In this document: one piece after another, positions 1 to 64,000 of the stretch
How positions within the stretch are numbered: the first letter of the stretch is position 1
How the letters are laid out: every line of letters starts with the position of its first letter
IMG/VR virus record: IMGVR_UViG_2706794668_000011
Source: a virus
Taxonomy: Duplodnaviria; Heunggongvirae; Uroviricota; Caudoviricetes
Reading direction: 5' to 3' (one strand)
DNA length: 64,000 bases
The notes under the pieces: generated by a model
What the model was told of the DNA's origin: nothing
Seen by the model: the letters and a program-made list of their open reading frames with translations, nothing else
Database searches by the model: none
Translations under genes and position numbers: made by a program

Positions 1-906
1 GTGGATAGCGCACGCGCCCTTATTGCCCGGGGATGGGGAGTAAGCTTAGTCAGCCGTTGTCTCCGGGTGTCGCGTGCGCAGTTGCACGTCATTCTCAGAC
101 GAACCGATGACTGGATGGATGGCCGCCGCAGTCGTCACACTGATGATACGGATGTGCTTCTCCGTATACACCATGTTATCGGAGAGCTGCCCACGTATGG
201 TTATCGTCGGGTATGGGCGCTGCTTCGCAGACAGGCAGAACTTGATGGTATGCCTGCGATCAATGCCAAACGTGTTTACCGGATCATGCGCCAGAATGCG
301 CTGTTGCTTGAGCGAAAACCTGCTGTACCGCCATCGAAACGGGCACATACAGGCAGAGTGGCCGTGAAAGAAAGCAATCAGCGATGGTGCTCTGACGGGT
401 TCGAGTTCTGCTGTGATAACGGAGAGAGACTGCGTGTCACGTTCGCGCTGGACTGCTGTGATCGTGAGGCACTGCACTGGGCGGTGACTACCGGCGGCTT
501 CAACAGTGAAACAGTACAGGACGTCATGCTGGGAGCGGTGGAACGCCGCTTCGGCAACGATCTTCCGTCGTCTCCAGTGGAGTGGCTGACGGATAATGGT
601 TCATGCTACCGGGCTAATGAAACACGCCAGTTCGCCCGGATGTTGGGACTTGAACCGAAGAACACGGCGGTGCGGAGTCCGGAGAGTAACGGAATAGCAG
701 AGAGCTTCGTGAAAACGATAAAGCGTGACTACATCAGTATCATGCCCAAACCAGACGGGTTAACGGCAGCAAAGAACCTTGCAGAGGCGTTCGAGCATTA
801 TAACGAATGGCATCCGCATAGTGCGCTGGGTTATCGCTCGCCACGGGAATATCTGCGGCAGCGGGCTTGTAATGGGTTAAGTGATAACAGATGTCTGGAA
901 ATATAG
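1..906 (+). CDS. insD: IS2 transposase OrfB (InsD), GTG start at window edge
   Basis: 301-aa ORF from track; sequence recognised as IS2 InsD (IS3-family DDE transposase). Confidence 0.9.
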
Positions 907-917
907 GGGCAAATCCA
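1..917 (+). mobile_element. IS2 insertion sequence, right-hand ~0.9 kb (left end and orfA lie upstream of the window)
   Basis: Complete InsD-type ORF at 1-906 followed by terminal sequence ggggcaaatcca ending at 917, recognised from memory as the IS2 right end; DNA downstream is phage-type. Confidence 0.85.
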
Positions 918-1498
918 ATACATCCATTAACAAAGCCATTCCAACAATGCCTGACGTCGGTATCGATGCGCAGGAGTTAAAGGATATCGGCTTTCGTCTC
1001 GTGCTTAGTGGGCATTACCACAACCACAAAGAGGTCATTCCTGGAGTTATCAGTGTCGGTGCACTGACCCATCAAAATTGGGGAGATGTTGGATCTCTGG
1101 CTGGTTACATGATCGTAAACCCGGACGGCAGTTTCAGTCACTACGAAACCAGTGCGCCTAAATTCATTAACCTGGAAGATGATGTTGCTGATGACCAAAT
1201 TCGCGGCAACTACGTGCGTTTCCGCGCCGTAATTGAGAACGATGAAGAAGGCATTAAGTACCAGAACATCCTCAAAACAATGGGCGCAAAAGGTGTCGTG
1301 TGCAACTTCATCCGTAAGTCATCAATGATGGAAGGGACAGCCAGCACAACTGAAACCAGCAAAATCGATAGCCTGGGAGAGTCGGTATCTGCTTATTGCA
1401 AGATTGTCCACGATACTGACGGCGGATTTGATCTGAGCAAGTTGGATATTTTGTGTCAGGAAATCCTCACCGAAGCGGAGAGTTCGGAGGCTGTGTGA
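918..1498 (+). pseudogene. 3' remnant of an SbcD/Mre11-like nuclease gene; 5' part displaced by the IS2 insertion
   Basis: Frame open from inside IS2 to stop at 1498; GHxH phosphoesterase motif (LSGHYHNH) typical of the C-terminal half of Mre11/SbcD; N-terminal metallophosphatase motifs absent; immediately upstream of the SbcC-like gene. Confidence 0.55.
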
Positions 1499-1727
1499 GA
1501 CAAAGTCGTTATGGGAGCTTTCGAGACTTTGCCATCACGATGAAAAGACTTGAACGAGGCCAGACGGTGATGTTTCACAAGCCCTACCCGCCACAAGGAA
1601 ATCCCGTAGCGTTTTATCTTGGAAGGTTAACCAGAAAAGGCGTATTGAGGCGCAGATCCTTCCCGGCGCATACGGAGTTCAGATTGAAAGAAGGTCAAAA
1701 GCTAACACACGGTATCAAAGGTGTTAT

Positions 1728-3644
1728 ATGAAGTTTTTAAAGCTCCAGGTTGAGAATTTTATGGCTATCGCCAGCGCGGAGGTCGAGTTAGATCAGCGTG
1801 GTTTAGTGCTCATTCAGGGTGTTAATAGTGATGATAGTTCCGCATCAAGTAATGGCTCTGGAAAGTCAACGCTAATGAATAGCCTGATGTGGTGTCTTTA
1901 TGGCGAAACAGCTCATGGTGTGAAGGGTGACGATGTGTTGTCTACCGACCATGAAAAGAACTGTCGTGTTGCAGTAACCATCGAGGATGAAGGCAAGAGA
2001 TATGCGATCATTCGTCACCGTAAACACAAAGAGTTCAAAAATCGGCTTATCGTTCGTGGTGAAGACGGCGATATGACGAAAGGCAAAGATGCGCTGACGC
2101 AAGAGTTCGTCGAGCGTCTGATCGGTGCATCTAAAGAGGTTTTCATGGCTTCCATCTATGCGAGCCAAGAAGCTATGCCAGATTTACCTGGAATGTCCGA
2201 CAAAAACCTCAAAACCATCGTAGAAGAAGCCGCTGGCGTTGACAGACTGACACGCGCCTACGCTATTGCTCGTGAGCGAGCTAATGCAGCTGCCGCACGT
2301 ATGGATGTGGTTAAAACCAAATTGGAGTCGACAATCTCGACCATTGAGGCAACACAGTCAGAAATTGAGTCCGCGAAAGCCTCCTCTGAATCATGGGAAC
2401 AAGAGCGTTCTAAACGTTATGACGATGCCCTGGCTGGGCTGGCAAGTGCCGAAGTTGAGTTAACGGAAGTTGAACTTGAGATCCGCACTCTTCCCGAACA
2501 GATCCGTGATACCGAGAAGGCAATCGAAAGTGAGCGCAAAAAGTTAGCCTCAAAAGAAGAACATGACGCCAAGTTGCTCAAAGTTCGTGGTGCGATAACT
2601 GATATTCGGGCAAGCATCAAAGCTACAGAAAATAGTCAGGCTGATGCAATGAACCGCGCGCGTAATTTTAAGACCAAAGCAGAAGAGGTTGGTACTAAAG
2701 TGGGATCACCATGCCCTACTTGTGGCAAAGCCTACTGCGAAGAAGATCTATCAACGGTGAAGGAGAATTTCATTGAACAAGCACGTCAGGAAATTGGTCA
2801 GGCGAAGACACTTGCAGAGGCAATGGCTAAACACAAAACGAATCTTGAGAAAGCGTTAAGCATTGAGTCTGCCCTTGTTAAAACGACACCTGATGTAACG
2901 GCTATCATTGCCCGGATTGAAGAGCTTACGAAACAACTCTCATCTTTGCGTCATCGTGAGAAGGAGATTGTTGCTATTGAGTCTCTTGTGACTCGTGCTC
3001 GTACTGAGGTCGATCGTATATCAAAAGAGATTAATCCGTTTATTGCTCTTATCGCCAGACACGAAGATAACCTGGTATCCAGTAAGTCTACCTTCAAGTC
3101 CTTAAAAGATGAGTTGAAGGCTATTCAGGAACAAACGTTGCTATTGGAAAAAGCTCGTCAGGTCTACTCTCCTGCCGGGGTGCGTTCTCATATTTTGACG
3201 TCTGTTACGCCTTTCCTGAATACACGCACTGCCGAGTATCTCAATACGTTGTCTGACGGGAATATTACTGCTGAGTGGTCGACGATGGATGTCACCAAAA
3301 AAGGTGAGTATCGCGACAAATTCAACATTAGTGTGCAGAAGAAAGGTTCAAGTAAGTCGTTCCAGACCCTCTCTGGTGGTGAGAAGCGGAAGGTTCGCAT
3401 TGCGTGTTCTTTGGCATTGCAGGATCTGGTTAGTAACCGGGCGAGTAAAAACATCGATTTGTTTATCGGCGACGAAATTGACGATGCACTCGATACAGCC
3501 GGTCTTGAACGCCTCATGGGTATTCTGGAGTCCAAAGCTCGCGAGCGAGGTACTGTGCTGATTATCTCCCATAAAGAGATGAAGTCATGGTTCCGGGAAA
3601 CTATTACGCTGGAAGTTAAAGAGGGGCGCAGCTATGTCGTTTAA
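1728..3644 (+). CDS. SbcC/Rad50-like recombination ATPase
   Basis: 638 aa; Walker A GSGKST near N-terminus, long coiled-coil middle, CxxC hook-like motif (CPTCGKAYC), ABC signature LSGGEKRK and Walker B LFIGDEIDD at C-terminus. Confidence 0.8.
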   Translation: MKFLKLQVENFMAIASAEVELDQRGLVLIQGVNSDDSSASSNGSGKSTLMNSLMWCLYGETAHGVKGDDVLSTDHEKNCRVAVTIEDEGKRYAIIRHRKHKEFKNRLIVRGEDGDMTKGKDALTQEFVERLIGASKEVFMASIYASQEAMPDLPGMSDKNLKTIVEEAAGVDRLTRAYAIARERANAAAARMDVVKTKLESTISTIEATQSEIESAKASSESWEQERSKRYDDALAGLASAEVELTEVELEIRTLPEQIRDTEKAIESERKKLASKEEHDAKLLKVRGAITDIRASIKATENSQADAMNRARNFKTKAEEVGTKVGSPCPTCGKAYCEEDLSTVKENFIEQARQEIGQAKTLAEAMAKHKTNLEKALSIESALVKTTPDVTAIIARIEELTKQLSSLRHREKEIVAIESLVTRARTEVDRISKEINPFIALIARHEDNLVSSKSTFKSLKDELKAIQEQTLLLEKARQVYSPAGVRSHILTSVTPFLNTRTAEYLNTLSDGNITAEWSTMDVTKKGEYRDKFNISVQKKGSSKSFQTLSGGEKRKVRIACSLALQDLVSNRASKNIDLFIGDEIDDALDTAGLERLMGILESKARERGTVLIISHKEMKSWFRETITLEVKEGRSYVV

Positions 3645-4377
3645 ATTAAGCCGCTCGCAGTTTTTGCAGGTATTTGCAGTGATGCAGTCGATAAAACTGA
3701 TCAATGGGCATACTTCCAATGGTGCGGCTCCACGTATTCTGTGGGGCAGCAACAATATTGACGGAGTACAATTTGCCGCGTTGCTTGGTCTAATATCCGA
3801 GACGCCATTGATGCAAAGTTTGAAATCACTACCACCTGGATGTATTGCGCCGATCCTGATTAATCCTTTTGTTGAGGGGGGATATCTTCCCAACGTCGGG
3901 CCTGGGTTTATTGCATCCCATGAAAATGAAGATCTTAACATTAATAGCGAAGGGTTCTTTGGGGGAATGGGTGCGCATCACTGTATGGCTTTCACCAACC
4001 TTATTCGACTTGCCAATAAGCGGGTGGATAGTTTGGCATCGCCAGGTGATGCTTTTACTGGTTTCCTTATCCAAAGGAGGGATAAAAAGTACAGTGCGGA
4101 CAAACTACAGTTTGTTGGTAAGTATGGAGAAATGGTAGAAATCGAACTTCAGCTCCCGCATGTTTTAGCAAACGATAGTGCAGACAGTCGGAGGCTGTTG
4201 GGCATCATGCGTCATTTCATAGCAAGTGGCGTTAAACATGCCGTAGATAAACGTGTCACGCAGGAAAATGAGTATTCAGACTTTGCAAACTCTCCCCAAC
4301 CAACGTTGCAAACGGCAATAGTAACCAATTCGTTGGAGGCGAGATTATTGGAAAACCCTATATGGGGAACATGGTAA
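3634..4377 (+). CDS. hypothetical protein
   Basis: 247-aa ORF, RBS gagggg 7 nt upstream, start overlaps stop of upstream gene. Confidence 0.5.
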   Translation: MSFKLSRSQFLQVFAVMQSIKLINGHTSNGAAPRILWGSNNIDGVQFAALLGLISETPLMQSLKSLPPGCIAPILINPFVEGGYLPNVGPGFIASHENEDLNINSEGFFGGMGAHHCMAFTNLIRLANKRVDSLASPGDAFTGFLIQRRDKKYSADKLQFVGKYGEMVEIELQLPHVLANDSADSRRLLGIMRHFIASGVKHAVDKRVTQENEYSDFANSPQPTLQTAIVTNSLEARLLENPIWGTW

Positions 4378-4386
4378 GGAGACTAT

Positions 4387-4956
4387 ATGAGTAAAAAAAT
4401 CAGCGTAGTTGGTGTTGATCCCTCAATGAGCAACTTTGGGCTTGCTGTGGGCACTTTAGACCTTGAAACGGACGAACTTGAGATTCACGACCTTACTCTT
4501 GTTGAGACTAAAGCGGGGAGTAACAAAAAGACCGTTCGTGTGAACAGTGACGATCTGCGCCGAGCCAGTGAAATATGGCGTGTTGCGAAGCCAATCATTG
4601 ATAAGGCAAATATGGTTTTTTGTGAGCTACCGGTTGGGAGCCAAAACTCTCGTTCGCAGACGTCTTACGGTATTTGTATCGGTGTACTTGCGTGTGTGGA
4701 TAAGCCATTGATCCAGGTTACTCCAAACGAAATCAAGCATTTTGTCGGCAATAAACTTACTACATCGAAAGAAGAGATTATCCAGTGGGCTACGAAAAAA
4801 CACTCTAAAGCACCGTGGCTGCGTCGTAAGCAATCTGGACAGGATGTTCTCGTGAACAAAAACGAACATTTGGCTGATGCGGTGGCTGCCATCCATACCG
4901 GTATGCAAACAGATCAGTTCCGCCAGGTGCGCGATGTTCTTAAGTCTCTCATTTGA
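4387..4956 (+). CDS. putative RuvC-fold Holliday-junction resolvase
   Basis: 189 aa; strong RBS aaggag; N-terminal VGVDPS acidic motif and central LADAVAAI motif resemble RuvC/YqgF-family nucleases. Confidence 0.45.
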   Translation: MSKKISVVGVDPSMSNFGLAVGTLDLETDELEIHDLTLVETKAGSNKKTVRVNSDDLRRASEIWRVAKPIIDKANMVFCELPVGSQNSRSQTSYGICIGVLACVDKPLIQVTPNEIKHFVGNKLTTSKEEIIQWATKKHSKAPWLRRKQSGQDVLVNKNEHLADAVAAIHTGMQTDQFRQVRDVLKSLI

Positions 4957-4963
4957 TTTCATT

Positions 4964-4988
4964 GATAGGTAAGTGCTTATCTATTAAC
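4964..4988. promoter_or_regulatory. motif B copy (gataggtaagtgcttatctattaac)
   Basis: Member of the recurring TAGGTAAGT dyad family; begins 8 nt after the upstream stop codon. Confidence 0.5.
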
Positions 4989-4990
4989 AT

Positions 4991-5021
4991 GGGCCACTAT
5001 ATTTAGTGGCCCTCTTTATTT
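4991..5021 (+). terminator. rho-independent terminator-like hairpin abutting the nrdA start
   Basis: gggccacta/tagtggccc stem followed by tctttattt; ends 8 nt before nrdA ATG. Confidence 0.6.
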
Positions 5022-5029
5022 GGTGATAC

Positions 5030-7345
5030 ATGATAAGCATCGTAAAACGTAACGGCCAAACAGAGCCGTTATCCGAAGAAAAATACAACCGCGTCGTAAT
5101 GTATGGCGTAGAAGGCATTCGTGGTGTAAGCGCATCCGCTGTAGCAATGGGAGCTGCGGCCAGCATTTTTGATGGGATGACCACCAGCCAGTTGCATGAG
5201 GCTTTGGTTAAATCTGCCGCTGATTTGATCTCACCAGAAGCACCAAATTACTCACAGGTGGCTGCCCGCCTGAACATTTTTAAAATCCGCAAAGATGCCT
5301 TCGGTCGTTACGACTATCCGAACTTCTACCAACACATTGTCAAGAACGTTAACAAGGGCGTTTATGACAAGGATTTGCTGACACATTATTCGTTTGAAGA
5401 GATCGAAGAACTCGGTAATTACATTAAGCCGAAACGTGACGATCTTTTTGGCTATGCAGCTACGGTGCAGTTGCAAAGCAAATACCTCGTTCAAAACCGT
5501 GTTACTGGTGAGATTCATGAGGGGCCGCAACATATCTATATGCTGGTAGGCATGTGTCTGTTCCAGAATTGGGAAGACGACTGCGCTGGCAAAACACGTA
5601 TGGAGATGGTCAAAGGTTTCTATGACGTTACAAGTACGTTCAAACTGTCTCTGCCCACACCAATCATGGCCGGCGTCCGTACTCCAACCCGTCAGTTCTC
5701 CAGTTGTGTGCTGATTGAGTCTGGCGATAGTCTGAAAGGGATTAGTGCAGCTTCAGCCGCAATTATCGACTACGTTTCACGTCGTGCTGGAATTGGTATT
5801 GGTTTTGGCCGTATCCGTGCGCTGGGCAGCGAGATCCGCAATGGTGAAGCCACCCATACCGGAGTTATTCCATTCCTGAAGCATTTCCAGACGGCTGTTA
5901 AATCTTGTTCGCAAGGTGGTGTTCGTGGTGGCGCAGCAACAGCGTTTTACCCGATCTGGCATCTTGAAGTTGAAAGTCTGCTGGTGGTGAAAAATAACCG
6001 TGGTATTGATGAAAACCGCGTTCGCCATCTTGATTACGGCGTCATGAGTAACCGTCTAATGTACCGTCGACTCGTCAGAAGCGAGAACATCACTCTGTTC
6101 AGCCCGCATGATGTGCCTGATATGTACGAAGCCTTCTTCACAGACCAGGAGCTGTTTGAAAAGCTGTACCATAAATACGAAGCCGATGATTCAATTCGCA
6201 AGAAGTCAGTACCTGCCATTGAGCTGTTCTCATCTCTGATGCAGGAACGAGCGTCCACGGGCCGAATTTATATTGCGAACGTCGATCATATTAATGAGCA
6301 TGGCGCTTTCATTCCTGCTCTTGCACCTGTCCGCCAGTCAAACCTGTGTATGGAGATCACCCTACCTACCCGTCCACTGGCATTTACCGACGACCCGAAC
6401 GGTGAGATCGCGCTATGCACTTTATCCGCTTTTAACCTCGGAGCCATCCGTTCACTGGAGTCTCTTAAAGAGGTGGCGTTCTATGCCGTTGCTGCACTGG
6501 ATTCGTTACTGGATTATCAAGACTATCCGATGGAGGCAGCCGAAGTGCCTGCCAAAGCTCGTCGTAGCCTGGGGATCGGTGTAACCAACTTTGCTTATTA
6601 CCTGGCAAAGAATGGCATTCGTTATTCTGATACCGCTGGTAATAAACTGGTGCATGAAACGTTCGAAGCTATCCAGTATTACCTTCTTGATGCCAGCTGC
6701 CAACTTGCTGAAGCAAAAGGTGAGTGTGACTGGTTTGAGCAGACCAAGTACGCAATTGGTCAGTTGCCGATCGACCATTACCGTTCTTCATTAGACGAAA
6801 GTGGCGAAACCAACTTTGAGTTAAAGATGCCGTGGGAAGAACTGCGTGAACGTATTGCAAAATACGGTCTTCGCAACTCCACACTGACGGCACAAATGCC
6901 ATGCGAGACTTCCAGCCAGATCACTAATTCCACAAACGGCATCGAACCGCCTCGTGGACCGGTGTCGGTGAAATCTTCTAAGGACGGCATCGTTAAGATG
7001 GTCGTGCCTGAGATTGAAAAACTGAAGGAACAGTATGAATACCTGTGGGATATGCCGGACAACCGCGGCTATCTGACAAAGGTGGCGATCATCCAGAAGT
7101 TCTTTGACCAGGCTATTTCGGCCAATACCAACTATGACCCTTCTCGCTTTGAAGGCGATAAAGTCCCAATGATGACGCTACTGTCAGATTTGCTTCTCGC
7201 CTACAAGATGGGAGTTAAAACGCTTTACTACCACAACACCAGAGATGGGGCAGGAAAGCGTGATGACGACGAACCGCAGAATCCACTGACGCAAGCTGTA
7301 GCCGTCGAGCCAGAAGATGAGTGCGACGGAGCCTGCAAAATCTGA
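5030..7345 (+). CDS. nrdA: ribonucleoside-diphosphate reductase large subunit (class Ia)
   Basis: 771 aa; collinear with E. coli NrdA as remembered, including active-site region SCVLIE and C-terminal CxxxxC tail (CDGACKI). Confidence 0.95.
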   Translation: MISIVKRNGQTEPLSEEKYNRVVMYGVEGIRGVSASAVAMGAAASIFDGMTTSQLHEALVKSAADLISPEAPNYSQVAARLNIFKIRKDAFGRYDYPNFYQHIVKNVNKGVYDKDLLTHYSFEEIEELGNYIKPKRDDLFGYAATVQLQSKYLVQNRVTGEIHEGPQHIYMLVGMCLFQNWEDDCAGKTRMEMVKGFYDVTSTFKLSLPTPIMAGVRTPTRQFSSCVLIESGDSLKGISAASAAIIDYVSRRAGIGIGFGRIRALGSEIRNGEATHTGVIPFLKHFQTAVKSCSQGGVRGGAATAFYPIWHLEVESLLVVKNNRGIDENRVRHLDYGVMSNRLMYRRLVRSENITLFSPHDVPDMYEAFFTDQELFEKLYHKYEADDSIRKKSVPAIELFSSLMQERASTGRIYIANVDHINEHGAFIPALAPVRQSNLCMEITLPTRPLAFTDDPNGEIALCTLSAFNLGAIRSLESLKEVAFYAVAALDSLLDYQDYPMEAAEVPAKARRSLGIGVTNFAYYLAKNGIRYSDTAGNKLVHETFEAIQYYLLDASCQLAEAKGECDWFEQTKYAIGQLPIDHYRSSLDESGETNFELKMPWEELRERIAKYGLRNSTLTAQMPCETSSQITNSTNGIEPPRGPVSVKSSKDGIVKMVVPEIEKLKEQYEYLWDMPDNRGYLTKVAIIQKFFDQAISANTNYDPSRFEGDKVPMMTLLSDLLLAYKMGVKTLYYHNTRDGAGKRDDDEPQNPLTQAVAVEPEDECDGACKI

Positions 7346-7404
7346 CATATGGTGGGGTGTATCCCCACCTTCTCTTTGATTTGTAAGCCTTGTTTAAACA
7401 AATA

Positions 7405-7424
7405 GGATAACAACTTGTTTAAAC
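7405..7424. promoter_or_regulatory. motif A copy (ggataacaacttgtttaaac) upstream of nrdB
   Basis: AACAA-N-TTGTT dyad 27 nt upstream of nrdB ATG; adjacent palindrome ttgtttaaacaa at 7391-7402. Confidence 0.55.
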
Positions 7425-7450
7425 ACATCAAAAAGCAAAAGGAAAAACAC

Positions 7451-8592
7451 ATGTCATATTCAACGTTCCGTTTGGGTGCTAATGATGCAACCAAAGAGCC
7501 TATGTTCCTCGGACAATNNNNNNNNNNNNNNNNNNNNNNNNNNNNNNNNNNNNNNNNNNNNNNNNNNNNNNNNNNNNNNNNNNNNNNNNNNNNNNNNNNN
7601 NNNNNNNNNNNNNNNNNNNNNNNNNNNNNNNNNNNNNNNNNNNNNNNNNNNNNNNNNNNNNNNNNNNNNNNNNNNNNNNNNNNNNNNNNNNNNNNNNNNN
7701 NNNNNNNNNNNNNNNNNNNNNNNNNNNNNNNNNNNNNNNNNNNNNNNNNNNNNNNNNNNNNNNNNNNNNNNCGTGGGTTGAAACATGGTCTTTCTCTGAG
7801 ACTATCCATAGCCGCAGCTACACCCACATTATTCGTGGCATGGTGGACGATCCGAGCATTGTTTTTGACGGTATTGTTACGGATGAAGAAATCATCAACC
7901 GAGCGATCAGTATCTCTGCTGAATATGACAGGCTTTATGGGATGACCTGCGAGCGCCAGTCGTTAGGCGAGAAGGAATTTGAGCGTCTGTACGTAAATGA
8001 ATATGGCTGGGAGCCATATCCTTTGCACCGTCAGCTTTTCCGCACGTTGGTGTCCATTAATGCGCTTGAGGCGATCCGTTTCTATGTAAGTTTTGCATGT
8101 ACGTTTGCCTTTGGCGAACGGAAGTTGCTTGAGGGTAACACCAAAATTATGCGCTTTATTGCCCGTGATGAAGCTCTGCATTGCGAAGGAACTGAACGCA
8201 TGATCCGCTTCATGCGTACCGGTCGCGAAGGTTTATTGTGGAAAGAGATTGCTGCTGATGAAGAAAACGTCATTTACGACACCATGAAATCAGTCGCCGA
8301 ACAAGAAATGAACTGGGCCGAGTATCTCTTCAAAGACGGTTCGATGATTGGTTTAAACGCGGATATTTTGAAGACCTATGTAAAATACCGCACCAATCTG
8401 GCTATGAATCGTCTTGGCCTGAAGGCTTTATTTCCAGAGGTTACCACCGATCCGCTGGTCTGGATGAACAAGTGGTTGTTAACCGACACACTGCAAATTG
8501 CACCACAAGAGGCAGAGCAAAGCACATATCTGGTAGGTCAGATCGATTCTACCGTGGACAAGGCTTCTCTAAGCCAGTTTGCAGACCTGTGA
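7451..8592 (+). CDS. nrdB: ribonucleoside-diphosphate reductase small subunit, interrupted by an assembly gap
   Basis: N-terminus MSYSTFRLGANDATKEPMFLGQ and post-gap region VETWSFSETIHSRSYTHII match E. coli NrdB as remembered; the two parts are out of frame across the N run, so the gap size is only approximate. Confidence 0.85.
7518..7771. other. assembly gap (254 N)
   Basis: run of N in the sequence. Confidence 0.99.
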
Positions 8593-8669
8593 ACCGATAC
8601 AAAGCATTATGTAACCTGGCAACGCTGGGCCACAATGGATCACAAGAATTAAGAAGGAACAAAACTAGC

Positions 8670-9539
8670 ATGAACTTTACCAAACTGACTGACCACCTGA
8701 AACTTGCCACCGATCGTCTCATTGGATTTAAGCCAGAACCATATGAGTTGCATGAAGGTCATGGTGTAGCTACTGAAAGTATTTACAAGATGGTCGATCA
8801 GTTTCATGAACTCTTCCAGCATCCGAGACGCGTTATGCCGACACCAGAGCTGCTTCGTCTCCGTGCAAGCCTGATTCATGAAGAAGCTGTAGTGGAAGGT
8901 ATTCCAGCTGCAATGAATGGGGATATTGAGCAACTGCTGGATGCAATGGCCGACTTTTTATACGTTGGTGTTGGTACGATGGTCGCCATCAAAGGTGGTA
9001 TTTCTACCGGCATGACCTATTACACGCAGGAACAGAGCATTGATCGCTTTATGCAGACAATTTTTGTGCCCGGTAACACTGTTTTCGATGATATGGCAAT
9101 GCCATTTCAGGAAGCTCGTGAGGCGTCATGTATGCTCGAAGAGCTGGCAGATAAACTTGAGAACAAGACTGTTAAGGATTCTGAGCTGATTCAGGAACTG
9201 CGCCGTGTCATGAACAAAATCTATGTGGCGTGCATGATGACCTATCGACTGGCTGATTTCCTCGGTATCAATGTAGTCGAGCTGGTTGGCGAAATTCATC
9301 GGTCTAACATGACAAAATTATGGCCTGCTGATGTAGAGGAACGTCGCCAGGCTGTGGCCAACTGCAAATACGACTCTTCAGACCTGGGATTTCGCCATGC
9401 TGATGGCACCGATAAGATGATCGGTTTTCGAATTTCCGATGGAAAGATTCTGAAGTCTCCAACCTATAGTGATGTCGATTTATCCTCCTTTGTTGAGCAA
9501 GCTAAAGCCTCAGCAATGTACGGAATGATCAAAAAATAA
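8670..9539 (+). CDS. putative all-alpha nucleotide pyrophosphohydrolase (MazG/dimeric-dUTPase-like)
   Basis: 290 aa from first ATG after nrdB with RBS aaggaa; acidic motif HEEAVVEG...DIEQLLDAMAD and later EIHRSNMTK resemble MazG-family metal-binding helices. Confidence 0.4.
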   Translation: MNFTKLTDHLKLATDRLIGFKPEPYELHEGHGVATESIYKMVDQFHELFQHPRRVMPTPELLRLRASLIHEEAVVEGIPAAMNGDIEQLLDAMADFLYVGVGTMVAIKGGISTGMTYYTQEQSIDRFMQTIFVPGNTVFDDMAMPFQEAREASCMLEELADKLENKTVKDSELIQELRRVMNKIYVACMMTYRLADFLGINVVELVGEIHRSNMTKLWPADVEERRQAVANCKYDSSDLGFRHADGTDKMIGFRISDGKILKSPTYSDVDLSSFVEQAKASAMYGMIKK

Positions 9540-9541
9540 TT

Positions 9542-9562
9542 GTAGGTGATTATCTACTAATG
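9542..9562. promoter_or_regulatory. motif B copy (gtaggtgattatctactaatg)
   Basis: Starts 3 nt after the upstream stop codon. Confidence 0.4.
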
Positions 9563-9606
9563 TATATTTGATTTGCGTATAAAACTCTGGAACGACTATT
9601 CTTTTT

Positions 9607-9630
9607 GGTGGCCTATGGCCACCATTTTTT
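9607..9630 (+). terminator. rho-independent terminator
   Basis: ggtggcc/ggccacc stem followed by atttttt. Confidence 0.8.
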
Positions 9631-9706
9631 ATCTATCTGGTCTTGTTTTATCAATGAATGTAAACTCACGTGATAAATAATTGATTACTTATCTTCGTGA
9701 GGTTTT

Positions 9707-10810
9707 ATGTCACTCCTTTTGAATCGTGAGCATACGAACGGTCAGGTAACAAACGCATCGTATGCAAAAGTTATTGAGACGGTGCTTAAAAGCGGCGTGC
9801 AGACTGATGATCGCACAGGCACTGGTACTTTAAGCACCTGCTACGTTCCCTCTTACTACATGCTTACTGGTGGGACTGTGCCGCTTATTTCTGGAAAGGC
9901 GGTAAATCTTAAGCCACTGCTTGTCGAACTTGAGTGGTATCTGAAAGGCACGGGCAACATCCAATTTCTTAAGGATAACGGCGTTAAGATTTGGGATGCA
10001 TGGGCCGATGAGAATGGCGATTTGGGGCCGGTTTACGGTAAGCAGTGGCGTCGATGGGAAGATACCCGCATCGTGAGCCATAGTGAATATCTGAGCAAGA
10101 TCGCTACTTTCCGTGAACGCGGGTACAAAGTCGAGGGATACCTGGGTATCAGTGAAGATCGCGTAGTGCTGTCCCGTGAAATCGATCAGCTACAGCGTAT
10201 TGTCGACACACTGCGCACGAACCCTACCGATCGTCGCATCATGCTTAACGCATGGAACGTAGGCGAGCTTGAGGATATGAAACTGCCACCTTGCCACTTT
10301 GTCTTCTCTTTGTGGAGTCGTGAGCTTGATTTTGAAACCCGTTTAACGATGGCAACTGACATTGGTCTTCAACACAGTCGCTTCGGTTATGAGTCTATCT
10401 ACACCAAGATGCTATACGATCTGGAGATGGACGGCAGTGTTACTGAAACTGAACTGGATGAACTTGGAATCCCCAAACGCATCCTCAACTCCTGCCTCGT
10501 ACAGCGTAGCGTAGACACTTTTGTTGGTATGCCATTCAATATTGCTGGCTATGGCATTCTCACTCATTTTCTCGCGAAGATTACGGGTCACATGGCCGGT
10601 GCATTTGTGCATTTTGGCTTTGACGTGCATTTGTACAACAACCACATGGAAGGTGTGTGTGAGCTAATGAAACGACAGGCTCCAGAGCATTCAGATCCGG
10701 TCGTTATTTTCCCTCATGAATGGTCTGAGCTGGATGATTTCAAATGGGACGATATTCTGATTCTTGGCTATGACCCTCTACCGTGGATCAAGGTTCCAGT
10801 GGCGGTGTGA
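9707..10810 (+). CDS. thyA: thymidylate synthase with two internal insertions
   Basis: 367 aa; DRTGTGT, ADENGDLGPVYGKQWR, AWNVGEL and catalytic LPPCH motifs shared with E. coli ThyA; ~40-aa and ~50-aa insertions relative to it. Confidence 0.9.
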   Translation: MSLLLNREHTNGQVTNASYAKVIETVLKSGVQTDDRTGTGTLSTCYVPSYYMLTGGTVPLISGKAVNLKPLLVELEWYLKGTGNIQFLKDNGVKIWDAWADENGDLGPVYGKQWRRWEDTRIVSHSEYLSKIATFRERGYKVEGYLGISEDRVVLSREIDQLQRIVDTLRTNPTDRRIMLNAWNVGELEDMKLPPCHFVFSLWSRELDFETRLTMATDIGLQHSRFGYESIYTKMLYDLEMDGSVTETELDELGIPKRILNSCLVQRSVDTFVGMPFNIAGYGILTHFLAKITGHMAGAFVHFGFDVHLYNNHMEGVCELMKRQAPEHSDPVVIFPHEWSELDDFKWDDILILGYDPLPWIKVPVAV

Positions 10811-10811
10811 T

Positions 10812-11225
10812 ATGGCAAGAGGTATGTATGTCTTATGCGAAATTGAAGGTGTGCTGGCAAATACCAGCCATCGTAAATCTGTACCTGACACGGATGCAGG
10901 CCAGCTCATTGCCGGTGATGAACTCATTTTCCCCACCAGCCGTATGTTGCGTGGTTTTGCTCGCTCAGGGGCTGAAGTGGTGCTTATCAGTAGCCGCTCT
11001 GAAACTCTTGAAGCGCCCACTAAACGATGGCTGAAAGATTTTGGCGTTGATTACGACTGGCTTCATCTCGTACCGAATGGCACCAGTTATGAGAAGCATA
11101 TTAAGCGCACATTAGCGGAGCATAAAGGCGATCTGCTTATCGCTGCGCTGGTGCACGATCCTCGACTCCGTGCCGCTTTAGCTGACTCTCATCATAGACC
11201 GGTCATCTATGAGGTGAGCAAATGA
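10812..11225 (+). CDS. hypothetical protein
   Basis: ATG directly after thyA stop; 3' end overlaps DHFR start; function not recognised. Confidence 0.45.
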   Translation: MARGMYVLCEIEGVLANTSHRKSVPDTDAGQLIAGDELIFPTSRMLRGFARSGAEVVLISSRSETLEAPTKRWLKDFGVDYDWLHLVPNGTSYEKHIKRTLAEHKGDLLIAALVHDPRLRAALADSHHRPVIYEVSK

Positions 11226-11698
11226 AGATGATAGCTGCTGTTGGCCGTAACTATGAGATCGGCATAGCGAACGAACTGCCCTGGCGTTGTTCTACCGATC
11301 TGAAGCTATTTAAGAGACTCACCAAAAACGCCACTGTCGTTATGGGGCGTAAAACGATGGAAAGTCTCAAACGCCCTCTTCCAGAGCGTCATAACCTCGT
11401 TTTGACGCGCTCTCATGGCTTTGTACCAAATGGATTCTACCCTGCTGGTGTGGATGATGTGTTGCGATTACCAGAGCCTGTGTGGGTGATTGGCGGGGAA
11501 CAAATTTACTCGCTATTCATGCCGCATGTTGAAGAGATTTGGCTCTCCCACATCGGCGTTGATGTGCCAAACGCCGATGCATTCTTCCCGGCAAGCATGA
11601 TGCGTAATTTAGGCTTTGTGCCTGTTGAAACAGTTTTTACCCAACGAGCCAGCGAGGAAGAGCCTGGCTTTTCGCAGATCGTATACAGAAGGTCGTAA
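11222..11698 (+). CDS. folA: dihydrofolate reductase
   Basis: 158 aa; pattern AAVGRNYEIG...LPW...VMGRKT...RPLPER...VIGG matches the DHFR fold and E. coli FolA. Confidence 0.9.
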   Translation: MKMIAAVGRNYEIGIANELPWRCSTDLKLFKRLTKNATVVMGRKTMESLKRPLPERHNLVLTRSHGFVPNGFYPAGVDDVLRLPEPVWVIGGEQIYSLFMPHVEEIWLSHIGVDVPNADAFFPASMMRNLGFVPVETVFTQRASEEEPGFSQIVYRRS

Positions 11699-12342
11699 TG
11701 GATTACCGGATTGGGATCACTGGTGCTCAGGGCAGTGGGAAAACAACCCTGGCAAAATATATCGACAAACATTACGGAATCCCTTACGTGGATGCTGGTG
11801 TCGGAAGTTTGATGAGCCGACTCGGTGTTCGAGTAGGTGAGTCTATGCCTCTATATGAGCGGCTTCAGATTCAAATGGAAATCGCAAAGCATATAGAGCT
11901 ACTTACGCGTGGTGTTGAAGGCTTTGTTATCGATCGCACACCTGCTGATGTTATGGCCTACACGTTGGATTTGGTCGGCCATACCAATGAAGATCGATGT
12001 ATTGAGTTAGCCCTCGATATCGAAAAGTTTTGCCACAAAACTGCTATTTCAAACTTTAACGCCATTGCTGGCCTACGCCCGGGAGTCGCTCTCTCAGAGC
12101 GAGATTACTTGCGATCACAACGAGCATCATTAGACCGTCTGTATGTCGCTCGTATTGATGCGTTGATGTGCGGGGAACTGACAAAAATTCACCTGCATCC
12201 GCAAAGGGGGGATCTGCAAACCTTCGTCGTTTCCAACCGATATCGCACGGTTGAAGCAAGAGCCAGATCAGTGATGAGAATGCTAGATAACGCTGTAGAA
12301 AAGATAGAAAACCGGTTCTGTGGTCGAGTGACCGTTCATTAG
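11698..12342 (+). CDS. P-loop nucleotide kinase-like protein (possible dNMP kinase)
   Basis: 214 aa; N-terminal Walker A GAQGSGKTT; context within the dNTP-synthesis module. Confidence 0.55.
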   Translation: MDYRIGITGAQGSGKTTLAKYIDKHYGIPYVDAGVGSLMSRLGVRVGESMPLYERLQIQMEIAKHIELLTRGVEGFVIDRTPADVMAYTLDLVGHTNEDRCIELALDIEKFCHKTAISNFNAIAGLRPGVALSERDYLRSQRASLDRLYVARIDALMCGELTKIHLHPQRGDLQTFVVSNRYRTVEARARSVMRMLDNAVEKIENRFCGRVTVH

Positions 12343-12403
12343 AAATTGTTCGCCTCTTCGACATTGCGACAATAAAACTCTCAAAATGGGTTAAGGATAA
12401 AAA

Positions 12404-12823
12404 ATGTTTAGTGAAATGTTGCTTGAAGATGAACTGGATCGGAAAACAACAGAGGCTTTGATTCGTGTAGCGGACGAACATTCCCGGTCGCTTATGAGCG
12501 ATCGAGAGGCTCGTCTGGCTATTCGTGCCATATTCGAAACTGCGCAGGGGCTTGTTGGCGCACAAGTAGGTGAAGCCATTAACATCGCCATGTCTCAGTT
12601 CAGTGAAGACAGTAAAAAGCCTCTGTTTCCTATGCATTTGATGCTGGCTGGTGGCACGGTGCTTTATATCTCTGTTTGTCTGGATAGCAACCAAATCAAT
12701 ATTCTCAACACTGCGTCAGGTAAGTGGAAAGATCCGATTGTCTGTGAAACCAGTGAAGAAACTTTGAAAAAAGCGGCTCAATTTGTACGTAGCGCACTAC
12801 TTAAGGGCGCTAAGAAGTTGTAA
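12404..12823 (+). CDS. hypothetical protein
   Basis: 139-aa ORF with RBS aagga. Confidence 0.5.
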   Translation: MFSEMLLEDELDRKTTEALIRVADEHSRSLMSDREARLAIRAIFETAQGLVGAQVGEAINIAMSQFSEDSKKPLFPMHLMLAGGTVLYISVCLDSNQINILNTASGKWKDPIVCETSEETLKKAAQFVRSALLKGAKKL

Positions 12824-12832
12824 GGAGTTCTG

Positions 12833-13390
12833 ATGACAACGATTGTTGCAGGCATCGATATCGAGTCTACGGGACTGGATTTCCTTGCTGGTCATAAAAT
12901 TATTGAAATCGCAATTACCCGCTATGAACTGGAGACACAGAGACATATTGATAGTCTGGAGATGCGTTTTAACCCTCGCAGAAACATAGATCCGAAAGCT
13001 CAAGCCGTTCATGGCATTTCATTAGAACAGCTCGCAGCTGAACCTTTGTTGTCAAATCATGCTAGCGAAATTGGCGCTTATATGGAGGCATGTAGTGCGT
13101 GGGTTGCTCATAACGGCGAAGCGTTTGATATACCATTTATTAGACACGAGTTTTCAGGGTATGGAGTAAGACTGCCAGACGTTCCCGTTATAGATACTAT
13201 GTTATCGGGATTGTGGGCCACAGAAGACGGTAAACGTCCTCGCCTTGAAGAATTGGCCTTCTCTCTTGGCTTTATATACGATCATGCCAAAGCACATAGT
13301 GCCTTATATGACACAAACTTAATGATGCAATGCTTCTTTAAGGCACGTAATAAATACGGATTTTTTAAATTACCCTCTGAAATTGTGTAA
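12833..13390 (+). CDS. DnaQ-like 3'-5' exonuclease (DEDDh)
   Basis: 185 aa; Exo I motif GIDIESTG, Exo II HNGEAFDIPF, Exo III HSALYD; strong RBS aaggag. Confidence 0.75.
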   Translation: MTTIVAGIDIESTGLDFLAGHKIIEIAITRYELETQRHIDSLEMRFNPRRNIDPKAQAVHGISLEQLAAEPLLSNHASEIGAYMEACSAWVAHNGEAFDIPFIRHEFSGYGVRLPDVPVIDTMLSGLWATEDGKRPRLEELAFSLGFIYDHAKAHSALYDTNLMMQCFFKARNKYGFFKLPSEIV

Positions 13391-13396
13391 AACAAA

Positions 13397-13436
13397 AGCC
13401 TGCTTTAAAGAGAGTTTGAAGCAGGCTTTCTTTTAA
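13397..13436 (+). terminator. rho-independent terminator
   Basis: agcctgctt/aagcaggct stem followed by ttcttttaaa. Confidence 0.7.
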
Positions 13437-13550
13437 AGAACAGTCGCCTTTCAATCATTTCCTGCCTGTATTTAATACTTTTCCGCCTGATAGGTTTAGT
13501 CAAAATGTAGCCATCGAAACGCAAATGCAACTAAACAGAAGGAGACTTAC

Positions 13551-14360
13551 ATGAGTTCGGTTGAAAATGTAATGACAAATGATGATCTGGATGAGCTGAC
13601 AGCCATGTTGCAATCACTTGATGAACCAGTAAAAAAAGCTGCACAGGTTGAAAATACTGATGATATTGACGATCTGCTTCTCGGCCTCGATGCTGGCGTA
13701 GCCATGAGTTCTGATGATGTTGCCGAAGAACTGTTCAATGAAGAAAAAGCAGGTGATTTCAGCTCTGCTTTAAATGAGTTGGAGTTAGCGCATGAGCCTA
13801 TAAACGTAATTAACGCTGAAAGTGGTGAAGCTGCCGAAAATGAGCCAGAACAGTTGGGGATCATTGAGGTTGAAGATTGTGTTGAGGTTAATGATGAATT
13901 AAAAGTTCAACAGTCAAATGATAGCAATACAAATAAAAAAACTCGTGCTGCAAGAGGTCCTAGTTTTACTTTAAGTGATAAAGATGATTCGTTTTTCAAT
14001 AAAGCAGGCTTAGAAAAAGATATTTTCTTAGACGCTTACGAAAACGCGCCTGTCAAAGCGAAGGATAAGATATTAAACCTTCTTAATTGGTTTAGCGGAG
14101 GTCCAGATATTAGTGTTTACACGGTAATTTCCATGAGACACCTTCTTACAGAAAAGAAGGCTACAAGTAATAGTATTAAGATTGCTTTAATGAGCAATCC
14201 AGAAAAACCGTATCCGCTTAACACTGCGTCAACTCAGGCTGGGCAAATGATGGCTGTATTTCCAGCTACAGGAATTGCCGTTAGAGACGGTGGAAATCTA
14301 ACATTGAACGAAGAATCACCGATCGTTAAGAAGTTTGTCGCGGAGTACACTATTGGATGA
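13551..14360 (+). CDS. hypothetical strongly acidic protein (possible DNA-mimic or anti-restriction protein)
   Basis: 269 aa with RBS aaggag; about 28 percent Asp+Glu in the first ~130 residues and very few basic residues; immediately upstream of the Dam-like methylase. Confidence 0.5.
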   Translation: MSSVENVMTNDDLDELTAMLQSLDEPVKKAAQVENTDDIDDLLLGLDAGVAMSSDDVAEELFNEEKAGDFSSALNELELAHEPINVINAESGEAAENEPEQLGIIEVEDCVEVNDELKVQQSNDSNTNKKTRAARGPSFTLSDKDDSFFNKAGLEKDIFLDAYENAPVKAKDKILNLLNWFSGGPDISVYTVISMRHLLTEKKATSNSIKIALMSNPEKPYPLNTASTQAGQMMAVFPATGIAVRDGGNLTLNEESPIVKKFVAEYTIG

Positions 14361-14438
14361 CGTTCCCCTACTGAAAATAAAGCCCATAGAGAGCTTTATA
14401 GTGCTGGGTAAGATAACCCATACCCAGCACCAAAAAAA

Positions 14439-14483
14439 CGCGCCAGAGAGCTTCTTGTTCGCATTTCTGGCGCGTTTTATTTG
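14439..14483. terminator. bidirectional terminator-like hairpin
   Basis: cgcgccaga/tctggcgcg stem flanked by an A-run on one side and ttttatttg on the other; a second perfect 10-bp hairpin lies at 14401-14430. Confidence 0.6.
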
Positions 14484-14511
14484 ATTGCCATACATAAAAT
14501 CAAATGCAAAA

Positions 14512-14531
14512 ATAGGTATTTACTTACCTAT
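14512..14531. promoter_or_regulatory. motif B copy (ataggtatttacttacctat), near-perfect dyad
   Basis: taggta/taccta inverted repeat 12 nt upstream of dam ATG. Confidence 0.5.
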
Positions 14532-14542
14532 CGAGAAAGAAG

Positions 14543-15136
14543 ATGATTGCAGCCGAAAAAATCAAACAGCGAAAGCGCGACAACTCTCTTCGTGACCTCT
14601 GGAGAACACCTGATTGGCTGTTTTCTGCCATTCAACGTTATCTTGGAGTGACATTTGATGTTGACGTTGCCTGCAACAAGGACAACGCAAAGCTGCCTAA
14701 TTTCATAGGCATTGAGCGTGATGCTTTGAAATCTGAATGGGGACAGCCAGGTACAATTGCCTTCCTCAATCCACCCTACTCCAAAATCTCCCCCTGGATT
14801 GATGCTGCTATACGTGAGCAGGCTCGCGGAGTTACTACAGTGATGCTAATTCCTCAATCCCTCGATACAAAGTGGTATGAGCGTGCAACAGAGTATGCGA
14901 ATGAGACGATTATTCTGTCTGGTGGCCGCGTAGCGTTTGTCGAGCCTGACGTCAATTTGGGTCAGGTAGAAGTAAACATCAACCCCGGTGGCAGTATGCT
15001 CGTTGTTTTTCGAGGATTCTGTCAGGACGCTGGGCACTCTATAAGCAAGATCCCTTTGGACGTCATGAAAAGTCTGGGAGGGTATGATCCTGCGAATGTG
15101 ATCAGGAAAAAAAGACCATCAAAGAAGGCTGCTTAG
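14543..15136 (+). CDS. dam: phage-type DNA N6-adenine methyltransferase (Dam-like)
   Basis: 197 aa; WRTPDWLF, FDVDVAC and LNPPYS motifs characteristic of the small phage Dam family. Confidence 0.8.
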   Translation: MIAAEKIKQRKRDNSLRDLWRTPDWLFSAIQRYLGVTFDVDVACNKDNAKLPNFIGIERDALKSEWGQPGTIAFLNPPYSKISPWIDAAIREQARGVTTVMLIPQSLDTKWYERATEYANETIILSGGRVAFVEPDVNLGQVEVNINPGGSMLVVFRGFCQDAGHSISKIPLDVMKSLGGYDPANVIRKKRPSKKAA

Positions 15137-15167
15137 TTTGTTCTGGCGTCTGTAATTAGCCTGCTTC

Positions 15168-15228
15168 TGTATATATATAAATAACTACATATTAATTATT
15201 AATATACGGAAGCAGGCTGTTTTGTATC
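15168..15228. repeat. long palindromic element, copy 1 (17-bp GC-clamped arms around an AT-rich loop)
   Basis: agcctgcttctgtatat ... atatacggaagcaggct; a near-identical arm sequence occurs at 40904-40959. Confidence 0.7.
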
Positions 15229-15323
15229 AGAGACTCCAGACCTGAACATCACTACAGAATCCACTAGACCCCCTTCCCAGACGCTTTAAAATCGATTTTA
15301 TGAACCACTTTAAGGAAACCAAC

Positions 15324-15554
15324 ATGTCATACCCGACTAATGTCGTTGCGCTCGTAGACAGCGATTTTCTGGCCCAGGCTCGTGAAATGATGAAAGATCG
15401 TGAGCAGGCTTTCAACTTGTACGAGTGGGCAATTAAGTGCTTGCATCTTGGGGAGCATCGCGAACTTGTTGAACAGCTTTTAGGTGAGTTGATCAACGAG
15501 GTGTTTGCCTTGAATGTTCAACTACATGGTCGAGAAAATAATCAATCGAAATGA
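15324..15554 (+). CDS. hypothetical small protein
   Basis: 76 aa from internal ATG preceded by aagga. Confidence 0.4.
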   Translation: MSYPTNVVALVDSDFLAQAREMMKDREQAFNLYEWAIKCLHLGEHRELVEQLLGELINEVFALNVQLHGRENNQSK

Positions 15555-15574
15555 TAGATAAGTACAAACTATTC
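15553..15574. promoter_or_regulatory. motif B variant (gatagataagtacaaactattc)
   Basis: Overlaps the upstream stop codon. Confidence 0.35.
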
Positions 15575-16073
15575 ATAAGATGAATTGTAAGTGCTAAGAT
15601 CTGATAGTTTCCAGTCGTAGACTGGAGACTCGACCTGATGGGTGGGGGTAAGCGTCACTGGCGTCAGGTTTAAAAAAGCTCACTACCAGCGTAGAACCGG
15701 TGCCGTTTAGGTGTCGGGGAAGGGGGAACCAAAGTGAGCGGAGACAAGGGTCACTTTATGATTGTCGAGTCTGGGGTGTTTCGAGAGGTTGAATCCAGTA
15801 CTCCCCTTCATAAAGTGTGGGAAGATCTCGGTTCTGGGGTGCTGTCATCCATAACTTCCCAAGTCTAAGCTGGCAGTAGACTTAGACCATAGCTTTTCAG
15901 GTTATGAAACGACCAGGTTGGTGAGGAATTTTATACTCACCTCCCTGGGAGAGTATTACCTGAAAAGACAACCTCTCACTTCGTTCGAGGTGAACTTCAC
16001 TCACTTCGTTCGTTCAGTTCAGGTTTATAAAAACCTGTTCTGGGAAGTAATTTGTTTATTTTAATAATTATTA

Positions 16074-16098
16074 ACACGCACGCGTGTGCGCACGCGCG
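16074..16098. repeat. 25-nt perfectly alternating purine-pyrimidine tract (acacgcacgcgtgtgcgcacgcgcg)
   Basis: Read directly from the sequence; potential Z-DNA or hairpin former about 40 nt upstream of the rnhA start. Confidence 0.6.
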
Positions 16099-16135
16099 AG
16101 GAAAAATCGGCGCGGCGCTTGATTCAGGAGTTTAT

Positions 16136-16729
16136 ATGACAACGAAGACACCAGCCCGACCGCAAGCAAAAACTCGCAAAAAAGACAAAAACAAAAATTC
16201 TCCCCGCACCAATCCCACAACGCCTGTCGTAGAGTTCAATCCCCAGCTTAAAACCGTGAAAATCTTTAGTGATGGCTCTTGCCTTAAAAATCCGGGTGGC
16301 CCGGGCGGTTACGGTATCGTTCTCCAGTATCGTGGCGAGGAACGCGAGTTCTCAGATGGTTTTCATAGCACCACCAATAACCGCATGGAGATGATGGGGG
16401 CACTTATCGGGCTGGAGCGTTTGAAATATCCATGCAACGTTATTTTGCACTCTGATAGCCAGTATCTGAAAAACGGCATGACACAGTGGATGAAATGGTG
16501 GAAACGCAATGGATGGATGACTTCTGACAAAAAACCGGTAAAGAATGTTGATCTGTGGAAGCGTCTGGATGAGGCCGCAAGTCGACATAATGTTCGCTGG
16601 AAGTGGGTTAAAGGTCACGCCGGGCATCGTGAAAATGAAATATGTGATCGACTCGCGAAGATCGCAGCTTTTTCAGCAGCAGATATGCCTCACAAGAAAG
16701 ATATTGGTTTTGTTTATAACAAACAGTAA
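16136..16729 (+). CDS. rnhA: ribonuclease H (RNase HI type) with basic N-terminal extension
   Basis: Core [18 protein letters not shown]...TNNRME...HSDSQY...KNVDLW...KGHAGH matches E. coli RNase HI; RBS ggag before ATG at 16136. Confidence 0.85.
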
Positions 16730-16746
16730 GTAAGTGTTTACCTATC
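16724..16746. promoter_or_regulatory. motif B variant (cagtaagtaagtgtttacctatc)
   Basis: Contains the rnhA stop codon. Confidence 0.35.
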
Positions 16747-16874
16747 ATTATAAATCATGTATCTTATCGGCGTCAGGATGACAATGTGTCGGTAAGACAC
16801 AGTTCCAGGATGGAACGAGAAAGGCGGCTGGCGATTGCCAGCCGCAACTCTTTATGACACTGGATGGAGTCCAC

Positions 16875-17369
16875 ATGGCACGTCAAACCTATTTCACTTC
16901 TGTAACTAAACGTCCTCGTTCTTTACGTCAAATTTTGGCCGAATTATTTAGCGGTCGTGTTATGTCACGCCTTGATGAACTAGAGACTACCGTTCGGTTG
17001 CTGAATGAACGTTTAGATAATCAAGCGTCAGTTGTTGCGAACGTGTGGGCGATTGTTGCCTCTGGTTCTTCACGCGAAGCGAAAAATGCACGGCCTTTAG
17101 TGAAGGAGAAAAACAACAAGGACAGTTCGAATGGAAAATTTTCAAAGAAAGAGGCTGAAACCAATGGCCTACGTTCTCATTATAGTTTCACTGGCGACGG
17201 TAGCCGTTCCAGCCGGTCAGAGCCTTTTGATGCCGGATTCATCCATCACCACACCTCCGTCGACGACAATTACCACCACTCCAGTAGAGCGACCTGTCAC
17301 TCTGGATGGGATGACGGTGGATGCGATACCTCAAGTTCATCCAGTTACTCAGGATCATGCTGTGACTAA
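16875..17369 (+). CDS. hypothetical protein (low-complexity C-terminus); coding status uncertain
   Basis: ORF in track with internal ATG after ggag; overlaps a second ORF in another frame (17131-17382) that has a signal-peptide-like segment. Confidence 0.3.
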   Translation: MARQTYFTSVTKRPRSLRQILAELFSGRVMSRLDELETTVRLLNERLDNQASVVANVWAIVASGSSREAKNARPLVKEKNNKDSSNGKFSKKEAETNGLRSHYSFTGDGSRSSRSEPFDAGFIHHHTSVDDNYHHSSRATCHSGWDDGGCDTSSSSSYSGSCCD

Positions 17370-17378
17370 GGCGGTTGT

Positions 17379-17567
17379 ATGAACTGGTTTTCAAATCACT
17401 TTGGAAAAATTTGGCTGGCAATTCTTGCCCTCATGGCCGCCGGTTGGGTATCGAACATTATAAAACTTGTTTGCTCTGGCGATCTCCAGTTTCAGGCTGG
17501 CATGACCTTGGCTCGTGTAGTTGGGATTTTTATTTTTCCAGTCGGTTCGGTACTTGGTTATTTCTGA
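17379..17567 (+). CDS. small membrane protein (two predicted hydrophobic helices)
   Basis: 62-aa ORF; segments IWLAILALMAAGWV and VVGIFIFPVGSVLGYF. Confidence 0.35.
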   Translation: MNWFSNHFGKIWLAILALMAAGWVSNIIKLVCSGDLQFQAGMTLARVVGIFIFPVGSVLGYF

Positions 17568-17620
17568 CGGTTGTTAGTGCATATGCATTGACCGTCTTTG
17601 CGTAAGCAATTTATTTAACT

Positions 17621-17638
17621 AGAAAACAACTTGTTTTG
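17621..17638. promoter_or_regulatory. motif A copy (agaaaacaacttgttttg)
   Basis: Perfect AAAACAA-N-TTGTTTT dyad 23 nt upstream of ATG 17661. Confidence 0.6.
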
Positions 17639-17660
17639 ACCAATAACAAAAGGAAAACAC

Positions 17661-18086
17661 ATGTTAGGTTTCTTCAAAAAGAAAACTCGTAAAGCAGTTA
17701 TCGAAGTCAAAAAAATGGAGAACCGTGATGCGGTTGAAGCCACCGTGTGGGGTGGGTACATGATCTCCTATGCCAACGGTACATGCGATGCAAAAGAAAT
17801 TTCCATTCTTGAGAAAACAATTGCAGCTCTGCCTGCATTTTCTCCTTTTGCTGGTGAGATAGCCCAGATGAGCGCCAATATCCGCGCTCAATACGAAGCC
17901 TCACCGCGCCGTGCTAATGCCCAGGCTTTACGTGAGCTGGCGGATGTGGCCGGGACTGATGATGCAGTAGATGTACTTTGTCTGTGCCTTGATATTGCCG
18001 ACCAAGACGGCATTGATGAACCAGAAGAGCAGGCGCTGAAAAAGATCGCCCAGGCGCTTCAGTTGTCACTGGATGCTTATCTCTAA
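17661..18086 (+). CDS. hypothetical protein, possibly TerB-like
   Basis: 141 aa with RBS aaaagg; weak resemblance of helical repeats to TerB-type domains. Confidence 0.45.
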   Translation: MLGFFKKKTRKAVIEVKKMENRDAVEATVWGGYMISYANGTCDAKEISILEKTIAALPAFSPFAGEIAQMSANIRAQYEASPRRANAQALRELADVAGTDDAVDVLCLCLDIADQDGIDEPEEQALKKIAQALQLSLDAYL

Positions 18087-18244
18087 TGCTTGAGAGATTC
18101 CGGCTTGTGACCGTCATTGCTCTTCTGGTGATGGCGGTGTTGGTGGATTTTACGGGAAAGATGATGTCTGTCATTTCTGATGGCGTCCTCATTGGTCTGG
18201 CGATCTACTTCGCTTATCCGCTAGTCCGTAAAGCAACGTGTTAA
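18086..18244 (+). CDS. small hydrophobic protein (52 aa), translationally coupled to the upstream gene
   Basis: ATG overlaps upstream stop (taATG); two hydrophobic stretches; below the ORF-track length cutoff. Confidence 0.3.
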   Translation: MLERFRLVTVIALLVMAVLVDFTGKMMSVISDGVLIGLAIYFAYPLVRKATC

Positions 18245-18349
18245 TGACAAGGGTCAAATGGCCATTGTGTTTCGTTGACCGAAATAGAGAGTTTGCACCT
18301 TTACGTTTAGCTTGCTCCCCTTTTATGCCACATCACAATAAAGCCAATA

Positions 18350-18368
18350 AGAAAACAACTTGTTTAAG
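18350..18368. promoter_or_regulatory. motif A copy (agaaaacaacttgtttaag)
   Basis: 16 nt upstream of ATG 18384. Confidence 0.6.
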
Positions 18369-18383
18369 CATTAAGGAAAACAT

Positions 18384-18953
18384 ATGTGCGAGAAATGCAA
18401 AGCAATAGCTGATGAACAAAACGCCCTATTCGAAGAAATGGATGCTAATGAACTTGTCAAAATGTTAGCCATTCTTCGAGGAATAGAAGACGTTTCCATT
18501 TTTGAGAGAGTGGTTACAGCACTTAATTTTGAGTCCACCTTTGAAGAGCCAACTCAGGTTGTAGCTTTAGCACATCATTTCGGTGTTCATTATCTTGCTG
18601 AAAAACAGAGAGCTGATAAGTTGCAAGAGACTTTGGATATGGTGATCGAGACTCAAGGAACTCATGACAGTAACAAAAGTGAGACGATTATTGCCAGCAA
18701 AGATCGTGAAATTGCCGGGCTTAAATCCTCTCTAACGATGTTGATGTCAGCATTCAATCTGATGTCTTCTCAGGCGGGTTATAAAATGCCATCACTAAAC
18801 AGCGACGATCCGATGGTAGTTCGTCAGCTTTTAGGAGCAATGGCTGACCAACTCGACGACACAAAGAGTCGCCTTGAAGACATGATGCGTGAGTTAAGCC
18901 ATCGACATAACCTCGCAACACAGCCACACAAAGCCTTTCAAAGCTCTAATTGA
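18384..18953 (+). CDS. hypothetical protein
   Basis: 189-aa ORF with RBS aagga. Confidence 0.55.
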   Translation: MCEKCKAIADEQNALFEEMDANELVKMLAILRGIEDVSIFERVVTALNFESTFEEPTQVVALAHHFGVHYLAEKQRADKLQETLDMVIETQGTHDSNKSETIIASKDREIAGLKSSLTMLMSAFNLMSSQAGYKMPSLNSDDPMVVRQLLGAMADQLDDTKSRLEDMMRELSHRHNLATQPHKAFQSSN

Positions 18954-19007
18954 TCTGATATGGCCGCATGATCGGCCATATTATGTTGATAAAAACAAGG
19001 ATGAAAA

Positions 19008-19289
19008 ATGGCATACGGTACAGGGATCTACAATAATAAGGGAGTTAACGTTACCGGCTTCCTTACTCCTATTTTTTTTCTTGATCGATTTACAACCACG
19101 TCAGGCTCTAAGACTTACCCAAATCCACCACCTGGCAAATCATTACATGCTGTGTGCTCATTGATGCCTTTAAATAACGATAACCATGTAAATATACCTA
19201 CACCAACTATCACTATTAACGGCAATACAGTAAGTTGGTCAAATTTATACAAGGGACTTGGATCTTATATATATACATATTGGGGATAA
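19008..19289 (+). CDS. hypothetical protein in AT-rich island
   Basis: 93-aa ORF; local GC clearly below the window average. Confidence 0.35.
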   Translation: MAYGTGIYNNKGVNVTGFLTPIFFLDRFTTTSGSKTYPNPPPGKSLHAVCSLMPLNNDNHVNIPTPTITINGNTVSWSNLYKGLGSYIYTYWG

Positions 19290-19294
19290 CAATA

Positions 19295-19909
19295 ATGTTC
19301 GGGATGTCAATTACTCAGTCAAATGGTAATGTGTGGATGAGTCCAGAATTTACACCGCAAAATTTGATTAATAGGGGGACAATGTCCACGTCTAAAGGTT
19401 CTGTTTTTAAGACTTCAATACCGTCGAACAAATCATGTTTTTTCTTTATAAAAAGCAGTAATAAGGCGAATATGATGTTCGTTCATGAATTTAGAGATGG
19501 GTATAATGTTCTCAGACTGAATCAGGTTGGAGGAAACCCCGGAACGATAACAGTTTATGCTTTTTCTGATATGGTGTTACCACATTCAGGATATGGTATT
19601 GCCATGTATAATAGCGCAGGTAAAATGGTATATCACGGTGAGATGATGCCCCTTGATGCAGAGATTATCACTATTACAAATCCTCAATTTACCATAAATA
19701 TGGGATACCCGTGTGCGATAATGCCTGCAATGGTTGGAGTATATAACTATAGACGAACACCTTACGACAGACCTGTATACGTAACAATGACAGGCGCAAC
19801 GGGAAACCAAATATATAATGGTGAATGGTATTCAAGTAATGTTACATGGAATGTAAAAAAACTATATACAAATAAAGTCCTGGTTATAAATACATCCAAG
19901 TATGATTAG
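19295..19909 (+). CDS. hypothetical protein in AT-rich island
   Basis: 204 aa from ATG preceded by gggga; overlapping-frame ORF in track begins with TTG. Confidence 0.4.
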   Translation: MFGMSITQSNGNVWMSPEFTPQNLINRGTMSTSKGSVFKTSIPSNKSCFFFIKSSNKANMMFVHEFRDGYNVLRLNQVGGNPGTITVYAFSDMVLPHSGYGIAMYNSAGKMVYHGEMMPLDAEIITITNPQFTINMGYPCAIMPAMVGVYNYRRTPYDRPVYVTMTGATGNQIYNGEWYSSNVTWNVKKLYTNKVLVINTSKYD

Positions 19910-20012
19910 TCAATGCCTTTATTTTAAGTATTGCCTGTTAATTTCTATTTAGCACCTTTTTATTTTTGAAATAATTGCATCATTAAACAAATCATTTCTT
20001 AATGGTGCAATT

Positions 20013-21698
20013 ATGAATACAGCCCTTTCCATCATGGGCGATGCCAGCTCAAACACTGCTATCGACTATCGACAGGAAATGAACGTCATCCACGAAATTG
20101 TGGCCGAGTGCGAGAAAGAGATCTCCTTCATGTATCAGGTACACGACTTCGTTTATGGCGATGAACGCCACAACATGATTAATCGCCTGCTTCGACTAAA
20201 CCACCGACCAGATGAAGATCGCTCACGTTTGAATCGAGTCTGGCTGGATAACGTCGATCTGGAATGGGTGAAACAGAATATTTGGGCCGAGTACTGGAGG
20301 AAGGTTACGGATATGACTAACGTTCTGCTGATCATGCCAGCTTCCCGTCGCGACGAGTGGCGTGAGCTATTTATCGAGGGCAAGCAGGAAGTCATCAAAA
20401 CTGACAGAACCGGCTATCAGATGAAGGTTAAAGAGTTCGTTGGTGTACCGGAGTTCAAAGCAGAAACGGTCATACCAACGATGCTTAATTTGCTGAATGA
20501 CAGGCACAAATATCTCTCTGAGCGCGTGTATGGCTTGTTTAAGGCGCTGAGTCCTGCGCACAAGACAAATAAGACAAACGGTTTCAGCGAGCGTCTGATA
20601 ATCGCTGACTGCATTTCTGATTTCTGGCGTGACAGCGTTAGCGTGAACTATCGCAAAGAGGACTACATCGACGATCTGCGTGTCTTGCTTCATTTCTTCG
20701 CGCACAAAGAATTTATTACCATCAACCGCACTGCTGAGGTGCTATCAGCTGCGTATCGGGCAAACGACTGCCAGACCGGTGACTGGATGAACGTCGATGG
20801 AAATCTGATGCGCGTGAAGATGTTCAAGAACGGCAACGTTCACTTTGAAATACATCCTGACGTGGCCTGGAAGTTGAATGAGGTGCTGGCTTACAGTATG
20901 CCTGCTGCAATCCCCGCGCCATGCCGAACTGCGCCAAAAACACGGGCACCAAAGCAGTTCGGGTTAATCCAGAAGACGATCTCCGTGCCGGTTCGCACTG
21001 CGCTTCGTGACGGGCGATTGAGCAAAGACAAAGGCGTATGGTACTTCTCTGATTCAGCTCTCCAGAAGTCGCAGGTGGAAGAGCTTGAGCGCACACTGAG
21101 CTTCATTGGCGGCGTGCAGGAGAAAAAGCACTGGCAGTTCCCGTATGAGATCGGCCATACGCTAAATACGATTGTGGCTACCGGTTTAATACCGGATACA
21201 AAATCACACCAGTTCTACCCTACCCCACGCTTGATTGCTGAGTACGTTGCCAGAGCCACTGAATTGAAGCCTGGTGAGAAGCTGTTGGAGCCTCAAGCCG
21301 GACGTGGGGATCTTCTGGCCTATATTAACGCCGATCTGGAAGATGTTACCTGCATAGAAATCGCACCTCTCTTCGCTGATATCCTGCGTGGAAAAGGGTA
21401 TACGAACACGATTTGCTGCGACTTCATAAAGTGGTCTGAGGACAACGCAGGTTATCAGTTCGACAAAATCGTTATGAACCCGCCGTACTCGCTTGGTCGT
21501 CATAGAGAGCACACGCTGGCTGCGCTGGGGCATCTGAAAGTCGGCGGGCGTCTTGTAGCAGTATTGCCGGGCACTGCGCCAATACTGGACTGGATGACGA
21601 TGGATAATTACGTTTATGCCAGAGGGAAGTCGTTTACCAACGAGTTTGAAGACACAGGGATCACAGTCAGCGTATACGTTTTCAAACGCGTTAAATGA
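20013..21698 (+). CDS. DNA methyltransferase (N6-adenine or N4-cytosine type) with large N-terminal domain of unknown function
   Basis: 561 aa; C-terminal FYPTP, SAM-binding EPQAGRGDLL and catalytic MNPPYS motifs. Confidence 0.7.
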   Translation: MNTALSIMGDASSNTAIDYRQEMNVIHEIVAECEKEISFMYQVHDFVYGDERHNMINRLLRLNHRPDEDRSRLNRVWLDNVDLEWVKQNIWAEYWRKVTDMTNVLLIMPASRRDEWRELFIEGKQEVIKTDRTGYQMKVKEFVGVPEFKAETVIPTMLNLLNDRHKYLSERVYGLFKALSPAHKTNKTNGFSERLIIADCISDFWRDSVSVNYRKEDYIDDLRVLLHFFAHKEFITINRTAEVLSAAYRANDCQTGDWMNVDGNLMRVKMFKNGNVHFEIHPDVAWKLNEVLAYSMPAAIPAPCRTAPKTRAPKQFGLIQKTISVPVRTALRDGRLSKDKGVWYFSDSALQKSQVEELERTLSFIGGVQEKKHWQFPYEIGHTLNTIVATGLIPDTKSHQFYPTPRLIAEYVARATELKPGEKLLEPQAGRGDLLAYINADLEDVTCIEIAPLFADILRGKGYTNTICCDFIKWSEDNAGYQFDKIVMNPPYSLGRHREHTLAALGHLKVGGRLVAVLPGTAPILDWMTMDNYVYARGKSFTNEFEDTGITVSVYVFKRVK

Positions 21699-21719
21699 TA
21701 GGTAAATACTTACTTAATT
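21698..21719. promoter_or_regulatory. motif B copy (ataggtaaatacttacttaatt)
   Basis: Begins at the last base of the methyltransferase stop codon. Confidence 0.45.
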
Positions 21720-21759
21720 TGTGTAAGAATGTAATAACTAAACGATAAGAGAAAAACAT

Positions 21760-22065
21760 ATGAACAACCTCCAGTTAGAGCATTTTAACGTCACAGGCCA
21801 TTCTGATTTTCCTTTCAAGTTTACATTGAAAGGTTATGCAGAGGATGCGGTAGGCCAGATCATTATTGATAAAGGCATCGTTAAGTTTGAGGGGGATTTT
21901 GATGAATCCGCGAAAACATTCATAGACTTCATTGCCAAACGTTGGAGCGAGCAATGGAAAGACCTGGAAAAGCGCGCTAATGAGTTTGATCGGTTCATGG
22001 ATACAATGGATACAGCAAAAGAGGCTCTAGTTGCCAGACCACGGCCCGTATTTGTTCCGAATTGA
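21760..22065 (+). CDS. hypothetical protein
   Basis: 101-aa ORF. Confidence 0.5.
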   Translation: MNNLQLEHFNVTGHSDFPFKFTLKGYAEDAVGQIIIDKGIVKFEGDFDESAKTFIDFIAKRWSEQWKDLEKRANEFDRFMDTMDTAKEALVARPRPVFVPN

Positions 22066-22514
22066 CAGATAAGTCCAGCCTAATCTACGAAGTTAATGTA
22101 GGCGGTAATACATGGGGCGAATGCACAAGAGCTGCATACGTAAGAGCAAAAGACAATGGGGAATTAACCAGAGTTGTTACCAATCACCCAAATAATGAGC
22201 TTAAAGATCACCAAATTCGAGAACTAGTGAATGAGTTGCGGGATATTGCGGTTACGTATCACGGAACGCAGCAATTGCGGGAGAAAATTGCCAGAGCAGT
22301 GAACAACTCGCTCAAAGGTGGACAATCCCAACCGAAACGTATACGAATTACACATATAGGTGAAAACGGAACAGAAATCCCCCAATTTTCTGTTGGGGAC
22401 ATCTTTGATGTACATGGAGAAGAGTTTGGCGAGCCTCACATCACTATGCCTAGTGGCCATGTTTATTGGCTAAGAGCTATGGAGAAATATGGTGATAAAT
22501 GGGAAGTGTTATGA
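22062..22514 (+). CDS. hypothetical protein (probable TTG start coupled to upstream stop)
   Basis: 150-aa ORF with no in-frame ATG near the 5' end; TTG overlaps upstream TGA. Confidence 0.4.
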   Translation: MTDKSSLIYEVNVGGNTWGECTRAAYVRAKDNGELTRVVTNHPNNELKDHQIRELVNELRDIAVTYHGTQQLREKIARAVNNSLKGGQSQPKRIRITHIGENGTEIPQFSVGDIFDVHGEEFGEPHITMPSGHVYWLRAMEKYGDKWEVL

Positions 22515-22527
22515 GGGATGCGAAGTT

Positions 22528-23052
22528 ATGACTAAATTTGGAAAGCTGGAAGCTCATTTGCTAACTCGTAACTACCGCTATGATGTGCATCCATATAGAC
22601 AGTGGATCGATGAAAGCGAAGGAGTTGTTACATTCCCTCTATACAGGTTTGATGGGATGTTGGCCGGGTATCAGACATACAGACCAGGCGCTCCTAAGCA
22701 GCATAGCAATCCGAAGATGGCCCGGTATTTCACACGAGCGCACGGCAGACAGCTACTATGGGGAACCTATCTTCCTTTAAAAGATGGACCGATATGGATA
22801 ACTGAGTCGATTTTTAAAAGTGCAGCAGTGCACAACGCGGGCGGAAATTCGTGGGCGCTGTTAGGTTCGACTTTCTCAGCAGGATTACGTCGTCAACTGG
22901 CAATGCTGCCGTATGACTTTCGCGTAATAGGTGACAATGATGCGGCTGGTGAATCACTTGTGAAGTCTTTCGGAAAAGGTTTTGTGGCCCCGGATCTTGA
23001 CGAGCTACAACCAAATGAAGTGTCTCATTTGATTTTTAGCCATAGCCAATAA
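22528..23052 (+). CDS. hypothetical protein
   Basis: 174 aa from internal ATG. Confidence 0.45.
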   Translation: MTKFGKLEAHLLTRNYRYDVHPYRQWIDESEGVVTFPLYRFDGMLAGYQTYRPGAPKQHSNPKMARYFTRAHGRQLLWGTYLPLKDGPIWITESIFKSAAVHNAGGNSWALLGSTFSAGLRRQLAMLPYDFRVIGDNDAAGESLVKSFGKGFVAPDLDELQPNEVSHLIFSHSQ

Positions 23053-23089
23053 GCATCCCTTCTCCATTAAGGCCACTAGTTGTGGCCTT

Positions 23090-23112
23090 AAACAATTTGT
23101 TTTCTACCTTTT
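23090..23112. promoter_or_regulatory. motif A copy in reverse orientation (aaacaatttgttttctacctttt); left copy of a 23-bp direct repeat
   Basis: Identical 23-mer at 27028-27050. Confidence 0.6.
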
Positions 23113-23188
23113 CTTGTTCGAGAAAATAACGTTCCTTTGTCTGGTGCTATGTACCGATCAGTTGCACTGAGTGAGCTTCTTTCATGTA

Positions 23189-23208
23189 TACTGTGTAAAT
23201 GAACAGTA
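23189..23208. promoter_or_regulatory. LexA (SOS) box
   Basis: tactgtgtaaatgaacagta fits CTGT-N8-ACAG exactly; overlaps a plausible sigma70 promoter (ttgcac ... tgtata) 17 nt upstream of the UmuD'-like gene. Confidence 0.65.
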
Positions 23209-23224
23209 TTGAGGGCAAAACGCT

Positions 23225-23614
23225 ATGGGCTTCCCTTCTCCTGCGGCGGATTATGCTGAGAGCCGTATTTCTCTTGATCAGCAGATAATTAGACATCCTT
23301 CAGCGACCTACTTCATGAGAGCAGCTGATAGTCATCATCGTGAGGGAATATTACAGGGTGCATTGCTGGTGGTTGATTCCTCACTTACCCCGGTTGATGG
23401 TTCTCTGCTTGTATGCGCTCTGGATGGGGAATATCGCGTAAAAAGATACCGGAAGTCTCCACGTCAGCATCTGGAGGATTTAAGAACCGGTAAGAAGGAA
23501 GCATTGCCAAAGGATGACGATGGATGCACGGGCAGCAATGCCGTGTTTGGTGTGATCACTCACATTATCAACGACGCAAGAAGTGGCGAGTTTGATGATT
23601 GTCCTGTGATGTAG
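23225..23614 (+). CDS. UmuD'-like protein (pre-truncated UmuD homologue, HumD type)
   Basis: 129 aa beginning MGFPSPAADY, i.e. at the position of the UmuD Cys24-Gly25 self-cleavage site; shares HPSATYF and VFGVI motifs with UmuD; Ser/Lys dyad positions appear retained. Confidence 0.75.
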   Translation: MGFPSPAADYAESRISLDQQIIRHPSATYFMRAADSHHREGILQGALLVVDSSLTPVDGSLLVCALDGEYRVKRYRKSPRQHLEDLRTGKKEALPKDDDGCTGSNAVFGVITHIINDARSGEFDDCPVM

Positions 23615-23625
23615 GAGAACTGATT

Positions 23626-23651
23626 AGGCGGTGCAATGCACCGCCTTTTTA
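23626..23651 (+). terminator. rho-independent terminator
   Basis: aggcggtg/caccgcct hairpin followed by ttttt; lies 1 nt beyond the apbC stop on the other strand. Confidence 0.65.
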
Positions 23652-24752
23652 TCACACTGCGCGGAATGCGATTTCGCCAGGTATTACTTCACCTTGCCAA
23701 TACATTTGGGCAGCAACGCGATCTGCGAGGTCACGATAAATAGCCGTAAATTCGCTATCTGGACGACTAATAACGGTTGGTGTTCCGTTATCCAGATCTT
23801 CACGAAGAGAGATATGAAGTGGCATTTGGCCTAACAACTGCGTGTTGTATTTCTCGGCCAGTTTCTGTGCTCCACCGGTGCCAAAAATTGGCTCGTGATG
23901 ACCGCAGTTACTGCAAATATGCACACTCATGTTTTCAACGATACCCAGTACCGGCACTTCGACTTTTTCGAACATCACAATGCCTTTCTTCGCATCGATC
24001 AGCGCGATGTCTTGCGGCGTAGTTACCACAACCGCACCAGTTACAGGAATGTTCTGCGCCAGCGTCAATTGAATATCACCAGTGCCCGGTGGCATATCGA
24101 GAACGAGATAGTCCAGATCAGGCCACAGTGTTTCCTGCAACATCTGCATCAGCGCCTTGCTCGCCATCGGTCCACGCCACACCATTGCATTGTCATCGGT
24201 GACCAGATAACCAATAGAGTTGGTTGCCAGGCCATGAGACATGATAGGTGCCATGTGAGTACCGTCCGGTGAGGTTGGACGTTGGTTTTCCGCGCCCAGC
24301 ATGGTTGGAATTGATGGACCATAGATATCGGCATCCAAAATACCAACTTTCGCACCTTCAGCAGCCAAAGCCAGTGCCAAGTTTACTGCTGTGGAGGATT
24401 TACCCACGCCGCCCTTGCCTGAGCTGACGGCGATAATGTTCTTAACGCCATTAATGCCTGGTTGGTTTTTGACGCGCTTAAGCGTGGCAATGTTGTACGA
24501 CAGCTTCCAGTCAATAGCCTTTGCGCCAGTGATACGGAGCAGATCACCACTACATTGCTCTTTCAGGTCTTCAAAAGGCTTATTCCACACGAAAGGCATG
24601 ATTAGTTCGACATGCAGTGTGTCATCCATCAACGCAACATGGTGTAACGCTTTAAGCGTAGTCAAGTTGTGTTTCAGGGTTGGGTGCTGAAAATTAGCCA
24701 GCGTACCGGCTACCATTGCTCTCAGGGCATCCGGCGATTTGGACTCGCTCAT
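23652..24752 (-). CDS. apbC: Fe-S cluster carrier ATPase ApbC/Mrp, host-type
   Basis: 366 aa; very close match over the full length to enterobacterial Mrp as I remember it, including the deviant Walker A SGKGGVGKS and the CxxC motif. Confidence 0.9.
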   Translation of the reverse strand: MSESKSPDALRAMVAGTLANFQHPTLKHNLTTLKALHHVALMDDTLHVELIMPFVWNKPFEDLKEQCSGDLLRITGAKAIDWKLSYNIATLKRVKNQPGINGVKNIIAVSSGKGGVGKSSTAVNLALALAAEGAKVGILDADIYGPSIPTMLGAENQRPTSPDGTHMAPIMSHGLATNSIGYLVTDDNAMVWRGPMASKALMQMLQETLWPDLDYLVLDMPPGTGDIQLTLAQNIPVTGAVVVTTPQDIALIDAKKGIVMFEKVEVPVLGIVENMSVHICSNCGHHEPIFGTGGAQKLAEKYNTQLLGQMPLHISLREDLDNGTPTVISRPDSEFTAIYRDLADRVAAQMYWQGEVIPGEIAFRAV

Positions 24753-24909
24753 CCCGTCTCCTTTATTTTAATTTGCGCAATTGTCGCCTTGTAGTGTACT
24801 CCAGCTACGACATTTAATCATTTATGAGAAATGCTGTTATCACATGGCAGACATAAGGCCATTTTGTTACTATCAAGCCCCTTTTCACTACAAAGAAGTA
24901 ATGCCTACT

Positions 24910-26943
24910 ATGACCCAAGTCGCGAAGAAAATTCTGGTGACGTGCGCGCTGCCGTACGCTAACGGCTCAATCCACCTCGGCCATATGCTGGAGCACATCC
25001 AGGCTGATGTCTGGGTTCGTTACCAGCGAATGCGCGGCCACGAGGTTAATTTCATCTGTGCCGACGATGCCCACGGTACGCCAATCATGCTGAAAGCACA
25101 GCAGCTTGGTATCACACCGGAACAGATGATTGGCGAAATGAGTCAGGAACATCAGACTGATTTCGCAGGCTTTAACATCAGCTATGACAACTATCACTCG
25201 ACGCACAGCGAAGAGAACCGTCAGTTGTCCGAGCTTATCTACTCTCGCCTGAAAGAAAACGGTTTTATTAAAAACCGCACCATCTCACAGCTGTACGATC
25301 CGGAAAAATGCATGTTCCTGCCGGACCGTTTTGTAAAAGGCACCTGCCCGAAATGTAAATCCCCGGATCAATACGGCGATAACTGCGAAGTCTGCGGCGC
25401 GACCTACAGCCCGACTGAATTGATCGAGCCGAAATCGGTGGTTTCTGGCGCTACGCCGGTAATGCGTGATTCTGAACACTTCTTCTTTGATCTGCCCTCT
25501 TTCAGCGAAATGTTGCAGGCATGGACCCGCAGCGGTGCGTTGCAGGAGCAGGTGGCAAATAAAATGCAGGAGTGGTTTGAATCTGGCCTGCAACAGTGGG
25601 ATATCTCCCGCGACGCCCCTTACTTCGGTTTTGAAATTCCGAACGCGCCGGGCAAATATTTCTACGTCTGGCTGGACGCGCCGATTGGCTACATGGGTTC
25701 TTTCAAGAATCTGTGCGACAAGCGCGGCGACAGCGTAAGCTTCGACGAATACTGGAAGAAAGACTCCACCGCCGAGCTGTACCACTTCATCGGCAAAGAT
25801 ATCGTTTACTTCCACAGTCTGTTCTGGCCTGCCATGCTGGAAGGCAGCAACTTCCGCAAGCCGACCAACCTGTTTGTTCACGGCTATGTGACGGTGAACG
25901 GCGCGAAGATGTCCAAGTCTCGCGGCACCTTTATTAAAGCCAGCACCTGGCTGAATCATTTTGACGCTGACAGCCTGCGTTACTACTACACTGCGAAACT
26001 CTCTTCGCGCATTGATGATATCGATCTCAACCTGGAAGATTTCGTTCAGCGCGTGAATGCCGATATCGTGAACAAAGTGGTTAACCTGGCCTCCCGTAAT
26101 GCAGGCTTTATCAACAAGCGTTTTGACGGCGTGCTGACAAGCGAACTGGCTGACCCGCAACTGTACAAAACCTTTACTGATGCCGCTGAAGTGATTGGCG
26201 AAGCATGGGAAAGCCGCGAATTTGGTAAAGCTATCCGTGAAATCATGGCATTGGCTGACCTGGCTAATCGCTATGTCGATGAACAGGCTCCGTGGGTGGT
26301 GGCGAAGCAGGAAGGTCGCGATGCAGATCTGCAGGCGATTTGCTCTATGGGCATTAACCTGTTCCGCGTGCTGATGACGTACCTGAAACCGGTACTGCCG
26401 AAACTGACTGAACGTGCAGAAGCATTCCTGAATACAGAACTGACCTGGGATGGTATCCAGCAACCGCTTCTGGGCCATAAAGTGAATCCGTTCAAGGCAC
26501 TGTATAACCGTATCGATATGAAACAGGTGGAAGCACTGGTGGAAGCATCCAAAGAAGAAGTGAAAGCCACAGCTGCACCGGTAACTGGCCCACTGGCTGA
26601 CGAACCGATTCAGGAAACCATCACCTTTGACGACTTCGCCAAAGTTGACCTGCGTGTGGCGCTGATTGAAAACGCGGAGTTTGTCGAAGGTTCTGACAAA
26701 CTGCTTCGCCTGACGCTGGATCTCGGTGGTGAAAAGCGTAATGTCTTCTCAGGCATCCGTTCCGCTTATCCAGATCCACAGGCACTGATTGGTCGTCACA
26801 CCATTATGGTGGCTAACCTGGCACCACGTAAAATGCGCTTCGGTATCTCTGAAGGCATGGTGATGGCTGCCGGTCCTGGCGGGAAAGATATCTTCCTGTT
26901 AAGCCCGGATGCTGGTGCTAAACCTGGCCACCAGGTTAAGTAA
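24910..26943 (+). CDS. metG: methionyl-tRNA synthetase, host-type
   Basis: 677 aa from [10 protein letters not shown]; HLGH and KMSKS motifs, zinc knuckle CPKCK...CEVCG, C-terminal tRNA-binding domain; near-identical to E. coli MetG as remembered. The track ORF starting at 24781 is an upstream in-frame extension. Confidence 0.95.
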
Positions 26944-26963
26944 TTAAACAACCTCTCTTCGCA

Positions 26964-26990
26964 ATGCCCGGCAACACGCCGGGCATTTTC
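26964..26990 (+). terminator. rho-independent terminator downstream of metG
   Basis: atgcccggc/gccgggcat stem followed by ttt. Confidence 0.7.
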
Positions 26991-27027
26991 ATATAGACAC
27001 AATCCCTCCTGATTTACACAAGCCCTA

Positions 27028-27050
27028 AAACAATTTGTTTTCTACCTTTT
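27028..27050. promoter_or_regulatory. motif A copy in reverse orientation; right copy of the 23-bp direct repeat
   Basis: aaacaatttgttttctacctttt identical to 23090-23112. Confidence 0.6.
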
Positions 27051-27074
27051 GTTGATTGAGATAATAAGCCACAT

Positions 27075-27094
27075 AAGAAAACAACTTGTTTTGG
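27075..27094. promoter_or_regulatory. motif A copy (aagaaaacaacttgttttgg)
   Basis: 11 nt upstream of ATG 27105. Confidence 0.6.
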
Positions 27095-27104
27095 AGTAGT
27101 TGAA

Positions 27105-27404
27105 ATGTTGAACATTACCCAAGCCTACCAGGTGGCATTGATCAGTTCATCTCATACATCAGAGGAAGATGCTCGCCGATTCATGATCGCAAGCAATGAG
27201 CTGGATTGGGTTTCACAAATTGAGTACGGTTGCATTGTCCACGCCGGGTTACAGGACGATGACTGGAAAGATGAGTTGCGTCGATATGGTATATCCGAGG
27301 GTGCGATTGCGAACATTCAGAAAGTACTTGATGTAGGCTTTAACTCTGTACATTTTGATTGTGGCGCACCGGTCGTTGAAGGGCTTGAGTGCTGGCAATG
27401 GTAA
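27105..27404 (+). CDS. hypothetical protein
   Basis: 99-aa ORF with RBS ggag. Confidence 0.5.
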   Translation: MLNITQAYQVALISSSHTSEEDARRFMIASNELDWVSQIEYGCIVHAGLQDDDWKDELRRYGISEGAIANIQKVLDVGFNSVHFDCGAPVVEGLECWQW

Positions 27405-27440
27405 TCCGGCAATCGCTTCATACTAGATAACGGAGAATTT

Positions 27441-27626
27441 ATGCTTAAAGAAGACTCATATCTACTAAAGGCGCTTGAAATGAGTGGCGTTGAACCTACA
27501 GTGAAAAACGCTCACGATATCTACCTTCAGTTTTCGACAGAGCTGAAACAGCTCATAAATAAATATGGAGTGAACGACTCCAGCGTCAAAGCCATGATAG
27601 ATGATGAATTAGACCATCTCATCTAA
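27441..27626 (+). CDS. hypothetical small protein
   Basis: 61-aa ORF with RBS cggag. Confidence 0.4.
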   Translation: MLKEDSYLLKALEMSGVEPTVKNAHDIYLQFSTELKQLINKYGVNDSSVKAMIDDELDHLI

Positions 27627-27749
27627 TCAAACCGTTGATAATGGCGGTCACAATTTGATTCTTTTCTATAAGAACCCGTTGATCGCCACTACTACCCTCC
27701 CATACCAGCAATCACATCATTAAATATCAATAGGTTATGGTTGTTTATA

Positions 27750-28500
27750 CCAATAAGAAAACAACTAAATAACAGATCAACGAAACATCAACGCTTTCTC
27801 CCGATTTGGTCTAAAAAATTGACGTTATCACACATCACTTCTTATACCCGTAATTCTACGCAGCAGATAGCGCCACAGCGTCCAAATTTCACCACAGACG
27901 ACTCAACACACTACCAACAAAAACACACGCTCAAAATCGCTCCCGTTGCGTTACACAACCATATAAACAACTTATTTTCAGGCATAACAAAACAACCAAA
28001 TAACACATATGCCATTACCCAAAACAACCAACCTCTTTATGGCAGGCTACCGAAAAGACCCACCTCTTCTCCCCAGGCTACCGGACAACCAACCTAACTT
28101 TCACAGGCAATCCGAAAACATTCATACGCGCGATACCCACGACACGCCATTACCCAAACAGCGAAGAAACACCTGAACCGCTGAAACCCTAACGAAGCCT
28201 GTAACCGCAAGGTTTCTCTCAATCCCAAAAGACACGAAACATAACAATCACGGGAAACGCCATTACCCAATACACGAATAACTACAAAAGCCTTCACACA
28301 CTCCAGACAAACAACTCAAACACAATAACGAAAGCAATCGCCCACCTGCCATTACTCCATACACGGAGAAGAACAATCACCAAAACGACGAGAACACCCC
28401 CATAGAAGAACCACCGCAAAACTAACGAAACCACATACACCGACAGAGAAAACAACACACCCAATTCACCAACAGAAATAGTCGCCGTATAGAACATTCT
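27750..28500 (+). repeat. ~750-bp AC-rich, G/T-poor low-complexity tract with dispersed short repeats; probably non-coding
   Basis: Strong strand compositional skew; gccattacccaa-type repeat at 28011, 28146, 28259 and 28349; aggctaccg-type repeat at about 28041, 28074 and 28104; ORFs here look like compositional artefacts. Confidence 0.6.
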
Positions 28501-28682
28501 GGAAGGAGTGAGCATTAACGCCTATAGAGAGGTTGAGACAGATAAAACACAACATGTATAGCGAAGAAGCCAGGTATGTATAAGTGGAGAGGGAAGGAGG
28601 GGGGTCGCCTCCTTTTTCGTATTTATTCAACTCCTGATTTTATCCCCCGTAACACCCCCTACGGTCAGCCTTCGGTCCATAC

Positions 28683-28821
28683 AGGGAAAAGGTTGCATCC
28701 AGCTACAGAAACGGCTGGGTTGCCTTCGGGGGAACGGCTGGGGATTTTCAGGGAAACGGTCGAGTTGCCTGTGTGGATTTCGGGAAAAGGCTCGATGCCG
28801 GTTCTGGAACGGCGGCGTACC
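28683..28821. repeat. iteron-like tandem array (six ~20-bp repeats at ~22-23-bp spacing)
   Basis: agggaaaaggttgcatcc / cagaaacggctgggttgcc / cgggggaacggctggggat / agggaaacggtcgagttgcc / cgggaaaaggctcgatgcc / ctggaacggcggcgtacc. Confidence 0.7.
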
Positions 28822-29193
28822 GGTATAGCGAGAGAGAGTTGCAGCTACCCACCTGTAATGTGCGGGAAGAAGAGAGGCGCTCACGTGCAGGCTGACTTGC
28901 TTACCGCTGGATTCCCTCTGAATGCCAGATACAGCGTAATTGTGCCAGACAGCCAGCGGGTCACAATCGATTTCAGTAGGTTTTCGGGGAGAGGATTATT
29001 CTACCCACCAGCCCCGCGGCGCGCGTAGAGCAGAATATCGTAAATACTGGCTCTCGTGTCGTTCCCGGATATTCACTGCCCAGCCTGGCTTTCCCGACAT
29101 AAAATCCTTTTTCGCCTTTATCTTATTGCGATAATAACACCAACAAGTAAACAGCATATTTAGACGTTATAGAAACGAAGTGAGGATGAAGAG

Positions 29194-29412
29194 ATGATTA
29201 AGATGCCTGTGACGGTTGAGGTGTGGGGCGTGGATTCCCTGGCTGAGTGTCTGGATGCAGTGGGGCCGGAGTTGTACCGCAAGTTGTGGTCGTTCGTCCC
29301 GGCAGAAGGGGAATCGCCCAAAGGGAAGGATATCTGGCACCTGCTGAGTGAAGATGAAAAGCGGGAGCTGGTGGGCGCGGTACACAGCGAGTTCCCGGAC
29401 GACCAAGATTAA
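29194..29412 (+). CDS. hypothetical small protein
   Basis: 72-aa ORF with RBS gagga. Confidence 0.45.
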   Translation: MIKMPVTVEVWGVDSLAECLDAVGPELYRKLWSFVPAEGESPKGKDIWHLLSEDEKRELVGAVHSEFPDDQD

Positions 29413-29482
29413 GAGTGAGGCCACCAGCACGGTGGCTTTTGTCGCTATTAACCTCGGGGCAGCGCAGCACCGTAACGATATA

Positions 29483-29542
29483 CTTTGTGGCCGTTTTCTT
29501 ACTGGTATTGTTTACGTAATTCAGAAAACAACATGTTTAAGG
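29483..29542 (+). promoter_or_regulatory. promoter-operator cassette, copy 1 (putative -35 ttgtgg, -10 tattgt, then motif A)
   Basis: ~60-bp direct repeat of 29968-30027 (~85 percent identical); motif A cagaaaacaacatgtttaa at 29522-29540. Confidence 0.55.
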
Positions 29543-29550
29543 ATTGCTTT

Positions 29551-29880
29551 ATGTTTGCAAATATCGACATCAACCAAATTAAGAAATTGACTCAAAAAGA
29601 GTTTGACCAGTTTTATGAGCTGGAAGGTTGGTCTTCCACTCTGATTAATTCAAGATGGGTGCTGGAGCTGATGACTCGTGATGACGCACCTGCTTTGATG
29701 ATTTGCGACATGGGTGAAGATGCTGACTTTATGGATATGAGCGAATTTTGTGTGGACACATACAACCGCAGCCAGAAGTACTACTTCACATGCGATAGCG
29801 AAAATGACGTGATTTCTAAGGTCTATCTTCACCTCGTCCAGCATTGGGACGTTCAGGACTTCCTTGCGATATTCGCGTAA
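29551..29880 (+). CDS. hypothetical protein
   Basis: 109 aa from ATG preceded by aagga. Confidence 0.5.
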   Translation: MFANIDINQIKKLTQKEFDQFYELEGWSSTLINSRWVLELMTRDDAPALMICDMGEDADFMDMSEFCVDTYNRSQKYYFTCDSENDVISKVYLHLVQHWDVQDFLAIFA

Positions 29881-29967
29881 GCCCAACCAAAGCCAGCATT
29901 GCTGGCTTAACTTCATCTGTAGCCGCAGGGAAGAACCTGCATATCGCTCATGCGCCTGATCAATATG

Positions 29968-30027
29968 CTTTGTAGCCGTTTTCTTACTGGTATTATTTAC
30001 GCCATTGAGAAAACAAGTTGTTTACGG
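29968..30027 (+). promoter_or_regulatory. promoter-operator cassette, copy 2 (putative -35 ttgtag, -10 tattat, then motif A)
   Basis: Direct repeat of 29483-29542; motif A gagaaaacaagttgtttac at 30008-30026. Confidence 0.55.
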
Positions 30028-30034
30028 AGTTGTG

Positions 30035-30346
30035 ATGAAAAAATCATTGGTTCTTGGTCTGGACAAAGACCAGAAGAGAAAAGAGAAGCCTGCACTGGTT
30101 GCTCAATTAACTTTGCTGGACATCGTTGCCAATGGAACCTCTATTCGTCTGTTCCGTGAAACAGCGGTGTCTTTCGATAAAAACACCTTTACTCGTTATG
30201 TAATGAATGTTCGTCGCCAGCGTGGAAAAGGCTGGATGGCATTTCAAAGAATGTGGCCGGAACATCAGCTCGAACTGGCTTTGATGGAAGTTAACCGCGT
30301 GGCCCAGCAAGAGATTCAGAGAGCATCAGTGATGGCAATAGCCTGA
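30035..30346 (+). CDS. hypothetical protein
   Basis: 103 aa from ATG preceded by ggag. Confidence 0.5.
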   Translation: MKKSLVLGLDKDQKRKEKPALVAQLTLLDIVANGTSIRLFRETAVSFDKNTFTRYVMNVRRQRGKGWMAFQRMWPEHQLELALMEVNRVAQQEIQRASVMAIA

Positions 30347-30471
30347 TAATGTGCAAGTGGTAATTAGTCGACAGTACGACAGCCCCGCCATCCTTACGGG
30401 GTTTTTTGTATTGTAAGTACATACCTATGTCTATAAAATAGAAAAATAACCAAGACACTATGGAGAGTGAT

Positions 30472-30867
30472 ATGAGCGTTAAACGAGAAAACCTGACAGT
30501 TGATGTCTACTATGCTTCAGAAAGCGCCGAAGGTAAGAATGTAGCTAAAATCACCGTCGTTACGTACAACACCGAAACTGGAACTGAAGTTCAGGCAAGT
30601 ACTATTGTGCGTAAAGGAGATACATCAGGCGGGGAATATGAGGCGCAATATCAGTCCATTTTTGATGCAACGGACCCGTTGTTGTTGAAAATTGAAAGTT
30701 ACTTCCGTAAGGTGAATAAAGAGGTGTTTGAAACCATGATGAATATGGTTAACACCGTATTCGCTTCCAGTCTGAACACTAACACTACCTGGATTGGTCA
30801 GTATGGTCTGCGCATTACCTCCGGCATTCCTGCTGACACCTTAATCCCTGAAAGCGTATTCGCTTAA
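30472..30867 (+). CDS. hypothetical protein
   Basis: 131 aa from ATG preceded by ggagag. Confidence 0.5.
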   Translation: MSVKRENLTVDVYYASESAEGKNVAKITVVTYNTETGTEVQASTIVRKGDTSGGEYEAQYQSIFDATDPLLLKIESYFRKVNKEVFETMMNMVNTVFASSLNTNTTWIGQYGLRITSGIPADTLIPESVFA

Positions 30868-30876
30868 TCCTCTTTG

Positions 30877-30905
30877 AATGGCGCGTAAACCGCGCCATTT
30901 TCTTA
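30877..30905 (+). terminator. rho-independent terminator
   Basis: aatggcgcg/cgcgccatt stem followed by ttcttatg. Confidence 0.7.
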
Positions 30906-30911
30906 TGCCCG

Positions 30912-30931
30912 ATAACAATTTGTTTTCTGCC
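30912..30931. promoter_or_regulatory. motif A copy in reverse orientation (ataacaatttgttttctgcc)
   Basis: 55 nt upstream of ATG 30986. Confidence 0.55.
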
Positions 30932-30985
30932 TTATCTGATTTGTGAAAATGCTTTCACTGAAAGCAACTTGATAAGGAAACCATC

Positions 30986-31360
30986 ATGGGACTTGATATC
31001 TACATTGAGACGCAACCAAAAAACGATCTGAATAACGATGCATCCAGAAAGAAGGTTGCTTACTTCCGTAAGTTCAATGCTCTCTTTGGGTGGATGGAAC
31101 GCAACGTAGGTGAAGTCAAAAATTGTGAGCTTTTAGAATTAACGATGAATGACATTTGTGCTCTGAAAGCTCATTTGATGCACATGAACGAAAGTAACTG
31201 CGAAGAGTACTTACCTACCTGTGAAGGTTTTTTCTTCGGCAGTCAGGAGTACGATGAAGGGTACTGGCATGACGTGGGGGAGTTGAAAAAACTTGTGGAA
31301 GAGCTGATTAAGAACCACGACTTTCACAATAACAGACTGACCTTCTGCGCCTGGTGGTAA
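30986..31360 (+). CDS. hypothetical protein
   Basis: 124-aa ORF with RBS aagga. Confidence 0.5.
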   Translation: MGLDIYIETQPKNDLNNDASRKKVAYFRKFNALFGWMERNVGEVKNCELLELTMNDICALKAHLMHMNESNCEEYLPTCEGFFFGSQEYDEGYWHDVGELKKLVEELIKNHDFHNNRLTFCAWW

Positions 31361-31362
31361 AT

Positions 31363-31506
31363 ATGGGCGATTTCAAGAAACGCCTGAAGGAAAGAGCCGA
31401 GATAGTCAGAAAGCAAAACGCCTCTTCTGTCATCAGATACGCAAGGCAGTTTAGTCGCAACAACAAATCAGTTGAGGAAAAGATCCTTAGCGTAATCGGT
31501 CGATAA
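31363..31506 (+). CDS. small basic protein (47 aa), not in ORF track
   Basis: ATG 2 nt after upstream stop; Arg/Lys-rich; followed by a strong hairpin at 31512-31536. Confidence 0.3.
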   Translation: MGDFKKRLKERAEIVRKQNASSVIRYARQFSRNNKSVEEKILSVIGR

Positions 31507-31554
31507 TTATTAAGGCCACCACTGCTGGTGGCCTTAAATGACCATCCTGTTTCC

Positions 31555-31633
31555 CGCAGGCTAAAAACACCAACCTCTTACCTCCAGGCAACCGACAAAC
31601 CCACCTGTTCCCGTCCGGCTACCGCAACTTTCC
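31555..31633. repeat. second iteron-like family (aggc-t/a-accg-type units, ~30-bp spacing)
   Basis: aggctaaaaacacc / aggcaaccgacaaac / cggctaccgcaactt; same family as repeats at about 28041-28120. Confidence 0.55.
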
Positions 31634-31672
31634 ACTTTGACGCCTTATTCGTACAACGATAATTAACGCCAA

Positions 31673-31693
31673 CAAGAAAACAATTTGTTATTT
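31673..31693. promoter_or_regulatory. motif A copy (caagaaaacaatttgttattt)
   Basis: 18 nt upstream of ATG 31711. Confidence 0.55.
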
Positions 31694-31710
31694 ACGATAA
31701 GGAATTAATC

Positions 31711-32193
31711 ATGAATTTTATCGCTACTGTAAACGCACCCGCACATGGCAATATCGCTGTAACGTTCTCTGACATTGAAAAACGAGTACTTGGTGCATGG
31801 CGCGACAATGAGACGGTAGAACTGTCAGCACAAGAAAAATGCATTATTGCACGCGACATCATTGGCAATCGTCGTTACTCGCGGGTATTTGAGAAAGCGT
31901 ATGTGGTAAATTCTGGATTCGGAACGTTCGTCTTTCCGGTGCGCTCCGGGCGATTCTGCCAGTCCAAGCTGATTGAGTTCGCTACGCAGATTTCTGTCTG
32001 GATTAAAACTCAATCGTCGTTCAAATTTTCCGACGATGAAGCAGTATCGCAGGGGATGCGGATCGCCAACAATGCAATTAAATGCAAAAACATTACGTAT
32101 ACCGCTGGCGTTGATACATGGAAACTGTTTTGCGCTAACTTTATGCTGAATGTATACGCAAGCAACCGCATCCACATCCTTGATGGTGTGTAA
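31711..32193 (+). CDS. hypothetical protein
   Basis: 160-aa ORF with RBS aagga. Confidence 0.5.
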   Translation: MNFIATVNAPAHGNIAVTFSDIEKRVLGAWRDNETVELSAQEKCIIARDIIGNRRYSRVFEKAYVVNSGFGTFVFPVRSGRFCQSKLIEFATQISVWIKTQSSFKFSDDEAVSQGMRIANNAIKCKNITYTAGVDTWKLFCANFMLNVYASNRIHILDGV

Positions 32194-32202
32194 CTGAGAA
32201 GA

Positions 32203-32225
32203 GGGCCAGTAACGGCCCTTTCTCT
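32203..32225 (+). terminator. rho-independent terminator
   Basis: gggcc/ggccc stem followed by tttctct. Confidence 0.6.
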
Positions 32226-32242
32226 ATAGCCACCAGATGCCG

Positions 32243-32329
32243 CAGGGAAATTTTCAGAAACGGCGAGGAACGTATTCATGAACCGACGGGGAACGGCCAG
32301 GATTTTTTCGGGAAACGGCTGCATTCGCC
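32243..32329. repeat. second array of the gggaaacgg-type iteron family
   Basis: cagggaaattttc / cagaaacggcgaggaacg / cggggaacggccaggatt / cgggaaacggctgcattcgcc; homologous to units at 28683-28821. Confidence 0.65.
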
Positions 32330-32593
32330 TTTATGTAGAAAAAACATCGGGAAGCTGGTGGAATCCAACCAGCGGTTGTCGGACAGGTGAGCGGGGAAAA
32401 TTATGATGACTTTCGTCGCCTGAGACATCCAGATTTCTTTCGTAGCGTAATCGCATACGTGATTAAGTGGTGTGATTATGTGAAAAATCACGCGCACATA
32501 ATACGCGAGCGGATACGGAACAAAACAAAATGCCGATCCGCGCCGACAAATAAACGCGGATCACATAGCAAGACTAAAAGCCAATGATTAACT

Positions 32594-32808
32594 ATGCGCT
32601 ATAGCGCAATATAACGCGTTTTAAGCGCGTTAATGTGTTAAGTAATGGGTATGTACTGGCAAGGATATAAAAGCGCGTCTATGGCGTTATTTTGGCGCTT
32701 ATTTTTATGTTGTTGGAGTGAGTCAAAGACAATAAAAAACGCGCCATCATTGGCGCGTTATGGTGGGAGTATTGGAAACGAAAAAAGCGCCCACTATGGG
32801 CGCTATTG
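32594..32808. repeat. cluster of short GCGC-core hairpins in AT-rich DNA
   Basis: tgcgcta/tagcgca 32594-32607; aacgcg/cgcgtt 32614-32632; aacgcgcca/tggcgcgtt 32738-32760; agcgccca/tgggcgct 32786-32804 (flanked by A- and T-runs, terminator for the minus-strand gene ending at 32812); a near-identical hairpin recurs at 33281-33301. Confidence 0.6.
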
Positions 32809-32811
32809 TTT

Positions 32812-33039
32812 TTATTTTTCTAAGCGAATATTAAAACCAGCGTTTAAAAATTCTTGAAGCATTAAAGTAACATCTGCTTCATTGATTCCTGCGCGCGCTC
32901 TATGTTCTACGTCATTGATGTTTATTTTAAACGTTGTTTCATCAACCACTTCAGAACTTAGAGCATATCCAGCTAAACCAGCAATATCATAAACAAGAGT
33001 ATGATTATTGATATTTACGCCAGAGATGAAAATAACCAT
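32812..33039 (-). CDS. hypothetical small protein
   Basis: 75-aa ORF with canonical RBS aaggag 8 nt upstream on the minus strand. Confidence 0.45.
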   Translation of the reverse strand: MVIFISGVNINNHTLVYDIAGLAGYALSSEVVDETTFKININDVEHRARAGINEADVTLMLQEFLNAGFNIRLEK

Positions 33040-33059
33040 GATTAAGCTCCTTAAAAAAA

Positions 33060-33263
33060 TTAAATAGAATTATGAAGTTTTCCGATTAATGCGCTTAAAC
33101 GTAAGTATTCACGTTTACGCTTGCAATCTCGTTTGCTGTTAAGCAAATCAGAAAACGTAAAATTTAATTGGTCGCGTTGCGCGATTAAATCATTGATTAA
33201 TTCTAGTTTATAAGCGCGATACTTTGCGCGATATTCCGCGCGGATCTTGTCATAGCTGACCAT
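33060..33263 (-). CDS. hypothetical small basic protein
   Basis: 67-aa ORF with canonical RBS aaggag; Lys/Arg-rich and helical in character. Confidence 0.45.
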   Translation of the reverse strand: MVSYDKIRAEYRAKYRAYKLELINDLIAQRDQLNFTFSDLLNSKRDCKRKREYLRLSALIGKLHNSI

Positions 33264-33312
33264 TTTTTAAAGCTCCTTTAAAGCGCCCATAGTGGGCGCT
33301 TGATTCCATTAA

Positions 33313-33963
33313 TTACGCTTTGAAAGCGTCAGCTAGATAATTGTAGAAATCATTCTTGATAAAGCGATATTGCTGTGTACCAGCTTTGGCGCTTCCCATT
33401 CCTTTGACTTTCTCAACAAGTCCGAGACGTTCGCAAAGATTGATTAGCTGGTTAGCTTGAGTATAGCCAGCGTCCAATTTAATTTCACACGCTTTTTTAG
33501 CTTCATTCATTAAATCGAAAACAGCGCCATTCGTGAACGTGTCGATCTCGTCGTTAATCATATCGATTAAAGCGAATACACGAGATCCAGACATATCAGC
33601 GACGGAATAAACACATTTTCCAGCTTTAATTGATTTAACCAGATAAACCAGTTTTTCCAGTGAATAACTATTAGTCATAGCGTCACGAAAAAATACTTCT
33701 GGCGCTTGTTTGCTTGCTTTAATCGCATAGTAGAAAACAGAGCATAATTTTTCGTCTTCTACAGCGTTTACGACGTTGTTGATGAAGTAAGCAAGTTTAG
33801 TGGTCGCAGCTTGCATATTTGCTTTGTCTGCTTTAGTGTGCGTACCATTTTTATAATGTTCGTTATATGTTTGAGTTGCCAGATCTGCTTTTTCGCGCAG
33901 TTCGTCGGATACAATAGATGCAGCTTCAATGATGGACTTTTTAGAAATGATAATGTTAGCCAT
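33313..33963 (-). CDS. hypothetical protein
   Basis: 216-aa ORF with RBS aagga. Confidence 0.5.
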   Translation of the reverse strand: MANIIISKKSIIEAASIVSDELREKADLATQTYNEHYKNGTHTKADKANMQAATTKLAYFINNVVNAVEDEKLCSVFYYAIKASKQAPEVFFRDAMTNSYSLEKLVYLVKSIKAGKCVYSVADMSGSRVFALIDMINDEIDTFTNGAVFDLMNEAKKACEIKLDAGYTQANQLINLCERLGLVEKVKGMGSAKAGTQQYRFIKNDFYNYLADAFKA

Positions 33964-34216
33964 GATTTTATTCCTTAGTATAAATATTAAAATTTAACTC
34001 AAGAAAGAAAGTGTTTTGCACTCGTTCCTGATGCGTTCAATTATCGATACGCGAAAAAAGATTGCAAGTGTTTTTTTAAGTTTTTTTGCAGGGATGAAAG
34101 TCCTAGAAATAAATGTTAGATCGTCGAGGGTGTTCCCTAAATAAATAATCGATTCCGGCTTTAGACCTTATATATTTATACGGGGTAGAATTGAAAGAGT
34201 ATAAAATGAATGGCAT

Positions 34217-34250
34217 GTAAAATAATAACCGGACTTAGCCGGTTATTACC
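34217..34250 (-). terminator. rho-independent terminator (minus strand)
   Basis: taataaccgg/ccggttatta stem followed by a U-run on the minus-strand transcript. Confidence 0.7.
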
Positions 34251-34260
34251 CTTATAGAAA

Positions 34261-34782
34261 TTAAAACGGAAGGATTCGTTCAACCCAATCGAAGAAAATA
34301 AGTATTTTTCTACCGTCTTCCAACTTAAGTGTGACTAGACAGGCGTCAACGCCATCTGACGTTCCCTCAATTTCGCGACCGTCTGCCATGTAGACCCTTA
34401 TAGATTTGCCGTTTTGGTAAGCCTGACGACATATCTTAAAAAAGTCACGACGTGATGGCTGATTAACCATCTGTTCATTGTTTAGCGTTAGTCGACCTGT
34501 GAATGAAGTGTCAACCTCTTCTATGCCCGACTCAATTGTGCTAATGCGCTCAAGAGGGAGCCTTATACGATTTGTGTTGCTAAGCGGATCTGGTGTGAGG
34601 TTCAGCTTATTTCTTGCGCTCAATAGCCCGTAGACATACATGCAAAACACTTGGCCGTCTTCGAGAGTGACTCTTACAGGAAATTTTGCACTCCGCCAGA
34701 AGAGCAAGGTACGTTCAGCATGTTCGTAGTCTCGCGGCCATACTTCAGCCGGTATGCCGTAGGTGATGTCCAATGTTCTCAT
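34261..34782 (-). CDS. hypothetical protein
   Basis: 173-aa ORF; 4-nt overlap with upstream gene suggests co-translation. Confidence 0.5.
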   Translation of the reverse strand: MRTLDITYGIPAEVWPRDYEHAERTLLFWRSAKFPVRVTLEDGQVFCMYVYGLLSARNKLNLTPDPLSNTNRIRLPLERISTIESGIEEVDTSFTGRLTLNNEQMVNQPSRRDFFKICRQAYQNGKSIRVYMADGREIEGTSDGVDACLVTLKLEDGRKILIFFDWVERILPF

Positions 34783-35372
34783 TCTGATACTCTTAGAGGT
34801 GTTTTCAGCAACCCAAATTTAAATTCTTTGTTACCAACGACAAAGAAGGGAACCTCAACATAGATTTTTTTATCGACGGATTTAGAGTTCGCTGTTTTCT
34901 GTATGTCACGAACGATACGTTTTGAGGTATTTTCATCGATAAACAATACCTTTCCACTTGTATTCCCTTCAGCCTTGGCGTAAGTAACGATAGGCTCTTC
35001 ATTGCCAACCCTAATGTTTACTTGGCAACCTGTTGTAGCCATTTCATCACAGTAAAGTGTGCCGTCTTGAACTTCCAAAACAATTCCAGATGGCTTCATG
35101 GCTTCGTCAGAGCTTACATTAACGTTTTCTGGTACAGCGGTTCCGTTAATTTGCAACCGTAATCTTTCTTTTCCTGCATTAAGTATTGTTTCTTCTGCGT
35201 TATCTGAGAATCTGAACCAGACTGGTTGAATCAGACCTCGTGATTCGTATTTTAGTACGTCTTCAGAAGTATACATGCTGTACGTTTTTTGCATGTCGGA
35301 GACGATATCTGACAACGCATTGGCGGAAAATGACGAGAGGTATATACAAGCAAGAAGTAACGAACGTTTCAT
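34779..35372 (-). CDS. secreted or periplasmic protein of unknown function
   Basis: 197 aa; N-terminal Sec-type signal peptide MKRSLLLACIYLSSFSANA with AxA cleavage motif. Confidence 0.55.
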   Translation of the reverse strand: MKRSLLLACIYLSSFSANALSDIVSDMQKTYSMYTSEDVLKYESRGLIQPVWFRFSDNAEETILNAGKERLRLQINGTAVPENVNVSSDEAMKPSGIVLEVQDGTLYCDEMATTGCQVNIRVGNEEPIVTYAKAEGNTSGKVLFIDENTSKRIVRDIQKTANSKSVDKKIYVEVPFFVVGNKEFKFGLLKTPLRVSE

Positions 35373-35460
35373 TTTTATACAGCGATTATTGCAAAGTAGA
35401 ATTATAAATATCCAATAGTCTCAAACGATAAGTTTTCAACTGTAAATAGCAGACGTGTTT

Positions 35461-35498
35461 TCTCTAAAAGCTGTGCGGCAAAGGCGTTGTTGCCGCAC
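35461..35498 (-). terminator. terminator-like hairpin (minus strand)
   Basis: gtgcggcaa/ttgccgcac stem with short U-run. Confidence 0.45.
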
Positions 35499-35553
35499 TC
35501 TGTCTATTAGCTCTTCAAGTCTGGCAATTCTGAAATTGACTAAGAATCCAATA

Positions 35554-35832
35554 TTACGGCAGTTTGCTTAGAATTTGCTCTAAATCTTCCTTTGTCATAT
35601 TAGAGTTCTCATAGATGCGCATGATTTTCTCACGAGCCTTAGCAGAGACTCCAACGGCAGATGAAACTTTGTCAAATTCAGCCATCGTCATCGTCTCCAG
35701 AATGGTATTGATAACTTCAGCCTTAGACATTTTGATGTTTTTTTCTTTTAGTTTCATTTGAAACTTTCCAAGTTTGTCATTGGCCTTATCGGACAATGCC
35801 ACCTGACAATAAGTTGTTTTCTTTTCGCTCAT
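35554..35832 (-). CDS. hypothetical protein
   Basis: 92-aa ORF starting 3 nt after the helicase stop. Confidence 0.45.
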   Translation of the reverse strand: MSEKKTTYCQVALSDKANDKLGKFQMKLKEKNIKMSKAEVINTILETMTMAEFDKVSSAVGVSAKAREKIMRIYENSNMTKEDLEQILSKLP

Positions 35833-35834
35833 AA

Positions 35835-37394
35835 CTAATCTCGTTTCAGAACTCCAAAATCGAATGCGCCATCAATAGGCAATACACCTTCTGCAAAGCC
35901 AGGTGTGGTGTCGATGATGTGTTTTCGCTCATAAGAGTGAGACAACAGGTATTTGTTGCTAATGTCAATGAAATCAGTGATAAAACACACGTTTGCCTGA
36001 TTCTTCTTGGCTCGTAAGCCACGACCGACACGCTGCCTCATTTCAACTTCTGCTTTCCCACCACCAGCAAGAATGACCGCACCAACGCTTGGCACATCAA
36101 CACCGACATCCAGAATAGTCGAGCCTATTAAAACATCTATTTCTCCAGACGCTAAACTGTTCAGCTTTGCTTGCCTTGTCGCCTGGTTAGATTCCCCATA
36201 GATGAAGTCAACTCTAAGGCCGGACTCTTTCATCATTTCCATCAGGATTTGCCCGTGGCGTTTAAGGCGAACCAGAGTCATACAATTGAGAGAATGTTGC
36301 TTATAGAGCAATGCTTCGCGCACAATGGCCTCGTTACGTCCCAAATTATACACGATCCCCAACTGATAAGCCTTTTGGTAGGCGGTGCTCATACCAACTC
36401 TAAAATTGAGGTGTTTGTTGGCAAGTTCGGCCTTGATTCTGGCCTCGTCTGGCTTGTAGGCAACTTTATGATAAAGGAAGTACGGCTTTGCCAGAATGCC
36501 TCGATCAATCAGATACTTTTCTGTGACTTTAATTTCAATTCGCCCGGCCACCGCCATCAGGCGCATGTTGGCTTCCGTCGAATCCTTCATGAACGGCGTG
36601 GCTGTAAGCGCCAGACGATAGTCTGCGTTCACACATAATCTGGCGATGTCATAGAAATTTGAGCCTGAAGACTCATGCGCCTCTTCCAGAATAAGAAGAG
36701 AGACACTTGAAAGGAAGCGTTTCACCAACTCCCGACGTTTGAGGTGGTAGCTTTTCTTATCTGGTGTTGCATCGCGTGGTGGTTCTTCGAGGAAACTTGC
36801 AAGAGTTTGAACTGTAGCGACGTTGATATGTCGTGATACCTGGAACTCACCCGAGCCAATGACTCCAACCTTTTGGTCTTTTAACCACGGTTCGCCATTT
36901 TTGGCGCGGTAGTCGATGGATCTCTGGAAGTTTTCGGCCATTTGAAACATCAGAACAGAGCGGGTTGTTAAAAATAATGTCATTCGACCGATACGTGCAG
37001 CTGCTTTGCAGGCAACGTTAGATTTCCCGCCACCAGTAGCGATCTGCGCAATCATCATTCCCTCTCGAACCAGTGTTTCCACAGTCTGATCCTGATACGC
37101 ATAATCAGGATTGTATGGGAATGGGTTAACCGCCGGATTTGGTTTACCAAGCGCCGGGGCTTTGTCTTTGCGGATATGAACACATTTGATGCCCGCCTTG
37201 TTCAAATTAGCCGCCACGGGCTTGGCAAAGCCAGCAGGGAACGAGTTTTTGCTCCAGTTGAACATTGTGCTTGTGCCCTTCCAGTCGCCAGCCTCGACTT
37301 CGTAGCTCAACATTTGCTGCACCAGTTGCTTTACCTTGTCATCTGCGCCAGAAATAAGCGCATTTACTGCGTTAGATACAATCCGAACAGTCAT
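35835..37394 (-). CDS. superfamily-2 DNA/RNA helicase (DEAH-like)
   Basis: 519 aa; motif I ATGGGKS, motif II LEEAHE, motif III LTATPF, motif VI QRVGRGLR. Confidence 0.8.
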   Translation of the reverse strand: MTVRIVSNAVNALISGADDKVKQLVQQMLSYEVEAGDWKGTSTMFNWSKNSFPAGFAKPVAANLNKAGIKCVHIRKDKAPALGKPNPAVNPFPYNPDYAYQDQTVETLVREGMMIAQIATGGGKSNVACKAAARIGRMTLFLTTRSVLMFQMAENFQRSIDYRAKNGEPWLKDQKVGVIGSGEFQVSRHINVATVQTLASFLEEPPRDATPDKKSYHLKRRELVKRFLSSVSLLILEEAHESSGSNFYDIARLCVNADYRLALTATPFMKDSTEANMRLMAVAGRIEIKVTEKYLIDRGILAKPYFLYHKVAYKPDEARIKAELANKHLNFRVGMSTAYQKAYQLGIVYNLGRNEAIVREALLYKQHSLNCMTLVRLKRHGQILMEMMKESGLRVDFIYGESNQATRQAKLNSLASGEIDVLIGSTILDVGVDVPSVGAVILAGGGKAEVEMRQRVGRGLRAKKNQANVCFITDFIDISNKYLLSHSYERKHIIDTTPGFAEGVLPIDGAFDFGVLKRD

Positions 37395-37435
37395 AAACCT
37401 CTTTCCTTAGTGCCTTTTGTATGTTATTTGGCTAT

Positions 37436-37462
37436 TATAATAAGTAAGTGATTACTTAGTGG
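37436..37462. promoter_or_regulatory. motif B variant (tataataagtaagtgattacttagtgg) in divergent promoter region
   Basis: taagta/tactta inverted repeat between helicase and ParB-like gene starts. Confidence 0.4.
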
Positions 37463-37476
37463 ATTGTAGCAATAAA

Positions 37477-38157
37477 ATGGACGTAAAAATCACGATTTTG
37501 CAGGTTGATGTTGCCAACCTTCGCCCGAATACCTGGAACACCAATTCGGTTGGTGCGCAGAATTTCGAAAAACTGAAAGGTTCTATCGAAAAATTGGGCT
37601 TTTTTAAGCCAATTTTGGCTCGTGAACTTGAAGATGGATTTTTTGAAATCCTCGGCGGCGAACATCGCTGGCGTGCCGCTATTGAGCAAGGAATTTCAAC
37701 GGTTCCAGTGCTTTCTGTGGGCAAAATTAGCGATGTCGTAGCTAAACAGATGTCACTGGTGGACAACGAGCGATACGGTGAAGACGACCAAATCGCATTG
37801 CAACGCTTCATTGAAGAAATTCAGTCAGAACTTGACTATCAACTGTCTGAAATCGCCCCGTATGACGACGAAATCTCGATGGTTTTAGCAAAAGAGGCGG
37901 CAATCGACCTTGAAGCACTGGAGGCGTTGTCTCGTGGTAGTGATGAGCCTGTCGATACCGACAAACGAGAGAAAACCGAACGTGTGGGGGCGGAACATCA
38001 GACCATGCGCTTCAAAGTAACTTTCGATGCGTCAGATCGTGTTGCAGAAACCATAAAAAACATCATCAAAGAGCAGGCTATTAACACCGGTAATGAAATG
38101 GAGAACGCTGGTGAGGCTCTGGTGTGGCTGGTCGACTACTACAAGGAGCGTATGTAA
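37477..38157 (+). CDS. ParB/Srx-fold protein 1
   Basis: N-terminal ParB-type motif LGGEHRWRAA; start taken at first ATG (the track ORF starts at GTG 37459). Confidence 0.6.
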   Translation: MDVKITILQVDVANLRPNTWNTNSVGAQNFEKLKGSIEKLGFFKPILARELEDGFFEILGGEHRWRAAIEQGISTVPVLSVGKISDVVAKQMSLVDNERYGEDDQIALQRFIEEIQSELDYQLSEIAPYDDEISMVLAKEAAIDLEALEALSRGSDEPVDTDKREKTERVGAEHQTMRFKVTFDASDRVAETIKNIIKEQAINTGNEMENAGEALVWLVDYYKERM

Positions 38158-38825
38158 TGACCAAAAAGTTTGAAATCGTATATCGCGACCCGGCAGATCT
38201 TATTCCCTATGAGATGAATGCCAAAAAGCATGATGAACAGCAGATCAGAGATCTGGCCGCAGCCATTAAAAAGCGCGGATTTGACCAGCCAATTACGGTC
38301 GATAAGAACGACGTAATTATTACTGGCCACGGCCGTCGTGAGGCTGCAATTTTTGCTGGACTTGAGCGTGTACCGGTTATTGTTCGCGATGATCTCAGTG
38401 ATGACGAGGTTCGTGCGAAGCGCCTTGAAGATAACCGACTTGCCAGCATTGATTACGATGCAATTAAGCTACAGAAAGAGCTTGAGTCGCTTGTTCTGGA
38501 CGATATCGAGGTTTTCGGCTTCGAAGAGCGTGAGTTGAATGTTCTCGTTGGCAGTATGACAGAAGAAATGGACACCGACTCGCTAGTTATCGATCTTGGC
38601 GAAGAAACTAAACGACAGAAGGATGAACACACCGAGATCAGTCGTGAAGTTGCAGCGGAAGAAGTACGTGTTGTCGACGTATTGGGCTTTAAAACGCTTC
38701 CTGCTGGCTCTGCCATTGTTGTTGGTGATTTGCTTGCCCACATGGAAGAAATGACGGGAGAAAGCGGGGTAGACGCATTTGTGGCATATGCGGAGAAAAT
38801 CTCTTCCGGGGAGATGGCTGCATGA
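38157..38825 (+). CDS. ParB/Srx-fold protein 2 (tandem paralogue)
   Basis: ParB-type motif ITGHGRREAA; RBS aaggag; ATG overlaps upstream stop. Confidence 0.65.
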   Translation: MTKKFEIVYRDPADLIPYEMNAKKHDEQQIRDLAAAIKKRGFDQPITVDKNDVIITGHGRREAAIFAGLERVPVIVRDDLSDDEVRAKRLEDNRLASIDYDAIKLQKELESLVLDDIEVFGFEERELNVLVGSMTEEMDTDSLVIDLGEETKRQKDEHTEISREVAAEEVRVVDVLGFKTLPAGSAIVVGDLLAHMEEMTGESGVDAFVAYAEKISSGEMAA

Positions 38826-39460
38826 GCAAATACATCATCAACGTATCGTTTCAGACACGCGTAAATAAAACCACGCGCACGTTGGAAATCGCTGAGTCGT
38901 TCGGGCTTGGCCTGGACGAAAAAGAGTGGACGCTTTACGACAATCTGGAGCTGGAAGTGAAGCAGGGCGATGTGGTGTACATCACCGGCCAATCCGGTTC
39001 CGGCAAATCCGTTGTGCTGCGCGAGTTGCAACGACAGATGAAGGATGAAGGGCTGTCTGTAGCCTCCATCGATGATTTTACCTTCGATAATGAGGTTAAC
39101 GTCATCGATCAGTTGGGCAAAACGACCAGTGATGCGCTTGGGTTGTTATCTATGGCTGGTCTGAACGATGCATATCTGTTTGTTCGCAAGCCTTCTGAAA
39201 TGTCAGACGGCCAGAAATATCGTCTCAAGATTGCCAAACTGATTGAGTCAGGCGCTAAAGTATGGGCTGCTGACGAGTTCGGCGCTGTTCTAGACCGTGT
39301 AACCGCTCAGGTTGTGGCGTCTAACCTCCAGCGTGCCGCTCGAAAGGTTGGTGCGACGGTAATGGTGGCGACGACTCACGAAGACCTGAAGAACGCGCTG
39401 CGCCCGGATATGCAGATCACCAAGCACTACAAAGAACGCGTGAAGGTGGAATATGCCTGA
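38822..39460 (+). CDS. ABC-type ATPase (nucleotide-binding-domain fold only)
   Basis: 212 aa; Walker A GQSGSGKS, signature-like SDGQKYR, Walker B VWAADEFG, H-loop TTHED; overlaps upstream stop. Confidence 0.6.
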   Translation: MSKYIINVSFQTRVNKTTRTLEIAESFGLGLDEKEWTLYDNLELEVKQGDVVYITGQSGSGKSVVLRELQRQMKDEGLSVASIDDFTFDNEVNVIDQLGKTTSDALGLLSMAGLNDAYLFVRKPSEMSDGQKYRLKIAKLIESGAKVWAADEFGAVLDRVTAQVVASNLQRAARKVGATVMVATTHEDLKNALRPDMQITKHYKERVKVEYA

Positions 39461-39707
39461 TTTGAAGATCGTAGAGCTGAAGCCATCGAAAGAGACTGAT
39501 AACAACAACGTGGAAGTCATCCGCCTGCTGGAAGAAGCACTTCAGCACGCCAGAGAAGGAAAAAGCCAGAGCCTGGCGCTGTTGATGATCAACAACGACG
39601 GCAGTGTTCTTGATTGCTGGCATAACGGCGGGCGCCCGTATGTCATGGTAGGGGCGATGGAGTCTCTTCGCCTGGATTTCATCAATGCCAATATCGAGCG
39701 CAGGTGA
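39453..39707 (+). CDS. hypothetical small protein
   Basis: 84-aa ORF overlapping upstream stop. Confidence 0.45.
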   Translation: MPDLKIVELKPSKETDNNNVEVIRLLEEALQHAREGKSQSLALLMINNDGSVLDCWHNGGRPYVMVGAMESLRLDFINANIERR

Positions 39708-39712
39708 TCGAC

Positions 39713-40603
39713 ATGGCAGATATCATCATCAAACGCTACCGCCCTGAAGAGTTTCCGCGTCATCTGGACTTTCTGGAGCGAATGACTGTCACAAAGGGAA
39801 CTGTAGAGGACTGGCACGCTCTTAAGTCGCTTCACTACAAAACAGACGGCAAACCTTTCGCGCCAACTTACTATCGCTGCGAACTTGATGACCGTCTGGT
39901 GGGCGTCGTGGTTATGGCTTACCCGAAACTACTGTTGGCACCTCGCCACCGCATGTTTCCTAAGTTGAAACCAACCACTAATACCACCGTAGCTAACCAG
40001 TACTGGGGTCGGTACGTGAATAACAACTTTGCGGTGATCAGTCGCTCAGTTGTGGATACTCAGTATCGTGGCGTAGGCGTCTCTTATCGAATGATTAACC
40101 TGGTTAGCAGGATGCATGACCGGCCAATCATTGAGATCCAGTCCTCGATGAGCAAATACAATCCCTTCGCCATGAAAGCAGGGTTTAAGTTCATCCGCCC
40201 TGAGCGACCGAAGAGCTATGAAAGTGCACTGCGTGTATTCCAGCGCCATTTCCGTTCCGACCCTGGTGATAACGAGGCGATCGTCAAAGAGTTGTTCGCA
40301 ATGAGCGAGTCTCGTCGTCGCCGTGCACTGCGTGATCTGGTGGCGGACTACCACAAGAACAGTTCCCTGGCAAAAGCTGGGCGGAATCGTGGCACGACGA
40401 TTCAGGACATTGCCGACAGTCTGGTGGACGAGGCCAGCATTGTGAAGCTGCTCAAGGACATTCACAACCTGAGCTTTACGTCTCCGTTGTATGGTGTGTA
40501 CCGAAACCCTGACTTTGGTCGTCGACTGCCTGACACGCTGCCACTGCTGGCATTCGACAAACAACCTTTGGATAAACCGTTAGAAATTGCTTTACCGGCA
40601 TAA
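39713..40603 (+). CDS. GNAT-like acyltransferase-fold protein with C-terminal extension
   Basis: 296 aa from ATG after aggtga; QYRGVGVSYRMI resembles the GNAT acyl-CoA-binding motif. Confidence 0.45.
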   Translation: MADIIIKRYRPEEFPRHLDFLERMTVTKGTVEDWHALKSLHYKTDGKPFAPTYYRCELDDRLVGVVVMAYPKLLLAPRHRMFPKLKPTTNTTVANQYWGRYVNNNFAVISRSVVDTQYRGVGVSYRMINLVSRMHDRPIIEIQSSMSKYNPFAMKAGFKFIRPERPKSYESALRVFQRHFRSDPGDNEAIVKELFAMSESRRRRALRDLVADYHKNSSLAKAGRNRGTTIQDIADSLVDEASIVKLLKDIHNLSFTSPLYGVYRNPDFGRRLPDTLPLLAFDKQPLDKPLEIALPA

Positions 40604-40612
40604 GGATTTGCC

Positions 40613-40879
40613 ATGACGTTAACCGACAAACAAAAGGACATCATCAAAACGCTCAATCTCGGTTATGAGCGAGGTCATCTACTTGATCTGGACGAATTGC
40701 TTGAAGTTTTGCCGTACAAGACAACCAAGCAAAGCATCCAGTTCTCAATTCGCGCTCTGATAAAAAAGGGGCTGGTGGAGAAAGGACATACGCGCCAACG
40801 CAGTGACAATCGCTATCACCGCCGGACTCTTGGGTTAACCACTTTAGGTCGAGCCAAAGCGAAGTTACTGGTGATGTAA
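40613..40879 (+). CDS. small winged-helix-like DNA-binding protein
   Basis: 88 aa, RBS aagga; basic C-terminal half; helix-turn-helix character inferred only. Confidence 0.4.
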   Translation: MTLTDKQKDIIKTLNLGYERGHLLDLDELLEVLPYKTTKQSIQFSIRALIKKGLVEKGHTRQRSDNRYHRRTLGLTTLGRAKAKLLVM

Positions 40880-40903
40880 TCGGTCTGGGAGCTTATTTAA
40901 AGA

Positions 40904-40959
40904 CCTGCTTCTGTATATATAAATAATAAGTAACTTATTAAATATATACAGAAGCAGGC
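40904..40959. repeat. long palindromic element, copy 2 (perfect 17-bp arms cctgcttctgtatatat)
   Basis: Perfect inverted repeat around a 22-nt AT-rich loop; same arm sequence as 15168-15228; sits between the wHTH gene and terS. Confidence 0.7.
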
Positions 40960-40993
40960 TTAGTAAGACATGCCCAGACCTAATTAAACACCC

Positions 40994-41010
40994 CAGAAAA
41001 CAAGTTGGTT
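40994..41010. promoter_or_regulatory. motif A copy (cagaaaacaagttggtt)
   Basis: First of two copies upstream of terS. Confidence 0.5.
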
Positions 41011-41021
41011 AGCATATGCAG

Positions 41022-41037
41022 TAAACAAGTTGTTTTA
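41022..41037. promoter_or_regulatory. motif A copy (taaacaagttgtttta)
   Basis: 39 nt upstream of terS ATG. Confidence 0.55.
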
Positions 41038-41075
41038 GAGCGCATGGACGCGCTCTGTGTGTTTTAGAGGGATCT

Positions 41076-41708
41076 ATGACGGTCGAAAAAGACGAGGTAA
41101 AAACTCGCCTGACACCAGCGGAGTGGGCCGAAGCTGAAGCCAAATGGACGTCAGGCGAATATACACTCTCAAAGCTGGAGGAAGAGTACGGCATTCGTCG
41201 TGAAACACTCTCCAGACATTTCAAAAAGCGAGGATTAGAGAAAGGCGCGGACTCTGTTGGGAAGATGGTTCGTGAGTCTCTTAAATCTGACGCAGAGCTT
41301 CGCGCTAAAGCCCGTGCGGAAAAGATAGAAGAACGTCGTACACGTTATGACGGCTGGGCGTATGCGTTGGGGCAGATGGTGATGGTCGAAGTCACTACGG
41401 CCAAACGTGAGGGTAAGCCTTTAGGGGCGATTGAGGATTCTCTCAAGAGCTTACAGAGAGCCAGTAATACTCTTGCAAAATGCTTTGAAGTTTCGTCCAA
41501 AGCATTGGGCATGGATCATGCGGAAAATGACGAGGAAGAAATTCCGAACCTGGTATTTGGTGAGCTTACGCCTTCCCAGGTGGCGAAATTACGTCAGGAA
41601 GACGACGAGCCTGAAATCATCGATGACGAATTGCTTGAGACGTTGGAAGAAGAAGCTCTAAGCGAATTTGATGCGACAGATGATGGAAGTGAAGGGGAGG
41701 ACGAATAA
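41076..41708 (+). CDS. terminase small subunit (putative)
   Basis: 210 aa; N-terminal HTH-like segment, acidic C-terminus; immediately precedes the large terminase. Confidence 0.65.
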   Translation: MTVEKDEVKTRLTPAEWAEAEAKWTSGEYTLSKLEEEYGIRRETLSRHFKKRGLEKGADSVGKMVRESLKSDAELRAKARAEKIEERRTRYDGWAYALGQMVMVEVTTAKREGKPLGAIEDSLKSLQRASNTLAKCFEVSSKALGMDHAENDEEEIPNLVFGELTPSQVAKLRQEDDEPEIIDDELLETLEEEALSEFDATDDGSEGEDE

Positions 41709-42964
41709 TGGCAATCCCGTCCTCGCTCAGTCTTGTGCAACTGCATTCTGGACAGATGAAAGTCTTCCAGTCTCCGCATCGATTTAAAGTTGTTTGTGCT
41801 GGTCGACGCTGGGGAAAATCCCGGTTGTCGATCTCCACTATTATTCGTGCGGCGGCAAAGGAAAAAAAGCAAAGAGTCTGGTATGTCGCTCCTACTTACC
41901 AGATGGCTCGCCAGATTTTGTGGGACGATCTACAGGAAGTTCTGCCTCGTAAGTGGGTTAGGAAAAAGAACGACACCACGATGACAATCGTGTTGAAGAA
42001 CGGTTCGGAGATCGCCCTCAAAGGTGCTGATAAGCCTGACACTCTGCGCGGCGTAGCGTTGCATTTTGTAGTGCTTGATGAATTTCAGGATATGAAGGCT
42101 GACACCTGGTACAAGGTGTTACGACCTACTCTTTCATCGACACGCGGCGGTGCACTGATCATTGGTACGCCAAAAGGCTTCTCGGAATTTCACAAACTGT
42201 GGACTATAGGCCAGAACGTAGAGCTGCAAAGAAAGGGACAGTGGAAGAGCTGGCAGTTTGTAACTGCCGATTCTCCGTTTGTACCTACGGCGGAAATTGA
42301 AGCTGCTAAGAACGATATGGACCCGAAATCGTTCGCTCAGGAGTACCTGGCGAGCTTTGAGAACATGTCCGGGCGCGTTTACTACCCGTTCGATCGTAAC
42401 GTGCATGTAAAACCGCTTCAGTTCAACCCTCGGTTGCCTATATGGGTAGGGCAGGACTTCAACATTGACCCGATGTCTTCAGTAATTTTGCAACCTCAGC
42501 CAAATGGTGAGCTATGGGCAATTGATGAATTGGTGCTCTTTTCCTCTAACACGGCAGAAGTTTGTGATGAGCTTGAGAGACGCTTCTGGCGCTGGAAATC
42601 ACAGGTAACGGTATTTCCAGATCCGGCAGGTGCTTATCGCCAACATGCTCGTGGGGAGTCTGACGTAGACATATTCAAAGAGAAGGGATTCTTACGTGTC
42701 GATTATTCGAAAAAGCACCCGCCAATTGCGGATCGTGTTAATGCTGTTAACCGAATGCTGATGTCCGCATCTGGAGATATCCGGCTGTATATCGATCCGA
42801 AGTGCAAGCATTTGATTGATTCACTGGAAAAAGTCATCTACAAGCCTGGAACACGAGATATGGATAAGACAGGTGGCATTGAGCATAGTGCAGACGCATT
42901 GGGCTATCCAGTACATCGTAGGTATCCAGTAAAAAATCGTGTTATTCTTGGTGGTTCTCGATAG
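41708..42964 (+). CDS. terminase large subunit
   Basis: 418 aa; Walker A CAGRRWGKS, Walker B VVLDEF, C-terminal nuclease-like acidic motifs. Confidence 0.8.
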   Translation: MAIPSSLSLVQLHSGQMKVFQSPHRFKVVCAGRRWGKSRLSISTIIRAAAKEKKQRVWYVAPTYQMARQILWDDLQEVLPRKWVRKKNDTTMTIVLKNGSEIALKGADKPDTLRGVALHFVVLDEFQDMKADTWYKVLRPTLSSTRGGALIIGTPKGFSEFHKLWTIGQNVELQRKGQWKSWQFVTADSPFVPTAEIEAAKNDMDPKSFAQEYLASFENMSGRVYYPFDRNVHVKPLQFNPRLPIWVGQDFNIDPMSSVILQPQPNGELWAIDELVLFSSNTAEVCDELERRFWRWKSQVTVFPDPAGAYRQHARGESDVDIFKEKGFLRVDYSKKHPPIADRVNAVNRMLMSASGDIRLYIDPKCKHLIDSLEKVIYKPGTRDMDKTGGIEHSADALGYPVHRRYPVKNRVILGGSR

Positions 42965-42982
42965 GTAAGTAATTATCTAAGG
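42961..42982. promoter_or_regulatory. motif B copy (ataggtaagtaattatctaagg)
   Basis: Contains the terL TAG stop. Confidence 0.5.
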
Positions 42983-42990
42983 TTATTCAA

Positions 42991-44565
42991 ATGGAATTGA
43001 ACGACAAACAAATTAAGGATCTGGTGGCGCGACGCCACCCGGAATACGAAAAGAAAAAAGAACATTGGGACTTCCTCGCCAGCACTTACGCTGGCGGGCG
43101 TGGTTGGTTTACAGACAATATCTTTCGTTACTTTAAAGAGGGAGATCAGGAGTTTAAGGAGCGAGTTGAACGTGCTTATCGCTTCAACCACACTCGTGAG
43201 GTGGTAAACCTCATCAACAAATATCTCTTTAAAGAAGACATTCATAGAAATATCGAAGAGGCACCAGAGCAGATCCGCAATTTCTGGAAACGTGCGACTC
43301 GCCAGAATGCCTCTATTGACTCATTTATGGCCGCTATTGATTTGCAGTCGTCTATTTACGGTCGCATATGGGTTGTTGTCGATAGCACGATGAGTGGTGA
43401 TGTTGAGTCAGTAGCTGACGAGAAAAAGAAAGATGCTCGCGCCTACGCCTACTGGATTTCACCTCAGCAAATGCTGGATGTGGCATGGGACGACGACGGG
43501 AATATGTTGTGGGCGTTAATTGTGGAAGTCGCTCGTGATGACGCAGATCCTTTTACTTCTACAGGTCAGGAATACCAACGTTATCGTCTGTGGACACAAA
43601 ACGAGTGGTATCTGTTCCGTGAGGAAGTGAAGAAGGGCGCTGGTGGAGCAGGTCGCCGTCAGGCAAAAGTTATTTTAGAGGATAGCGGTGAGCATAATCT
43701 CGGCGTAGTTCCTGTGTTTCCTGTTGATTGTATTGGAGAAAGTGAATCACCGTATTTCAGCCCATCGTTGATCGATGATATCGCTTATCTTGATCGTGCG
43801 GTTGCAAACTATCTGTCAAACCTTGATGCCATTATTCAGGATCAGACATTTAGCCAGTTGGCTATACCGGTACAGTCGCTTTTACCTGGTGATGAAAACC
43901 ACACTAAAGTGCTTGAAATGGGCACAAAGCGAGTCTTCACCTACGATTCTGAAGGTGGAAACCAGCCGTTTTATCTGTCACCAGACCCGAAACAAGCTCA
44001 GATGATCATCACTACGATTAAGACGGTGATTAACGAAATCTACCATTCAGTTGGTGTAGCTGGTGAGCGAACGAAGCAGGACAACGCACAGGGAATCGAT
44101 AATTCATCTGGTGCCGCAAAAATGTATGACTTCCAGCGTGTAAATAGCTTGCTTGTCACAAAAGCAGAGCGTCTGGAAAGGGCTGAACGCCAAATCATGC
44201 TACTGGTTGCGAAATGGATGGGGGTAGATCTGGACGAAGACCACTCTTTAATTGCGTATCCAGAAAGTTTCGATATTCGTGGCCTTACTGATGAATTTTC
44301 TGTTGCCGAGAAACTGTCATTACTTCAGGCACCGGACTCTGTACGTCGTCACCAGATGGAAATGCTTATTGAGAAGATTTTCCCGAACATTACTGAGGCG
44401 ATGAAAAAGGAATTTGATAAAGATCTCTTGAATTTTCCTCCAAAAAATGATCTAAATACCCTTGAAAATAAGTCAGTACTTACTTATGATCGTGGTGCAG
44501 CCCAAGAAAGCGGGCAAGATCAACCCCGAGGGAATGGGGACTCATCTACTCAAGAGAACGAGTGA
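42991..44565 (+). CDS. portal protein
   Basis: 524 aa; position directly after terL and before scaffold and capsid genes. Confidence 0.75.
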   Translation: MELNDKQIKDLVARRHPEYEKKKEHWDFLASTYAGGRGWFTDNIFRYFKEGDQEFKERVERAYRFNHTREVVNLINKYLFKEDIHRNIEEAPEQIRNFWKRATRQNASIDSFMAAIDLQSSIYGRIWVVVDSTMSGDVESVADEKKKDARAYAYWISPQQMLDVAWDDDGNMLWALIVEVARDDADPFTSTGQEYQRYRLWTQNEWYLFREEVKKGAGGAGRRQAKVILEDSGEHNLGVVPVFPVDCIGESESPYFSPSLIDDIAYLDRAVANYLSNLDAIIQDQTFSQLAIPVQSLLPGDENHTKVLEMGTKRVFTYDSEGGNQPFYLSPDPKQAQMIITTIKTVINEIYHSVGVAGERTKQDNAQGIDNSSGAAKMYDFQRVNSLLVTKAERLERAERQIMLLVAKWMGVDLDEDHSLIAYPESFDIRGLTDEFSVAEKLSLLQAPDSVRRHQMEMLIEKIFPNITEAMKKEFDKDLLNFPPKNDLNTLENKSVLTYDRGAAQESGQDQPRGNGDSSTQENE

Positions 44566-44586
44566 TAAGTAACAAAAGGAATTTTT

Positions 44587-45474
44587 ATGAATCTGTGGCA
44601 AATGCTTTTGGCCCGTCGTGGTCTGATGGATGTCGCTGAAGCGCATGAGCGTGGAGGCGCTGGCGGTGTAGCTGCTGATAATGAGCAGAGTACACAAGAT
44701 CCTGACAAACAGGGTGAACAAAAAGAGCAGCCGAAGGGCGATGACGAATACGCTGGCATGACTCAGGAAGAGTTACTGGCCGAACTTCGTAAAACCAAGA
44801 AAGCTGGTGCTGAACTGCTGAAGGAGAACATGAAGCGCAAAGAGAAAGAGCGCACATTGGCCGATCAGCTTGCTCAGTACGGTGATATCGACCCGGCGCG
44901 TGCTCGCCAGCTTTTAGAGGCTGAACAGGCCGCAGAAAACACACGTCGTGAGGCGGAGCAAGCTGAACTGGAGCGTCGTGGTGAGTTCGATGCTGTTAAA
45001 AAACAGATGATCGAAGCACACCAGGCAGAGCTGGCACAGCGTGACGAACGTTATGCAGCACTGGAAAGTGAAAACGCATCACTGAAATCTCAATTAGTTG
45101 AGATGACCGTTGGCGCGTCATTTAGTAATTCTGCCTTCCTTCGTGACAAAGTTCTAATGACTCCCGCGAAAGCTCGCGTGATCTACGGTTCTCATTTTGA
45201 AGTCGGTGATGACGGTAGCGTAGTGGGTTATGACAAACCGGCAGGCCACAAAGATCGAGCTGTTCTGGTTGACGGTGAAGGAAACACGTTGTCATTTGAA
45301 TCTGCGATTGAACGCATTGTGCGGGCAGATCCAGAGGCTGACGCAGTCATGCGCAGCGAAGCCAAACAGGGTGCTGGTTCTAATAGCAAACCAACCCATA
45401 AGGTAGTCCAACAGAAGTCTAAGTCGACGATGGACAAGTTGACCTCTGGTCTTGGGAAAATTGGACTTAAGTAA
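44587..45474 (+). CDS. scaffolding protein
   Basis: 295 aa, highly charged and coiled-coil-rich; between portal and capsid. Confidence 0.6.
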   Translation: MNLWQMLLARRGLMDVAEAHERGGAGGVAADNEQSTQDPDKQGEQKEQPKGDDEYAGMTQEELLAELRKTKKAGAELLKENMKRKEKERTLADQLAQYGDIDPARARQLLEAEQAAENTRREAEQAELERRGEFDAVKKQMIEAHQAELAQRDERYAALESENASLKSQLVEMTVGASFSNSAFLRDKVLMTPAKARVIYGSHFEVGDDGSVVGYDKPAGHKDRAVLVDGEGNTLSFESAIERIVRADPEADAVMRSEAKQGAGSNSKPTHKVVQQKSKSTMDKLTSGLGKIGLK

Positions 45475-45499
45475 CATCTAAATCAAAGGGAATTGATAG

Positions 45500-46420
45500 A
45501 TGCCATTACTGCGTGAAGAAGCTGAAAAGCTATCCAATAATGAACTTGAACAGGGTGTGATCGAAACTATCATCGATCGCGATGACCTGTTTGCGATTCT
45601 GCCTTTTATGAAGATTAACTCGAAGGCATATCTTTATAATCGCGAAGCAACGCTTAGTGAAGCGACCTTTATTGATGTAAACGATACTATTGCGGAAGGC
45701 GCAGCAACATTCAGCGAACATGTTGCAAAACTGCGTATTCTGGCTGGTGACGTTGACGTTGATAAATTCTTAGCAACAACTATGTCCGATACTAACAATC
45801 AGTTGGCTGTTCAGGTTCGCCAGAAAGTTAAAGGTCTGGCTCGTGCATTCCGTCGAAATCTGATCTTGGGTAATTCTGAAACTAATACCAAAGCGTTTGA
45901 TGGTATTCCGCGTCTGATGCACAAAGATCAGAAGATCGACATTGCTGGTGCATCTATGACTTTCTCTATGTTCGACGAGCTGGTCGATGCGGTGAAAGAT
46001 TTGGGCGCTGACTGCATCATGATGCGTTCAGAGCACCTGCGTGCTTACCGTGCGCTGCTGCGTACAGTAAACGTAGGCCCGTCTGAAATCATGATGGAGA
46101 ACTTCGGTCGTCCTATGCTGTGCCATAATGGTATTCCATTTATTGTTAACGACTTCATTCCTAAAAATGGGGTTAAAGTTACTGAAGATTCAGAGCAGAA
46201 AACGGAAGGCCAGGAAGGCACTGCTAACATTTATTGTCTGCATTTGTCAGAAGAAAATGGTCTTACCGGTCTGTATGGCGGTGACAATGCTGGTATCGTT
46301 GTGGAGAACATTGGCACGGTACAGAATAAAGATGCAGTACGTACTCGTGTGAAATGGTACTGCTCTCTGGCGAATAAGCACGATAAGGCTATCGCTGCAC
46401 TGAACAATGTAAAAATTTAA
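45500..46420 (+). CDS. major capsid protein
   Basis: 306 aa; position and size; strong terminator downstream. Confidence 0.7.
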   Translation: MPLLREEAEKLSNNELEQGVIETIIDRDDLFAILPFMKINSKAYLYNREATLSEATFIDVNDTIAEGAATFSEHVAKLRILAGDVDVDKFLATTMSDTNNQLAVQVRQKVKGLARAFRRNLILGNSETNTKAFDGIPRLMHKDQKIDIAGASMTFSMFDELVDAVKDLGADCIMMRSEHLRAYRALLRTVNVGPSEIMMENFGRPMLCHNGIPFIVNDFIPKNGVKVTEDSEQKTEGQEGTANIYCLHLSEENGLTGLYGGDNAGIVVENIGTVQNKDAVRTRVKWYCSLANKHDKAIAALNNVKI

Positions 46421-46427
46421 CTAAAAT

Positions 46428-46450
46428 AATAGGTGTGTAATTACCTATGC
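46428..46450. promoter_or_regulatory. motif B copy (aataggtgtgtaattacctatgc)
   Basis: taggt/accta dyad 8 nt after the capsid stop. Confidence 0.5.
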
Positions 46451-46454
46451 TTAA

Positions 46455-46481
46455 GGGTGGGCTATACGCCCACCCTTTTTG
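46455..46481 (+). terminator. rho-independent terminator after capsid gene
   Basis: gggtgggc/gcccaccc stem followed by tttttg. Confidence 0.8.
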
Positions 46482-46517
46482 TAGGTTTTAAATATGCCTG
46501 TATAGCGAGAAAGCGTA

Positions 46518-46952
46518 ATGAAACCAGCAAAAATTCGTTTATTGGAACCGCAATTTTCTGATTATTCGGGAATGTTGTGTGGAGTTAAGTTTGAGAATGG
46601 GGTATCCGTTTCCGAGTTACCTTTTATCGACCAGCAGAGGATTTGTGCATCAATGCGCGCATCAACTGTTGAGGGTAAAAACGTTTCTCCATCTGCTGCA
46701 TATGGCGAACGTAATGATCTGAACGTAGATCAGATTGTTGAGCCATCAGCACCTGACATTGTTCCAATGAAGCGCGGAACGGCAGATGAACCAGCTAAAC
46801 CAATTCAAACTTTCACACGGGAAGAACTGGAGTCAATTGCTGATAGTGAGGGTATTGCCGGTTTACGTTTAATTGGGAATAAGATTGGTGTTAAGGCGAA
46901 AGGAATTGTCGAAATGATTGACGGCATCATGAAAGCACAAGGCGGTGAGTAA
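46518..46952 (+). CDS. hypothetical head-associated protein
   Basis: 144-aa ORF in head module. Confidence 0.5.
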   Translation: MKPAKIRLLEPQFSDYSGMLCGVKFENGVSVSELPFIDQQRICASMRASTVEGKNVSPSAAYGERNDLNVDQIVEPSAPDIVPMKRGTADEPAKPIQTFTREELESIADSEGIAGLRLIGNKIGVKAKGIVEMIDGIMKAQGGE

Positions 46953-47785
46953 TGGCGCAGATCGACTCGTATCGTAGCGGTGAAGCTGTTTCTCTTTCAT
47001 TTGCCTTCAACGTGCTGGATATCGAATCTGCCACCTACACAGTAAAGGACAGCACCGGGGCTATTCTCGTTGATGGCGAGCCGCTAGAAATTACCAGCGG
47101 TCAAATGTCGATTCCGGTTGTCGTGTCGGCTGAATATAACCAGCTCTCTGAGAAAGAACGAGATCTGCGGTACGTCATTGTGAAGGCTGTTGCATCGGGC
47201 CTTACGCATGAAGAGCGTCAAATGTATGTTCTGCTGAATACTTTTGAACTGTCGATACCAGAACAGTCGTTTGCAACTGTCGCTGATGCTCAAATGCAGG
47301 CGATCGATATGCTGAATGGGGACACTTTGCTGTCGGATGGTGAAGGCTTAATGCGCAAGCGTCTCATTGAGGCTACAAGACGTATTAAAACTTTACCGTT
47401 CTCAATCCGCAAAATTCTACGTATCGACTTTGACCGATACGATCGCCCTCAAAATATGCTGAATGTGTATGACATTCCGTGGGGAGCAGATGGAGCGTAC
47501 CGGCATGATTTAGTCGATTGGGAAAAGATGACTCAGGAGAAGTTTGAAGAGTTCCCTGACTACTTCAAAGAAGCGTTAATGCTAGCCGTTGTTAATGAAG
47601 CGTGTGAGATAGCAAATGGCAATGATATCGTCGCAGCACGAGAGGATGGCATTTTGTCAGAATCGATCGGTGAAACGACCAACATGTATCGTACAGGTAA
47701 ATCAGCAAACGTGCATGTTGCTCGCAGCACCTGGCGTTTACTGATCCGTTATATAGACAATCGTATGATTGTTCGACGTTCGTAA
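46952..47785 (+). CDS. hypothetical head-tail joining protein
   Basis: 277-aa ORF; ATG overlaps upstream stop. Confidence 0.5.
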   Translation: MAQIDSYRSGEAVSLSFAFNVLDIESATYTVKDSTGAILVDGEPLEITSGQMSIPVVVSAEYNQLSEKERDLRYVIVKAVASGLTHEERQMYVLLNTFELSIPEQSFATVADAQMQAIDMLNGDTLLSDGEGLMRKRLIEATRRIKTLPFSIRKILRIDFDRYDRPQNMLNVYDIPWGADGAYRHDLVDWEKMTQEKFEEFPDYFKEALMLAVVNEACEIANGNDIVAAREDGILSESIGETTNMYRTGKSANVHVARSTWRLLIRYIDNRMIVRRS

Positions 47786-47856
47786 TGTCTTTCTCATTAT
47801 TTGGTTTTGGAAGCAATAGTTTTGGCTGGCAATGAGATCGACAACAGGGAGAGAGC

Positions 47857-48201
47857 GTGAATATTTCATGGCAAACAGAAATTGCGATCTACCGCTTTGG
47901 CACAAAGAACGTCTACGGTGAAGCGCAATTGCAGTTCGTCAGGAAGACGAATGTCGGTGTAGTTAAATTCGAACAGAGTAATGAGAAATCGTCAGTTCGT
48001 GCTGATAGCTCTGGTAGTCGTGGCAAGGCGAGTCTGGAGCTGTTTGATGCTGTGTTAGTTGTCCCTTTGGAATCGGCTGTACAACTTGATGATGTACTGA
48101 TCCTTGAAGGTCAAAAATTAAAGGTGTCCAGTGTTCATCGCCGCTGGGGGCTACGAGGAAGACCTGGGCATCTTGAAGTAGGGGCGAATATATGGGTCTG
48201 A
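47857..48201 (+). CDS. hypothetical neck protein (GTG start)
   Basis: 114-aa ORF with RBS gggagag. Confidence 0.45.
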   Translation: MNISWQTEIAIYRFGTKNVYGEAQLQFVRKTNVGVVKFEQSNEKSSVRADSSGSRGKASLELFDAVLVVPLESAVQLDDVLILEGQKLKVSSVHRRWGLRGRPGHLEVGANIWV

Positions 48202-48665
48202 AATACGATGCGCATCAGTTCAAACGTGCGGGGAATAGACTCAACAACAGCCAGAAAGCATTTAAGCGATATCTTATTCGGGATATGGAAAAGCTGGCGC
48301 GTTTGGTTGAGCGCCTCAGCCGTGCAATGGCCCCGCTGGAAACCGGATCTCTGGAGACAGCCATCTTTGCTAGGGTGATTAAAGAAGGTTATTCAGGGCT
48401 GCGCATTGAGCTTTCTGTGTCTGGAGCAAAGCCACGTCAGGGGCATCCTGGCGTAGAAGTAGGTGACTATGCTAAGTACATGGAGCTGGGCAAATACCGT
48501 CTCGGTTATCTTTCTCGAATGAAGAACGTGACAAACCCACCAATTGAAGGTGTAAAACCTCGTGTTGGTCCACACTTTCTGGAAAGAGCGGTGGAAATTA
48601 GCGAGAAGCAGTTCTCCGAAGCGATTCTTGAGGCTGCCAAAAAAGCCGGGTTTACGAGAGGTTAA
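48192..48665 (+). CDS. putative neck/tail-component protein
   Basis: 157-aa ORF in the head-tail connector region; family assignment by position only. Confidence 0.45.
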   Translation: MGLKYDAHQFKRAGNRLNNSQKAFKRYLIRDMEKLARLVERLSRAMAPLETGSLETAIFARVIKEGYSGLRIELSVSGAKPRQGHPGVEVGDYAKYMELGKYRLGYLSRMKNVTNPPIEGVKPRVGPHFLERAVEISEKQFSEAILEAAKKAGFTRG

Positions 48666-48666
48666 T

Positions 48667-49050
48667 GTGTTTATTGAAGCATTTGCAAATTTGATGCAGA
48701 AGGCAAAGATTGGCACGGTAGGGACAGACATTTTCTGTCATTACTTACCTGCCTATGTCAAATCCGGTGTCCTGCTTATTAACCCAAATACCGGTATCAG
48801 TATCGATCATGAGTTACAGGGCTTTTATCATGAGTCGTTCACAATCATTGTGCGTGGCTCGTCAATTACAACGACTATTGAGAAAGCGCGTAAGATCATT
48901 GATATGTTTCCCGTAGAGGAAACGGAATCTGGAGAGGTCTATTTTCGACTTGTACGGCCTATGGCTATGCCTGTCGTTTATCCGAAAAATGATGGATCGT
49001 TAATAGAAGCCGGTATTCCAGTTGAATTTGCTGGCTATTTATTGAATTAA
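48667..49050 (+). CDS. putative tail completion protein (GTG start)
   Basis: 128 aa from GTG with RBS gagagg; the track ORF extends upstream into the previous gene. Confidence 0.45.
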   Translation: MFIEAFANLMQKAKIGTVGTDIFCHYLPAYVKSGVLLINPNTGISIDHELQGFYHESFTIIVRGSSITTTIEKARKIIDMFPVEETESGEVYFRLVRPMAMPVVYPKNDGSLIEAGIPVEFAGYLLN

Positions 49051-49053
49051 ATA

Positions 49054-49080
49054 AATAGGTAAGTATATACTTAAATATAG
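49054..49080. promoter_or_regulatory. motif B copy (aataggtaagtatatacttaaatatag)
   Basis: 4 nt after upstream stop, 44 nt before the major tail gene. Confidence 0.5.
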
Positions 49081-49123
49081 CGCAATGAATGCGTGAAATT
49101 AACGGAAAAAGGAGTTTCCATCA

Positions 49124-49861
49124 ATGTCTAATACCCATGTAAAAAACATCAAGCTTGGTGCCTGCAAGGTATCATTTGGTGGTGTGGATCTGGGTTACAC
49201 CAAAGGTGGTGTTCAGGTTGAAGTAGCCACTGAAACGCTTAAAGTTACAGTCGATCAACAAGGTCAGACAGTAATCTCTGAATTGGTTCAGGGGCGTAAC
49301 ATTACCATTACCGCACCTCTGGCCGAGTCTGTGCTCAAAAACATGGTCGATCTTATGCCTGGTTCTACTTTGAGCGAAGATGACAACTCCGTCACCATCA
49401 CATCTGCACAGGGCGTAAATCTGATCAACGTGGCGAAGGAACTCGTCCTGACACCGCAGGACACCACCGACTATGTGTTGACGCTCCCGAAAGCGGCAAC
49501 CGCTGGCAACTTCACTATGTCCTACCAGTCTGATGATGTACGTGTGTTCTCTGTTCAGTTCAACGCGTACCCTGATGATGAGGGGGTTCTTGGCAAAATG
49601 AGTGGCCCAAAACCGGTGAAAAACGTGACGATTACACCTGAATCTCCGAGTGTAAAGGTCGGGGCGACAGTTCAACTGACTGCTAATTTCACCCCAGATG
49701 ATGTAGTTGATAAAACAGGCGTATGGTCATCTGATAATAAAAAAGCCACTGTTGATCACACTGGTCTTGTGCGTGGTGTGGAACAAGGTTCTGCAAACAT
49801 ATCATTCACCAGCAATAGCGGTAGCAAGAAAGTAACCAAATTAGTGACGGTTAATCAATAA
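49124..49861 (+). CDS. major tail protein with C-terminal Ig-like domain
   Basis: 245 aa; RBS aaaggag; C-terminal ~80 aa look like a Big_2-type Ig domain; precedes G/GT and tape measure as in lambda gpV. Confidence 0.7.
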   Translation: MSNTHVKNIKLGACKVSFGGVDLGYTKGGVQVEVATETLKVTVDQQGQTVISELVQGRNITITAPLAESVLKNMVDLMPGSTLSEDDNSVTITSAQGVNLINVAKELVLTPQDTTDYVLTLPKAATAGNFTMSYQSDDVRVFSVQFNAYPDDEGVLGKMSGPKPVKNVTITPESPSVKVGATVQLTANFTPDDVVDKTGVWSSDNKKATVDHTGLVRGVEQGSANISFTSNSGSKKVTKLVTVNQ

Positions 49862-49928
49862 TCAAGCAACTTATTAATCTATAAATTGAGGCTCATGATG
49901 GGCCTCTCTTTTAAAAGGATTTTAACAA

Positions 49929-50246
49929 ATGACAAAATTACTCGATCTCGACTCCATCCTACCTCCTAAAAAAAGTGTCAAATTTGGCGGCCAGGAATAT
50001 CCCATCGTTGAAATGACGGTAGGTCTGTTCGTTTCCATTAAGCAGATGGAAGGTAAAGATCTGACCAATATGTCTCCTGTTGAGCAAGTGACAGCTTATG
50101 CAGATCTGGTTCGCAAGGTTATCCCTTCAGTGCCCGACGAAGTTCTTGAAAAACTGACTGTTCCGCAACTTCAGCAGATCTTCACCTTCGCTATGGAAGT
50201 GATTGATGAAGAAAACGAAAAAGCGGCTGGCGAAGGGGCAAAGTAA
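49929..50246 (+). CDS. tail assembly chaperone (G-like)
   Basis: 105 aa, acidic C-terminus, directly upstream of the tape-measure gene. Confidence 0.7.
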   Translation: MTKLLDLDSILPPKKSVKFGGQEYPIVEMTVGLFVSIKQMEGKDLTNMSPVEQVTAYADLVRKVIPSVPDEVLEKLTVPQLQQIFTFAMEVIDEENEKAAGEGAK

Positions 50247-50596
50247 TTTCCCGCGATGAATCCGGGACAAGGACCGTCTCAATAGATCTCGGATTCTATT
50301 TCAGTCGTATAGTTGCTCACTACGCCGTGTCGCCGTTAGAACTACTGAACATCCCTCTCACGATGTTCTGGATGCTCAGTCGCAACATCGACCGTCTACG
50401 TGCGGAAGAGGATGTCCGCAACCTGCAAGTCGCTCGCGCTGCTCAGGCAGATGGCGAGGGCGTGAAGGCGTTCATGGAGGGTTTGCAACTCAGGATTGGA
50501 AGACCAGTCGTAACAGATAAAGTCTACGATCCAAGCCAGGATAGGGCAGACCCTGACGCCAAAGAGCAACTGATGCAAATATTTGGCAGAGGATGA
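49929..50596 (+). CDS. tail assembly chaperone GT-like fusion by predicted programmed -1 frameshift
   Basis: The -1 frame is open from 50210 to 50596 and overlaps the last 37 nt of the G frame; A-rich slippery stretch gaaaaag at 50217-50223. Confidence 0.5.
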
Positions 50597-50603
50597 CAAG
50601 GGA

Positions 50604-53600
50604 ATGTCACAAAACGTAGAGTTTATCCTGTCGCTGGAAGACAAACAGTTTACAGCGTCAATCGATCGTGCGGGAAAACTGCTTACTCGATTTGGTGAGC
50701 AGGTAACAAAGCCTGCTCAAAAAATCCAAACCTTTGAACGCTCTTTGGGTTCGGTCGCCCGTATCATTGGCGTTCTGGAAAGCAAGCTCGATTCTACGGC
50801 AGATAAACTACAGGATGTAGCTGTCGGTTTTGAGCTTGCTTCAGATGCTACGCGTAAAATGCGTGGCAACATCACCAGCCTCAATTCTGGTCTTAAAGCT
50901 CTGATTGAGCGCGTCGATACGACAACTTCTTCAGTAGATAAACTCACCGCGTCATTACGTAAAGTGCAATCAGAGCTAAATGATTTCTCTGACTGGGCGA
51001 CCTATGCAAGCAAAAGCGCAAGCCGTTTTGGTACGGAGGTCAAAGAAGCCTCTGCGTCCGTGAGTGGCATGAATACGCGCCTTAACACCACGACGAAGCG
51101 ACTCAGTAATTGGGGTGTGACAACAAGCCAGGCTGCCGAGGGACTAAAAAAAGTTCGTGAGCAGATGGACGAAGTTATCGGACGTCAGCAACTCATTAAC
51201 AAGCCTGTACGCGTTCGCACATCAGGAAGCGGAAATGGTGGGGGTAGCGGTGGACGTGGTGGTTACTCTTGGCATATCGGTAAAAATAACGAAGGCAGTA
51301 TGTTCTCTGGCCTTCGTGGCAACATTTTCCTGCTTGGTGAGATCGGAGATGCTGCAAGAACCGTCACCAGTATCATGTTTGGTTGGCAGAAGCCTATTAT
51401 TGAAGCTGCGGCCGAAATGGAACGTATGCGGGTGATGCTTCGAGGGTTGAATAAGGAGAAGTCCAACCCGGGCCAGGCTGCCGCTGATGATATGAAGTAC
51501 ATCGTAGACATGGCTCAAAATGCGCCGTTCGCGATGCAGGCGTTAACAGACTCCTTCGTGAAGTTTCGTTCTGCTGGCTTAGATCCAACCGATGGTTCTC
51601 TGAAGGCGCTGGTGGACTCCGTTGCTCGTTTTGGTGGTGATAGTGAGCTGTTGAAACGTGCGGCTGTGGCCGTTCAGCAGATGTCCGGTAAGGGCGTTGT
51701 GTCAATGGAAGAGCTACGTCAGCAATTAGGTGAAGCCGTTCCTAACGCGATGCAGGCAATGGCAGACGCCGCAGGCATCACTATGGGGGAACTGACTAAA
51801 GCCGTTGCCAGCGGTACGGTTGAGGCAAAACAGGCGTTGTCTCTGATGTTTGTTGGTCTGCGTGCGGAGAATGAGAACGCAGCGAAAGACATGATGCAAA
51901 CCTACACAGGTGCGCTGGCGCAACTTCAGACGTCATTCACGTTATTTGCTGATCGGGTTGGTCAGGCCGGATATCTGGATTCTCTATCGAAGGGGATGAA
52001 AGAACTGGCTTCAATCATGAATAGCGCCGAAGGGATTTCGTTTGCCAATTCTTTAGGTTCGGGGTTAACGACGGCAATCGATGGGTTGCGTCAGCTTGCT
52101 CAATGGTTAGCAAAGAACCAAGAGCTGGTAATTAATCTCGGTAAGGTCGTGGCCGCGATGGTTGCGTTCAAACTGATGCGAGCAGGGATCATGGGAGTAG
52201 TTGGCGCAGGCAGCAAGATGGTTAGCACCTTTGCCACGATGGCGACCGCCATACAGACTCCATTTAACCTCGGCGCTACAGCAGTAACTCGATTCAATCG
52301 TGCGGCACGTATGGGGCTGGCTCCGATCCCCTCTCTTATTTTCGCCATCCGTGGGGCGATTACGGGGCTTAAAGGCGCTTTTGCTGGATTAACGGCGTTC
52401 ATTGCAGCAAATCCTATAGGGGCAGCATTTACAGTTGCCACTGTAGCTGTTGCTGGCCTAATCACGTACATGACCATGCTCCGCAGCGAAACTTCAAAGG
52501 TCGTTGACGAGATTAGGAAAATACCAGAGGCGATGACGGCGGCCAAACGTGCACAAATGGCCGACCGCGCAGAAAAGCTCGAAAAGCAGATTCTTGCTGA
52601 TCAACGAGCATTAAAAACTGGTGAGGGTGTTAATTACGTATCTAACTCTGCCGGTGTTATTACTCACAAAGAGTCGAAGGCTGACATCGAAGCACGCCTG
52701 AAAAAAAATCAGGAAGAGTATCAAAAGATAACCGGCACGATAGCTCTTGGTGACGGCGCTGTAGCAAAGCGTTTGGCTAAAGAGGCTGCCGAATCTCAGA
52801 TTGAGAAAATTCGAGCGGAAAACCAGATTTTCGCGGCAACATTCGTGAAAGCCCGGCAGGAGGCTCTGGATAAGATCCAGAAAATCAATGATGACGGTTC
52901 ACTTTCAGATGACGAAAAGAACAAGCTATTGGCACCGTTACGTGAAACGGTAAACAAAAGCTATCTGGAGCCTGCGCAAAAACTGGTTGATTCATTTTCT
53001 TCTCGTAAGAATGCTACCGAGAAGCAAATAGCGACTCTTAATGATCAGCTTGAAAAAGCCAAAAAGGATGGAAATACCGAGCAAATCCAGAAACTGCAAG
53101 GCAGTATCCGTGGTTATCAGGAGCATTTGGAAGCCGTTGCTCAGGAACTGACACAGGCAGAGTTCGAGAGAGATAACGCGGCCAAAACTGGTAAGGGCGT
53201 AATGTCAAACCAGGGGACTGTTCTTGGGTTAGGTACAACTGATAAAGCTGCTCAGAAGGCGCTGGCGCAATATATGCGAAACCAGATGGATTCTGCGACT
53301 TATCAACGTACTTTGCCTGACGGCACTCCGATGATGGACTTCGAAGGTAAGCCGATTATTGGGCCTAAACAACTCAAGACGCAGCTTAATTTGCAGAAAG
53401 CATCCAGTGCCAGCTCTCTGGAGAAAATGAGCGATGAAGAGCGTGCCGCAGCCATTGCCGCACTGACTAAAGCTCGTGAACAGGATGCCGCAGCCGCCGA
53501 GAAAGCAGCCCAACGATCAGCTAATGCCTCGCAGCGTGCGGCCAAGAAAGAACAGACAGCGCAACAGAAACTGGCAGCCGGATACCAGAAGGCTCTGGAT

Positions 53601-55160
53601 AAAGCCGATCAGCTTATGGGGCAAATGGGTGAAAGCTCTAAGGCTACGGTATCGTTTGATCAGTCTCTTCGCGATACAACGAAATCGCTGACAGATTTGG
53701 CTAATGCGGTTCCTAACGAGTTCATCACTCAAGAGATGATCGACAAGGCGAAAAAACGTCTTGAAGACCTCAAAAATGCGACACCTGAATATCGCGAGAT
53801 GTTTAATCGCCGCAATGTTGAGCAGATGATCTCCACCTGGGCACCGGAGTCGGATTCCATTATTAGTGCTGGCTATACGCCGTCTCGTGAAGAGAAAGTT
53901 GCTGATTTCGAAGACACCTACAACCGCAATCTCAAAGCGTTGATAGAACTTCGTGATAAGGCGTCTGATCCTAAAGTTGTGGCGCTTTATACAAAGAAAA
54001 TCAATCAACTGATTGCTGCTGGCAATACCGCGCTTATTAAAGAGACGGGGACTGCGACGCAGAAGTTGGCACTGGAATACGAAAACCTGGCAGAGCAGAT
54101 CGAAAGCACCTGGACTGATTTGTTTAGTGGCTTAACTGATGTCCTGACTGATTTCGTTATTAACGGGAAGATGAGTTTCTCCAGCCTATCTCAGTCCATT
54201 TTGAAAGATATCACCAATATGGTCGTGAAGTCGCAAATCACGCTGCCTCTAATGAACATGTTGGGGATGGGAACCACCGCAGCTGGTAGTTCACAGAGTG
54301 GTAATTTGCTGACCGGGGTTGCTTCCGCCGTTGCCAATCAAGGGGTACGAATGGGCAACACTGTTAACGGCGACAAGTCGGTAGGAGAAGCCACGAAGGA
54401 GACGTCCAGTTCGGTAACTGGATTAGGGCAAACAACACAGCAGACCACCAGCGCAATTGGCACTGCAACAAATGCGATTGGTAGCTGGGTATCAGGGCTA
54501 TTTGATAGCACTGAAGCCAAAGATGCCGAGACAAAAGCCGTGAAGGACTCCATCTTCTCGATGCAGAACCTCAGCTCTGTTACCGGCGCGCTGTCTGCCG
54601 CGTTTGCAATGCTTGGAGCTAATGCTTCCGGCTCTGGTAATAAGTGGTTGAGTTTTGGAGCAACGGTTGCATCTGGTCTTGTTTCAGCTTGGGCTGGCGG
54701 TGGTTTCGACAGCTTGACATCAAGCTCTGCTAAAACCGCAACCAGCAGTGTGGCTGACGGAACTAAAGGCATTCCTGCAATCCCGAAGTTTGCAAATGGA
54801 GGAATATTCGGAAAAGACGGCGTGATCCCGCTCCGGGCATACCAGAAAGGCGGTATTGCTAACTCGCCTCAATTAGCGTTGTTTGGGGAAGGTTCTATGA
54901 ATGAGGCGTATGTTCCATTGCCTGATGGCCGAACAATCCCTGTAACGCTCAGTACCGATGGTATGAGTGGAGGCGGAAATGTTCTTTCTCCTGTATCAAT
55001 TGAGATCAACGTCCATAGTGACGGTAGCACAACTGAATCCGGCGATACAGAAAGCATATGGAACAATGCCGCTCAACGGATGAAAGCAATCGCGCTTGAG
55101 ACTATCGCTCAAGAGAAACGCCCTGGCGGATCACTCAACCCAAACACTCAACGTAACTAA
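50604..55160 (+). CDS. tail tape measure protein
   Basis: ~1518 aa from first ATG (the track ORF begins at TTG 50583); long helical protein in the canonical position. Confidence 0.9.
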   Translation: MSQNVEFILSLEDKQFTASIDRAGKLLTRFGEQVTKPAQKIQTFERSLGSVARIIGVLESKLDSTADKLQDVAVGFELASDATRKMRGNITSLNSGLKALIERVDTTTSSVDKLTASLRKVQSELNDFSDWATYASKSASRFGTEVKEASASVSGMNTRLNTTTKRLSNWGVTTSQAAEGLKKVREQMDEVIGRQQLINKPVRVRTSGSGNGGGSGGRGGYSWHIGKNNEGSMFSGLRGNIFLLGEIGDAARTVTSIMFGWQKPIIEAAAEMERMRVMLRGLNKEKSNPGQAAADDMKYIVDMAQNAPFAMQALTDSFVKFRSAGLDPTDGSLKALVDSVARFGGDSELLKRAAVAVQQMSGKGVVSMEELRQQLGEAVPNAMQAMADAAGITMGELTKAVASGTVEAKQALSLMFVGLRAENENAAKDMMQTYTGALAQLQTSFTLFADRVGQAGYLDSLSKGMKELASIMNSAEGISFANSLGSGLTTAIDGLRQLAQWLAKNQELVINLGKVVAAMVAFKLMRAGIMGVVGAGSKMVSTFATMATAIQTPFNLGATAVTRFNRAARMGLAPIPSLIFAIRGAITGLKGAFAGLTAFIAANPIGAAFTVATVAVAGLITYMTMLRSETSKVVDEIRKIPEAMTAAKRAQMADRAEKLEKQILADQRALKTGEGVNYVSNSAGVITHKESKADIEARLKKNQEEYQKITGTIALGDGAVAKRLAKEAAESQIEKIRAENQIFAATFVKARQEALDKIQKINDDGSLSDDEKNKLLAPLRETVNKSYLEPAQKLVDSFSSRKNATEKQIATLNDQLEKAKKDGNTEQIQKLQGSIRGYQEHLEAVAQELTQAEFERDNAAKTGKGVMSNQGTVLGLGTTDKAAQKALAQYMRNQMDSATYQRTLPDGTPMMDFEGKPIIGPKQLKTQLNLQKASSASSLEKMSDEERAAAIAALTKAREQDAAAAEKAAQRSANASQRAAKKEQTAQQKLAAGYQKALDKADQLMGQMGESSKATVSFDQSLRDTTKSLTDLANAVPNEFITQEMIDKAKKRLEDLKNATPEYREMFNRRNVEQMISTWAPESDSIISAGYTPSREEKVADFEDTYNRNLKALIELRDKASDPKVVALYTKKINQLIAAGNTALIKETGTATQKLALEYENLAEQIESTWTDLFSGLTDVLTDFVINGKMSFSSLSQSILKDITNMVVKSQITLPLMNMLGMGTTAAGSSQSGNLLTGVASAVANQGVRMGNTVNGDKSVGEATKETSSSVTGLGQTTQQTTSAIGTATNAIGSWVSGLFDSTEAKDAETKAVKDSIFSMQNLSSVTGALSAAFAMLGANASGSGNKWLSFGATVASGLVSAWAGGGFDSLTSSSAKTATSSVADGTKGIPAIPKFANGGIFGKDGVIPLRAYQKGGIANSPQLALFGEGSMNEAYVPLPDGRTIPVTLSTDGMSGGGNVLSPVSIEINVHSDGSTTESGDTESIWNNAAQRMKAIALETIAQEKRPGGSLNPNTQRN

Positions 55161-55202
55161 CTATCGACTGCCCCGGTCGGGGCAGTCTCACAAGGATGTG
55201 AG

Positions 55203-55538
55203 ATGGAAAGACAAACGTTTAATTGGTATCCAGATTACGAATCTGAAAAGAGCGTAAAACCGAATGTAACGGTACTTAATTTTGGTGATGACTACGAGCA
55301 GCGACAGGCTCAAGGTCTTAATCGTATTAAAGAAGAATGGTCGTTAACCTTTACCAGATCATACAACGAAATTAATGCAATCGATGACTTCCTTACTGAG
55401 CGATCAGGTGTTGAATCGTTCTATTGGGTTAATCCAAGAGGCAAGCAGATTGTAGTTGTATGTGACAGTCATACGGTCAAGAGATATCAGGGGTACTGTG
55501 TCTTAACTGCTACATTCAGACAAGTATTTGAGGCTTAA
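55203..55538 (+). CDS. minor tail protein, lambda gpM-like
   Basis: 111 aa; FGDDYEQR...GLN pattern as in lambda M (FGDGYSQR...GLN). Confidence 0.7.
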   Translation: MERQTFNWYPDYESEKSVKPNVTVLNFGDDYEQRQAQGLNRIKEEWSLTFTRSYNEINAIDDFLTERSGVESFYWVNPRGKQIVVVCDSHTVKRYQGYCVLTATFRQVFEA

Positions 55539-55544
55539 GTATCT

Positions 55545-55570
55545 GGATAAGTAAGTACTAATTTACTATC
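55545..55570. promoter_or_regulatory. motif B variant (ggataagtaagtactaatttactatc)
   Basis: 7 nt after the M-like stop; followed by hairpin 55576-55598. Confidence 0.4.
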
Positions 55571-55620
55571 ATTGTGGCGCTGACAGGATGTCAGCGCCTA
55601 CTTATTTCAAGGATGAAACA

Positions 55621-56319
55621 ATGGGAATTAAAGCTGATATTCAGAGCTTATCTCCCTCTGCACTCATTGAGTTGTTCGTACTGGATATGTCGAACACAAC
55701 TTCAGGGGGGAAGCTATTCTTCCACGCCGGAACAAACGAACTGATGCAACCGGTCGTCTGGCAAGGAGTGACATACGAGCCGTGGCCAATCAAAGCATCA
55801 GGCTTTGACAAAACTGGCCAGGGAACGTTGCCACGTCCAAAAATTCAGGTATCGAACTTTGCCGGAACCGTCTCTGCGGAAGTTCAGGCGAACGACGATC
55901 TTGTTGGCTGCCGCATTATTCGCAAGATGACGCTGGCTCGCTTCCTCGATGCCGTTAATTTTAAAGACGGCAACCCAACAGCAGATCCAAACCAACATTT
56001 CCCGGATGAAATGTGGTTTATCGAACAGAAAACTCTCGAAACTCATCAGGTTGTCGAGTTTGAATTGTCCAGTGTGTTCGATTTGATGGGGGTACAACTG
56101 CCGTATCGTCAGATCATTAAAAACACCTGCCCGTGGAAATACCGAGGGCCAGAATGCGGCTATACCGGTCCATATTTCGACAAAAATAACCAGCAGACGT
56201 CTATGTCTGGTGCGGATTACTGCACAAAACGTTATGACGCCTGTAATGCGCGTCGGAATTATTTTGCCGACGGTGTGATCCATTTTGGTGGATTTATTGG
56301 AGCTACGCGGTATGGGTAA
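55621..56319 (+). CDS. minor tail protein, lambda gpL-like
   Basis: 232 aa from ATG with RBS aagga; ARFLDAVNF and CxW(K/T)YRG...ECGY(T/S)GP motifs as in lambda L; the track start 55588 lies inside a hairpin. Confidence 0.75.
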   Translation: MGIKADIQSLSPSALIELFVLDMSNTTSGGKLFFHAGTNELMQPVVWQGVTYEPWPIKASGFDKTGQGTLPRPKIQVSNFAGTVSAEVQANDDLVGCRIIRKMTLARFLDAVNFKDGNPTADPNQHFPDEMWFIEQKTLETHQVVEFELSSVFDLMGVQLPYRQIIKNTCPWKYRGPECGYTGPYFDKNNQQTSMSGADYCTKRYDACNARRNYFADGVIHFGGFIGATRYG

Positions 56320-57109
56320 TAAAGCAATCCCTGAGCTTGGCTCTGACGTTATGCAGCAAATCTATCTCTGCGCCATAAATCGCTACCCTAATGAAGCGTG
56401 TGGCTTTCTGGTTAGAACTAATGGCGACAAATATCGCTTTATGGAAGCGCGGAATGTTTCGGAGAACCCGCAGAACACTTTTGTAATGCACGTTGACGAC
56501 ATTATGGCGGCTGAGGATGCGGGTGATGTTATCGCAATCTGGCATTCACATACTGATGAATCAGCAGAAGCATCTGATGCCGATCGTGCAGGCTGCGAAG
56601 CGACGGAAGTTCCGTGGATGATTCTGGCTATTCGCAAGAATGTTGAGGGAGATGCCCCTTTCCATTTTAGCGAGATGAATGTGATCACACCTGATGGTTT
56701 CGAAATGCCATACCTGTGCAGACCGTATGTATTTGGCGTATTCGATTGCTGGATGTTGTGTCGGGACTATTTGAAGCGTGAGTTTAACGTCGAACTAAAC
56801 CCGAACGCACACCTGCATATTCCATCGTGGTACACCGGCGATAACGACATTCTCGACCAGAACTACCGAAACGAAGGATTGGTACGGCTTGCGCCCGGAA
56901 CAGAACCTCAACGTGGGGACGTCTTCTTTATCCAATACGGAAAAATGCCTGACCACTGTGCGGTTTATATCGGCGATGGAATGATTCTTCATCACCAGAT
57001 CGACCGCCTTAGTTGTCGTGCTTATTACGGCGGGATGTATCAGAAACATACGACGCATCACTTGCGTCACAGAGACTTGCTCAAGGGAGATGAGACGTGT
57101 CTGAGTTAG
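56312..57109 (+). CDS. tail assembly protein, lambda gpK-like (JAB/MPN plus NlpC/P60-like regions)
   Basis: HSHTDES...SDAD metalloprotease-like motif and downstream Cys/His motif (FDCWML ... H); ATG overlaps L stop. Confidence 0.7.
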   Translation: MGNKAIPELGSDVMQQIYLCAINRYPNEACGFLVRTNGDKYRFMEARNVSENPQNTFVMHVDDIMAAEDAGDVIAIWHSHTDESAEASDADRAGCEATEVPWMILAIRKNVEGDAPFHFSEMNVITPDGFEMPYLCRPYVFGVFDCWMLCRDYLKREFNVELNPNAHLHIPSWYTGDNDILDQNYRNEGLVRLAPGTEPQRGDVFFIQYGKMPDHCAVYIGDGMILHHQIDRLSCRAYYGGMYQKHTTHHLRHRDLLKGDETCLS

Positions 57110-57690
57110 TTCATGTGCAGCTTGGCGGCCCTATGGCCAAACATTTTGGCCGCCACTGGCATCTAAAGGTGCGCAATACAAAACAGGCTCTGGATTTAAT
57201 TGAGGCCAATAAGCCTGGTTTTAAAGCATGGATGAAGCGCAATATCAAAACCTATGACAGATACCACATCCAGATCACCAATAAACAGGGCCACAAGTGG
57301 TCTGTGGACGAGAGTGAATATCAGATGATGGGGCAGTCTGACAACATTGCCAAAATCCGCATTACCCCTGTTCCGCGAGGAAGCGGCGGATCTGCTTTTG
57401 GGTGGTTTCAGACGGTAGTAGGGGCCGCTTTGTTGGTTGTATCGGCGGTAATGATGCCCGCTCTTGCCCCTCTCGGTTTGTCACTGATGATGGGCGGTAT
57501 AGCGCAAATCATATCTCCGCAAGCCACTAACGAAAGTGTGAGGCAGGCGGATAACTCGAACTCTTATTACTTTGATGGACCTCAAAACACAACAAACCAG
57601 GGGAACCCTGTACAGCTTATCTATGGCGAGGAAATTTTAGTTGGCTCACAGGTCGTGAGTTCTTCTATCACCATCGACCAGCTTATGTAA
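57097..57690 (+). CDS. tail assembly protein, lambda gpI-like (GTG start)
   Basis: 197 aa; RBS agggag; central hydrophobic stretch; position between K-like and J-like genes. Confidence 0.65.
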   Translation: MSELVHVQLGGPMAKHFGRHWHLKVRNTKQALDLIEANKPGFKAWMKRNIKTYDRYHIQITNKQGHKWSVDESEYQMMGQSDNIAKIRITPVPRGSGGSAFGWFQTVVGAALLVVSAVMMPALAPLGLSLMMGGIAQIISPQATNESVRQADNSNSYYFDGPQNTTNQGNPVQLIYGEEILVGSQVVSSSITIDQLM

Positions 57691-57706
57691 TCAAGGATTT
57701 TTGGAC

Positions 57707-60700
57707 ATGGAACAGTTCAAGAAGAAAAAGTTACCTCTATTAATTGCAGGTTCTGGTGGCAAAAAAAGTAGCAAAAGCTCTAGTCGCACACCAGTTGAAG
57801 CAGACGATACCGTAAATTCTCGTGCTATGGCCTCTATTCTCGATCTTCTTGGAGAAGGCGTAATTGGCGGCTTGGTAAATGGCGCAAGATCTATTTTTGT
57901 CGACGATTTGCCCATAGTAAATGAAGACGGCTCTTCAAACTTTAGCGGAATTTCATGGGATTTTCGAGACGGCTCGCAAGACCAGACACCAATGTCTGGC
58001 TTTGATTTCGTCGAAACACCTAAATCGATCAATATCCAACTAAAGAAATCGCATTATGTGACGGTTTCAATAGATAACGATGAGGCCGATCGTGTTCGAG
58101 TCATCATGAAGTTCCCTTCTCTGCGAAGAATAGACCAAAAAACGGGTGATACAAACGGCACTACCGTTGAGTATAAGTTCCAGATCTCAAATGGAGATTC
58201 AACATTTGTAGATGTGGTCGCAGAAGGTGAAAAAAACGTTGGTATTAAGTTAACAGCGAAGAAAACCGGTGCTTATTATCGTAGTTATGAGCTGAAGTTA
58301 CCCAAGCCAGGTCGGGCATACAGTGTTCGAGTAGTTCGTATTACTGATGATAACAGCGGTCAGTATCTTTATAACGATACATGGGTGGACTCAATCGGTG
58401 AGATCGTTGATACACCGATGAACTACCCAAACTCTGCGTTGGTGGGACTGAAGGTTAATTCTGAGCAGTTTGGCGGCTCTATGCCTTCTCGTTCCTATCT
58501 GGTGCGGGGATTAAAAATTCGCGTACCATCAAACTACAACGAGGCTAGCAACACTTATGATGGCGTATGGGATGGCTCTTTTAAGCTGTTGTCATCTTCA
58601 AACCCTGCGTGGATTCTCTTCGACTTGCTTACCAATTCTCGATATGGGCTTGGTCAGTATGTGTCGGAATCTATGATTGATCTCGGCCAACTGTACCAGA
58701 TCGGTCGATATTGTGACGAAGAGGTTGATGATGGCTTTGGTGGTAAAGAGAAACGCTTTGCAATCAATACGCAGATCACCAGTAGACAGGATGCATACCG
58801 ACTAATTCAGGATATTGCCGGTGCATTCCGCGGCATGGTGTTTTGGGCTGGTGGCATGGTTAACATCATGCAGGATAGCCCATCAGATCCAGTAATGATG
58901 TTTACCAACTCGAACGTCAAAGATGGATTGTTTACCTATAAAGGTTCTGCGCGTAAAGATCGCCCATCCGTTGCGCTCGTAACCTACAACAACAAGGAGG
59001 ACGGTTATAAGCAAAACATTGAGTACGTTGAAGATCAGGACGCAATGCGCCGTTATGGTGAGCGTAAAACAGAAGTCGTAGCATTTGGATGTACAAGCCG
59101 AGGCCAGGCTCACCGAGTTGGTTTGTGGCTTTTGTATACCGCCAGAATGGAGTCGGATGTAATTACATTTACTGCCGGTTTAGACGCCTCATTTCTGATG
59201 CCCGGTGAAACCGTTCTGATTCAGAACAAATATCGTGCAGGTAAACGTAACTCCGGTCGAATTGTGGAGTTTACCAAAAACAGCATCACTCTCGATGCGC
59301 CTGTGTCGTTAGCTAAAAGCGGCAGCTTTATTCGGATATTGAATCAGGAAGGCAAAATCGTTGAACGCGATGTTCTTGAAACTGGCGAAAACATAACAAA
59401 GGTTACGTTTTCAAAAGCTCTGTCGTCAGCGGAAACGCCTGTTTTGAACGGTGTATGGACAATCACAGAACCAGATCTCGAACCTATGCGCGTTCGCATC
59501 GTTAACATCGCTCAGGGGGAAACGTCGGGTAGCTTTGACATCACCGCTGTTGAGAACAATCCGTCTAAATATGAGGCAATCGACAATGGTGCAACGCTTA
59601 TCCCGCAGAATACGACGGTATTGGACCCGACTTACTCCAAGCCGTCTAATTTGCAAATCACCGAAGGGACTTATCTCTCAAGCCCAGGCAACCTGTCAGT
59701 AAAACTGACTGCAACATGGGAAGGGAAATCTCCAGAGTATTGGATCAGTTGGCGACGTTCTGATGAAAACAATGTATCGAACTGGCAATCGGCACGTGTA
59801 ACCGAAGAGCAATACGAAATCGTTAATGTCGCGGAGAATGGACGCTACGACTTCCAACTGTATGCGGTTTCATTCAACGGTAAAAAAACAGAGATTATCA
59901 GTACCGTTTATCAGGTGCTGGGCACAATGACACCGCCGGATGCACCAACGTCATTAACGGCCGTTGGAGACTATCGTAATGTGATACTGAATTGGGTTAA
60001 TCCAGATTCGGTAGACCTTGATCACATTAATGTTTACGCATCCCAGACCAACAATCTGGATACGGCGAAACTGATCGCAGAGTCTGCAAGCACCACCTTT
60101 ACACATTCTGGTCTTGGGGATAGTGAAACTTGGTATTACTGGGTTAGATCAGCAAATAAGCGTGGCATGTTGAGTCGCCCAAACTCAAATCTTGGTACAG
60201 AGGCCACAACGCGAGATGTTCTTTCATTTTTAGCCAATAAAATTACCTCGTCAGAACTTGGCCAGGCTTTAAATGAGGAAATTGACAGTAAGGCTTCTCA
60301 ACAAGCTGTTGATGAAATCAATAATCATATCGATCAGAGCGTCGAATCTCTGGAAGGTGAAATTTCCGCATTAAATAAGGAGCTAACGAGTAGTATCGAT
60401 GAGTTCAAAACATCGTTTACTGAACGCAGCGAGACACTGGAGAATGCGCAAAGCGAGCTTAGAACGGAAGTTTCTAGCACTCGGGAAAAAGTAGATGATG
60501 CATTACGACAAGTTGAAAATTCAAATGCAGCACTTATTGAACTACGTAATACAGTATCAAAACAAGGTGATTCTGTTGCTGGTGTCGTAGAAGCAGCAAA
60601 TGCGGCACTTGAAAATGCATCATCTTTAATTGCCGAAGAGCGTAAAGTTCGTGCACAAGCAGATCTAGCGAATGCTAAAAAGATAGAAACGATGAGATCA

Positions 60701-62413
60701 TCGGTTGATGAAAGTGTTGCGGCTGTAGAAGAAATGCGGAGAACGGTTGCTGAGGTAGGAAGAGTAAGTTCAGAAATCACAACTAATCTTGAAGCCATTT
60801 CTAAGACAAATATCGATCTTGCGTTGCGGCAGGACGAAGATCAGCACAGACAGCTGGTAAATAACGCGAAAATTGCCACGACTCAAAAGATTCTTGTCGA
60901 TGATGTGTCAGCAATGGCGTCTAAGGTTGAAGAGATACGAGCCGAGATTGGTGACAACATTCGAGCATCTATTCTCGAAGAAGCGACAGCCAGAACTGAT
61001 GGTGATAATGCGTTAGCCAATCGTGTGACACAATTACAGAGTAAATTTGAAGGTGATATCAGTGCCGCAATAAGGACCGAACAATCTGCAAGAGCATCGG
61101 CCAATGAGACTCTTTCAAAGCAGATCACACAACTGGAGTCTAAAGTAAATACTGATATTTCAACCGCTATTAGAGAAGAGCAACAAACAAGAGCAACGCA
61201 AGATGAAGCATTATCAAGGCAAATAACTCAACTTCAAACAAAAGTTAATAACGATATATCTGCTGCTATTAAAAGTGAGCAACAAGCGCGAGTTAGCGGC
61301 GATTCAGCGTTATCCACACAAATTAATCAATTGCAGGCAAAAGTAGATGATGACATATCAGCTGCTATTAATGAGGAAAGAGAAGCCAGAGCATCAGGCG
61401 ATAGTGCACTATCAAGAGAAGTTAGTAGTTTAAAAACAAAAACAGGTAAAGACATTGCAGCGGCGGTAGCAGTTGAAACCAAAGCAAGAACTGACGCTAA
61501 CGATGCATTATCCAGACAAATTTCTTCTCTTACTACGAGGGCTAATAATCTTCAGTCCTCGATAGAGCGAGAATCGACATCTCGTACAAGTCAGGATTCT
61601 GCCATTGCAAAAGACTTGGCAAGTTTTAAAACAAAAACTGCTAAGGATATAAGTGCAGCTGTTGCGGTTGAAACTCAAGCAAGAGCTGCCGCTGATACCG
61701 CATTGACGTCGCAGATTAACTCACTAAAGACACAAACAGGTAAAGATATAAAGGCTGCTGTAGCAGAAGAGACGAAAGCCAGAACTGATGCTGATGCAGC
61801 GCTTTCGACAAGGGTAACTAATCTCCAGTCGCAAACAACAAATTATATCAATGCAGCGATTACGTCAGAGTCAAAGGCCAGAACAAGTGCAGACAACGCT
61901 CTAGGAAAACGAATTGATACACTGAAAGCGTCTGTAGATGGAAATGTTGCCGTTATTCAGCAGCAGGCTTCTGCTATAGCTGACGCTAATAGAAAAGTAT
62001 CAACCTCGTACACATTGAAGATGGAAACTTCAACGAGTGGTGGGCAGAAGTATGTAGCGGGCATTGCGCTGGGTATTGATACAACGGGGCTTTCTCAGTT
62101 TTTGGTGCGGGCAGATCGATTTGGTTTGGTCAACAATGTTAATGGGAAGATCACAACGCCATTTGTTATCGAAAACAGCGTTGCGTATATGAACGGTGCT
62201 TATATCAAAGATGGCACTATCACAAACGCAAAGGTAGGTGACTTACAATCAACAAACTTCGTAAGAGGACGAGCCGGATGGAGATTTGGCAAAAACGGAA
62301 CGCTTGAGATTAACGGTAACAGTGGAGGAAATGGGAGATTAGTTATCAATGGGCAGAGAATCGACGTTTACGACGACAATAATGTACTCAGGGTAAGAAT
62401 TGGTCGACTTTGA
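57707..62413 (+). CDS. central tail fibre / host-specificity protein, lambda gpJ-like, with C-terminal coiled-coil repeat extension
   Basis: ~1568 aa; position after I-like gene; FN3-like middle region; ~10 periodic ~29-aa repeats (DISAAI..EQQAR..D.ALS.QI.QL) encoded at about 60990-61940. Confidence 0.85.
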   Translation: MEQFKKKKLPLLIAGSGGKKSSKSSSRTPVEADDTVNSRAMASILDLLGEGVIGGLVNGARSIFVDDLPIVNEDGSSNFSGISWDFRDGSQDQTPMSGFDFVETPKSINIQLKKSHYVTVSIDNDEADRVRVIMKFPSLRRIDQKTGDTNGTTVEYKFQISNGDSTFVDVVAEGEKNVGIKLTAKKTGAYYRSYELKLPKPGRAYSVRVVRITDDNSGQYLYNDTWVDSIGEIVDTPMNYPNSALVGLKVNSEQFGGSMPSRSYLVRGLKIRVPSNYNEASNTYDGVWDGSFKLLSSSNPAWILFDLLTNSRYGLGQYVSESMIDLGQLYQIGRYCDEEVDDGFGGKEKRFAINTQITSRQDAYRLIQDIAGAFRGMVFWAGGMVNIMQDSPSDPVMMFTNSNVKDGLFTYKGSARKDRPSVALVTYNNKEDGYKQNIEYVEDQDAMRRYGERKTEVVAFGCTSRGQAHRVGLWLLYTARMESDVITFTAGLDASFLMPGETVLIQNKYRAGKRNSGRIVEFTKNSITLDAPVSLAKSGSFIRILNQEGKIVERDVLETGENITKVTFSKALSSAETPVLNGVWTITEPDLEPMRVRIVNIAQGETSGSFDITAVENNPSKYEAIDNGATLIPQNTTVLDPTYSKPSNLQITEGTYLSSPGNLSVKLTATWEGKSPEYWISWRRSDENNVSNWQSARVTEEQYEIVNVAENGRYDFQLYAVSFNGKKTEIISTVYQVLGTMTPPDAPTSLTAVGDYRNVILNWVNPDSVDLDHINVYASQTNNLDTAKLIAESASTTFTHSGLGDSETWYYWVRSANKRGMLSRPNSNLGTEATTRDVLSFLANKITSSELGQALNEEIDSKASQQAVDEINNHIDQSVESLEGEISALNKELTSSIDEFKTSFTERSETLENAQSELRTEVSSTREKVDDALRQVENSNAALIELRNTVSKQGDSVAGVVEAANAALENASSLIAEERKVRAQADLANAKKIETMRSSVDESVAAVEEMRRTVAEVGRVSSEITTNLEAISKTNIDLALRQDEDQHRQLVNNAKIATTQKILVDDVSAMASKVEEIRAEIGDNIRASILEEATARTDGDNALANRVTQLQSKFEGDISAAIRTEQSARASANETLSKQITQLESKVNTDISTAIREEQQTRATQDEALSRQITQLQTKVNNDISAAIKSEQQARVSGDSALSTQINQLQAKVDDDISAAINEEREARASGDSALSREVSSLKTKTGKDIAAAVAVETKARTDANDALSRQISSLTTRANNLQSSIERESTSRTSQDSAIAKDLASFKTKTAKDISAAVAVETQARAAADTALTSQINSLKTQTGKDIKAAVAEETKARTDADAALSTRVTNLQSQTTNYINAAITSESKARTSADNALGKRIDTLKASVDGNVAVIQQQASAIADANRKVSTSYTLKMETSTSGGQKYVAGIALGIDTTGLSQFLVRADRFGLVNNVNGKITTPFVIENSVAYMNGAYIKDGTITNAKVGDLQSTNFVRGRAGWRFGKNGTLEINGNSGGNGRLVINGQRIDVYDDNNVLRVRIGRL

Positions 62414-62442
62414 TTATGGAAAAAAATATTTTTATCGATAAT

Positions 62443-62466
62443 AATAGGTAGTTACATACTTAATGG
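62443..62466. promoter_or_regulatory. motif B copy (aataggtagttacatacttaatgg)
   Basis: Between J-like stop and Stf-like start; followed by hairpin 62465-62485. Confidence 0.45.
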
Positions 62467-62507
62467 TGGGCAAGGATAGCCCACCTGATTAAAGGAGCAG
62501 ATTCAAC

Positions 62508-64000
62508 ATGTGGTACAGGGAAGGTACTATCACATTTACACAAGGCAGCAATACTCTGGTTGGTGCTGGGACAGCATGGAACGTTACGGCCAATGGTGTG
62601 TTGCCTGGCATGATTGTCGTCGCACCTGATAATAAATTGTATGAAATTAAAAGCGTAACAAATGACACAACCTTAACGTTGGTTGAAAACTATACTGGTG
62701 AAACGCAAAGTGATATACCATGTAGGATCATCACTACCTACGAAGGAGATTTGACACAGTTTAGTGCGAGATTTACGGCTCTTTTATCACGAATGTCTGG
62801 TGATGCAAAAACAGTTCGAAATTGGTTAACTGCCGTAGATGAAGTTACTCTTGAGCGAGAAGATGGCACTAATGTTAATGTAAAACCTCTTTCTAAGATT
62901 ATCGCGGAGCATAATAAGCACGTAGAATGGTATGAAAATAATACTAACGCAATTAATTCCGCAGGAGATAAAGCAAAACAGGCTGCGGCCAGTGCGTCGG
63001 CTGCGGCGAAGAGTGCGAATCTAGCAAGCAGTAAGGCTACTCAGGCATCTAATAGTGCGTTGGATGCTACAGCGTCTAAAAATGCAGCAAATAAAAGTGC
63101 ATCAAGTGCTAAAGCATCAGAAACAAGTGCTTTAGAGGCGAAGAACGCAGCTGCAATTTCTGCATCAACAGCTTCCACTAAGGCAACAGAAGCCACAAGT
63201 TCGGCTAATGCTGCGTTGGTCTCTAAAGAGGCTGCAAAATTATCTGAAATGAATGCTGCTTCTGGTGCTGGCAGTGCATCAACTTCTGCAAATCAGGCTA
63301 GAGAGTCGGCAAGGTCTGCGAAGACATCCGCTAATCAGGCTTCAACTTATGCGTCTGCTGCTAGAGCTTCGAAGGATGAAGCTAGCCGAAAGTCTGCTGA
63401 AGCCTCAACTAGTGCTAGTAACGCATCATCGAAATCAGCTGAATCTGCGGCTAAAGCAGAAGAAGCAAAGCAAAGCCAAACATCAGCACTTGCATCGGCA
63501 GAGCGTGCAGAGATAGCTGCTACTAGAGCAGAAAGAGCTTTGTCAGCGATATCATTACATGATGCCAGTTTGACTATGAAGGGTATTGTCAAATTAAGCA
63601 GTGAGACGAGCAGTTCGTCAGAAGAATTTGCAGCAACACCAAAAGCAGTAAAGGCTGCGTTTGATCTTGCTAAATCAAAATATACTGCAAATGACGCGAC
63701 AACTTCACAAAAAGGGCTGGTTCAATTAAGTAGCGATACAAATAACGCCTCTGAATCATTGGCCGCAACAACAAAAGCGGTTAAAAGTGTAAAGGATCTT
63801 GCTGATAGAAAAGCAGCAATCAACAGCCCAGCATTTACTGGCACACCAACGGCACCAACGGCGACTCAAGGCACTAATAATACGCAAATTGCCACAACTG
63901 CTTATGTAAGAGAAGCGATCTCAGGTCTTGTAGGATCATCACCTGAAGCGCTTGATACTCTTAATGAGTTGGCAAGGGCTTTGGGTGATGATCCCGATTT
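62508..64000 (+). CDS. side tail fibre protein, lambda Stf-like (3' end beyond window)
   Basis: RBS aaggag; open to the window end; Ala/Ser-rich repeats and KGLVQLSS...AATTKAVK...SPAFTGTPTAPTA..GTNNTQIATTAYV...PEALDTLNELA segment closely parallel lambda Stf as remembered. Confidence 0.8.
   Translation, partial: MWYREGTITFTQGSNTLVGAGTAWNVTANGVLPGMIVVAPDNKLYEIKSVTNDTTLTLVENYTGETQSDIPCRIITTYEGDLTQFSARFTALLSRMSGDAKTVRNWLTAVDEVTLEREDGTNVNVKPLSKIIAEHNKHVEWYENNTNAINSAGDKAKQAAASASAAAKSANLASSKATQASNSALDATASKNAANKSASSAKASETSALEAKNAAAISASTASTKATEATSSANAALVSKEAAKLSEMNAASGAGSASTSANQARESARSAKTSANQASTYASAARASKDEASRKSAEASTSASNASSKSAESAAKAEEAKQSQTSALASAERAEIAATRAERALSAISLHDASLTMKGIVKLSSETSSSSEEFAATPKAVKAAFDLAKSKYTANDATTSQKGLVQLSSDTNNASESLAATTKAVKSVKDLADRKAAINSPAFTGTPTAPTATQGTNNTQIATTAYVREAISGLVGSSPEALDTLNELARALGDDPD

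Follow-up and report, generated by a model that had tools for sequence, protein, structure and literature searches.

The minus-strand region at 32594-35832 of the window (the whole 64,000-nt stretch of viral DNA analysed here) is probably a leftward-transcribed regulatory block of a phage-plasmid of the SSU5/pHCM2/pMT1 family, arranged around a protein of the FljA family. The window represents a phage-plasmid of the SSU5 family; over the region it matches Shigella sonnei plasmids with 100% identity, and its relatives include SSU5, Cyrano, PhiR41_1, pMT1 and pHCM2. There are six ORFs, all on the minus strand (32812-33039, 33060-33263, 33313-33963, 34261-34782, 34779-35372 and 35554-35832), for proteins of 75, 67, 216, 173, 197 and 92 aa, respectively. 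These ORFs, an ATGA overlap, AAGGAG ribosome sites, AT-richness and GCGC hairpins were all found at the coordinates given in the preliminary description. The AT-richness is a property of five genes (75, 67, 216, 197 and 92 aa), which have a GC content of 0.33-0.40 vs 0.46 for the window, and does not extend to the 173-aa gene (0.458).

Across the SSU5 family, the backbone of the block does not vary: it consists of the 92-aa, FljA-like and 216-aa genes together with the hairpin-rich non-coding region. Variation is limited to two small cassette sites. When gene presence was scored across ~80 related loci, the 92-, 173- and 216-aa genes proved all but universal, with pMT1 of Y. pestis, pHCM2 of S. 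Typhi and Klebsiella phage-plasmids among the carriers, and the 197-, 67- and 75-aa genes were optional. The dN/dS values of the three backbone genes (0.05-0.10, within a span of 0.05-0.36 over all genes of the block) indicate purifying selection. Most of the block is conserved core, though a family can be assigned to only one of its genes. The 92-aa protein (35554-35832; PHROG 1466), encoded 2 nt downstream of the helicase gene (35835-37394), is universal in relatives and has a dN/dS of 0.05, and has no match in PDB or Pfam. The 216-aa protein (33313-33963; PHROG 1513) is modelled as an N-terminal helical hairpin or bundle with a C-terminal winged-helix-like domain, and is a putative DNA-binding protein.

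The FljA-family protein

The 173-aa protein (34261-34782, minus strand) matches Pfam PF03614 (Flag1_repress) over its full length with an E-value of 1.4e-68. It is about as long as FljA of Salmonella fljBA and FljA(z66) of the linear plasmid pBSSB1, and shares the motifs YG..AE.WPR.Y, DFF.IC, DGR and DWV.RI with a flagellin-linked FljA, but is just 35% identical to it. Unlike FljA, it is not encoded downstream of a flagellin gene or within an invertible, phase-variable locus; its gene belongs to the phage-plasmid core, is kept in non-flagellate hosts and would be co-transcribed with genes for exported proteins. The FljA-like protein occurs in 831 plasmid records, among them Klebsiella (341), Yersinia (62) and Shigella (6), and dN/dS is 0.11 between the gene of a Klebsiella element and that of pMT1. 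The preliminary description, which had listed the protein as the partner of an exported one, missed its membership of the FljA/Flag1_repress family.

The structural model predicts a tandem Sm/Hfq-like RNA-binding protein with two Sm-like domains per chain, whereas Hfq has one domain and forms a hexamer. At the sequence level, the resemblance to Hfq falls short of significance (Pfam Hfq/LSM, E ~0.08; PDB, E ~1), and WYL-type Sm-like domains of DNA-binding regulators match the protein too. Since DriD, BrxR and other DNA-binding regulators contain Sm-like/WYL domains as well, and public records label the 173-aa protein "transcriptional regulator", it may be a DNA binder.

Canonical FljA proteins, the plasmid-borne FljA(z66) among them, act post-transcriptionally on mRNA and block the translation of fliC (PMC2652032). 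By analogy, the FljA-like protein would attach to the leader of an mRNA and prevent its translation, as Salmonella FljA does on fliC mRNA. The host flagellin (fliC) mRNA itself could be the target, its repression by the resident phage-plasmid being a function of lysogenic conversion, but this is rather unlikely. Such a role would suit a full-length family member with conserved motifs and the known action of canonical FljA, many of the hosts are flagellate (E. coli, Salmonella, Enterobacter, Citrobacter), and the gene shares its operon with moron-type genes; yet no flagellin gene adjoins it, as would be the case in a fljB-fljA-type context, and identity to flagellin-linked FljA is low. The gene is, moreover, intact and under purifying selection in the Klebsiella, Yersinia and Shigella plasmid records, and the Klebsiella, Yersinia (Y. 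pestis) and Shigella hosts of these elements are non-motile. A full-text literature search returned no paper that connects motility with SSU5-family elements or with the FljA homologue they carry. Because the gene is under purifying selection in non-flagellate hosts, its main target is more probably a transcript of the phage-plasmid, or some other transcript of the host, than just flagellin. Comparison of the window with the E. coli K-12 fliC leader gave no similarity above chance, a result that speaks neither for nor against a target on the phage-plasmid.

Exported proteins at the first variable site

The first variable site lies between the 92-aa and FljA-like genes and here holds the optional, moron-type gene for the 197-aa protein (34779-35372, minus strand; PHROG 18942), which is present in ~10 of the ~80 related loci. 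The proposed Sec signal peptide is borne out by sequence features. The N-terminus reads MKR-SLLLACIYLSSFS-ANA↓LSD, with two basic residues in the first eight, a hydrophobic core (10-residue maximum of 2.11) and an AXA cleavage motif, and the motif FSANA↓(L/V)SD recurs in homologues down to ~50% identity. A pair of cysteines (Cys108/Cys116) is invariant in the homologues, and no hydrophobic segment occurs in the mature part; the protein is probably periplasmic. Its family comprises 15 clusters only, all on phage-plasmid-sized contigs, and no match was found in Pfam, PDB or PADLOC. The gene overlaps that of the FljA-like protein by 4 nt, as first described (ATGA; tcat at 34779-34782), and may be translationally coupled to it. 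There is no clear Shine-Dalgarno sequence ahead of its own ATG.

Among relatives, the site exists in 38 distinct versions of 120-2761 nt, and nearly all occupied versions carry ORFs with a lipobox or signal peptide. The pHCM2 and Klebsiella lineages have an extra signal-peptide ORF between the FljA-like stop codon and its terminator. The envelope proteins Llp of T5 and Cor of phi80/N15 act in superinfection exclusion. As with morons and prophage exclusion proteins, the slot is fixed, its content varies between close relatives and consists nearly always of lipoprotein or signal-peptide genes, and in the 197-aa protein both the Sec signal peptide and the cysteine pair are conserved. This protein differs from known exclusion proteins in lacking sequence or profile similarity to them, and from a self-contained promoter-gene-terminator moron in that its gene is coupled to a core regulator gene, with which it shares a terminator.

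Small genes at the second variable site

The second variable site is bracketed by two copies of a hairpin, GCGCCCA-NNN-TGGGCGC, and holds the gene for the 67-aa protein (33060-33263, minus strand; PHROG 6145), that for the 75-aa protein (32812-33039, minus strand; PHROG 1585), both or neither. Here both are present, with AAGGAG sites 9 nt before the 67-aa ATG and 7 nt before the 75-aa ATG, as originally reported. The 67-aa protein is basic (pI 9.9) and helical, has no hydrophobic segment and is highly conserved (dN/dS 0.07); the label "MIT/CorA transporter" attached to PHROG 6145 is a misnomer. The 75-aa protein falls into two allele classes (82-100% and 43-51% identity), with a dN/dS of 0.36. 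Small, adjacent, on the same strand, 20 nt apart and with strong ribosome sites, the two genes resemble a type II toxin-antitoxin system, and one product is acidic and the other basic. However, they are often found apart (75-aa gene only, 23 loci; 67-aa gene only, 21; both, 16; neither, 8), the 67-aa protein is strongly conserved on its own, and neither protein matches a toxin-antitoxin or defence profile. Because they occur independently, the genes are not a toxin-antitoxin pair, and the earlier suggestion of such a pair, or of an immunity pair, fails.

In at least one locus without either small gene, a single hairpin runs straight into the anchor flank, an empty site. This comparative pattern suggests that the repeated hairpin would also serve as a recombination joint for the exchange of small-gene cassettes. 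A similar arrangement is seen in the promoter-early stem-loop (PeSL) mobile regulatory cassettes of T4-type phages (PMC2839356, PMC4122927), where conserved stem-loops likewise stand on both sides of small, variable ORFs of unknown function; in relatives of the present element, too, insertion, deletion or replacement falls exactly at the hairpin repeat. In contrast to PeSL, the hairpin has no early-promoter consensus, there are two copies at one site rather than many across hyperplastic regions, and the host element is a temperate phage-plasmid, not a virulent phage of the T4 type.

The preliminary description had taken the block for an accessory locus of superinfection-exclusion, anti-defence or host-interaction genes, including the toxin-antitoxin- or immunity-like small pair. 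Such an island is now an unlikely account of the whole, largely refuted by the near-universal backbone genes under purifying selection. The AT-rich composition, the terminator of each unit, the strong ribosome sites of the small genes and a genuinely variable slot for exported proteins, whose 197-aa gene is present in a minority of relatives, are as an island would have them; but half of the six genes are universal and strongly constrained, as is the non-coding region, the small genes come and go separately, PADLOC, Pfam and NCBIfam gave no toxin-antitoxin or defence match, and the 173-aa protein is a member of a family of regulators. What stands of the claim is the exchange site for genes of exported proteins, of a superinfection-exclusion or host-interaction type.

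Predicted transcription units, promoters and terminators

In the regulatory block, leftward transcription would proceed in four units: the helicase and 92-aa genes; the 197-aa exported protein and the FljA-family protein; the 216-aa protein with its winged-helix-like C-terminus; and the 67- and 75-aa genes, probably reached by read-through of a weak hairpin after the 216-aa gene and ending at two strong terminators. The 216-aa gene has a predicted sigma-70-like promoter (34040-34067, minus strand; TTGCAA-16-GATAAT) with a leader of ~75 nt; the -35 and -10 elements are conserved from clade to clade and even in a distant relative, as are two boxes further upstream (ATTTATTTAGGnAACACCTTCGA and TTTATTTCTAAGACTTTGA). 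The promoter predicted for the 197-aa/173-aa operon (35385-35414, minus strand; TGGATA-18-AATAAT, with the TG of an extended -10) is a weak consensus match. Matches to the promoter consensus are no commoner than chance (12 found vs 12.6 expected).

A stable hairpin follows each unit, in agreement with the separate termination first proposed, with folding energies of -14 to -18 kcal/mol (z -2.7 to -4.8). The likely terminator of the helicase/92-aa operon (35473-35498, minus strand) has a 9-bp stem (-17.8 kcal/mol, z -4.0), and that of the 197-aa/173-aa operon (approximately 34219-34252, minus strand; -15.3 kcal/mol, z -4.8) is kept in all clades. The proximal copy of the cassette-flanking hairpin (33281-33301, minus strand; -15.1 kcal/mol) stands directly after the 216-aa gene, and it follows the 216-aa stop in all 68 related loci that carry a complete 216-aa gene, regardless of the gene that comes next. 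Here it has just UUU ahead of AAAGGAG, the ribosome site of the next gene; with only a 3-U tract its role as a terminator is uncertain, and it may be a weak terminator or an attenuator. The distal copy, T1 (32786-32804; -14.1 kcal/mol), has T-runs on both strands, as a bidirectional terminator would, and lies directly after the 75-aa gene. T2 (32738-32759, minus strand), a candidate back-up terminator for leftward transcription, has a perfect 9-bp stem followed by UUUUUUAUU (-14.8 kcal/mol, z -3.7); the stem is near-invariant, each pair being kept in 28 or 29 of 29 sequences, and the loop varies. The near-identical pair noticed earlier is real, with loops of 3 nt rather than 4, and its members are exact reverse complements, AGCGCCCA-CTA-TGGGCGCT and AGCGCCCA-TAG-TGGGCGCT.

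Further hairpins complete the array, which has five in 32594-32808 besides that at 33281-33301. A weak one with a T-run (32675/32683-32699, plus strand; GGCGTTATTTTGGCGCT TATTTTT) is terminator-like but folds no better than shuffled sequences (z -0.95); relatives have a stronger AACGCG/CGCGTT hairpin in this position. Two adjacent GCGC/CGCG hairpins at 32595-32632 (the palindrome 32595-32608 and 32612-32632) are kept in position and clade-dependent in sequence, the second being followed by TTTTTT on the plus strand in other clades. Just beyond the originally described range are two more (32475-32502 and 32535-32562). The upstream plus-strand 160-aa gene has an apparent terminator of its own (32196-32224; -17.7 kcal/mol, z -3.6), whose stem shows a compensatory GGGCC/GGCCC to GGGGC/GCCCC change among relatives. 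In 32594-32808, GCGC reaches 42 per kb vs 3.9 per kb window-wide, and of the eight perfect 7-bp GCGC/CGCG hairpins of the 64 kb, four fall in 32.6-33.3 kb. There are 13 terminator-like sites vs 6.4 expected. Over 77 loci, GCGC/CGCG hairpins number 4.6 per kb in the region vs 0.25 elsewhere.

Geometry and folding energies support termination, and the GCGC hairpins are probably stacked, mostly bidirectional intrinsic terminators that insulate convergent rightward and leftward transcription. Like bidirectional Rho-independent terminators, they have GC-rich stems flanked by A- and T-runs and follow stop codons between convergent units. Unlike these, three to five are stacked within ~220 nt, one sequence is duplicated inversely around a cassette site, and the flank (GAAACGAAAAAAGCGCCCA) and stem of T1 are identical even where the proteins of relatives are only 33-50% identical.

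Non-coding repeats

Adjoining the hairpins is conserved non-coding DNA with an iteron-like array B (32239-32330), made of phased repeats of (T)TTC(G/A)GGGAAACGGCTGG, the cores of which are invariant in 11 diverse relatives and found in distant ones too. A second array of the same motif lies at 28684-28820. The motif has 6 matches vs 1.6 expected, a number reached in 0 of 100 shuffles, and the two-array layout is conserved among relatives. The 3' side of the block could be a DNA-level element, a lytic replication origin or set of operators, with the hairpins part of it and not simple terminators; in that case a protein of the phage-plasmid would bind the phased GGGAAACGGC repeats, and the 216-aa protein, which is encoded nearby and has a winged-helix-like domain, would be a candidate. 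Besides the paired arrays, a repeat spacing in multiples of ~11 nt points this way, and the non-coding DNA is better conserved than the neighbouring 160-aa protein, the motif and hairpin flank persisting in relatives with 33-50% protein identity. RepB, the plasmid initiator, sits elsewhere. However, the hairpins look like textbook terminators, flanked by A- and T-runs and placed exactly at gene ends, and no initiator-like gene lies between the arrays, so that this element is improbable. A structured regulatory RNA (an immunity sRNA like P1 c4 or N15 CA, with which the Hfq-like protein might pair) is very unlikely: an 11-sequence RNAalifold alignment gave a three-way structure at ~32595-32700 in which several pairs were compensatory and G.U pairs spoke for the plus strand, and the region is conserved beside the FljA-like gene in 770 plasmid records with no annotated gene, but covariation support collapsed with 29 sequences (term -1.39; double changes in two pairs only), the compensatory changes stem from one or two clade splits, none of the Rfam families reached its gathering score (the best hits being terminator-like), and 1-2-nt indels rule out coding and do not demonstrate an RNA.

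Possible implications for the host

In the FljA-centred regulatory block, the exported proteins co-transcribed with the FljA-like gene would be moron-type envelope modifiers made in the plasmid state. If fliC repression were true, the resident phage-plasmid would lower the motility of its host, the immunogenicity of its flagellin or its susceptibility to flagellotropic phages.

Identity and conservation of the minus-strand block

The block lies between the rightward-directed small early genes on one side and the helicase gene (35835-37394) on the other, and the helicase is divergent from the ParB-like/terminase/structural operon. In plasmid comparisons, four Shigella sonnei plasmids (~107-109 kb) are 100% identical over 32200-37400, and many plasmids of E. 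coli, E. albertii and E. marmotae are 91-98% identical to the same region. Phage collections give matches to Escherichia phages CMS-2020a, PhiR41_1 and Cyrano, to Salmonella phage SSU5 and to several Klebsiella phage-plasmids. Judging by these plasmid and phage matches, the element can be assigned to the SSU5 family of phage-plasmids, in the group of pHCM2 (S. Typhi) and pMT1 (Y. pestis). Besides these two plasmids, the family, which is frequent in clinical Enterobacteriaceae, includes carriers of CTX-M or KPC in E. coli and Klebsiella.

The six minus-strand ORFs of the preliminary description, coding for proteins of 92 aa (35554-35832), 197 aa (34779-35372), 173 aa (34261-34782), 216 aa (33313-33963), 67 aa (33060-33263) and 75 aa (32812-33039), are all found at these positions, as are the ATGA overlap of the 197-aa and 173-aa genes and an AAGGAG sequence 7-9 nt before the ATG of both small genes. 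Their division into separate units also holds, a stable hairpin standing at the end of each (-14 to -18 kcal/mol, z -2.7 to -4.8). The reported AT-richness applies to five of the genes (GC 0.33-0.40 vs 0.46 for the window) but not to the 173-aa gene (GC 0.458). Hundreds of public records already contain all of the block genes in annotated form. In that of S. sonnei the six ORFs are all called, five as hypothetical proteins and the 173-aa product as a “transcriptional regulator”.

Related loci were retrieved from IMG/VR with an invariant 19-nt anchor adjoining the hairpin at 32786-32804 (72 loci, of which four were chance matches), 13 annotated phage and plasmid loci were added, and every block gene was scored per locus by tblastn. 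Genes for the helicase and for the 92-aa, 173-aa and 216-aa proteins occur in all loci that are long enough, the only exceptions being IS-disrupted plasmids. Seen through these comparisons, the block is mainly conserved core: the idea that it is an accessory region is mostly not borne out, and one of its genes has a clear family, although a moron-type site within it had been correctly sensed. IS insertions (ISKpn26, ISAeme15, IS1, IS1541) lie in or beside the block in several plasmids, namely E. coli pLR-46_1, one of E. hormaechei (L013) and the pMT plasmid of Y. pestis Pestoides F; in pLR-46_1 the segment from the 216-aa gene to the helicase is gone.

After the helicase, the 216-aa protein is the best conserved of the block, with 84-98% identity across genera and a dN/dS of 0.08. 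A search for remote homologues found only 23 representatives among 1.84 billion, all of the same narrow family. Its structural model (pLDDT 84.7) has a long N-terminal helical hairpin or bundle and a C-terminal helix-turn-helix with a beta-hairpin wing. Fold searches turned up nothing more specific than helical proteins in general and weak similarity to MarR/ArsR or wHTH folds, with no match in BFVD at E <= 0.001, so that “DNA-binding protein” is a reasonable guess from the model, no more. The promoter region of the gene is strongly conserved, with two upstream boxes and a leader of ~75 nt. The boxes, ATTTATTTAGGnAACACCTTCGA and TTTATTTCTAAGACTTTGA, stand upstream of the -35 element within 33964-34260, are kept where the 216-aa protein is only ~48% identical, and may be binding sites for a regulator. 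The 92-aa gene begins 2 nt after the helicase and is universal in relatives; its product has no detectable relatives of known function. Sequence and profile searches gave no solved-structure relatives for the 197-, 216-, 173-, 92- and 75-aa proteins, and a PADLOC search for defence or anti-defence functions gave no match for any of the six block proteins.

Two features elsewhere in the window are recorded here. Host-like apbC (mrp) and metG (methionine-tRNA ligase) genes with a GC of 0.50-0.52 occupy ~23650-26941 (CP104415.1 53339-56630), a stretch that resembles a piece of captured chromosome. At 7518-7771 there are 254 consecutive N (masked or unresolved), which raise any naive count of hairpins and depress the apparent GC of the 1-kb bin concerned.

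A FljA-family protein in the conserved core

The most interesting part of the block is the 173-aa protein. It matches PF03614 (FljA / Flag1_repress) in Pfam with E 1.4e-68 (230.5 bits against a cut-off of 24), its residues 5-170 aligning to profile positions 1-170 of 170, and the same family is found in 80 of the 80 homologues retrieved. With the “phase-1 flagellin repressor” of the S. Senftenberg plasmid NZ_CP038609.1, where the FljA gene is directly 3' of a flagellin gene, it shares 35% identity (E 1.5e-29), and the conserved family motifs align between the two proteins. Canonical FljA, including the plasmid-borne FljA(z66), stops translation of fliC mRNA (PMC2652032). An AlphaFold2 model of the 173-aa protein, made with 40 homologues (pLDDT 84, pTM 0.79), consists of two consecutive units, each with one helix and five strands, in the Sm/Hfq-like order: the helix is N-terminal, and the five strands after it are antiparallel and strongly bent; in agreement with the model, the C-terminal half has weak Pfam and PDB sequence matches to Hfq/LSM. 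From the two-unit model and these matches, the FljA family is predicted to be a tandem Sm/Hfq-like RNA binder, in keeping with how FljA has been reported to act. At the sequence level, a search for internal duplication yielded no more than a match of 9 residues, at the equivalent strand (E 0.14), and a literature search joining FljA with Sm-like proteins gave no FljA paper among the top-ranked results.

The setting of the gene differs from that in flagellin operons. There, the FljA gene is directly 3' of a fljB-type flagellin gene, whereas the 173-aa gene has the 197-aa exported-protein gene upstream, and its relatives carry a lipoprotein gene or a divergent promoter in that position. Neither the block nor the rest of the annotated plasmid has a flagellin gene. 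By tblastn, 831 plasmid records match the 173-aa protein (821 at >=80% coverage), and the gene is intact in 341 records from Klebsiella, 62 from Yersinia (pMT1) and 6 from Shigella, the last including the 100%-identical S. sonnei plasmids. These Klebsiella, Yersinia (pMT1) and Shigella hosts are non-motile. A flagellin mRNA to be repressed is available in E. coli, Salmonella and Enterobacter hosts, but not in Klebsiella, Yersinia or Shigella. In a search of 5.8 billion proteins, homologues on large contigs are nearly all on contigs of ~100-115 kb, the size of phage-plasmids. The gene has an overall dN/dS of ~0.10 (0.11 between a Klebsiella element and pMT1) and is kept even in distant relatives, at 26-41% identity. 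A chromosomal homologue (P0073, 48% identity) was considered as a FljA of a flagellin islet and rejected, since its neighbours resemble a degraded element of the SSU5 type. Similarity between the window and the fliC leader of E. coli K-12 is only at chance level (best 22.3 bits, shuffle mean 23.5), and full-text literature searches gave no paper tying SSU5-family elements or their FljA homologue to motility, nor any connecting FljA homologues with phage-plasmids. The missing flagellin gene, the non-motile hosts, the phage-plasmid contigs, the purifying dN/dS, the presence in distant relatives, the context of the chromosomal homologue and the null results for the fliC leader and the literature together argue that the FljA-like protein is probably not merely a flagellin repressor.

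A variable slot for exported proteins

Variation is concentrated in two places. The first, slot 1, separates the 92-aa gene from the FljA-like gene and exists in 38 versions; the shortest, found empty in distant relatives, measures 120 nt and the longest 2761 nt. Nearly every occupied version codes for one or more exported proteins. SSU5, pMT1 and pHCM2 have a 140-aa lipoprotein gene immediately before the FljA-like gene, and Klebsiella elements, Cyrano and PhiR41_1 have lipoproteins of 145 and 266 aa encoded on the opposite strand. Also found are a 118-aa signal-peptide protein and, in about ten loci, the 197-aa family of the window. PhiR41_1 has an identical FljA allele without the 197-aa gene. 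An extra signal-peptide ORF of ~100 aa is present between the FljA-like stop codon and its terminator in pHCM2, in Klebsiella pJN2-26 and in locus L040, so that exported-protein genes accumulate on both sides of the FljA-like gene. The FljA-like operon is therefore a preferred landing site for envelope-protein genes, the pattern of morons, and this suggests that the operon may be expressed in the plasmid state. As in moron or prophage envelope cassettes, the 197-aa gene has a fixed position and a variable presence among close relatives. A separate promoter and terminator would be expected of such a cassette. A promoter-like site precedes the 197-aa gene at 35414-35385, such consensus matches occurring at chance frequency; a separate terminator is lacking, and the end of the gene overlaps the start codon of the FljA-like gene.

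The Sec-type signal peptide of the 197-aa protein consists of MKR, a hydrophobic core and an AXA site (ANA|LSD), and is kept in most homologues, down to ~46% identity. The mature part is soluble, with Cys108 and Cys116 invariant in the family, and the product is predicted from these features to be exported to the envelope. The family comprises 15 clusters, all from SSU5-family elements, and the protein has no match in Pfam, NCBIfam, PADLOC or PDB. An envelope-directed role in exclusion or host interaction is plausible, making it a candidate for such functions, and slot 1 is the place to look for them.

Small genes bracketed by copies of one hairpin

The 67-aa and 75-aa genes make up the second variable site. 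Both are real genes (dN/dS 0.07 and 0.36, respectively), and they occur independently: a complete 216-aa gene is present in 68 loci, and of these 23 carry the 75-aa gene only, 21 the 67-aa gene only, 16 both and 8 neither. In SSU5 only the 67-aa gene is found, in pMT1 and Cyrano only the 75-aa gene. Searches of the two proteins against Pfam, NCBIfam and PADLOC gave noise only (DUF6899, E 0.039; PDC-M47B, E 0.007; Tfx, E 0.017), and a PDB profile search with the 75-aa family gave no match. The proposal that they are a toxin-antitoxin or immunity pair fails on this independent inheritance and on the absence of family matches to any toxin, antitoxin or defence protein, and the reading as a type II toxin-antitoxin pair is rejected. 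The 67-aa family is labelled “MIT family metal ion transporter/CorA” in SSU5 (SSU5_119) and in PHROG 6145, a name that cannot be right for a basic protein (pI 9.9) without a hydrophobic segment, and that is a propagated misannotation. As practical corrections, the “pair” should not be recorded as a toxin-antitoxin system, nor the 67-aa family as MIT/CorA.

Directly 3' of the 216-aa stop codon, the hairpin GCGCCCA-NNN-TGGGCGC is present in 68 of 68 loci, with a short U-run and then the ribosome site for the next small gene, whichever one that is, immediately behind it. The hairpin recurs after the last small gene, and at least one locus with neither small gene has a single hairpin leading straight into the anchor flank. 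The universal hairpin and this empty site indicate that the small-gene cassettes are bracketed by two copies of one hairpin. The window's two copies (32786-32804 and 33282-33300), described earlier as near-identical with a 4-nt loop, are indeed present, but the loop has 3 nt and the copies are exact reverse complements, identical in inverse orientation. Between them, and among relatives, the loop alternates between CTA and TAG on an identical stem, a flip such as would be expected from inversion or recombination across a palindromic stem. The closest parallel to the site is in T4-type phages, where variable small ORFs are flanked by PeSL stem-loops (PMC2839356, PMC4122927). Both have a stem-loop on either flank of variable small ORFs, with indels at the repeat; PeSLs, however, carry an early promoter inside the repeated motif, whereas no promoter-like hexamers adjoin either hairpin copy here.

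Probable terminators at a convergent junction, and repeat arrays

The cluster of GCGC hairpins noted at first sight is genuine, with 42 GCGC per kb in 32594-32808 vs 3.9 per kb overall, and half of the perfect 7-bp GCGC/CGCG hairpins in the 64-kb window fall inside 700 nt. Across 77 loci, perfect GCGC/CGCG hairpins (stem >=6 bp) number 4.6 per kb in the 650-nt region vs 0.25 elsewhere. The features of Rho-independent terminators (a GC-rich stem-loop, a U-tract and a position at the end of a unit) are found at 32786-32804, 32738-32759, 34219-34252, 35473-35498 and 32196-32224, while the copy after the 216-aa gene (33281-33301) has only UUU as its U-tract. The first two have classic terminator tails and stems that are essentially invariant across 29 diverse sequences, the 5' stem arm of 32786-32804 and its preceding 11 nt having served as the search anchor and so been retrieved as exact matches; the 3' arm of that stem is unchanged even where the neighbouring proteins are only 33-50% identical. 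Folding z-scores are -1.3 for 32595-32632 and -0.95 for 32675-32699. A structured RNA at 32.59-32.70 kb was considered and rejected, since a three-way structure obtained with 11 sequences was lost with 29 (two covarying pairs, covariation term -1.39). In Rfam at E <= 1 the only matches, all below threshold and terminator-like, are at 32731-32818, and there are none in 27000-29400. The simplest interpretation of the array is a stack of mostly bidirectional intrinsic terminators where rightward early transcription and leftward transcription converge.

The 620-nt gap between the 160-aa and 75-aa genes is present in 770 plasmid records and lacks an annotated gene in 34 of 40 records among the matches listed. 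Small conserved ORFs in 32.2-32.6 kb are ruled out by indels of 1-2 nt between clades inside the conserved stretch. The 5' half of the gap (32239-32330) holds four phased (T)TTC(G/A)GGGAAACGGCTGG units, spaced 22/11/22 nt, which do not vary within the family and can still be recognised in the remotest relatives. A second array, of about six units spaced 21-29 nt, is at 28684-28820. The motif has 6 matches against 1.6 expected, a number reached in 0 of 100 shuffles. The two arrays bracket the small early genes (29197-32193), a layout kept in SSU5, pHCM2, Cyrano, the Klebsiella and Citrobacter elements and distant relatives. The RepB initiator gene is ~35 kb away, outside the window, so the arrays are not an obvious plasmid origin; they could be a lytic origin, a set of operators or binding sites of the 216-aa protein.

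A neighbouring stretch of ~900 nt without an annotated gene (27640-28560) has a markedly A/C-rich plus strand (AT skew 0.28) and repeats of its own, with four GCCATTACCCAA-type copies (28010, 28146, 28259 and 28348) and three tandem 31-nt units; an Rfam search of it gave no match.

Implications for the SSU5 family

The general architecture, with core genes, a moron slot and terminators, is of a familiar kind, and the findings overturn nothing in current understanding. A far-reaching view of the FljA family, to which we give little credence as it stands, is that it is at heart a family of phage-plasmid regulators, the 173-aa protein being the element's own post-transcriptional switch and flagellar FljA a derived offshoot. 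The 173-aa protein would then bind a phage-plasmid mRNA leader, such as that of the 216-aa gene, which is 75 nt long and conserved, or that of a lytic or replication transcript, and so help to hold the plasmid-prophage state. The two GGGAAACGGC arrays and the winged-helix-like 216-aa protein would form the DNA-level half of the control region, and FljA, the phase-variation repressor of Salmonella and E. coli, would be a flagellin-dedicated descendant of a mobile-element family.

Leaving that derivation aside, the FljA-family gene is, across the loci compared, universal in this phage-plasmid family and retained in non-flagellate hosts. A protein of this family with a predicted double Hfq-like fold, kept universally even without flagella, is a concrete and cheap-to-test candidate, and it could regulate the element, or genes of its host, post-transcriptionally.

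What the first reader, a model, noticed from the sequence alone, without database searches (positions are those of the whole stretch)
37436..40879. Co-oriented cluster of two tandem ParB/Srx-like genes, an ABC-type ATPase, a small protein, a GNAT-like protein and a wHTH protein immediately upstream of the terminase
Six tightly packed, mostly overlapping genes (37477-40879) look translationally coupled. Two paralogous ParB-fold proteins carry the GxxRxxA-type motif, followed by a 212-aa protein with a complete ABC ATPase motif set but no transporter domain, then a protein with a GNAT acyl-CoA-binding motif. ParB-like proteins near terminase genes are common in phages, but this particular combination with an ABC ATPase and an acyltransferase-fold protein is not a module I can name. 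It could be a partition or packaging-site system, a DNA modification cassette (GNAT-fold enzymes such as Mu Mom modify DNA), or an anti-defence module. It is divergently transcribed from an SF2 helicase.
Basis: partly seen in the sequence, partly recalled or inferred. Interest (0 to 1): 0.6.

Follow-up and report, generated by a model that had tools for sequence, protein, structure and literature searches.

The report
ParB plus split ABC–GNAT phage module
The six-gene cluster is real and deeply conserved, and it is the phage-plasmid version of a widespread but never tested viral module (ParB-like proteins plus an ATP-driven acyltransferase beside the DNA-packaging genes) that has been predicted to add an unknown chemical group to phage DNA.

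Summary

The gene order is invariant in 167 related viral loci, down to about 41% identity. The ABC and GNAT-like genes are the split form of a single-chain ABC~GNAT protein found in many unrelated phages. That protein again sits beside a ParB-like gene and/or the terminase, for example in Gordonia, Leptospira, Pasteurella and Streptococcus phages and in Planctomycetota prophages. The family includes Tenacibaculum phage pT24, the published example of a "GNAT coupled with an ABC ATPase" predicted to acylate a DNA base (Iyer et al. 2013, 2021). No experiment exists.

The best reading is a late, ParB-assisted, ATP-powered DNA-base acyl or aminoacyl modification made before packaging (confidence 0.45). 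A partition role is rejected. Packaging-accessory and protein-acetylation roles remain possible. This is a new member of a predicted kind, and it is directly testable in E. coli.

The parts
35835..37394 (-). Divergently transcribed SF2 (UvsW-like) helicase. It is a syntenic neighbour; it is not shown to be part of the module.
   Evidence: It hits Pfam ResIII, DEAD and Helicase_C and is annotated UvsW helicase in phage Cyrano. It sits at the same position in 147 related loci.
37435..37458 (+). TATAAT hexamer followed by an 18-bp inverted repeat, TAAGTAAGTGATTACTTA. It lies in the 82-bp divergent intergenic region, 19 nt upstream of the ParB1 ATG. This is a possible regulated promoter and operator (inferred).
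   Evidence: The sequence was read directly. The pattern TAAGTA-N(0-8)-TACTTA occurs twice in the window against 0 expected. The consensus promoter scan did not call a promoter here.
37477..38157 (+). ParB1: a ParB/Srx (ParB-CTPase fold) N-domain, an acidic linker and a small C-terminal domain. It has no HTH.
   Evidence: It hits Pfam ParB_N at 3e-13 (residues 9-97) and phrog_723 at 1e-78. It carries the GEHRWRA motif and a D-N-E-R box.
38157..38825 (+). ParB2: a paralogue of ParB1 with the same architecture. Its N-domain is of the type found fused to phage DNA methyltransferases.
   Evidence: It hits Pfam ParB_N at 1e-8, phrog_930 at 1e-112, phrog_498 (ParB-MTase) at 1e-31 and PADLOC MTase_II at 3e-17. 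In the model, the N-domain has pLDDT of about 85-92, the linker (100-165) is poorly predicted and the C-terminal helices (172-221) have pLDDT of about 80-93. Foldseek places it on ParB-CDP, ParB-CTPgS and Noc. Invariant residues are N21, K23, H25, G57-H-G-R60 and D92-N93.
38822..39460 (+). Stand-alone ABC-type nucleotide-binding domain (212 aa). It corresponds to the N-terminal half of single-chain ABC~GNAT proteins.
   Evidence: It hits Pfam ABC_tran at 5e-13, and all motifs are located. It matches the fused-family profile A2 at 9.7e-87. It is 97-99% identical in amino acids to SSU5 and Klebsiella relatives, at 86-91% nucleotide identity.
39453..39707 (+). 84-aa accessory ORF (phrog_796) inserted between the two halves of the enzyme. 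It is dispensable and variable.
   Evidence: It is present in about half of the 87 close loci and has no detectable homologue in the 80 diverged loci. It is absent from phage Cyrano. Other genes occupy the same slot in L003.
39713..40603 (+). GNAT-fold acyltransferase-like protein (296 aa). The GNAT domain spans roughly residues 20-165 and is followed by a helical/beta C-terminal domain. It corresponds to the C-terminal half of ABC~GNAT proteins.
40613..40879 (+). 88-aa probable winged-helix protein (phrog_900). It always follows the GNAT-like gene in this phage lineage.
   Evidence: Homologues occur in 165 loci, always at this position in the two groups related to this window. It gives weak wHTH hits.
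40882..40981 (.). About 100 nt of near-perfect palindrome ending the cluster, with core CCTGCTTCTGTATATAT / ATATATACAGAAGCAGG. It may be a bidirectional terminator or a protein-binding site.
   Evidence: The hairpin has dG -26.7 and z -8.9; the arms were mapped. The core is conserved in 37 distinct relatives, and SSU5 shows a two-sided compensatory change (T>C with A>G). A second copy lies at 15160-15216.
41076..42964 (+). terS-like (41076-41708) and terL (41708-42964) genes. These are the packaging genes the module is linked to across lineages; they are context rather than part of the module.
   Evidence: They hit phrog_867, Terminase_6N and Terminase_6C. terL lies adjacent to ABC~GNAT in several unrelated lineages.

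Best explanation
The cluster is a late-expressed DNA modification module. Its catalytic core is a split ABC~GNAT enzyme. The 212-aa ABC domain would dimerise on ATP. The 296-aa GNAT-fold protein would then transfer an acyl group (from acyl-CoA) or an aminoacyl group (from charged tRNA, as Mom does) onto a base in double-stranded phage DNA.

The two ParB-fold proteins have an NTP-binding N-domain, a linker and a C-terminal domain, but no DNA-binding HTH. They would act as NTP-gated activators or DNA tethers for the enzyme. ParB-like proteins do this for phage T-dioxygenases, and DpdB does it for DpdA. The small winged-helix protein would be a regulator or a specificity factor.

The module is encoded directly upstream of terS/terL, so it would mark replicated DNA just before packaging. 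The virion genome would then enter the next host protected from restriction or other DNA-targeting defences.

Shown here: the folds, the intact motifs, the homology to the fused family, the synteny and the co-occurrence. Inferred: the substrate (DNA), the donor, the role of the ParB proteins, the timing and the protective function.
For: 1. ABC and GNAT-like are two halves of one enzyme. Hundreds of 440-500-aa proteins carry both domains in that order, and the window proteins match the fused profile at 1e-86 and 4e-44.
2. The family includes Tenacibaculum phage pT24 gp038 (hhalign probability 99.8%, E 2e-27). Iyer et al. cite pT24 as the example of a GNAT coupled with an ABC ATPase predicted to acylate a DNA nucleobase (PMC7824862).
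3. ParB co-occurs across unrelated phages and in different gene orders:
   - helicase<, ParB, ParB, ABC, GNAT, wHTH, terS, terL in 167 SSU5/Nickie/RHEph10-type loci;
   - ABC, GNAT, ParB, terL in Planctomycetota prophages;
   - ParB, ABC~GNAT, then terminase in Gordonia Axumite, Leptospira LE4 and Pasteurella Pmp13, and ParB, ABC in S. pyogenes 315.4.
4. In the Mu-like phage phiE255, ABC~GNAT sits after the tail-fibre genes. From my own knowledge, Mu carries mom in that place.
5. A PurN/Fmt-type formyltransferase follows ABC~GNAT in phiE255, in a Porphyromonas phage and in Gordonia Axumite. This suggests the adduct carries an amine.
6. An ASCH domain gene lies in the 315.4 block.
7. There are precedents. 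ParB-like proteins with an NBD and a CTD but no DBD are required activators of phage T-dioxygenases, and those pathways co-occur with terminases (PMC13229309). The ParB-CTPase fold is fused to MTases and to an acetyltransferase and binds CTP, ATP or GTP (PMC12704722). Mom is a GNAT that acylates adenine in dsDNA (PMC13219725).
8. ABC and GNAT-like are the most constrained genes of the block (96-99% amino-acid identity at 82-91% nucleotide identity).
Against: - There is no experimental evidence for any member of the family, and no modified base has been reported for SSU5-type elements in the papers I could search.
- The ABC domain resembles transporter-type NBDs more than the DNA-binding SMC/Rad50/RecF classes.
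- Terminase adjacency fits a packaging role equally well.
- The original description (Iyer et al. 2013) could not be read here. Family membership therefore rests on the 2021 citation and on homology to its one named example.
- The fusions to PolB and GINS could be gene-calling artefacts.
Confidence: 0.45

Rival explanations
1. The module is a packaging accessory. The ParB-like proteins and the ABC/GNAT pair would help terS/terL recognise, prepare or cut the packaging site, or clear or resolve DNA for packaging. The GNAT domain might acetylate a packaging or head protein.
For: terL lies adjacent to the module in at least five unrelated lineages and in three different gene orders. A conserved palindrome sits between the cluster and terS, and the SSU5 and Cyrano GenBank records are cut at its centre. 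In one large group of metagenomic viruses, the fused gene follows terL and often ends the contig.
Against: - In phiE255 and in Porphyromonas phages, ABC~GNAT is far from the terminase and is paired with a formyltransferase.
- In other viruses it lies next to PolA, PolB or Pol III alpha.
- Post-replicative DNA-modification genes are themselves commonly terminase-linked (PMC13229309), so adjacency does not discriminate between the two readings.
- The palindrome has a second copy 25 kb away, between unrelated genes. That fits a terminator or repeat element better than a unique pac site.
- Most tailed phages package DNA without such genes.
Confidence: 0.17
2. The module is a host-takeover or regulatory acetyltransferase. 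The ABC~GNAT enzyme would acetylate a protein (such as RNA polymerase, a nucleoid protein or a replisome or SMC-type factor) or a small molecule such as a polyamine. The ParB-like proteins would serve as NTP switches.
Against: The recurrent ParB partner, the placement equivalent to mom, the formyltransferase and ASCH neighbours and the late, packaging-side position all point to DNA rather than to an early host-takeover function. No early-gene context was seen in any lineage.
Confidence: 0.2
3. The module is a plasmid partition or centromere system for the plasmid prophage, with the ParB-like proteins as centromere binders and the ABC protein as the motor.
For: The element is a low-copy plasmid prophage, and two ParB-family genes are present. 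PHROG and GenBank label them 'ParB-like partition protein'.
Against: - Neither ParB protein hits an HTH DNA-binding domain, and there is no ParA.
- The ATPase is an ABC domain, not a ParA/Walker-type protein.
- The same block is a core feature of Nickievirus, Rhizobium and Stenotrophomonas phages and of integrated prophages.
- A separate small AAA ATPase gene followed by a 117-aa gene, possibly a real partition locus, lies elsewhere on the identical plasmid. Its identity was not tested.
Confidence: 0.03

Closest known systems
ABC ATPase-GNAT predicted DNA-base acylation system (Iyer, Zhang, Burroughs & Aravind 2013; Iyer et al. 2021; database label COG2401 / 'MK0520, ABC-type ATPase fused to a predicted acetyltransferase domain')
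   Same: It has the same two domains in the same order. The homology is detectable: window proteins match the fused profile at 1e-86 and 4e-44, and the profile matches the named example pT24 at 99.8% probability. It also occurs in a phage context.
   Different: Here the enzyme is split into two genes, with a variable gene between them, and the GNAT half carries an extra C-terminal domain of about 130 aa. It comes with two ParB paralogues, a small wHTH gene and a fixed helicase/terminase frame. The published function is a prediction only.
Phage Mu Mom (a GNAT that transfers glycine from Gly-tRNA to N6 of adenine in dsDNA; Nat Commun 2026, PMC13219725)
   Same: Both are GNAT-fold proteins. Mom is expressed late in the lytic cycle (PMC13219725); the SSU5-type module is encoded on the packaging side of the genome. 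In a Mu-like phage (phiE255), an ABC~GNAT gene occupies the genomic position that mom holds in Mu.
ParB-dependent phage T-dioxygenases (5mYOX with a cognate ParB; PNAS 2026, PMC13229309)
   Same: The partner is a ParB-fold protein with an N-terminal NTP-binding domain and a C-terminal domain but no DNA-binding HTH. It is encoded next to a post-replicative DNA-modifying enzyme and is often near terminase genes.
   Different: The enzyme there is an Fe/2OG dioxygenase, not an ABC~GNAT. One ParB is used there, whereas two paralogues are present here. No activation has been shown for this module.
DpdA/DpdB 7-deazaguanine DNA modification (PMC10164549)
   Same: A ParB-like ATPase (DpdB) works with a base-modifying enzyme on DNA. 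The existence of this paper was confirmed; the mechanism is stated from my own knowledge.
   Different: The chemistry is different (transglycosylation of preQ0), and there is no GNAT and no ABC domain.
ParB-methyltransferase fusions of phages and plasmids (phrog_498; PMC12704722)
   Same: The ParB2 N-domain belongs to this subtype (1e-31 to phrog_498; 3e-17 to a PADLOC MTase_II model). These fusions typically sit upstream of terS.
   Different: No methyltransferase domain is present here. The catalytic partner is a separate ABC/GNAT pair.
TmcA / NAT10 (ATPase plus a GNAT that acetylates cytidine N4 in tRNA)
   Same: An NTPase domain is coupled to a GNAT that acylates an exocyclic amine of a nucleic-acid base. 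This makes it a mechanistic analogy for an ATP-driven acyltransferase.
   Different: The ATPase there is a helicase-type P-loop, not an ABC domain. The substrate is RNA. No homology was tested beyond the shared GNAT fold.

Membership tests
ABC ATPase-GNAT (COG2401-type) predicted DNA-modification enzymes | An ABC-type nucleotide-binding domain with intact catalytic motifs | tested here: met
   Pfam ABC_tran at 5e-13. Walker A 56-63, Q97, SDGQK 128-132, Walker B 147-153, D-loop 155-158 and H186 are all present.
ABC ATPase-GNAT (COG2401-type) predicted DNA-modification enzymes | A GNAT-fold domain directly C-terminal to the ABC domain (here: encoded by the next conserved gene) | tested here: met
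ABC ATPase-GNAT (COG2401-type) predicted DNA-modification enzymes | Sequence homology to the published exemplar (Tenacibaculum phage pT24) | tested here: met
   The fused-family profile A2 matches pT24 gp038 at probability 99.8%, E 2e-27, extending into the start of the GNAT domain. The window ABC and GNAT-like proteins match A2 at 9.7e-87 and 4.1e-44. The link is transitive, not direct.
ABC ATPase-GNAT (COG2401-type) predicted DNA-modification enzymes | Acyl modification of a DNA base | not testable with these tools
   This is a published prediction only (PMC7824862). The 10 full-text searches found no experimental paper.
ParB-CTPase-fold activators of DNA-modifying enzymes (5mYOX-ParB type) | An N-terminal ParB/Srx nucleotide-binding fold with conserved P-motif residues | tested here: met
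   Pfam ParB_N hits for both proteins. Foldseek places ParB2 on CDP/CTPgS-bound ParB. The GHGR and DN(R) boxes are invariant in 26 homologues.
ParB-CTPase-fold activators of DNA-modifying enzymes (5mYOX-ParB type) | No central HTH DNA-binding domain, but a C-terminal domain is retained | tested here: inconclusive
   No HTH family hit was found in Pfam or NCBIfam. The model shows a low-confidence linker and then a confident two-helix C-terminal unit. Dimerisation, and absence of DNA binding, cannot be shown computationally here.
ParB-CTPase-fold activators of DNA-modifying enzymes (5mYOX-ParB type) | The partner enzyme requires the ParB protein for activity | not testable with these tools
   Only genomic co-occurrence is available.
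Canonical ParABS partition system | An adjacent ParA (deviant Walker A) ATPase and a ParB with a centromere-binding HTH | tested here: not met
   The adjacent ATPase is an ABC domain, and its CbiA/ParA hit is only E 0.0013, below the cut-off. No HTH is detected in ParB1 or ParB2.
Canonical ParABS partition system | Restricted to replicons that need segregation | tested here: not met
   The same block occurs in Nickievirus, Rhizobium and Stenotrophomonas phages and in chromosomal prophages.
Mom family | Specific sequence or structure relationship to Mom beyond the generic GNAT fold | tested here: not met
ABC transporter | A partner membrane permease, or a fused transmembrane domain | tested here: not met
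   None of the neighbouring genes is a permease. The partner in fused relatives is a GNAT domain. The 'ABC transporter' labels in GenBank and PHROGs are misnomers.
Known anti-phage defence systems (PADLOC) | Significant full-length match to a defence-system component | tested here: not met
   Only generic P-loop, ParB-domain and helicase matches were found.

The most novel reading that the evidence does not exclude
SSU5-type phage-plasmids are common in clinical Escherichia, Klebsiella, Salmonella, Shigella and Yersinia. They, and many unrelated phages, may carry a still undiscovered acyl or aminoacyl DNA base modification. A new kind of machine would install it: an ATP-driven ABC~GNAT transferase gated by ParB-fold NTPases. 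In some lineages a formyltransferase would process the adduct further, giving a DNA chemistry not yet described.
Probability: 0.35. Interest if true: 0.8.

Novelty: new member of a known kind. Interest (0 to 1): 0.5.

Why it matters
The ABC~GNAT family has been a published prediction since 2013, with no chemistry and no experiment behind it. This window puts a complete, highly conserved copy, together with its likely partners, on an element that grows in laboratory E. coli and Salmonella. Examples are SSU5, Cyrano and PhiR41_1, the last on MG1655.

That makes the question directly testable. One can ask which base is modified, with what group and from which donor. One can also ask whether ParB-fold proteins are general activators of DNA-modifying enzymes.

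If the modification is real, it would affect several things: restriction and defence evasion by a very widespread family of phage-plasmids, sequencing and cloning of their DNA, and the catalogue of natural DNA chemistries. If it is not real, the module is still a conserved, unexplained partner of the packaging genes in many phages.

Tried and rejected
- PADLOC, NCBIfam and Pfam gave no specific family for the GNAT-like, 84-aa or 88-aa proteins.
- A sequence search of the PDB with the GNAT-like protein found nothing.
- The AFDB Foldseek library was unavailable, so no annotated AlphaFold relatives could be checked.
- Iyer et al. 2013 and Krishnan et al. 2020 are not held in the paper library. 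The original definition of the family could not be read.
- Literature searches for COG2401, for the database label and for ABC-GNAT variants found nothing beyond the 2021 review.
- Partition was considered and rejected (see the rival explanations).
- A tRNA link was considered, because Nickievirus has tRNA genes next to the helicase. The window has no tRNA genes.
- A formyltransferase partner, seen in three other lineages, was searched for in the window and not found.
- No further ParB-like or ABC~GNAT copies exist in the window.
- The 84-aa ORF has no homologues outside close relatives, so it was set aside as an accessory insertion.
- The 80 'terL-ABC~GNAT' metagenomic loci proved to be essentially one virus lineage: their neighbouring genes fall into shared clusters. 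They count as one independent observation, not 53.

Full report
**What the window is.** The region 37400-41000 is 100% identical to several Shigella sonnei plasmids of about 108 kb, for example pMHMC-002 (NZ_CP053753.1). It is 98-99% identical to E. coli phage-plasmids and to phages Cyrano, PhiR41_1 and CMS-2020a, 86% to Salmonella phage SSU5 and about 82% to Klebsiella relatives. It matches 777 PLSDB plasmids from Klebsiella, Escherichia, Enterobacter, Yersinia, Salmonella and other genera, nearly all typed non-mobilizable. The window is therefore an SSU5-type phage-plasmid.

**The observation.** All six genes are present, co-oriented and tightly packed.

| Gene | Coordinates (+ strand) |
|---|---|
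| ParB1 | 37477-38157 |
| ParB2 | 38157-38825 |
| ABC | 38822-39460 |
| 84-aa ORF | 39453-39707 |
| GNAT-like | 39713-40603 |
| 88-aa ORF | 40613-40879 |

- The junctions are overlaps of 1, 4 and 8 nt, followed by gaps of 5 and 9 nt.
- A 197-nt spacer follows the cluster. After it come a terS-like gene (phrog_867, with an N-terminal HTH), terL and the portal gene.
- Upstream, across an 82-bp gap, lies a divergent SF2 helicase, annotated UvsW in Cyrano.
- Every gene matches a PHROG family strongly, at E 1e-45 to 1e-165.

**The domain calls.**
- *ParB proteins.* Both have the Pfam ParB_N domain. They are paralogues (33% identity over the N-domain, E 5e-10) and both carry GxxRxxA.
- *ParB2 structure.* A 26-sequence alignment shows invariant NAKxH, GHGR and DN boxes. 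The AlphaFold model has a confident N-domain, a poorly predicted acidic linker and a confident C-terminal helical pair. Foldseek puts the N-domain on CDP- and CTPgS-bound ParB, Noc and KorB. Neither protein hits an HTH domain family.
- *ABC protein.* It has every ABC motif and no membrane partner.
- *88-aa protein.* It gives only weak winged-helix hits.

**ABC and GNAT-like are one enzyme, split.** A profile of the GNAT-like family was searched against 1.8 billion representative proteins. It found 878 relatives. Many are 440-500 aa long, with an ABC domain in front of the GNAT-like region. The window's ABC and GNAT-like proteins match a profile of these fused proteins at 9.7e-87 and 4.1e-44.

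GenBank and JGI annotators had already labelled relatives 'ABC-type ATPase fused to a predicted acetyltransferase domain' (MK0520/COG2401).

The slot between the two halves is variable. The 84-aa ORF is present in about half of the 87 close loci, is absent from Cyrano, and is replaced by other genes in an Ectothiorhodospira prophage.

**Conservation and co-occurrence.** In 87 close loci and 80 diverged IMG/VR loci, the order '<helicase ParB ParB ABC [84-aa] GNAT-like wHTH terS terL portal' is invariant wherever the contig allows it to be seen. The GNAT-like protein in these loci goes down to about 41% identity. The same order holds in Pseudomonas phage nickie. GNAT-like homologues were also found in Rhizobium RHEph10-type, Stenotrophomonas and Xanthomonas phages of 106-122 kb. 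ABC and GNAT-like are the most constrained genes.

Outside this lineage the same partnership recurs in other gene orders.

| Element | Arrangement |
|---|---|
| Planctomycetota prophages | ABC, GNAT, ParB, small gene, terL |
| Gordonia phage Axumite | ParB (gene 1), ABC~GNAT (gene 2), formyltransferase homologue (gene 3, annotated as a tRNA methyltransferase), terminase (gene 4) |
| Leptospira LE4 | ParB-like, ABC~GNAT, three small genes, terL |
| Pasteurella Pmp13 | ParB-like, ABC~GNAT, terS, terL |
| S. pyogenes prophage 315.4 | ParB_N, ABC, small gene, ASCH, x, terL |
| Metagenomic virus lineage related to sequences in Bathyarchaeia MAGs | terL, then ABC~GNAT; no ParB |
| Other viruses | ABC~GNAT next to PolB, PolA or Pol III alpha, or apparently fused to PolB or a Gins51 C-domain |
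| Mu-like Burkholderia phage phiE255; Porphyromonas phages | ABC~GNAT plus a PurN/Fmt-type formyltransferase after the tail genes |

The position in phiE255 and the Porphyromonas phages is, from my own knowledge, where Mu carries mom.

**What is known.** Iyer et al. [quoted passage not shown] They cite their 2013 NAR paper and give Tenacibaculum phage pT24 as the example. pT24 gp038 aligns to the fused-family profile at 99.8% probability, so the window's enzyme belongs to that family. I could not read the 2013 paper, and I found no experimental work on the family.

Three recent papers supply precedents.
- Phage T-dioxygenases require a ParB-like activator that has an NTP-binding domain and a C-terminal domain but no DNA-binding domain. 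Those pathways co-occur with ParB genes (27%) and terminases (19%) (PMC13229309).
- The ParB-CTPase fold is widespread on mobile elements. It is fused to methyltransferases and to an acetyltransferase, and it binds CTP, ATP or GTP (PMC12704722).
- Mom is a GNAT that transfers glycine from Gly-tRNA to adenine N6 in dsDNA (PMC13219725).

**Most likely mechanism (confidence 0.45).** The cluster is read as a late-acting, ParB-assisted, ATP-powered DNA base modification module.
- ATP-driven dimerisation of the ABC domains would position the GNAT domains on DNA.
- The GNAT domain would transfer an acyl or aminoacyl group to a base.
- The recurrent formyltransferase partner in three lineages hints that the adduct carries an amine.
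- The two ParB paralogues would activate the enzyme or tether it to DNA.
- DNA would be marked before terS/terL package it.

Only the folds, motifs, homology and gene linkage are shown. The substrate, donor, timing and benefit are inferred.

**Rivals.**
- *Packaging accessory (0.17).* This fits the terminase linkage. It does not fit the terminase-distant cassettes or the conserved catalytic GNAT motifs.
- *Protein or small-molecule acetylation (0.20).* The fold alone cannot exclude it.
- *Partition (0.03).* It is rejected: no HTH, no ParA, and the block is present in phages with no plasmid stage on record. A separate small AAA ATPase gene pair, possibly the real partition locus, lies elsewhere on the plasmid; its identity was not tested.

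**Side observations.**
- A palindrome of about 100 nt ends the cluster (40882-40981, z -8.9). It is conserved, shows a two-sided compensatory change in SSU5, and has a second copy at 15160-15216. The SSU5 and Cyrano records are cut at its centre.
- An 18-bp inverted repeat follows a TATAAT hexamer just upstream of ParB1.

**Verdict.** The finding is real and is a genuine functional module. It is not unnamed: it is a split, ParB-duplicated member of a computationally predicted and experimentally untouched DNA-modification family. A specialist would not be greatly surprised. Even so, the chemistry has been open for over a decade, and this element makes it testable in E. coli.

Noticed in passing
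window 40882-40981 and 15160-15216: A near-perfect palindrome of about 100 nt (core CCTGCTTCYGTATAT...ATATACRGAAGCAGG; hairpin z -8.9) lies between the 88-aa gene and terS. A second copy lies 25 kb away, between two + strand ORFs that were not examined. SSU5 shows a two-sided compensatory change, and some relatives have T opposite G. The SSU5 and Cyrano GenBank records start and end at its centre. It could be a terminator, a repeat element or a protein-binding site.
   Followed up: partly
window 37435-37458: A TATAAT hexamer is followed by an 18-bp inverted repeat (TAAGTAAGTGATTACTTA), 19 nt before the ParB1 start, in the divergent helicase/ParB1 intergenic region. It may be an operator controlling the cluster. 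A related site, TAAGTATATACTTA, lies at 49060-49073.
   Followed up: partly
window 39453-39707; L226 (Cyrano); L003:6961-7999: The gap between the ABC and GNAT-like genes is an insertion hot spot. The 84-aa ORF is present in about half of close relatives and is missing in Cyrano. An Ectothiorhodospira prophage has three other genes there (a Phage_gp49_66 domain, a 96-aa ORF and a RyR domain).
   Followed up: partly
L085-L164 (IMG/VR), L165-L172 (Bathyarchaeia MAG contigs): In one metagenomic virus lineage, the fused ABC~GNAT gene directly follows terL, and many contigs end exactly at or within its 3' end. This suggests a fixed genome terminus or an assembly break there.
   Followed up: partly
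proteins P0173, P0204, P0198, P0164, P0154; loci L133, L145, L087: ABC~GNAT appears fused to family B DNA polymerase and to a Gins51 C-terminal domain. One copy has an intein with LAGLIDADG inside the ABC domain, and one has a TFIIB repeat at the C-terminus. In other viruses it is adjacent to PolB, PolA or Pol III alpha. These may be real replisome links or gene-calling read-throughs.
   Followed up: no
L314:3426-5158 (phiE255 gp29-gp30), L316:3393-4996 (Porphyromonas phage), L311:603-2452 (Gordonia Axumite genes 2-3): ABC~GNAT is followed by a PurN/Fmt-type formyltransferase in three unrelated phages. Axumite gene 3, annotated as a tRNA methyltransferase, is a homologue of phiE255 gp30 (E 3e-44). 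In the Mu-like phiE255 the pair sits after the tail-fibre genes. No such gene is present in the window.
   Followed up: partly
L312:4981-5358 (S. pyogenes prophage 315.4): An ASCH (PUA-like) domain gene lies between the ParB/ABC genes and the terminase. From my recollection of the abstract of Iyer et al. 2013 (not readable here), ASCH domains have been proposed as readers of modified bases.
   Followed up: no
window 9707-10810 and 11222-11698: An unusually long (367 aa) ORF has the same length as the gene annotated as thymidylate synthase on the near-identical plasmid, and lies near an ORF of the same length as the annotated dihydrofolate reductase. The element also carries nrdAB and, on the near-identical plasmid outside this window, its own DnaE, primase, DnaB-like helicase and ligase. 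Whether the long ThyA-like protein is a canonical thymidylate synthase was not checked.
   Followed up: no

Follow-up and report, generated by a model that had tools for sequence, protein, structure and literature searches.

The two long palindromes in this window (the whole stretch of 64,000 nucleotides of viral DNA that was analysed), and a third copy outside it, are best explained as the cores of long RNA 3′-end hairpins that would insulate three co-oriented operons of a phage-plasmid. Copies A and C would act as terminators, and copy B would be a hairpin of the same kind without a U-tract. We put the probability of this reading at about one half. It builds on the anatomy of the element, its placement after stop codons, its orientation, the distribution of U-tracts, its conservation, and the terminators found at the same positions in a distant group of relatives; from these features we infer that transcripts end or are processed at the hairpins.

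Anatomy of the palindromes

Copy B occupies 40904-40958 on the + strand, the orientation of nearly all genes in the window. Its 17-nt arms (40904-40920 and 40942-40958; CCTGCTTCTGTATATAT) pair perfectly, as an earlier note on this DNA had stated, and enclose an AT loop of 21 nt that is itself nearly palindromic and has a 7-bp stem of its own. This core lies within a larger hairpin (40881-40981, + strand) that is closed by an outer stem, GGTCTGGG at 40882-40889 with CCCAGACC at 40973-40980, and that begins 2 nt past the stop codon of an 88-aa gene. No U-tract follows copy B: the sequence is CTTAGTAAG past the inner stem and TAATTAAAC past the outer one.

The core of copy A lies at 15158-15218 (+ strand). 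The earlier note had reported this palindrome correctly, including a single arm position that is not a Watson-Crick pair (T.G, between AGCCTGCTTCTGTATAT and ATATACGGAAGCAGGCT), but had set its coordinates 10 too high, at 15168-15228. A T-rich tail, GTTTTGTATC (15219-15228, + strand), follows directly 3′ of the core and has the form of a terminator-type U-tract on the sense strand; in the window the hairpin is thus followed by GTTTTGT in the sense direction. The extended hairpin of copy A (15141-15242, + strand) has a degenerate outer pair, TTCTGG at 15141-15146 with CTCCAGACC at 15234-15242, and starts 5 nt past the stop codon (15134-15136) of dam, the N6-adenine methyltransferase gene (14543-15136, + strand) that is the last gene before it. 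Copies A and B stand in direct orientation 25.7 kb apart, as had been noted before.

A shorter hairpin with the same GC clamp (AGCCTGCTT/AAGCAGGCT) is present, as also previously described, at 13397-13436 on the + strand, 3′ of a 3′-5′ exonuclease gene (site D). The hairpin itself spans 13397-13427, with an A-run before it and the T-run TTTCTTTT after it. To judge from its sequence, it is an ordinary intrinsic terminator of bidirectional shape.

Chance is excluded as the origin of these repeats, since the arm matches far exceed both expectation and shuffled sequence: the 17-mer has four matches in the window at up to three mismatches (0.11 expected; four reached by 0 of 100 shuffles), and its 9-mer core has six (0.56 expected). 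The DNA folding z-scores of the two cores are -9.7 and -8.1. Folded as RNA, extended copy B reaches -55.3 kcal/mol (z -10.3) and copy A -42.4 kcal/mol (z -5.7). The predicted helix comprises 17 bp plus an upper stem of 7-8 bp, inside a longer compound hairpin of about 85 nt (copy A) up to about 125 nt (copy B). Rfam 15 covariance models gave no family match at gathering score anywhere in the window.

The general layout is the same at every site: a stop codon, GGTCTGGGAG (in which TCTGG is invariant), about 12 nt, the 55-bp core, a short tail and CCCAGAC(C). The distance from the stop codon to the start of the extended hairpin ranges from 2 to 12 nt across sites. The outer motif GTCTGGGAG, taken as a genome-wide binding motif, showed no enrichment outside the elements. 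It also occurs at 15072-15080, within the coding region of dam and 88 nt upstream of copy A, which is probably a coincidence, as the Klebsiella homologue differs there. The outer inverted repeat, the third full copy outside the window and the family-wide presence described below go beyond what the earlier note had recognised.

Two further symmetric sequences were seen near the end of the window: an AT-rich overlapping palindrome at 62408-62463, just past the end of a 1570-aa ORF (57701-62413), and an inverted repeat at 63933-63994 (22 nt, 86% complementary, with an 18-nt spacer).

Family, distribution and conservation

By megablast, the regions of both palindromes are 97-99.9% identical to Escherichia phages CMS-2020a, PhiR41_1 and Cyrano (= pLF82) and about 79% identical to Salmonella phage SSU5. 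Over 501 nt around copy B the identity to a Shigella sonnei plasmid is 100%, and this stretch has matches in 826 plasmids of PLSDB, among them plasmids from Klebsiella, Escherichia, Enterobacter, Yersinia and Salmonella. These identities place the window in a phage-plasmid of the SSU5 type, about 108 kb in size. The phage-plasmid also carries host-like genes, apbC (- strand, 23652-24752) and metG for methionine--tRNA ligase (24781-26943), according to the annotation of NZ_CP020118.

In NZ_CP020118, which is a complete relative, the long palindrome occurs three times: copy A follows dam, copy B precedes terS, and copy C, at a site beyond the window, stands 3′ of the partition operon and 5′ of the DnaB module. 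The search of related genomes proposed in the earlier note thus revealed an element that is family-wide and occupies three syntenic sites. All 122 elements collected (120 IMG/VR scan stretches plus other loci) fall at these three intergenic sites, bar one extra full copy that an E. albertii plasmid carries at a fourth site, and their orientation relative to the sense strand is identical in all but one. The three-site synteny spans plasmids of Escherichia, Salmonella, Klebsiella, Enterobacter, Citrobacter, Cronobacter and Yersinia. Among 5,426 complete E. coli genomes, 256 were positive, with 393 places on plasmids and 0 on chromosomes; among phage records, 12 of 50,697 match, every one SSU5-like. 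The element is therefore confined to the SSU5-like plasmid family. None of the annotated records inspected carries an annotation for it, and it is undescribed so far. Mobility by way of "unrelated" plasmids (H76-H78) was considered and rejected, the matches there being truncated or recombinant SSU5-like segments.

Core identity between lineages is about 93% (some 4 of 55 positions differ), compared with 75-88% in the flanks, and the loop is conserved too. The arms of copy B are perfect in the window, in SSU5 and in pMT1. For Yersinia pMT one match place is reported in the record, a perfect copy B, and copies A and C appear absent or diverged. Pairing of the flanks, measured against shuffled flanks, is strongest at site B (z -2 to -7), followed by A (z -1.8 to -3.9), and is weaker at C. 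One lineage (locus L027) retains the outer pairing with another sequence, AACTGGAGT / ACTCAGTT. By comparison, SSU5 and Klebsiella pJN2-26 have unrelated hairpins in place of the terminator at site D. In more distant relatives (Xenorhabdus, Moellerella, other Klebsiella groups), a GC-clamped or AT-rich hairpin of different sequence lies between the 88-aa gene and terS, and some of these hairpins have no T-run.

At site C of NZ_CP020118 (55943-55997; 5943-5997 in locus L006) the whole 55-bp core is inverted in situ beside an inserted gene for a KAP-family NTPase, and the left flank of this site bears differing cargo across genomes. Read from these comparisons, the palindrome at site C marks a cargo-variable boundary and is able to flip like small hairpin-flanked inversions.

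Probable transcript ends at the three sites

Copies A and B each form a stable, GC-containing hairpin 3′ of + strand genes and co-oriented with them. They differ in what follows. Counting unique variants, and defining a T-rich tail as at least five T in 8 nt on the sense strand after the stem, we found such a tail after the inner stem in 17 of 22 variants at site A and 18 of 20 at site C. At site B it followed either stem in 3 of 24 variants and was absent from the other 21. The terminator scan did not call copy B, and there is no U-tract on either strand. Copies A and C look like intrinsic terminators. The earlier suggestion that the palindromes are bidirectional terminators thus holds in part: a terminator fits copy A and the hairpin at 13397, but copy B is not canonical on either strand, and "bidirectional" applies only to 13397. 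Papers on Cyrano and LF82 give no terminator maps.

A more distant group of relatives, that of K. pneumoniae pL3995-2 (TerS about 60% identical), is informative in this regard. Of the cores at sites A and C the left half is gone and only the right half remains (TTAAATATATATAGGAGCCAGGC, conserved across seven contigs), with a canonical terminator a short way downstream. At site A of pL3995-2 this half-core has gained another pairing partner downstream, so that the two enclose the terminator, and a T8 run follows; site B has a degenerate hairpin and then a long T-run. These plasmids therefore carry a terminator at all three positions, even though the sequence of the palindrome is not kept.

Arm positions that depart from Watson-Crick pairing were U.G on the + strand in 30 cells at five positions and A.C in 7 cells at two positions. 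This excess leans weakly toward a constraint at the RNA level, the asymmetry not being significant because the sequences are related and the independent events too few.

When the + strand is transcribed, each copy would fold as a long compound hairpin within a few bases of a stop codon, copy A ending the dam operon, copy B the ParB_N/ABC-ATPase operon and copy C the partition operon. At A and C the inner GC clamp followed by a U-tract should cause RNA polymerase to terminate as at an ordinary intrinsic terminator. Termination there would shield the next module from read-through: RNase H onward in the case of A, DnaB and the replication genes in the case of C. Copy B, lacking the U-tract, would probably be only a pause or weak stop, or a hairpin for 3′-end protection or processing; its predicted helix of about 27 bp would be of RNase III size.

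That copy B keeps its hairpin without a U-tract points to selection for the hairpin rather than for canonical termination. Beyond the latter, copy B may serve pausing, 3′-end protection, RNase III processing or the recognition of DNA by a protein. The conserved core, set against the outright replacement of the terminator at site D, would also fit recognition of a specific sequence by a protein.

In several respects these hairpins match intrinsic terminators. They are GC-clamped, lie directly 3′ of a stop codon on the sense strand, have a U-tract at A, C and 13397, and are represented by canonical terminators at sites A and C of the distant relative. They depart from that class in their AT-rich and much longer stem (17 bp and an upper stem of 8 bp), set in a compound hairpin that can reach about 125 nt, in the conservation of sequence and loop from genus to genus, in the presence of three copies per genome, and in that copy B lacks the class-defining U-tract. 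The early and late mRNAs of T7 have RNase III processing hairpins between gene clusters, and the likeness extends to the repetition of similar long intercistronic hairpins in one phage genome, to a helix in the RNase III range and to the fact that no U-tract is required. However, the sites of T7 are marked by a characteristic internal loop and belong to one long transcript, whereas copy B is followed by a presumed operator or promoter region of its own, and RNase III processing is here a candidate function.

The region from copy B to terS

Copy B follows the last gene of a conserved five-gene operon (37459-40879) directly upstream of terS. The operon encodes two ParB_N-domain proteins, an ABC-type ATPase, a 299-aa protein labelled by PHROGs as an ABC ATP-binding subunit, and the 88-aa protein (40613-40879, + strand; phrog_900), which has weak winged-helix similarity. 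Its synteny persists out to relatives in Xenorhabdus and Moellerella, and packaging aid, defence or partition are candidate roles. The end of copy B is 118 nt from the start of terS (41076-41708, + strand; phrog_867), in line with the earlier placement of this copy just upstream of that gene. terL follows at 41708-42964 (+ strand; Terminase_6N / Terminase_3). The best solved relative of TerL is the ATPase domain of P74-26 TerL, with the T4 enzyme also among the nearest. Searches of Pfam, NCBIfam and PDB with TerS and the 88-aa protein yielded no informative family.

Two tandem copies of a 13-bp palindromic motif found genome-wide, AAACAAsTTGTTT, lie between copy B and terS at 40998-41010 and 41023-41035 (+ strand). 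We presume that 40998-41035 is the operator or promoter region of the late operon, separate from the palindrome. Downstream of these operator-like repeats and 9 nt before the terS start codon lies a small canonical terminator-like hairpin, GAGCGC-loop-GCGCTC with a U-run (41036-41057, + strand; with TGTGTTTT to 41067). Read-through from copy B toward the late genes would be stopped here. The hairpin and TGTGTTTT sit 5′ of the terS ribosome-binding site and are conserved in SSU5 and pMT1. The pL3995-2 group has an equivalent hairpin without the U-run, whereas its site B has one. The layout of repeats and hairpin ahead of terS resembles pR′-tR′ of lambda, and by this analogy the late operon might be controlled by antitermination.

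AAACAAsTTGTTT occurs 16 times in the window (1.75 expected), often preceded by AGA and mostly 25-75 nt 5′ of + strand start codons. The positions include 7408, 17624, 18353, 23090, 27028, 27079, 27965, 29526, 30011, 30913, 31678, 40998 and 41023, the pair at 27028/27079 being inverted. NZ_CP020118 has about 20 such sites, one of them upstream of parA at g53099. The motif has the look of an operator for a global regulator, or else of a promoter element specific to the phage, and its dispersal is comparable in logic to that of the C1 operators of P1.

Packaging

It is conceivable, although we consider it rather unlikely, that copy B has a dual use. A palindrome of terminator type would have been kept there without its U-tract because it acts, as duplex or cruciform DNA and together with the CCCAGAC repeats, as a site recognised by a phage protein. 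The small terminase, the 88-aa winged-helix protein and the ParB_N proteins are candidates for this recognition. If so, copy B would mark the start of packaging or a ParB-type loading site, and all three copies together would act in cis as a dispersed system, much as the centromeres of N15 do.

Less probable is that copy B belongs, by itself or jointly with A and C, to a pac region recognised by the small terminase, its AT-rich palindrome and CCCAGAC-type repeats being the site of terminase assembly and of the first cut of a headful series. Copy B does lie, 118 nt 5′ of terS, in the usual place of pac and cos sites, and it retains a strong hairpin without a U-tract; more distant relatives (Moellerella, Xenorhabdus, other Klebsiella groups) also carry a hairpin before terS, of different sequence. 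The type of TerL is compatible with this reading, as the Terminase_6N / Terminase_3 families include headful packagers, and headful packaging tolerates several pac sites. There is likewise a resemblance to pacL-pacC-pacR of SPP1 and cosN-cosB of lambda, in that copy B is near terS and the repeats GGTCTGGG / CCCAGACC / CCCAGAA flank a symmetric AT-rich centre. Copy B, however, is not a unique site, as the same element also stands after dam and after the par operon, two unrelated operon ends, with U-tracts that are terminator-like. NZ_CP020118 has three equivalent copies rather than a single site per genome. Three copies at distances of 26-47 kb cannot be reconciled with a cos mechanism, since three cos sites could not coexist with unit-length packaging.

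The records of SSU5 (GenBank JQ965645 / NC_018843) and Cyrano (OV696614) have position 1 inside the palindrome of copy B, exactly where its loop meets its right arm, the Cyrano record following that of SSU5; at first sight this looks like mapped ends. We rejected these record origins as indicators of virion ends, because contigs of draft assemblies often stop in or next to the palindrome, at A and C as well as at B. One draft contig (L075) starts in the loop of A and another (L051) in the loop of C, and breaks occur at B as well; the draft loci that break in or beside the palindromes include L051, L075, L076 and L022. Breaks of assembly at all three sites explain the record starts, and the records of PhiR41_1 and p4727 start elsewhere. 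Being 55 bp long, repeated and at the same time inverted, the element can be expected to break assembly graphs, and it is a systematic assembly breakpoint for SSU5-type plasmids. Cyrano is the re-annotated plasmid pLF82, with no end mapping reported, and among the papers found none reports virion ends for the family; a literature search on termini, palindromes or centromeres of SSU5, pHCM2 or pMT1 turned up nothing relevant. The proposal of a pac or cos site at copy B, also made in the earlier note, thus gained no support: near-identical copies end two other operons, and the record starts are matched by contig breaks.

Partition, replication and other readings

Improbable as well is that the palindromes are dispersed centromere-like or ParB-loading duplex sites, bound by the small partner of a type Ib ParA or by the two ParB_N proteins encoded just upstream of copy B. 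In most genomes parA (type Ib, NF041546) and the gene for its 117-aa partner immediately precede copy C, although A and B are not adjacent to this pair, and copy B directly follows the operon with two ParB_N proteins and two ABC-type ATPases. Arms and loop are conserved above the flanks, there are three copies per replicon, and no iterons that might serve as an alternative centromere were found upstream of parA. N15 offers a precedent, with dispersed inverted repeats as its centromere, one beside the partition genes and others close to genes of the lytic cycle. The likeness is that few copies of one inverted repeat are scattered over a phage-plasmid, one of them by the partition genes. The repeats of N15, however, are short palindromes that bind a SopB-type protein, whereas here a type Ib ATPase with a small partner is accompanied by a 55-bp palindrome with sense-strand U-tracts, and binding is only putative. 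A centromere would have no use for T-rich sense-strand tails. Moreover, mismatches in the arms are tolerated, and the pL3995-2 group has half a palindrome at two of three sites. In Yersinia pMT copy B is perfect, but A and C seem to be missing or diverged; pMT1 partitions by a P1-type system.

We hold it equally improbable that the element serves replication or recombination by forming a cruciform or hairpin of DNA, be it as a lytic-phase origin or unwinding element, as a programmed target of the phage's own SbcCD-like nuclease or as a recombination hotspot at module boundaries. The AT-rich centre, GC clamps and flanking inverted short repeats do resemble origin palindromes, and the phage encodes its own helicase, DnaE, ligase and SbcCD-like pair. 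The flipped core beside the KAP NTPase insert and the cargo-variable left flank at site C also suit a recombination site. However, no initiator gene adjoins the sites, three origins would be unusual, and 55 bp is short for SbcCD cleavage in vivo. Insertion of cargo beside terminators is common and needs no special site, and the orientation bias and sense-strand U-tracts point to transcription.

Least probable is a non-functional or selfish repeat, a single terminator copied by gene conversion and kept similar by concerted evolution and palindrome self-correction: arm alleles are shuffled between sites (for instance, CCTGCGTCTG serves as a left arm at site B, and at Klebsiella site A its complement forms the right arm) and the E. 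albertii plasmid has its extra full copy at a fourth site, but the three sites are syntenic across genera, the 5,426 E. coli genomes hold 0 chromosomal copies, there are no target-site duplications, and flank pairing is maintained with different sequences, as in the L027 pair given above. Like REP/BIME and ERIC sequences, the element is an imperfect palindrome in 3′ untranslated regions, a class able to stabilise upstream mRNA. It differs from them in having three copies in one plasmid family, none on E. coli chromosomes and no sequence similarity. Nor does it behave as a host-wide mobile repeat (MITE, REP or ERIC), as 393 of 393 E. coli places are on plasmids and the copies are syntenic.

Two recognisable motifs in the palindromes were also set aside. 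The arms hold the half-sites CTGTATAT / ATATACAG of a LexA box, but by inspection the spacing in the duplex is wrong for CTGT-N8-ACAG. A T4-type late promoter, TATAAATA, where the left arm meets the loop, was judged a by-product of the (TA)n-AAATA sequence; we know of no gp55-like factor in the SSU5-type family.

Significance for SSU5-type phage-plasmids

SSU5-type phage-plasmids are common, with the element in 256 of 5,426 complete E. coli genomes and 826 PLSDB plasmids matching the site-B region, and they carry resistance genes (PMC9600943). Their regulation, packaging and partition sites are essentially unmapped. In this respect the element is an annotation landmark for three module boundaries, and it explains both the fixed breaks in assemblies and the start point of the SSU5 reference record. 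Were copy B to prove a pac or ParB loading site, it would be the first cis-acting maintenance or packaging site of the family. As a family of terminators, which is the reading we prefer, the palindromes would represent ordinary biology in an unusual and strongly conserved shape, and the element is a candidate insulator that may silence the lytic genes in the plasmid state.
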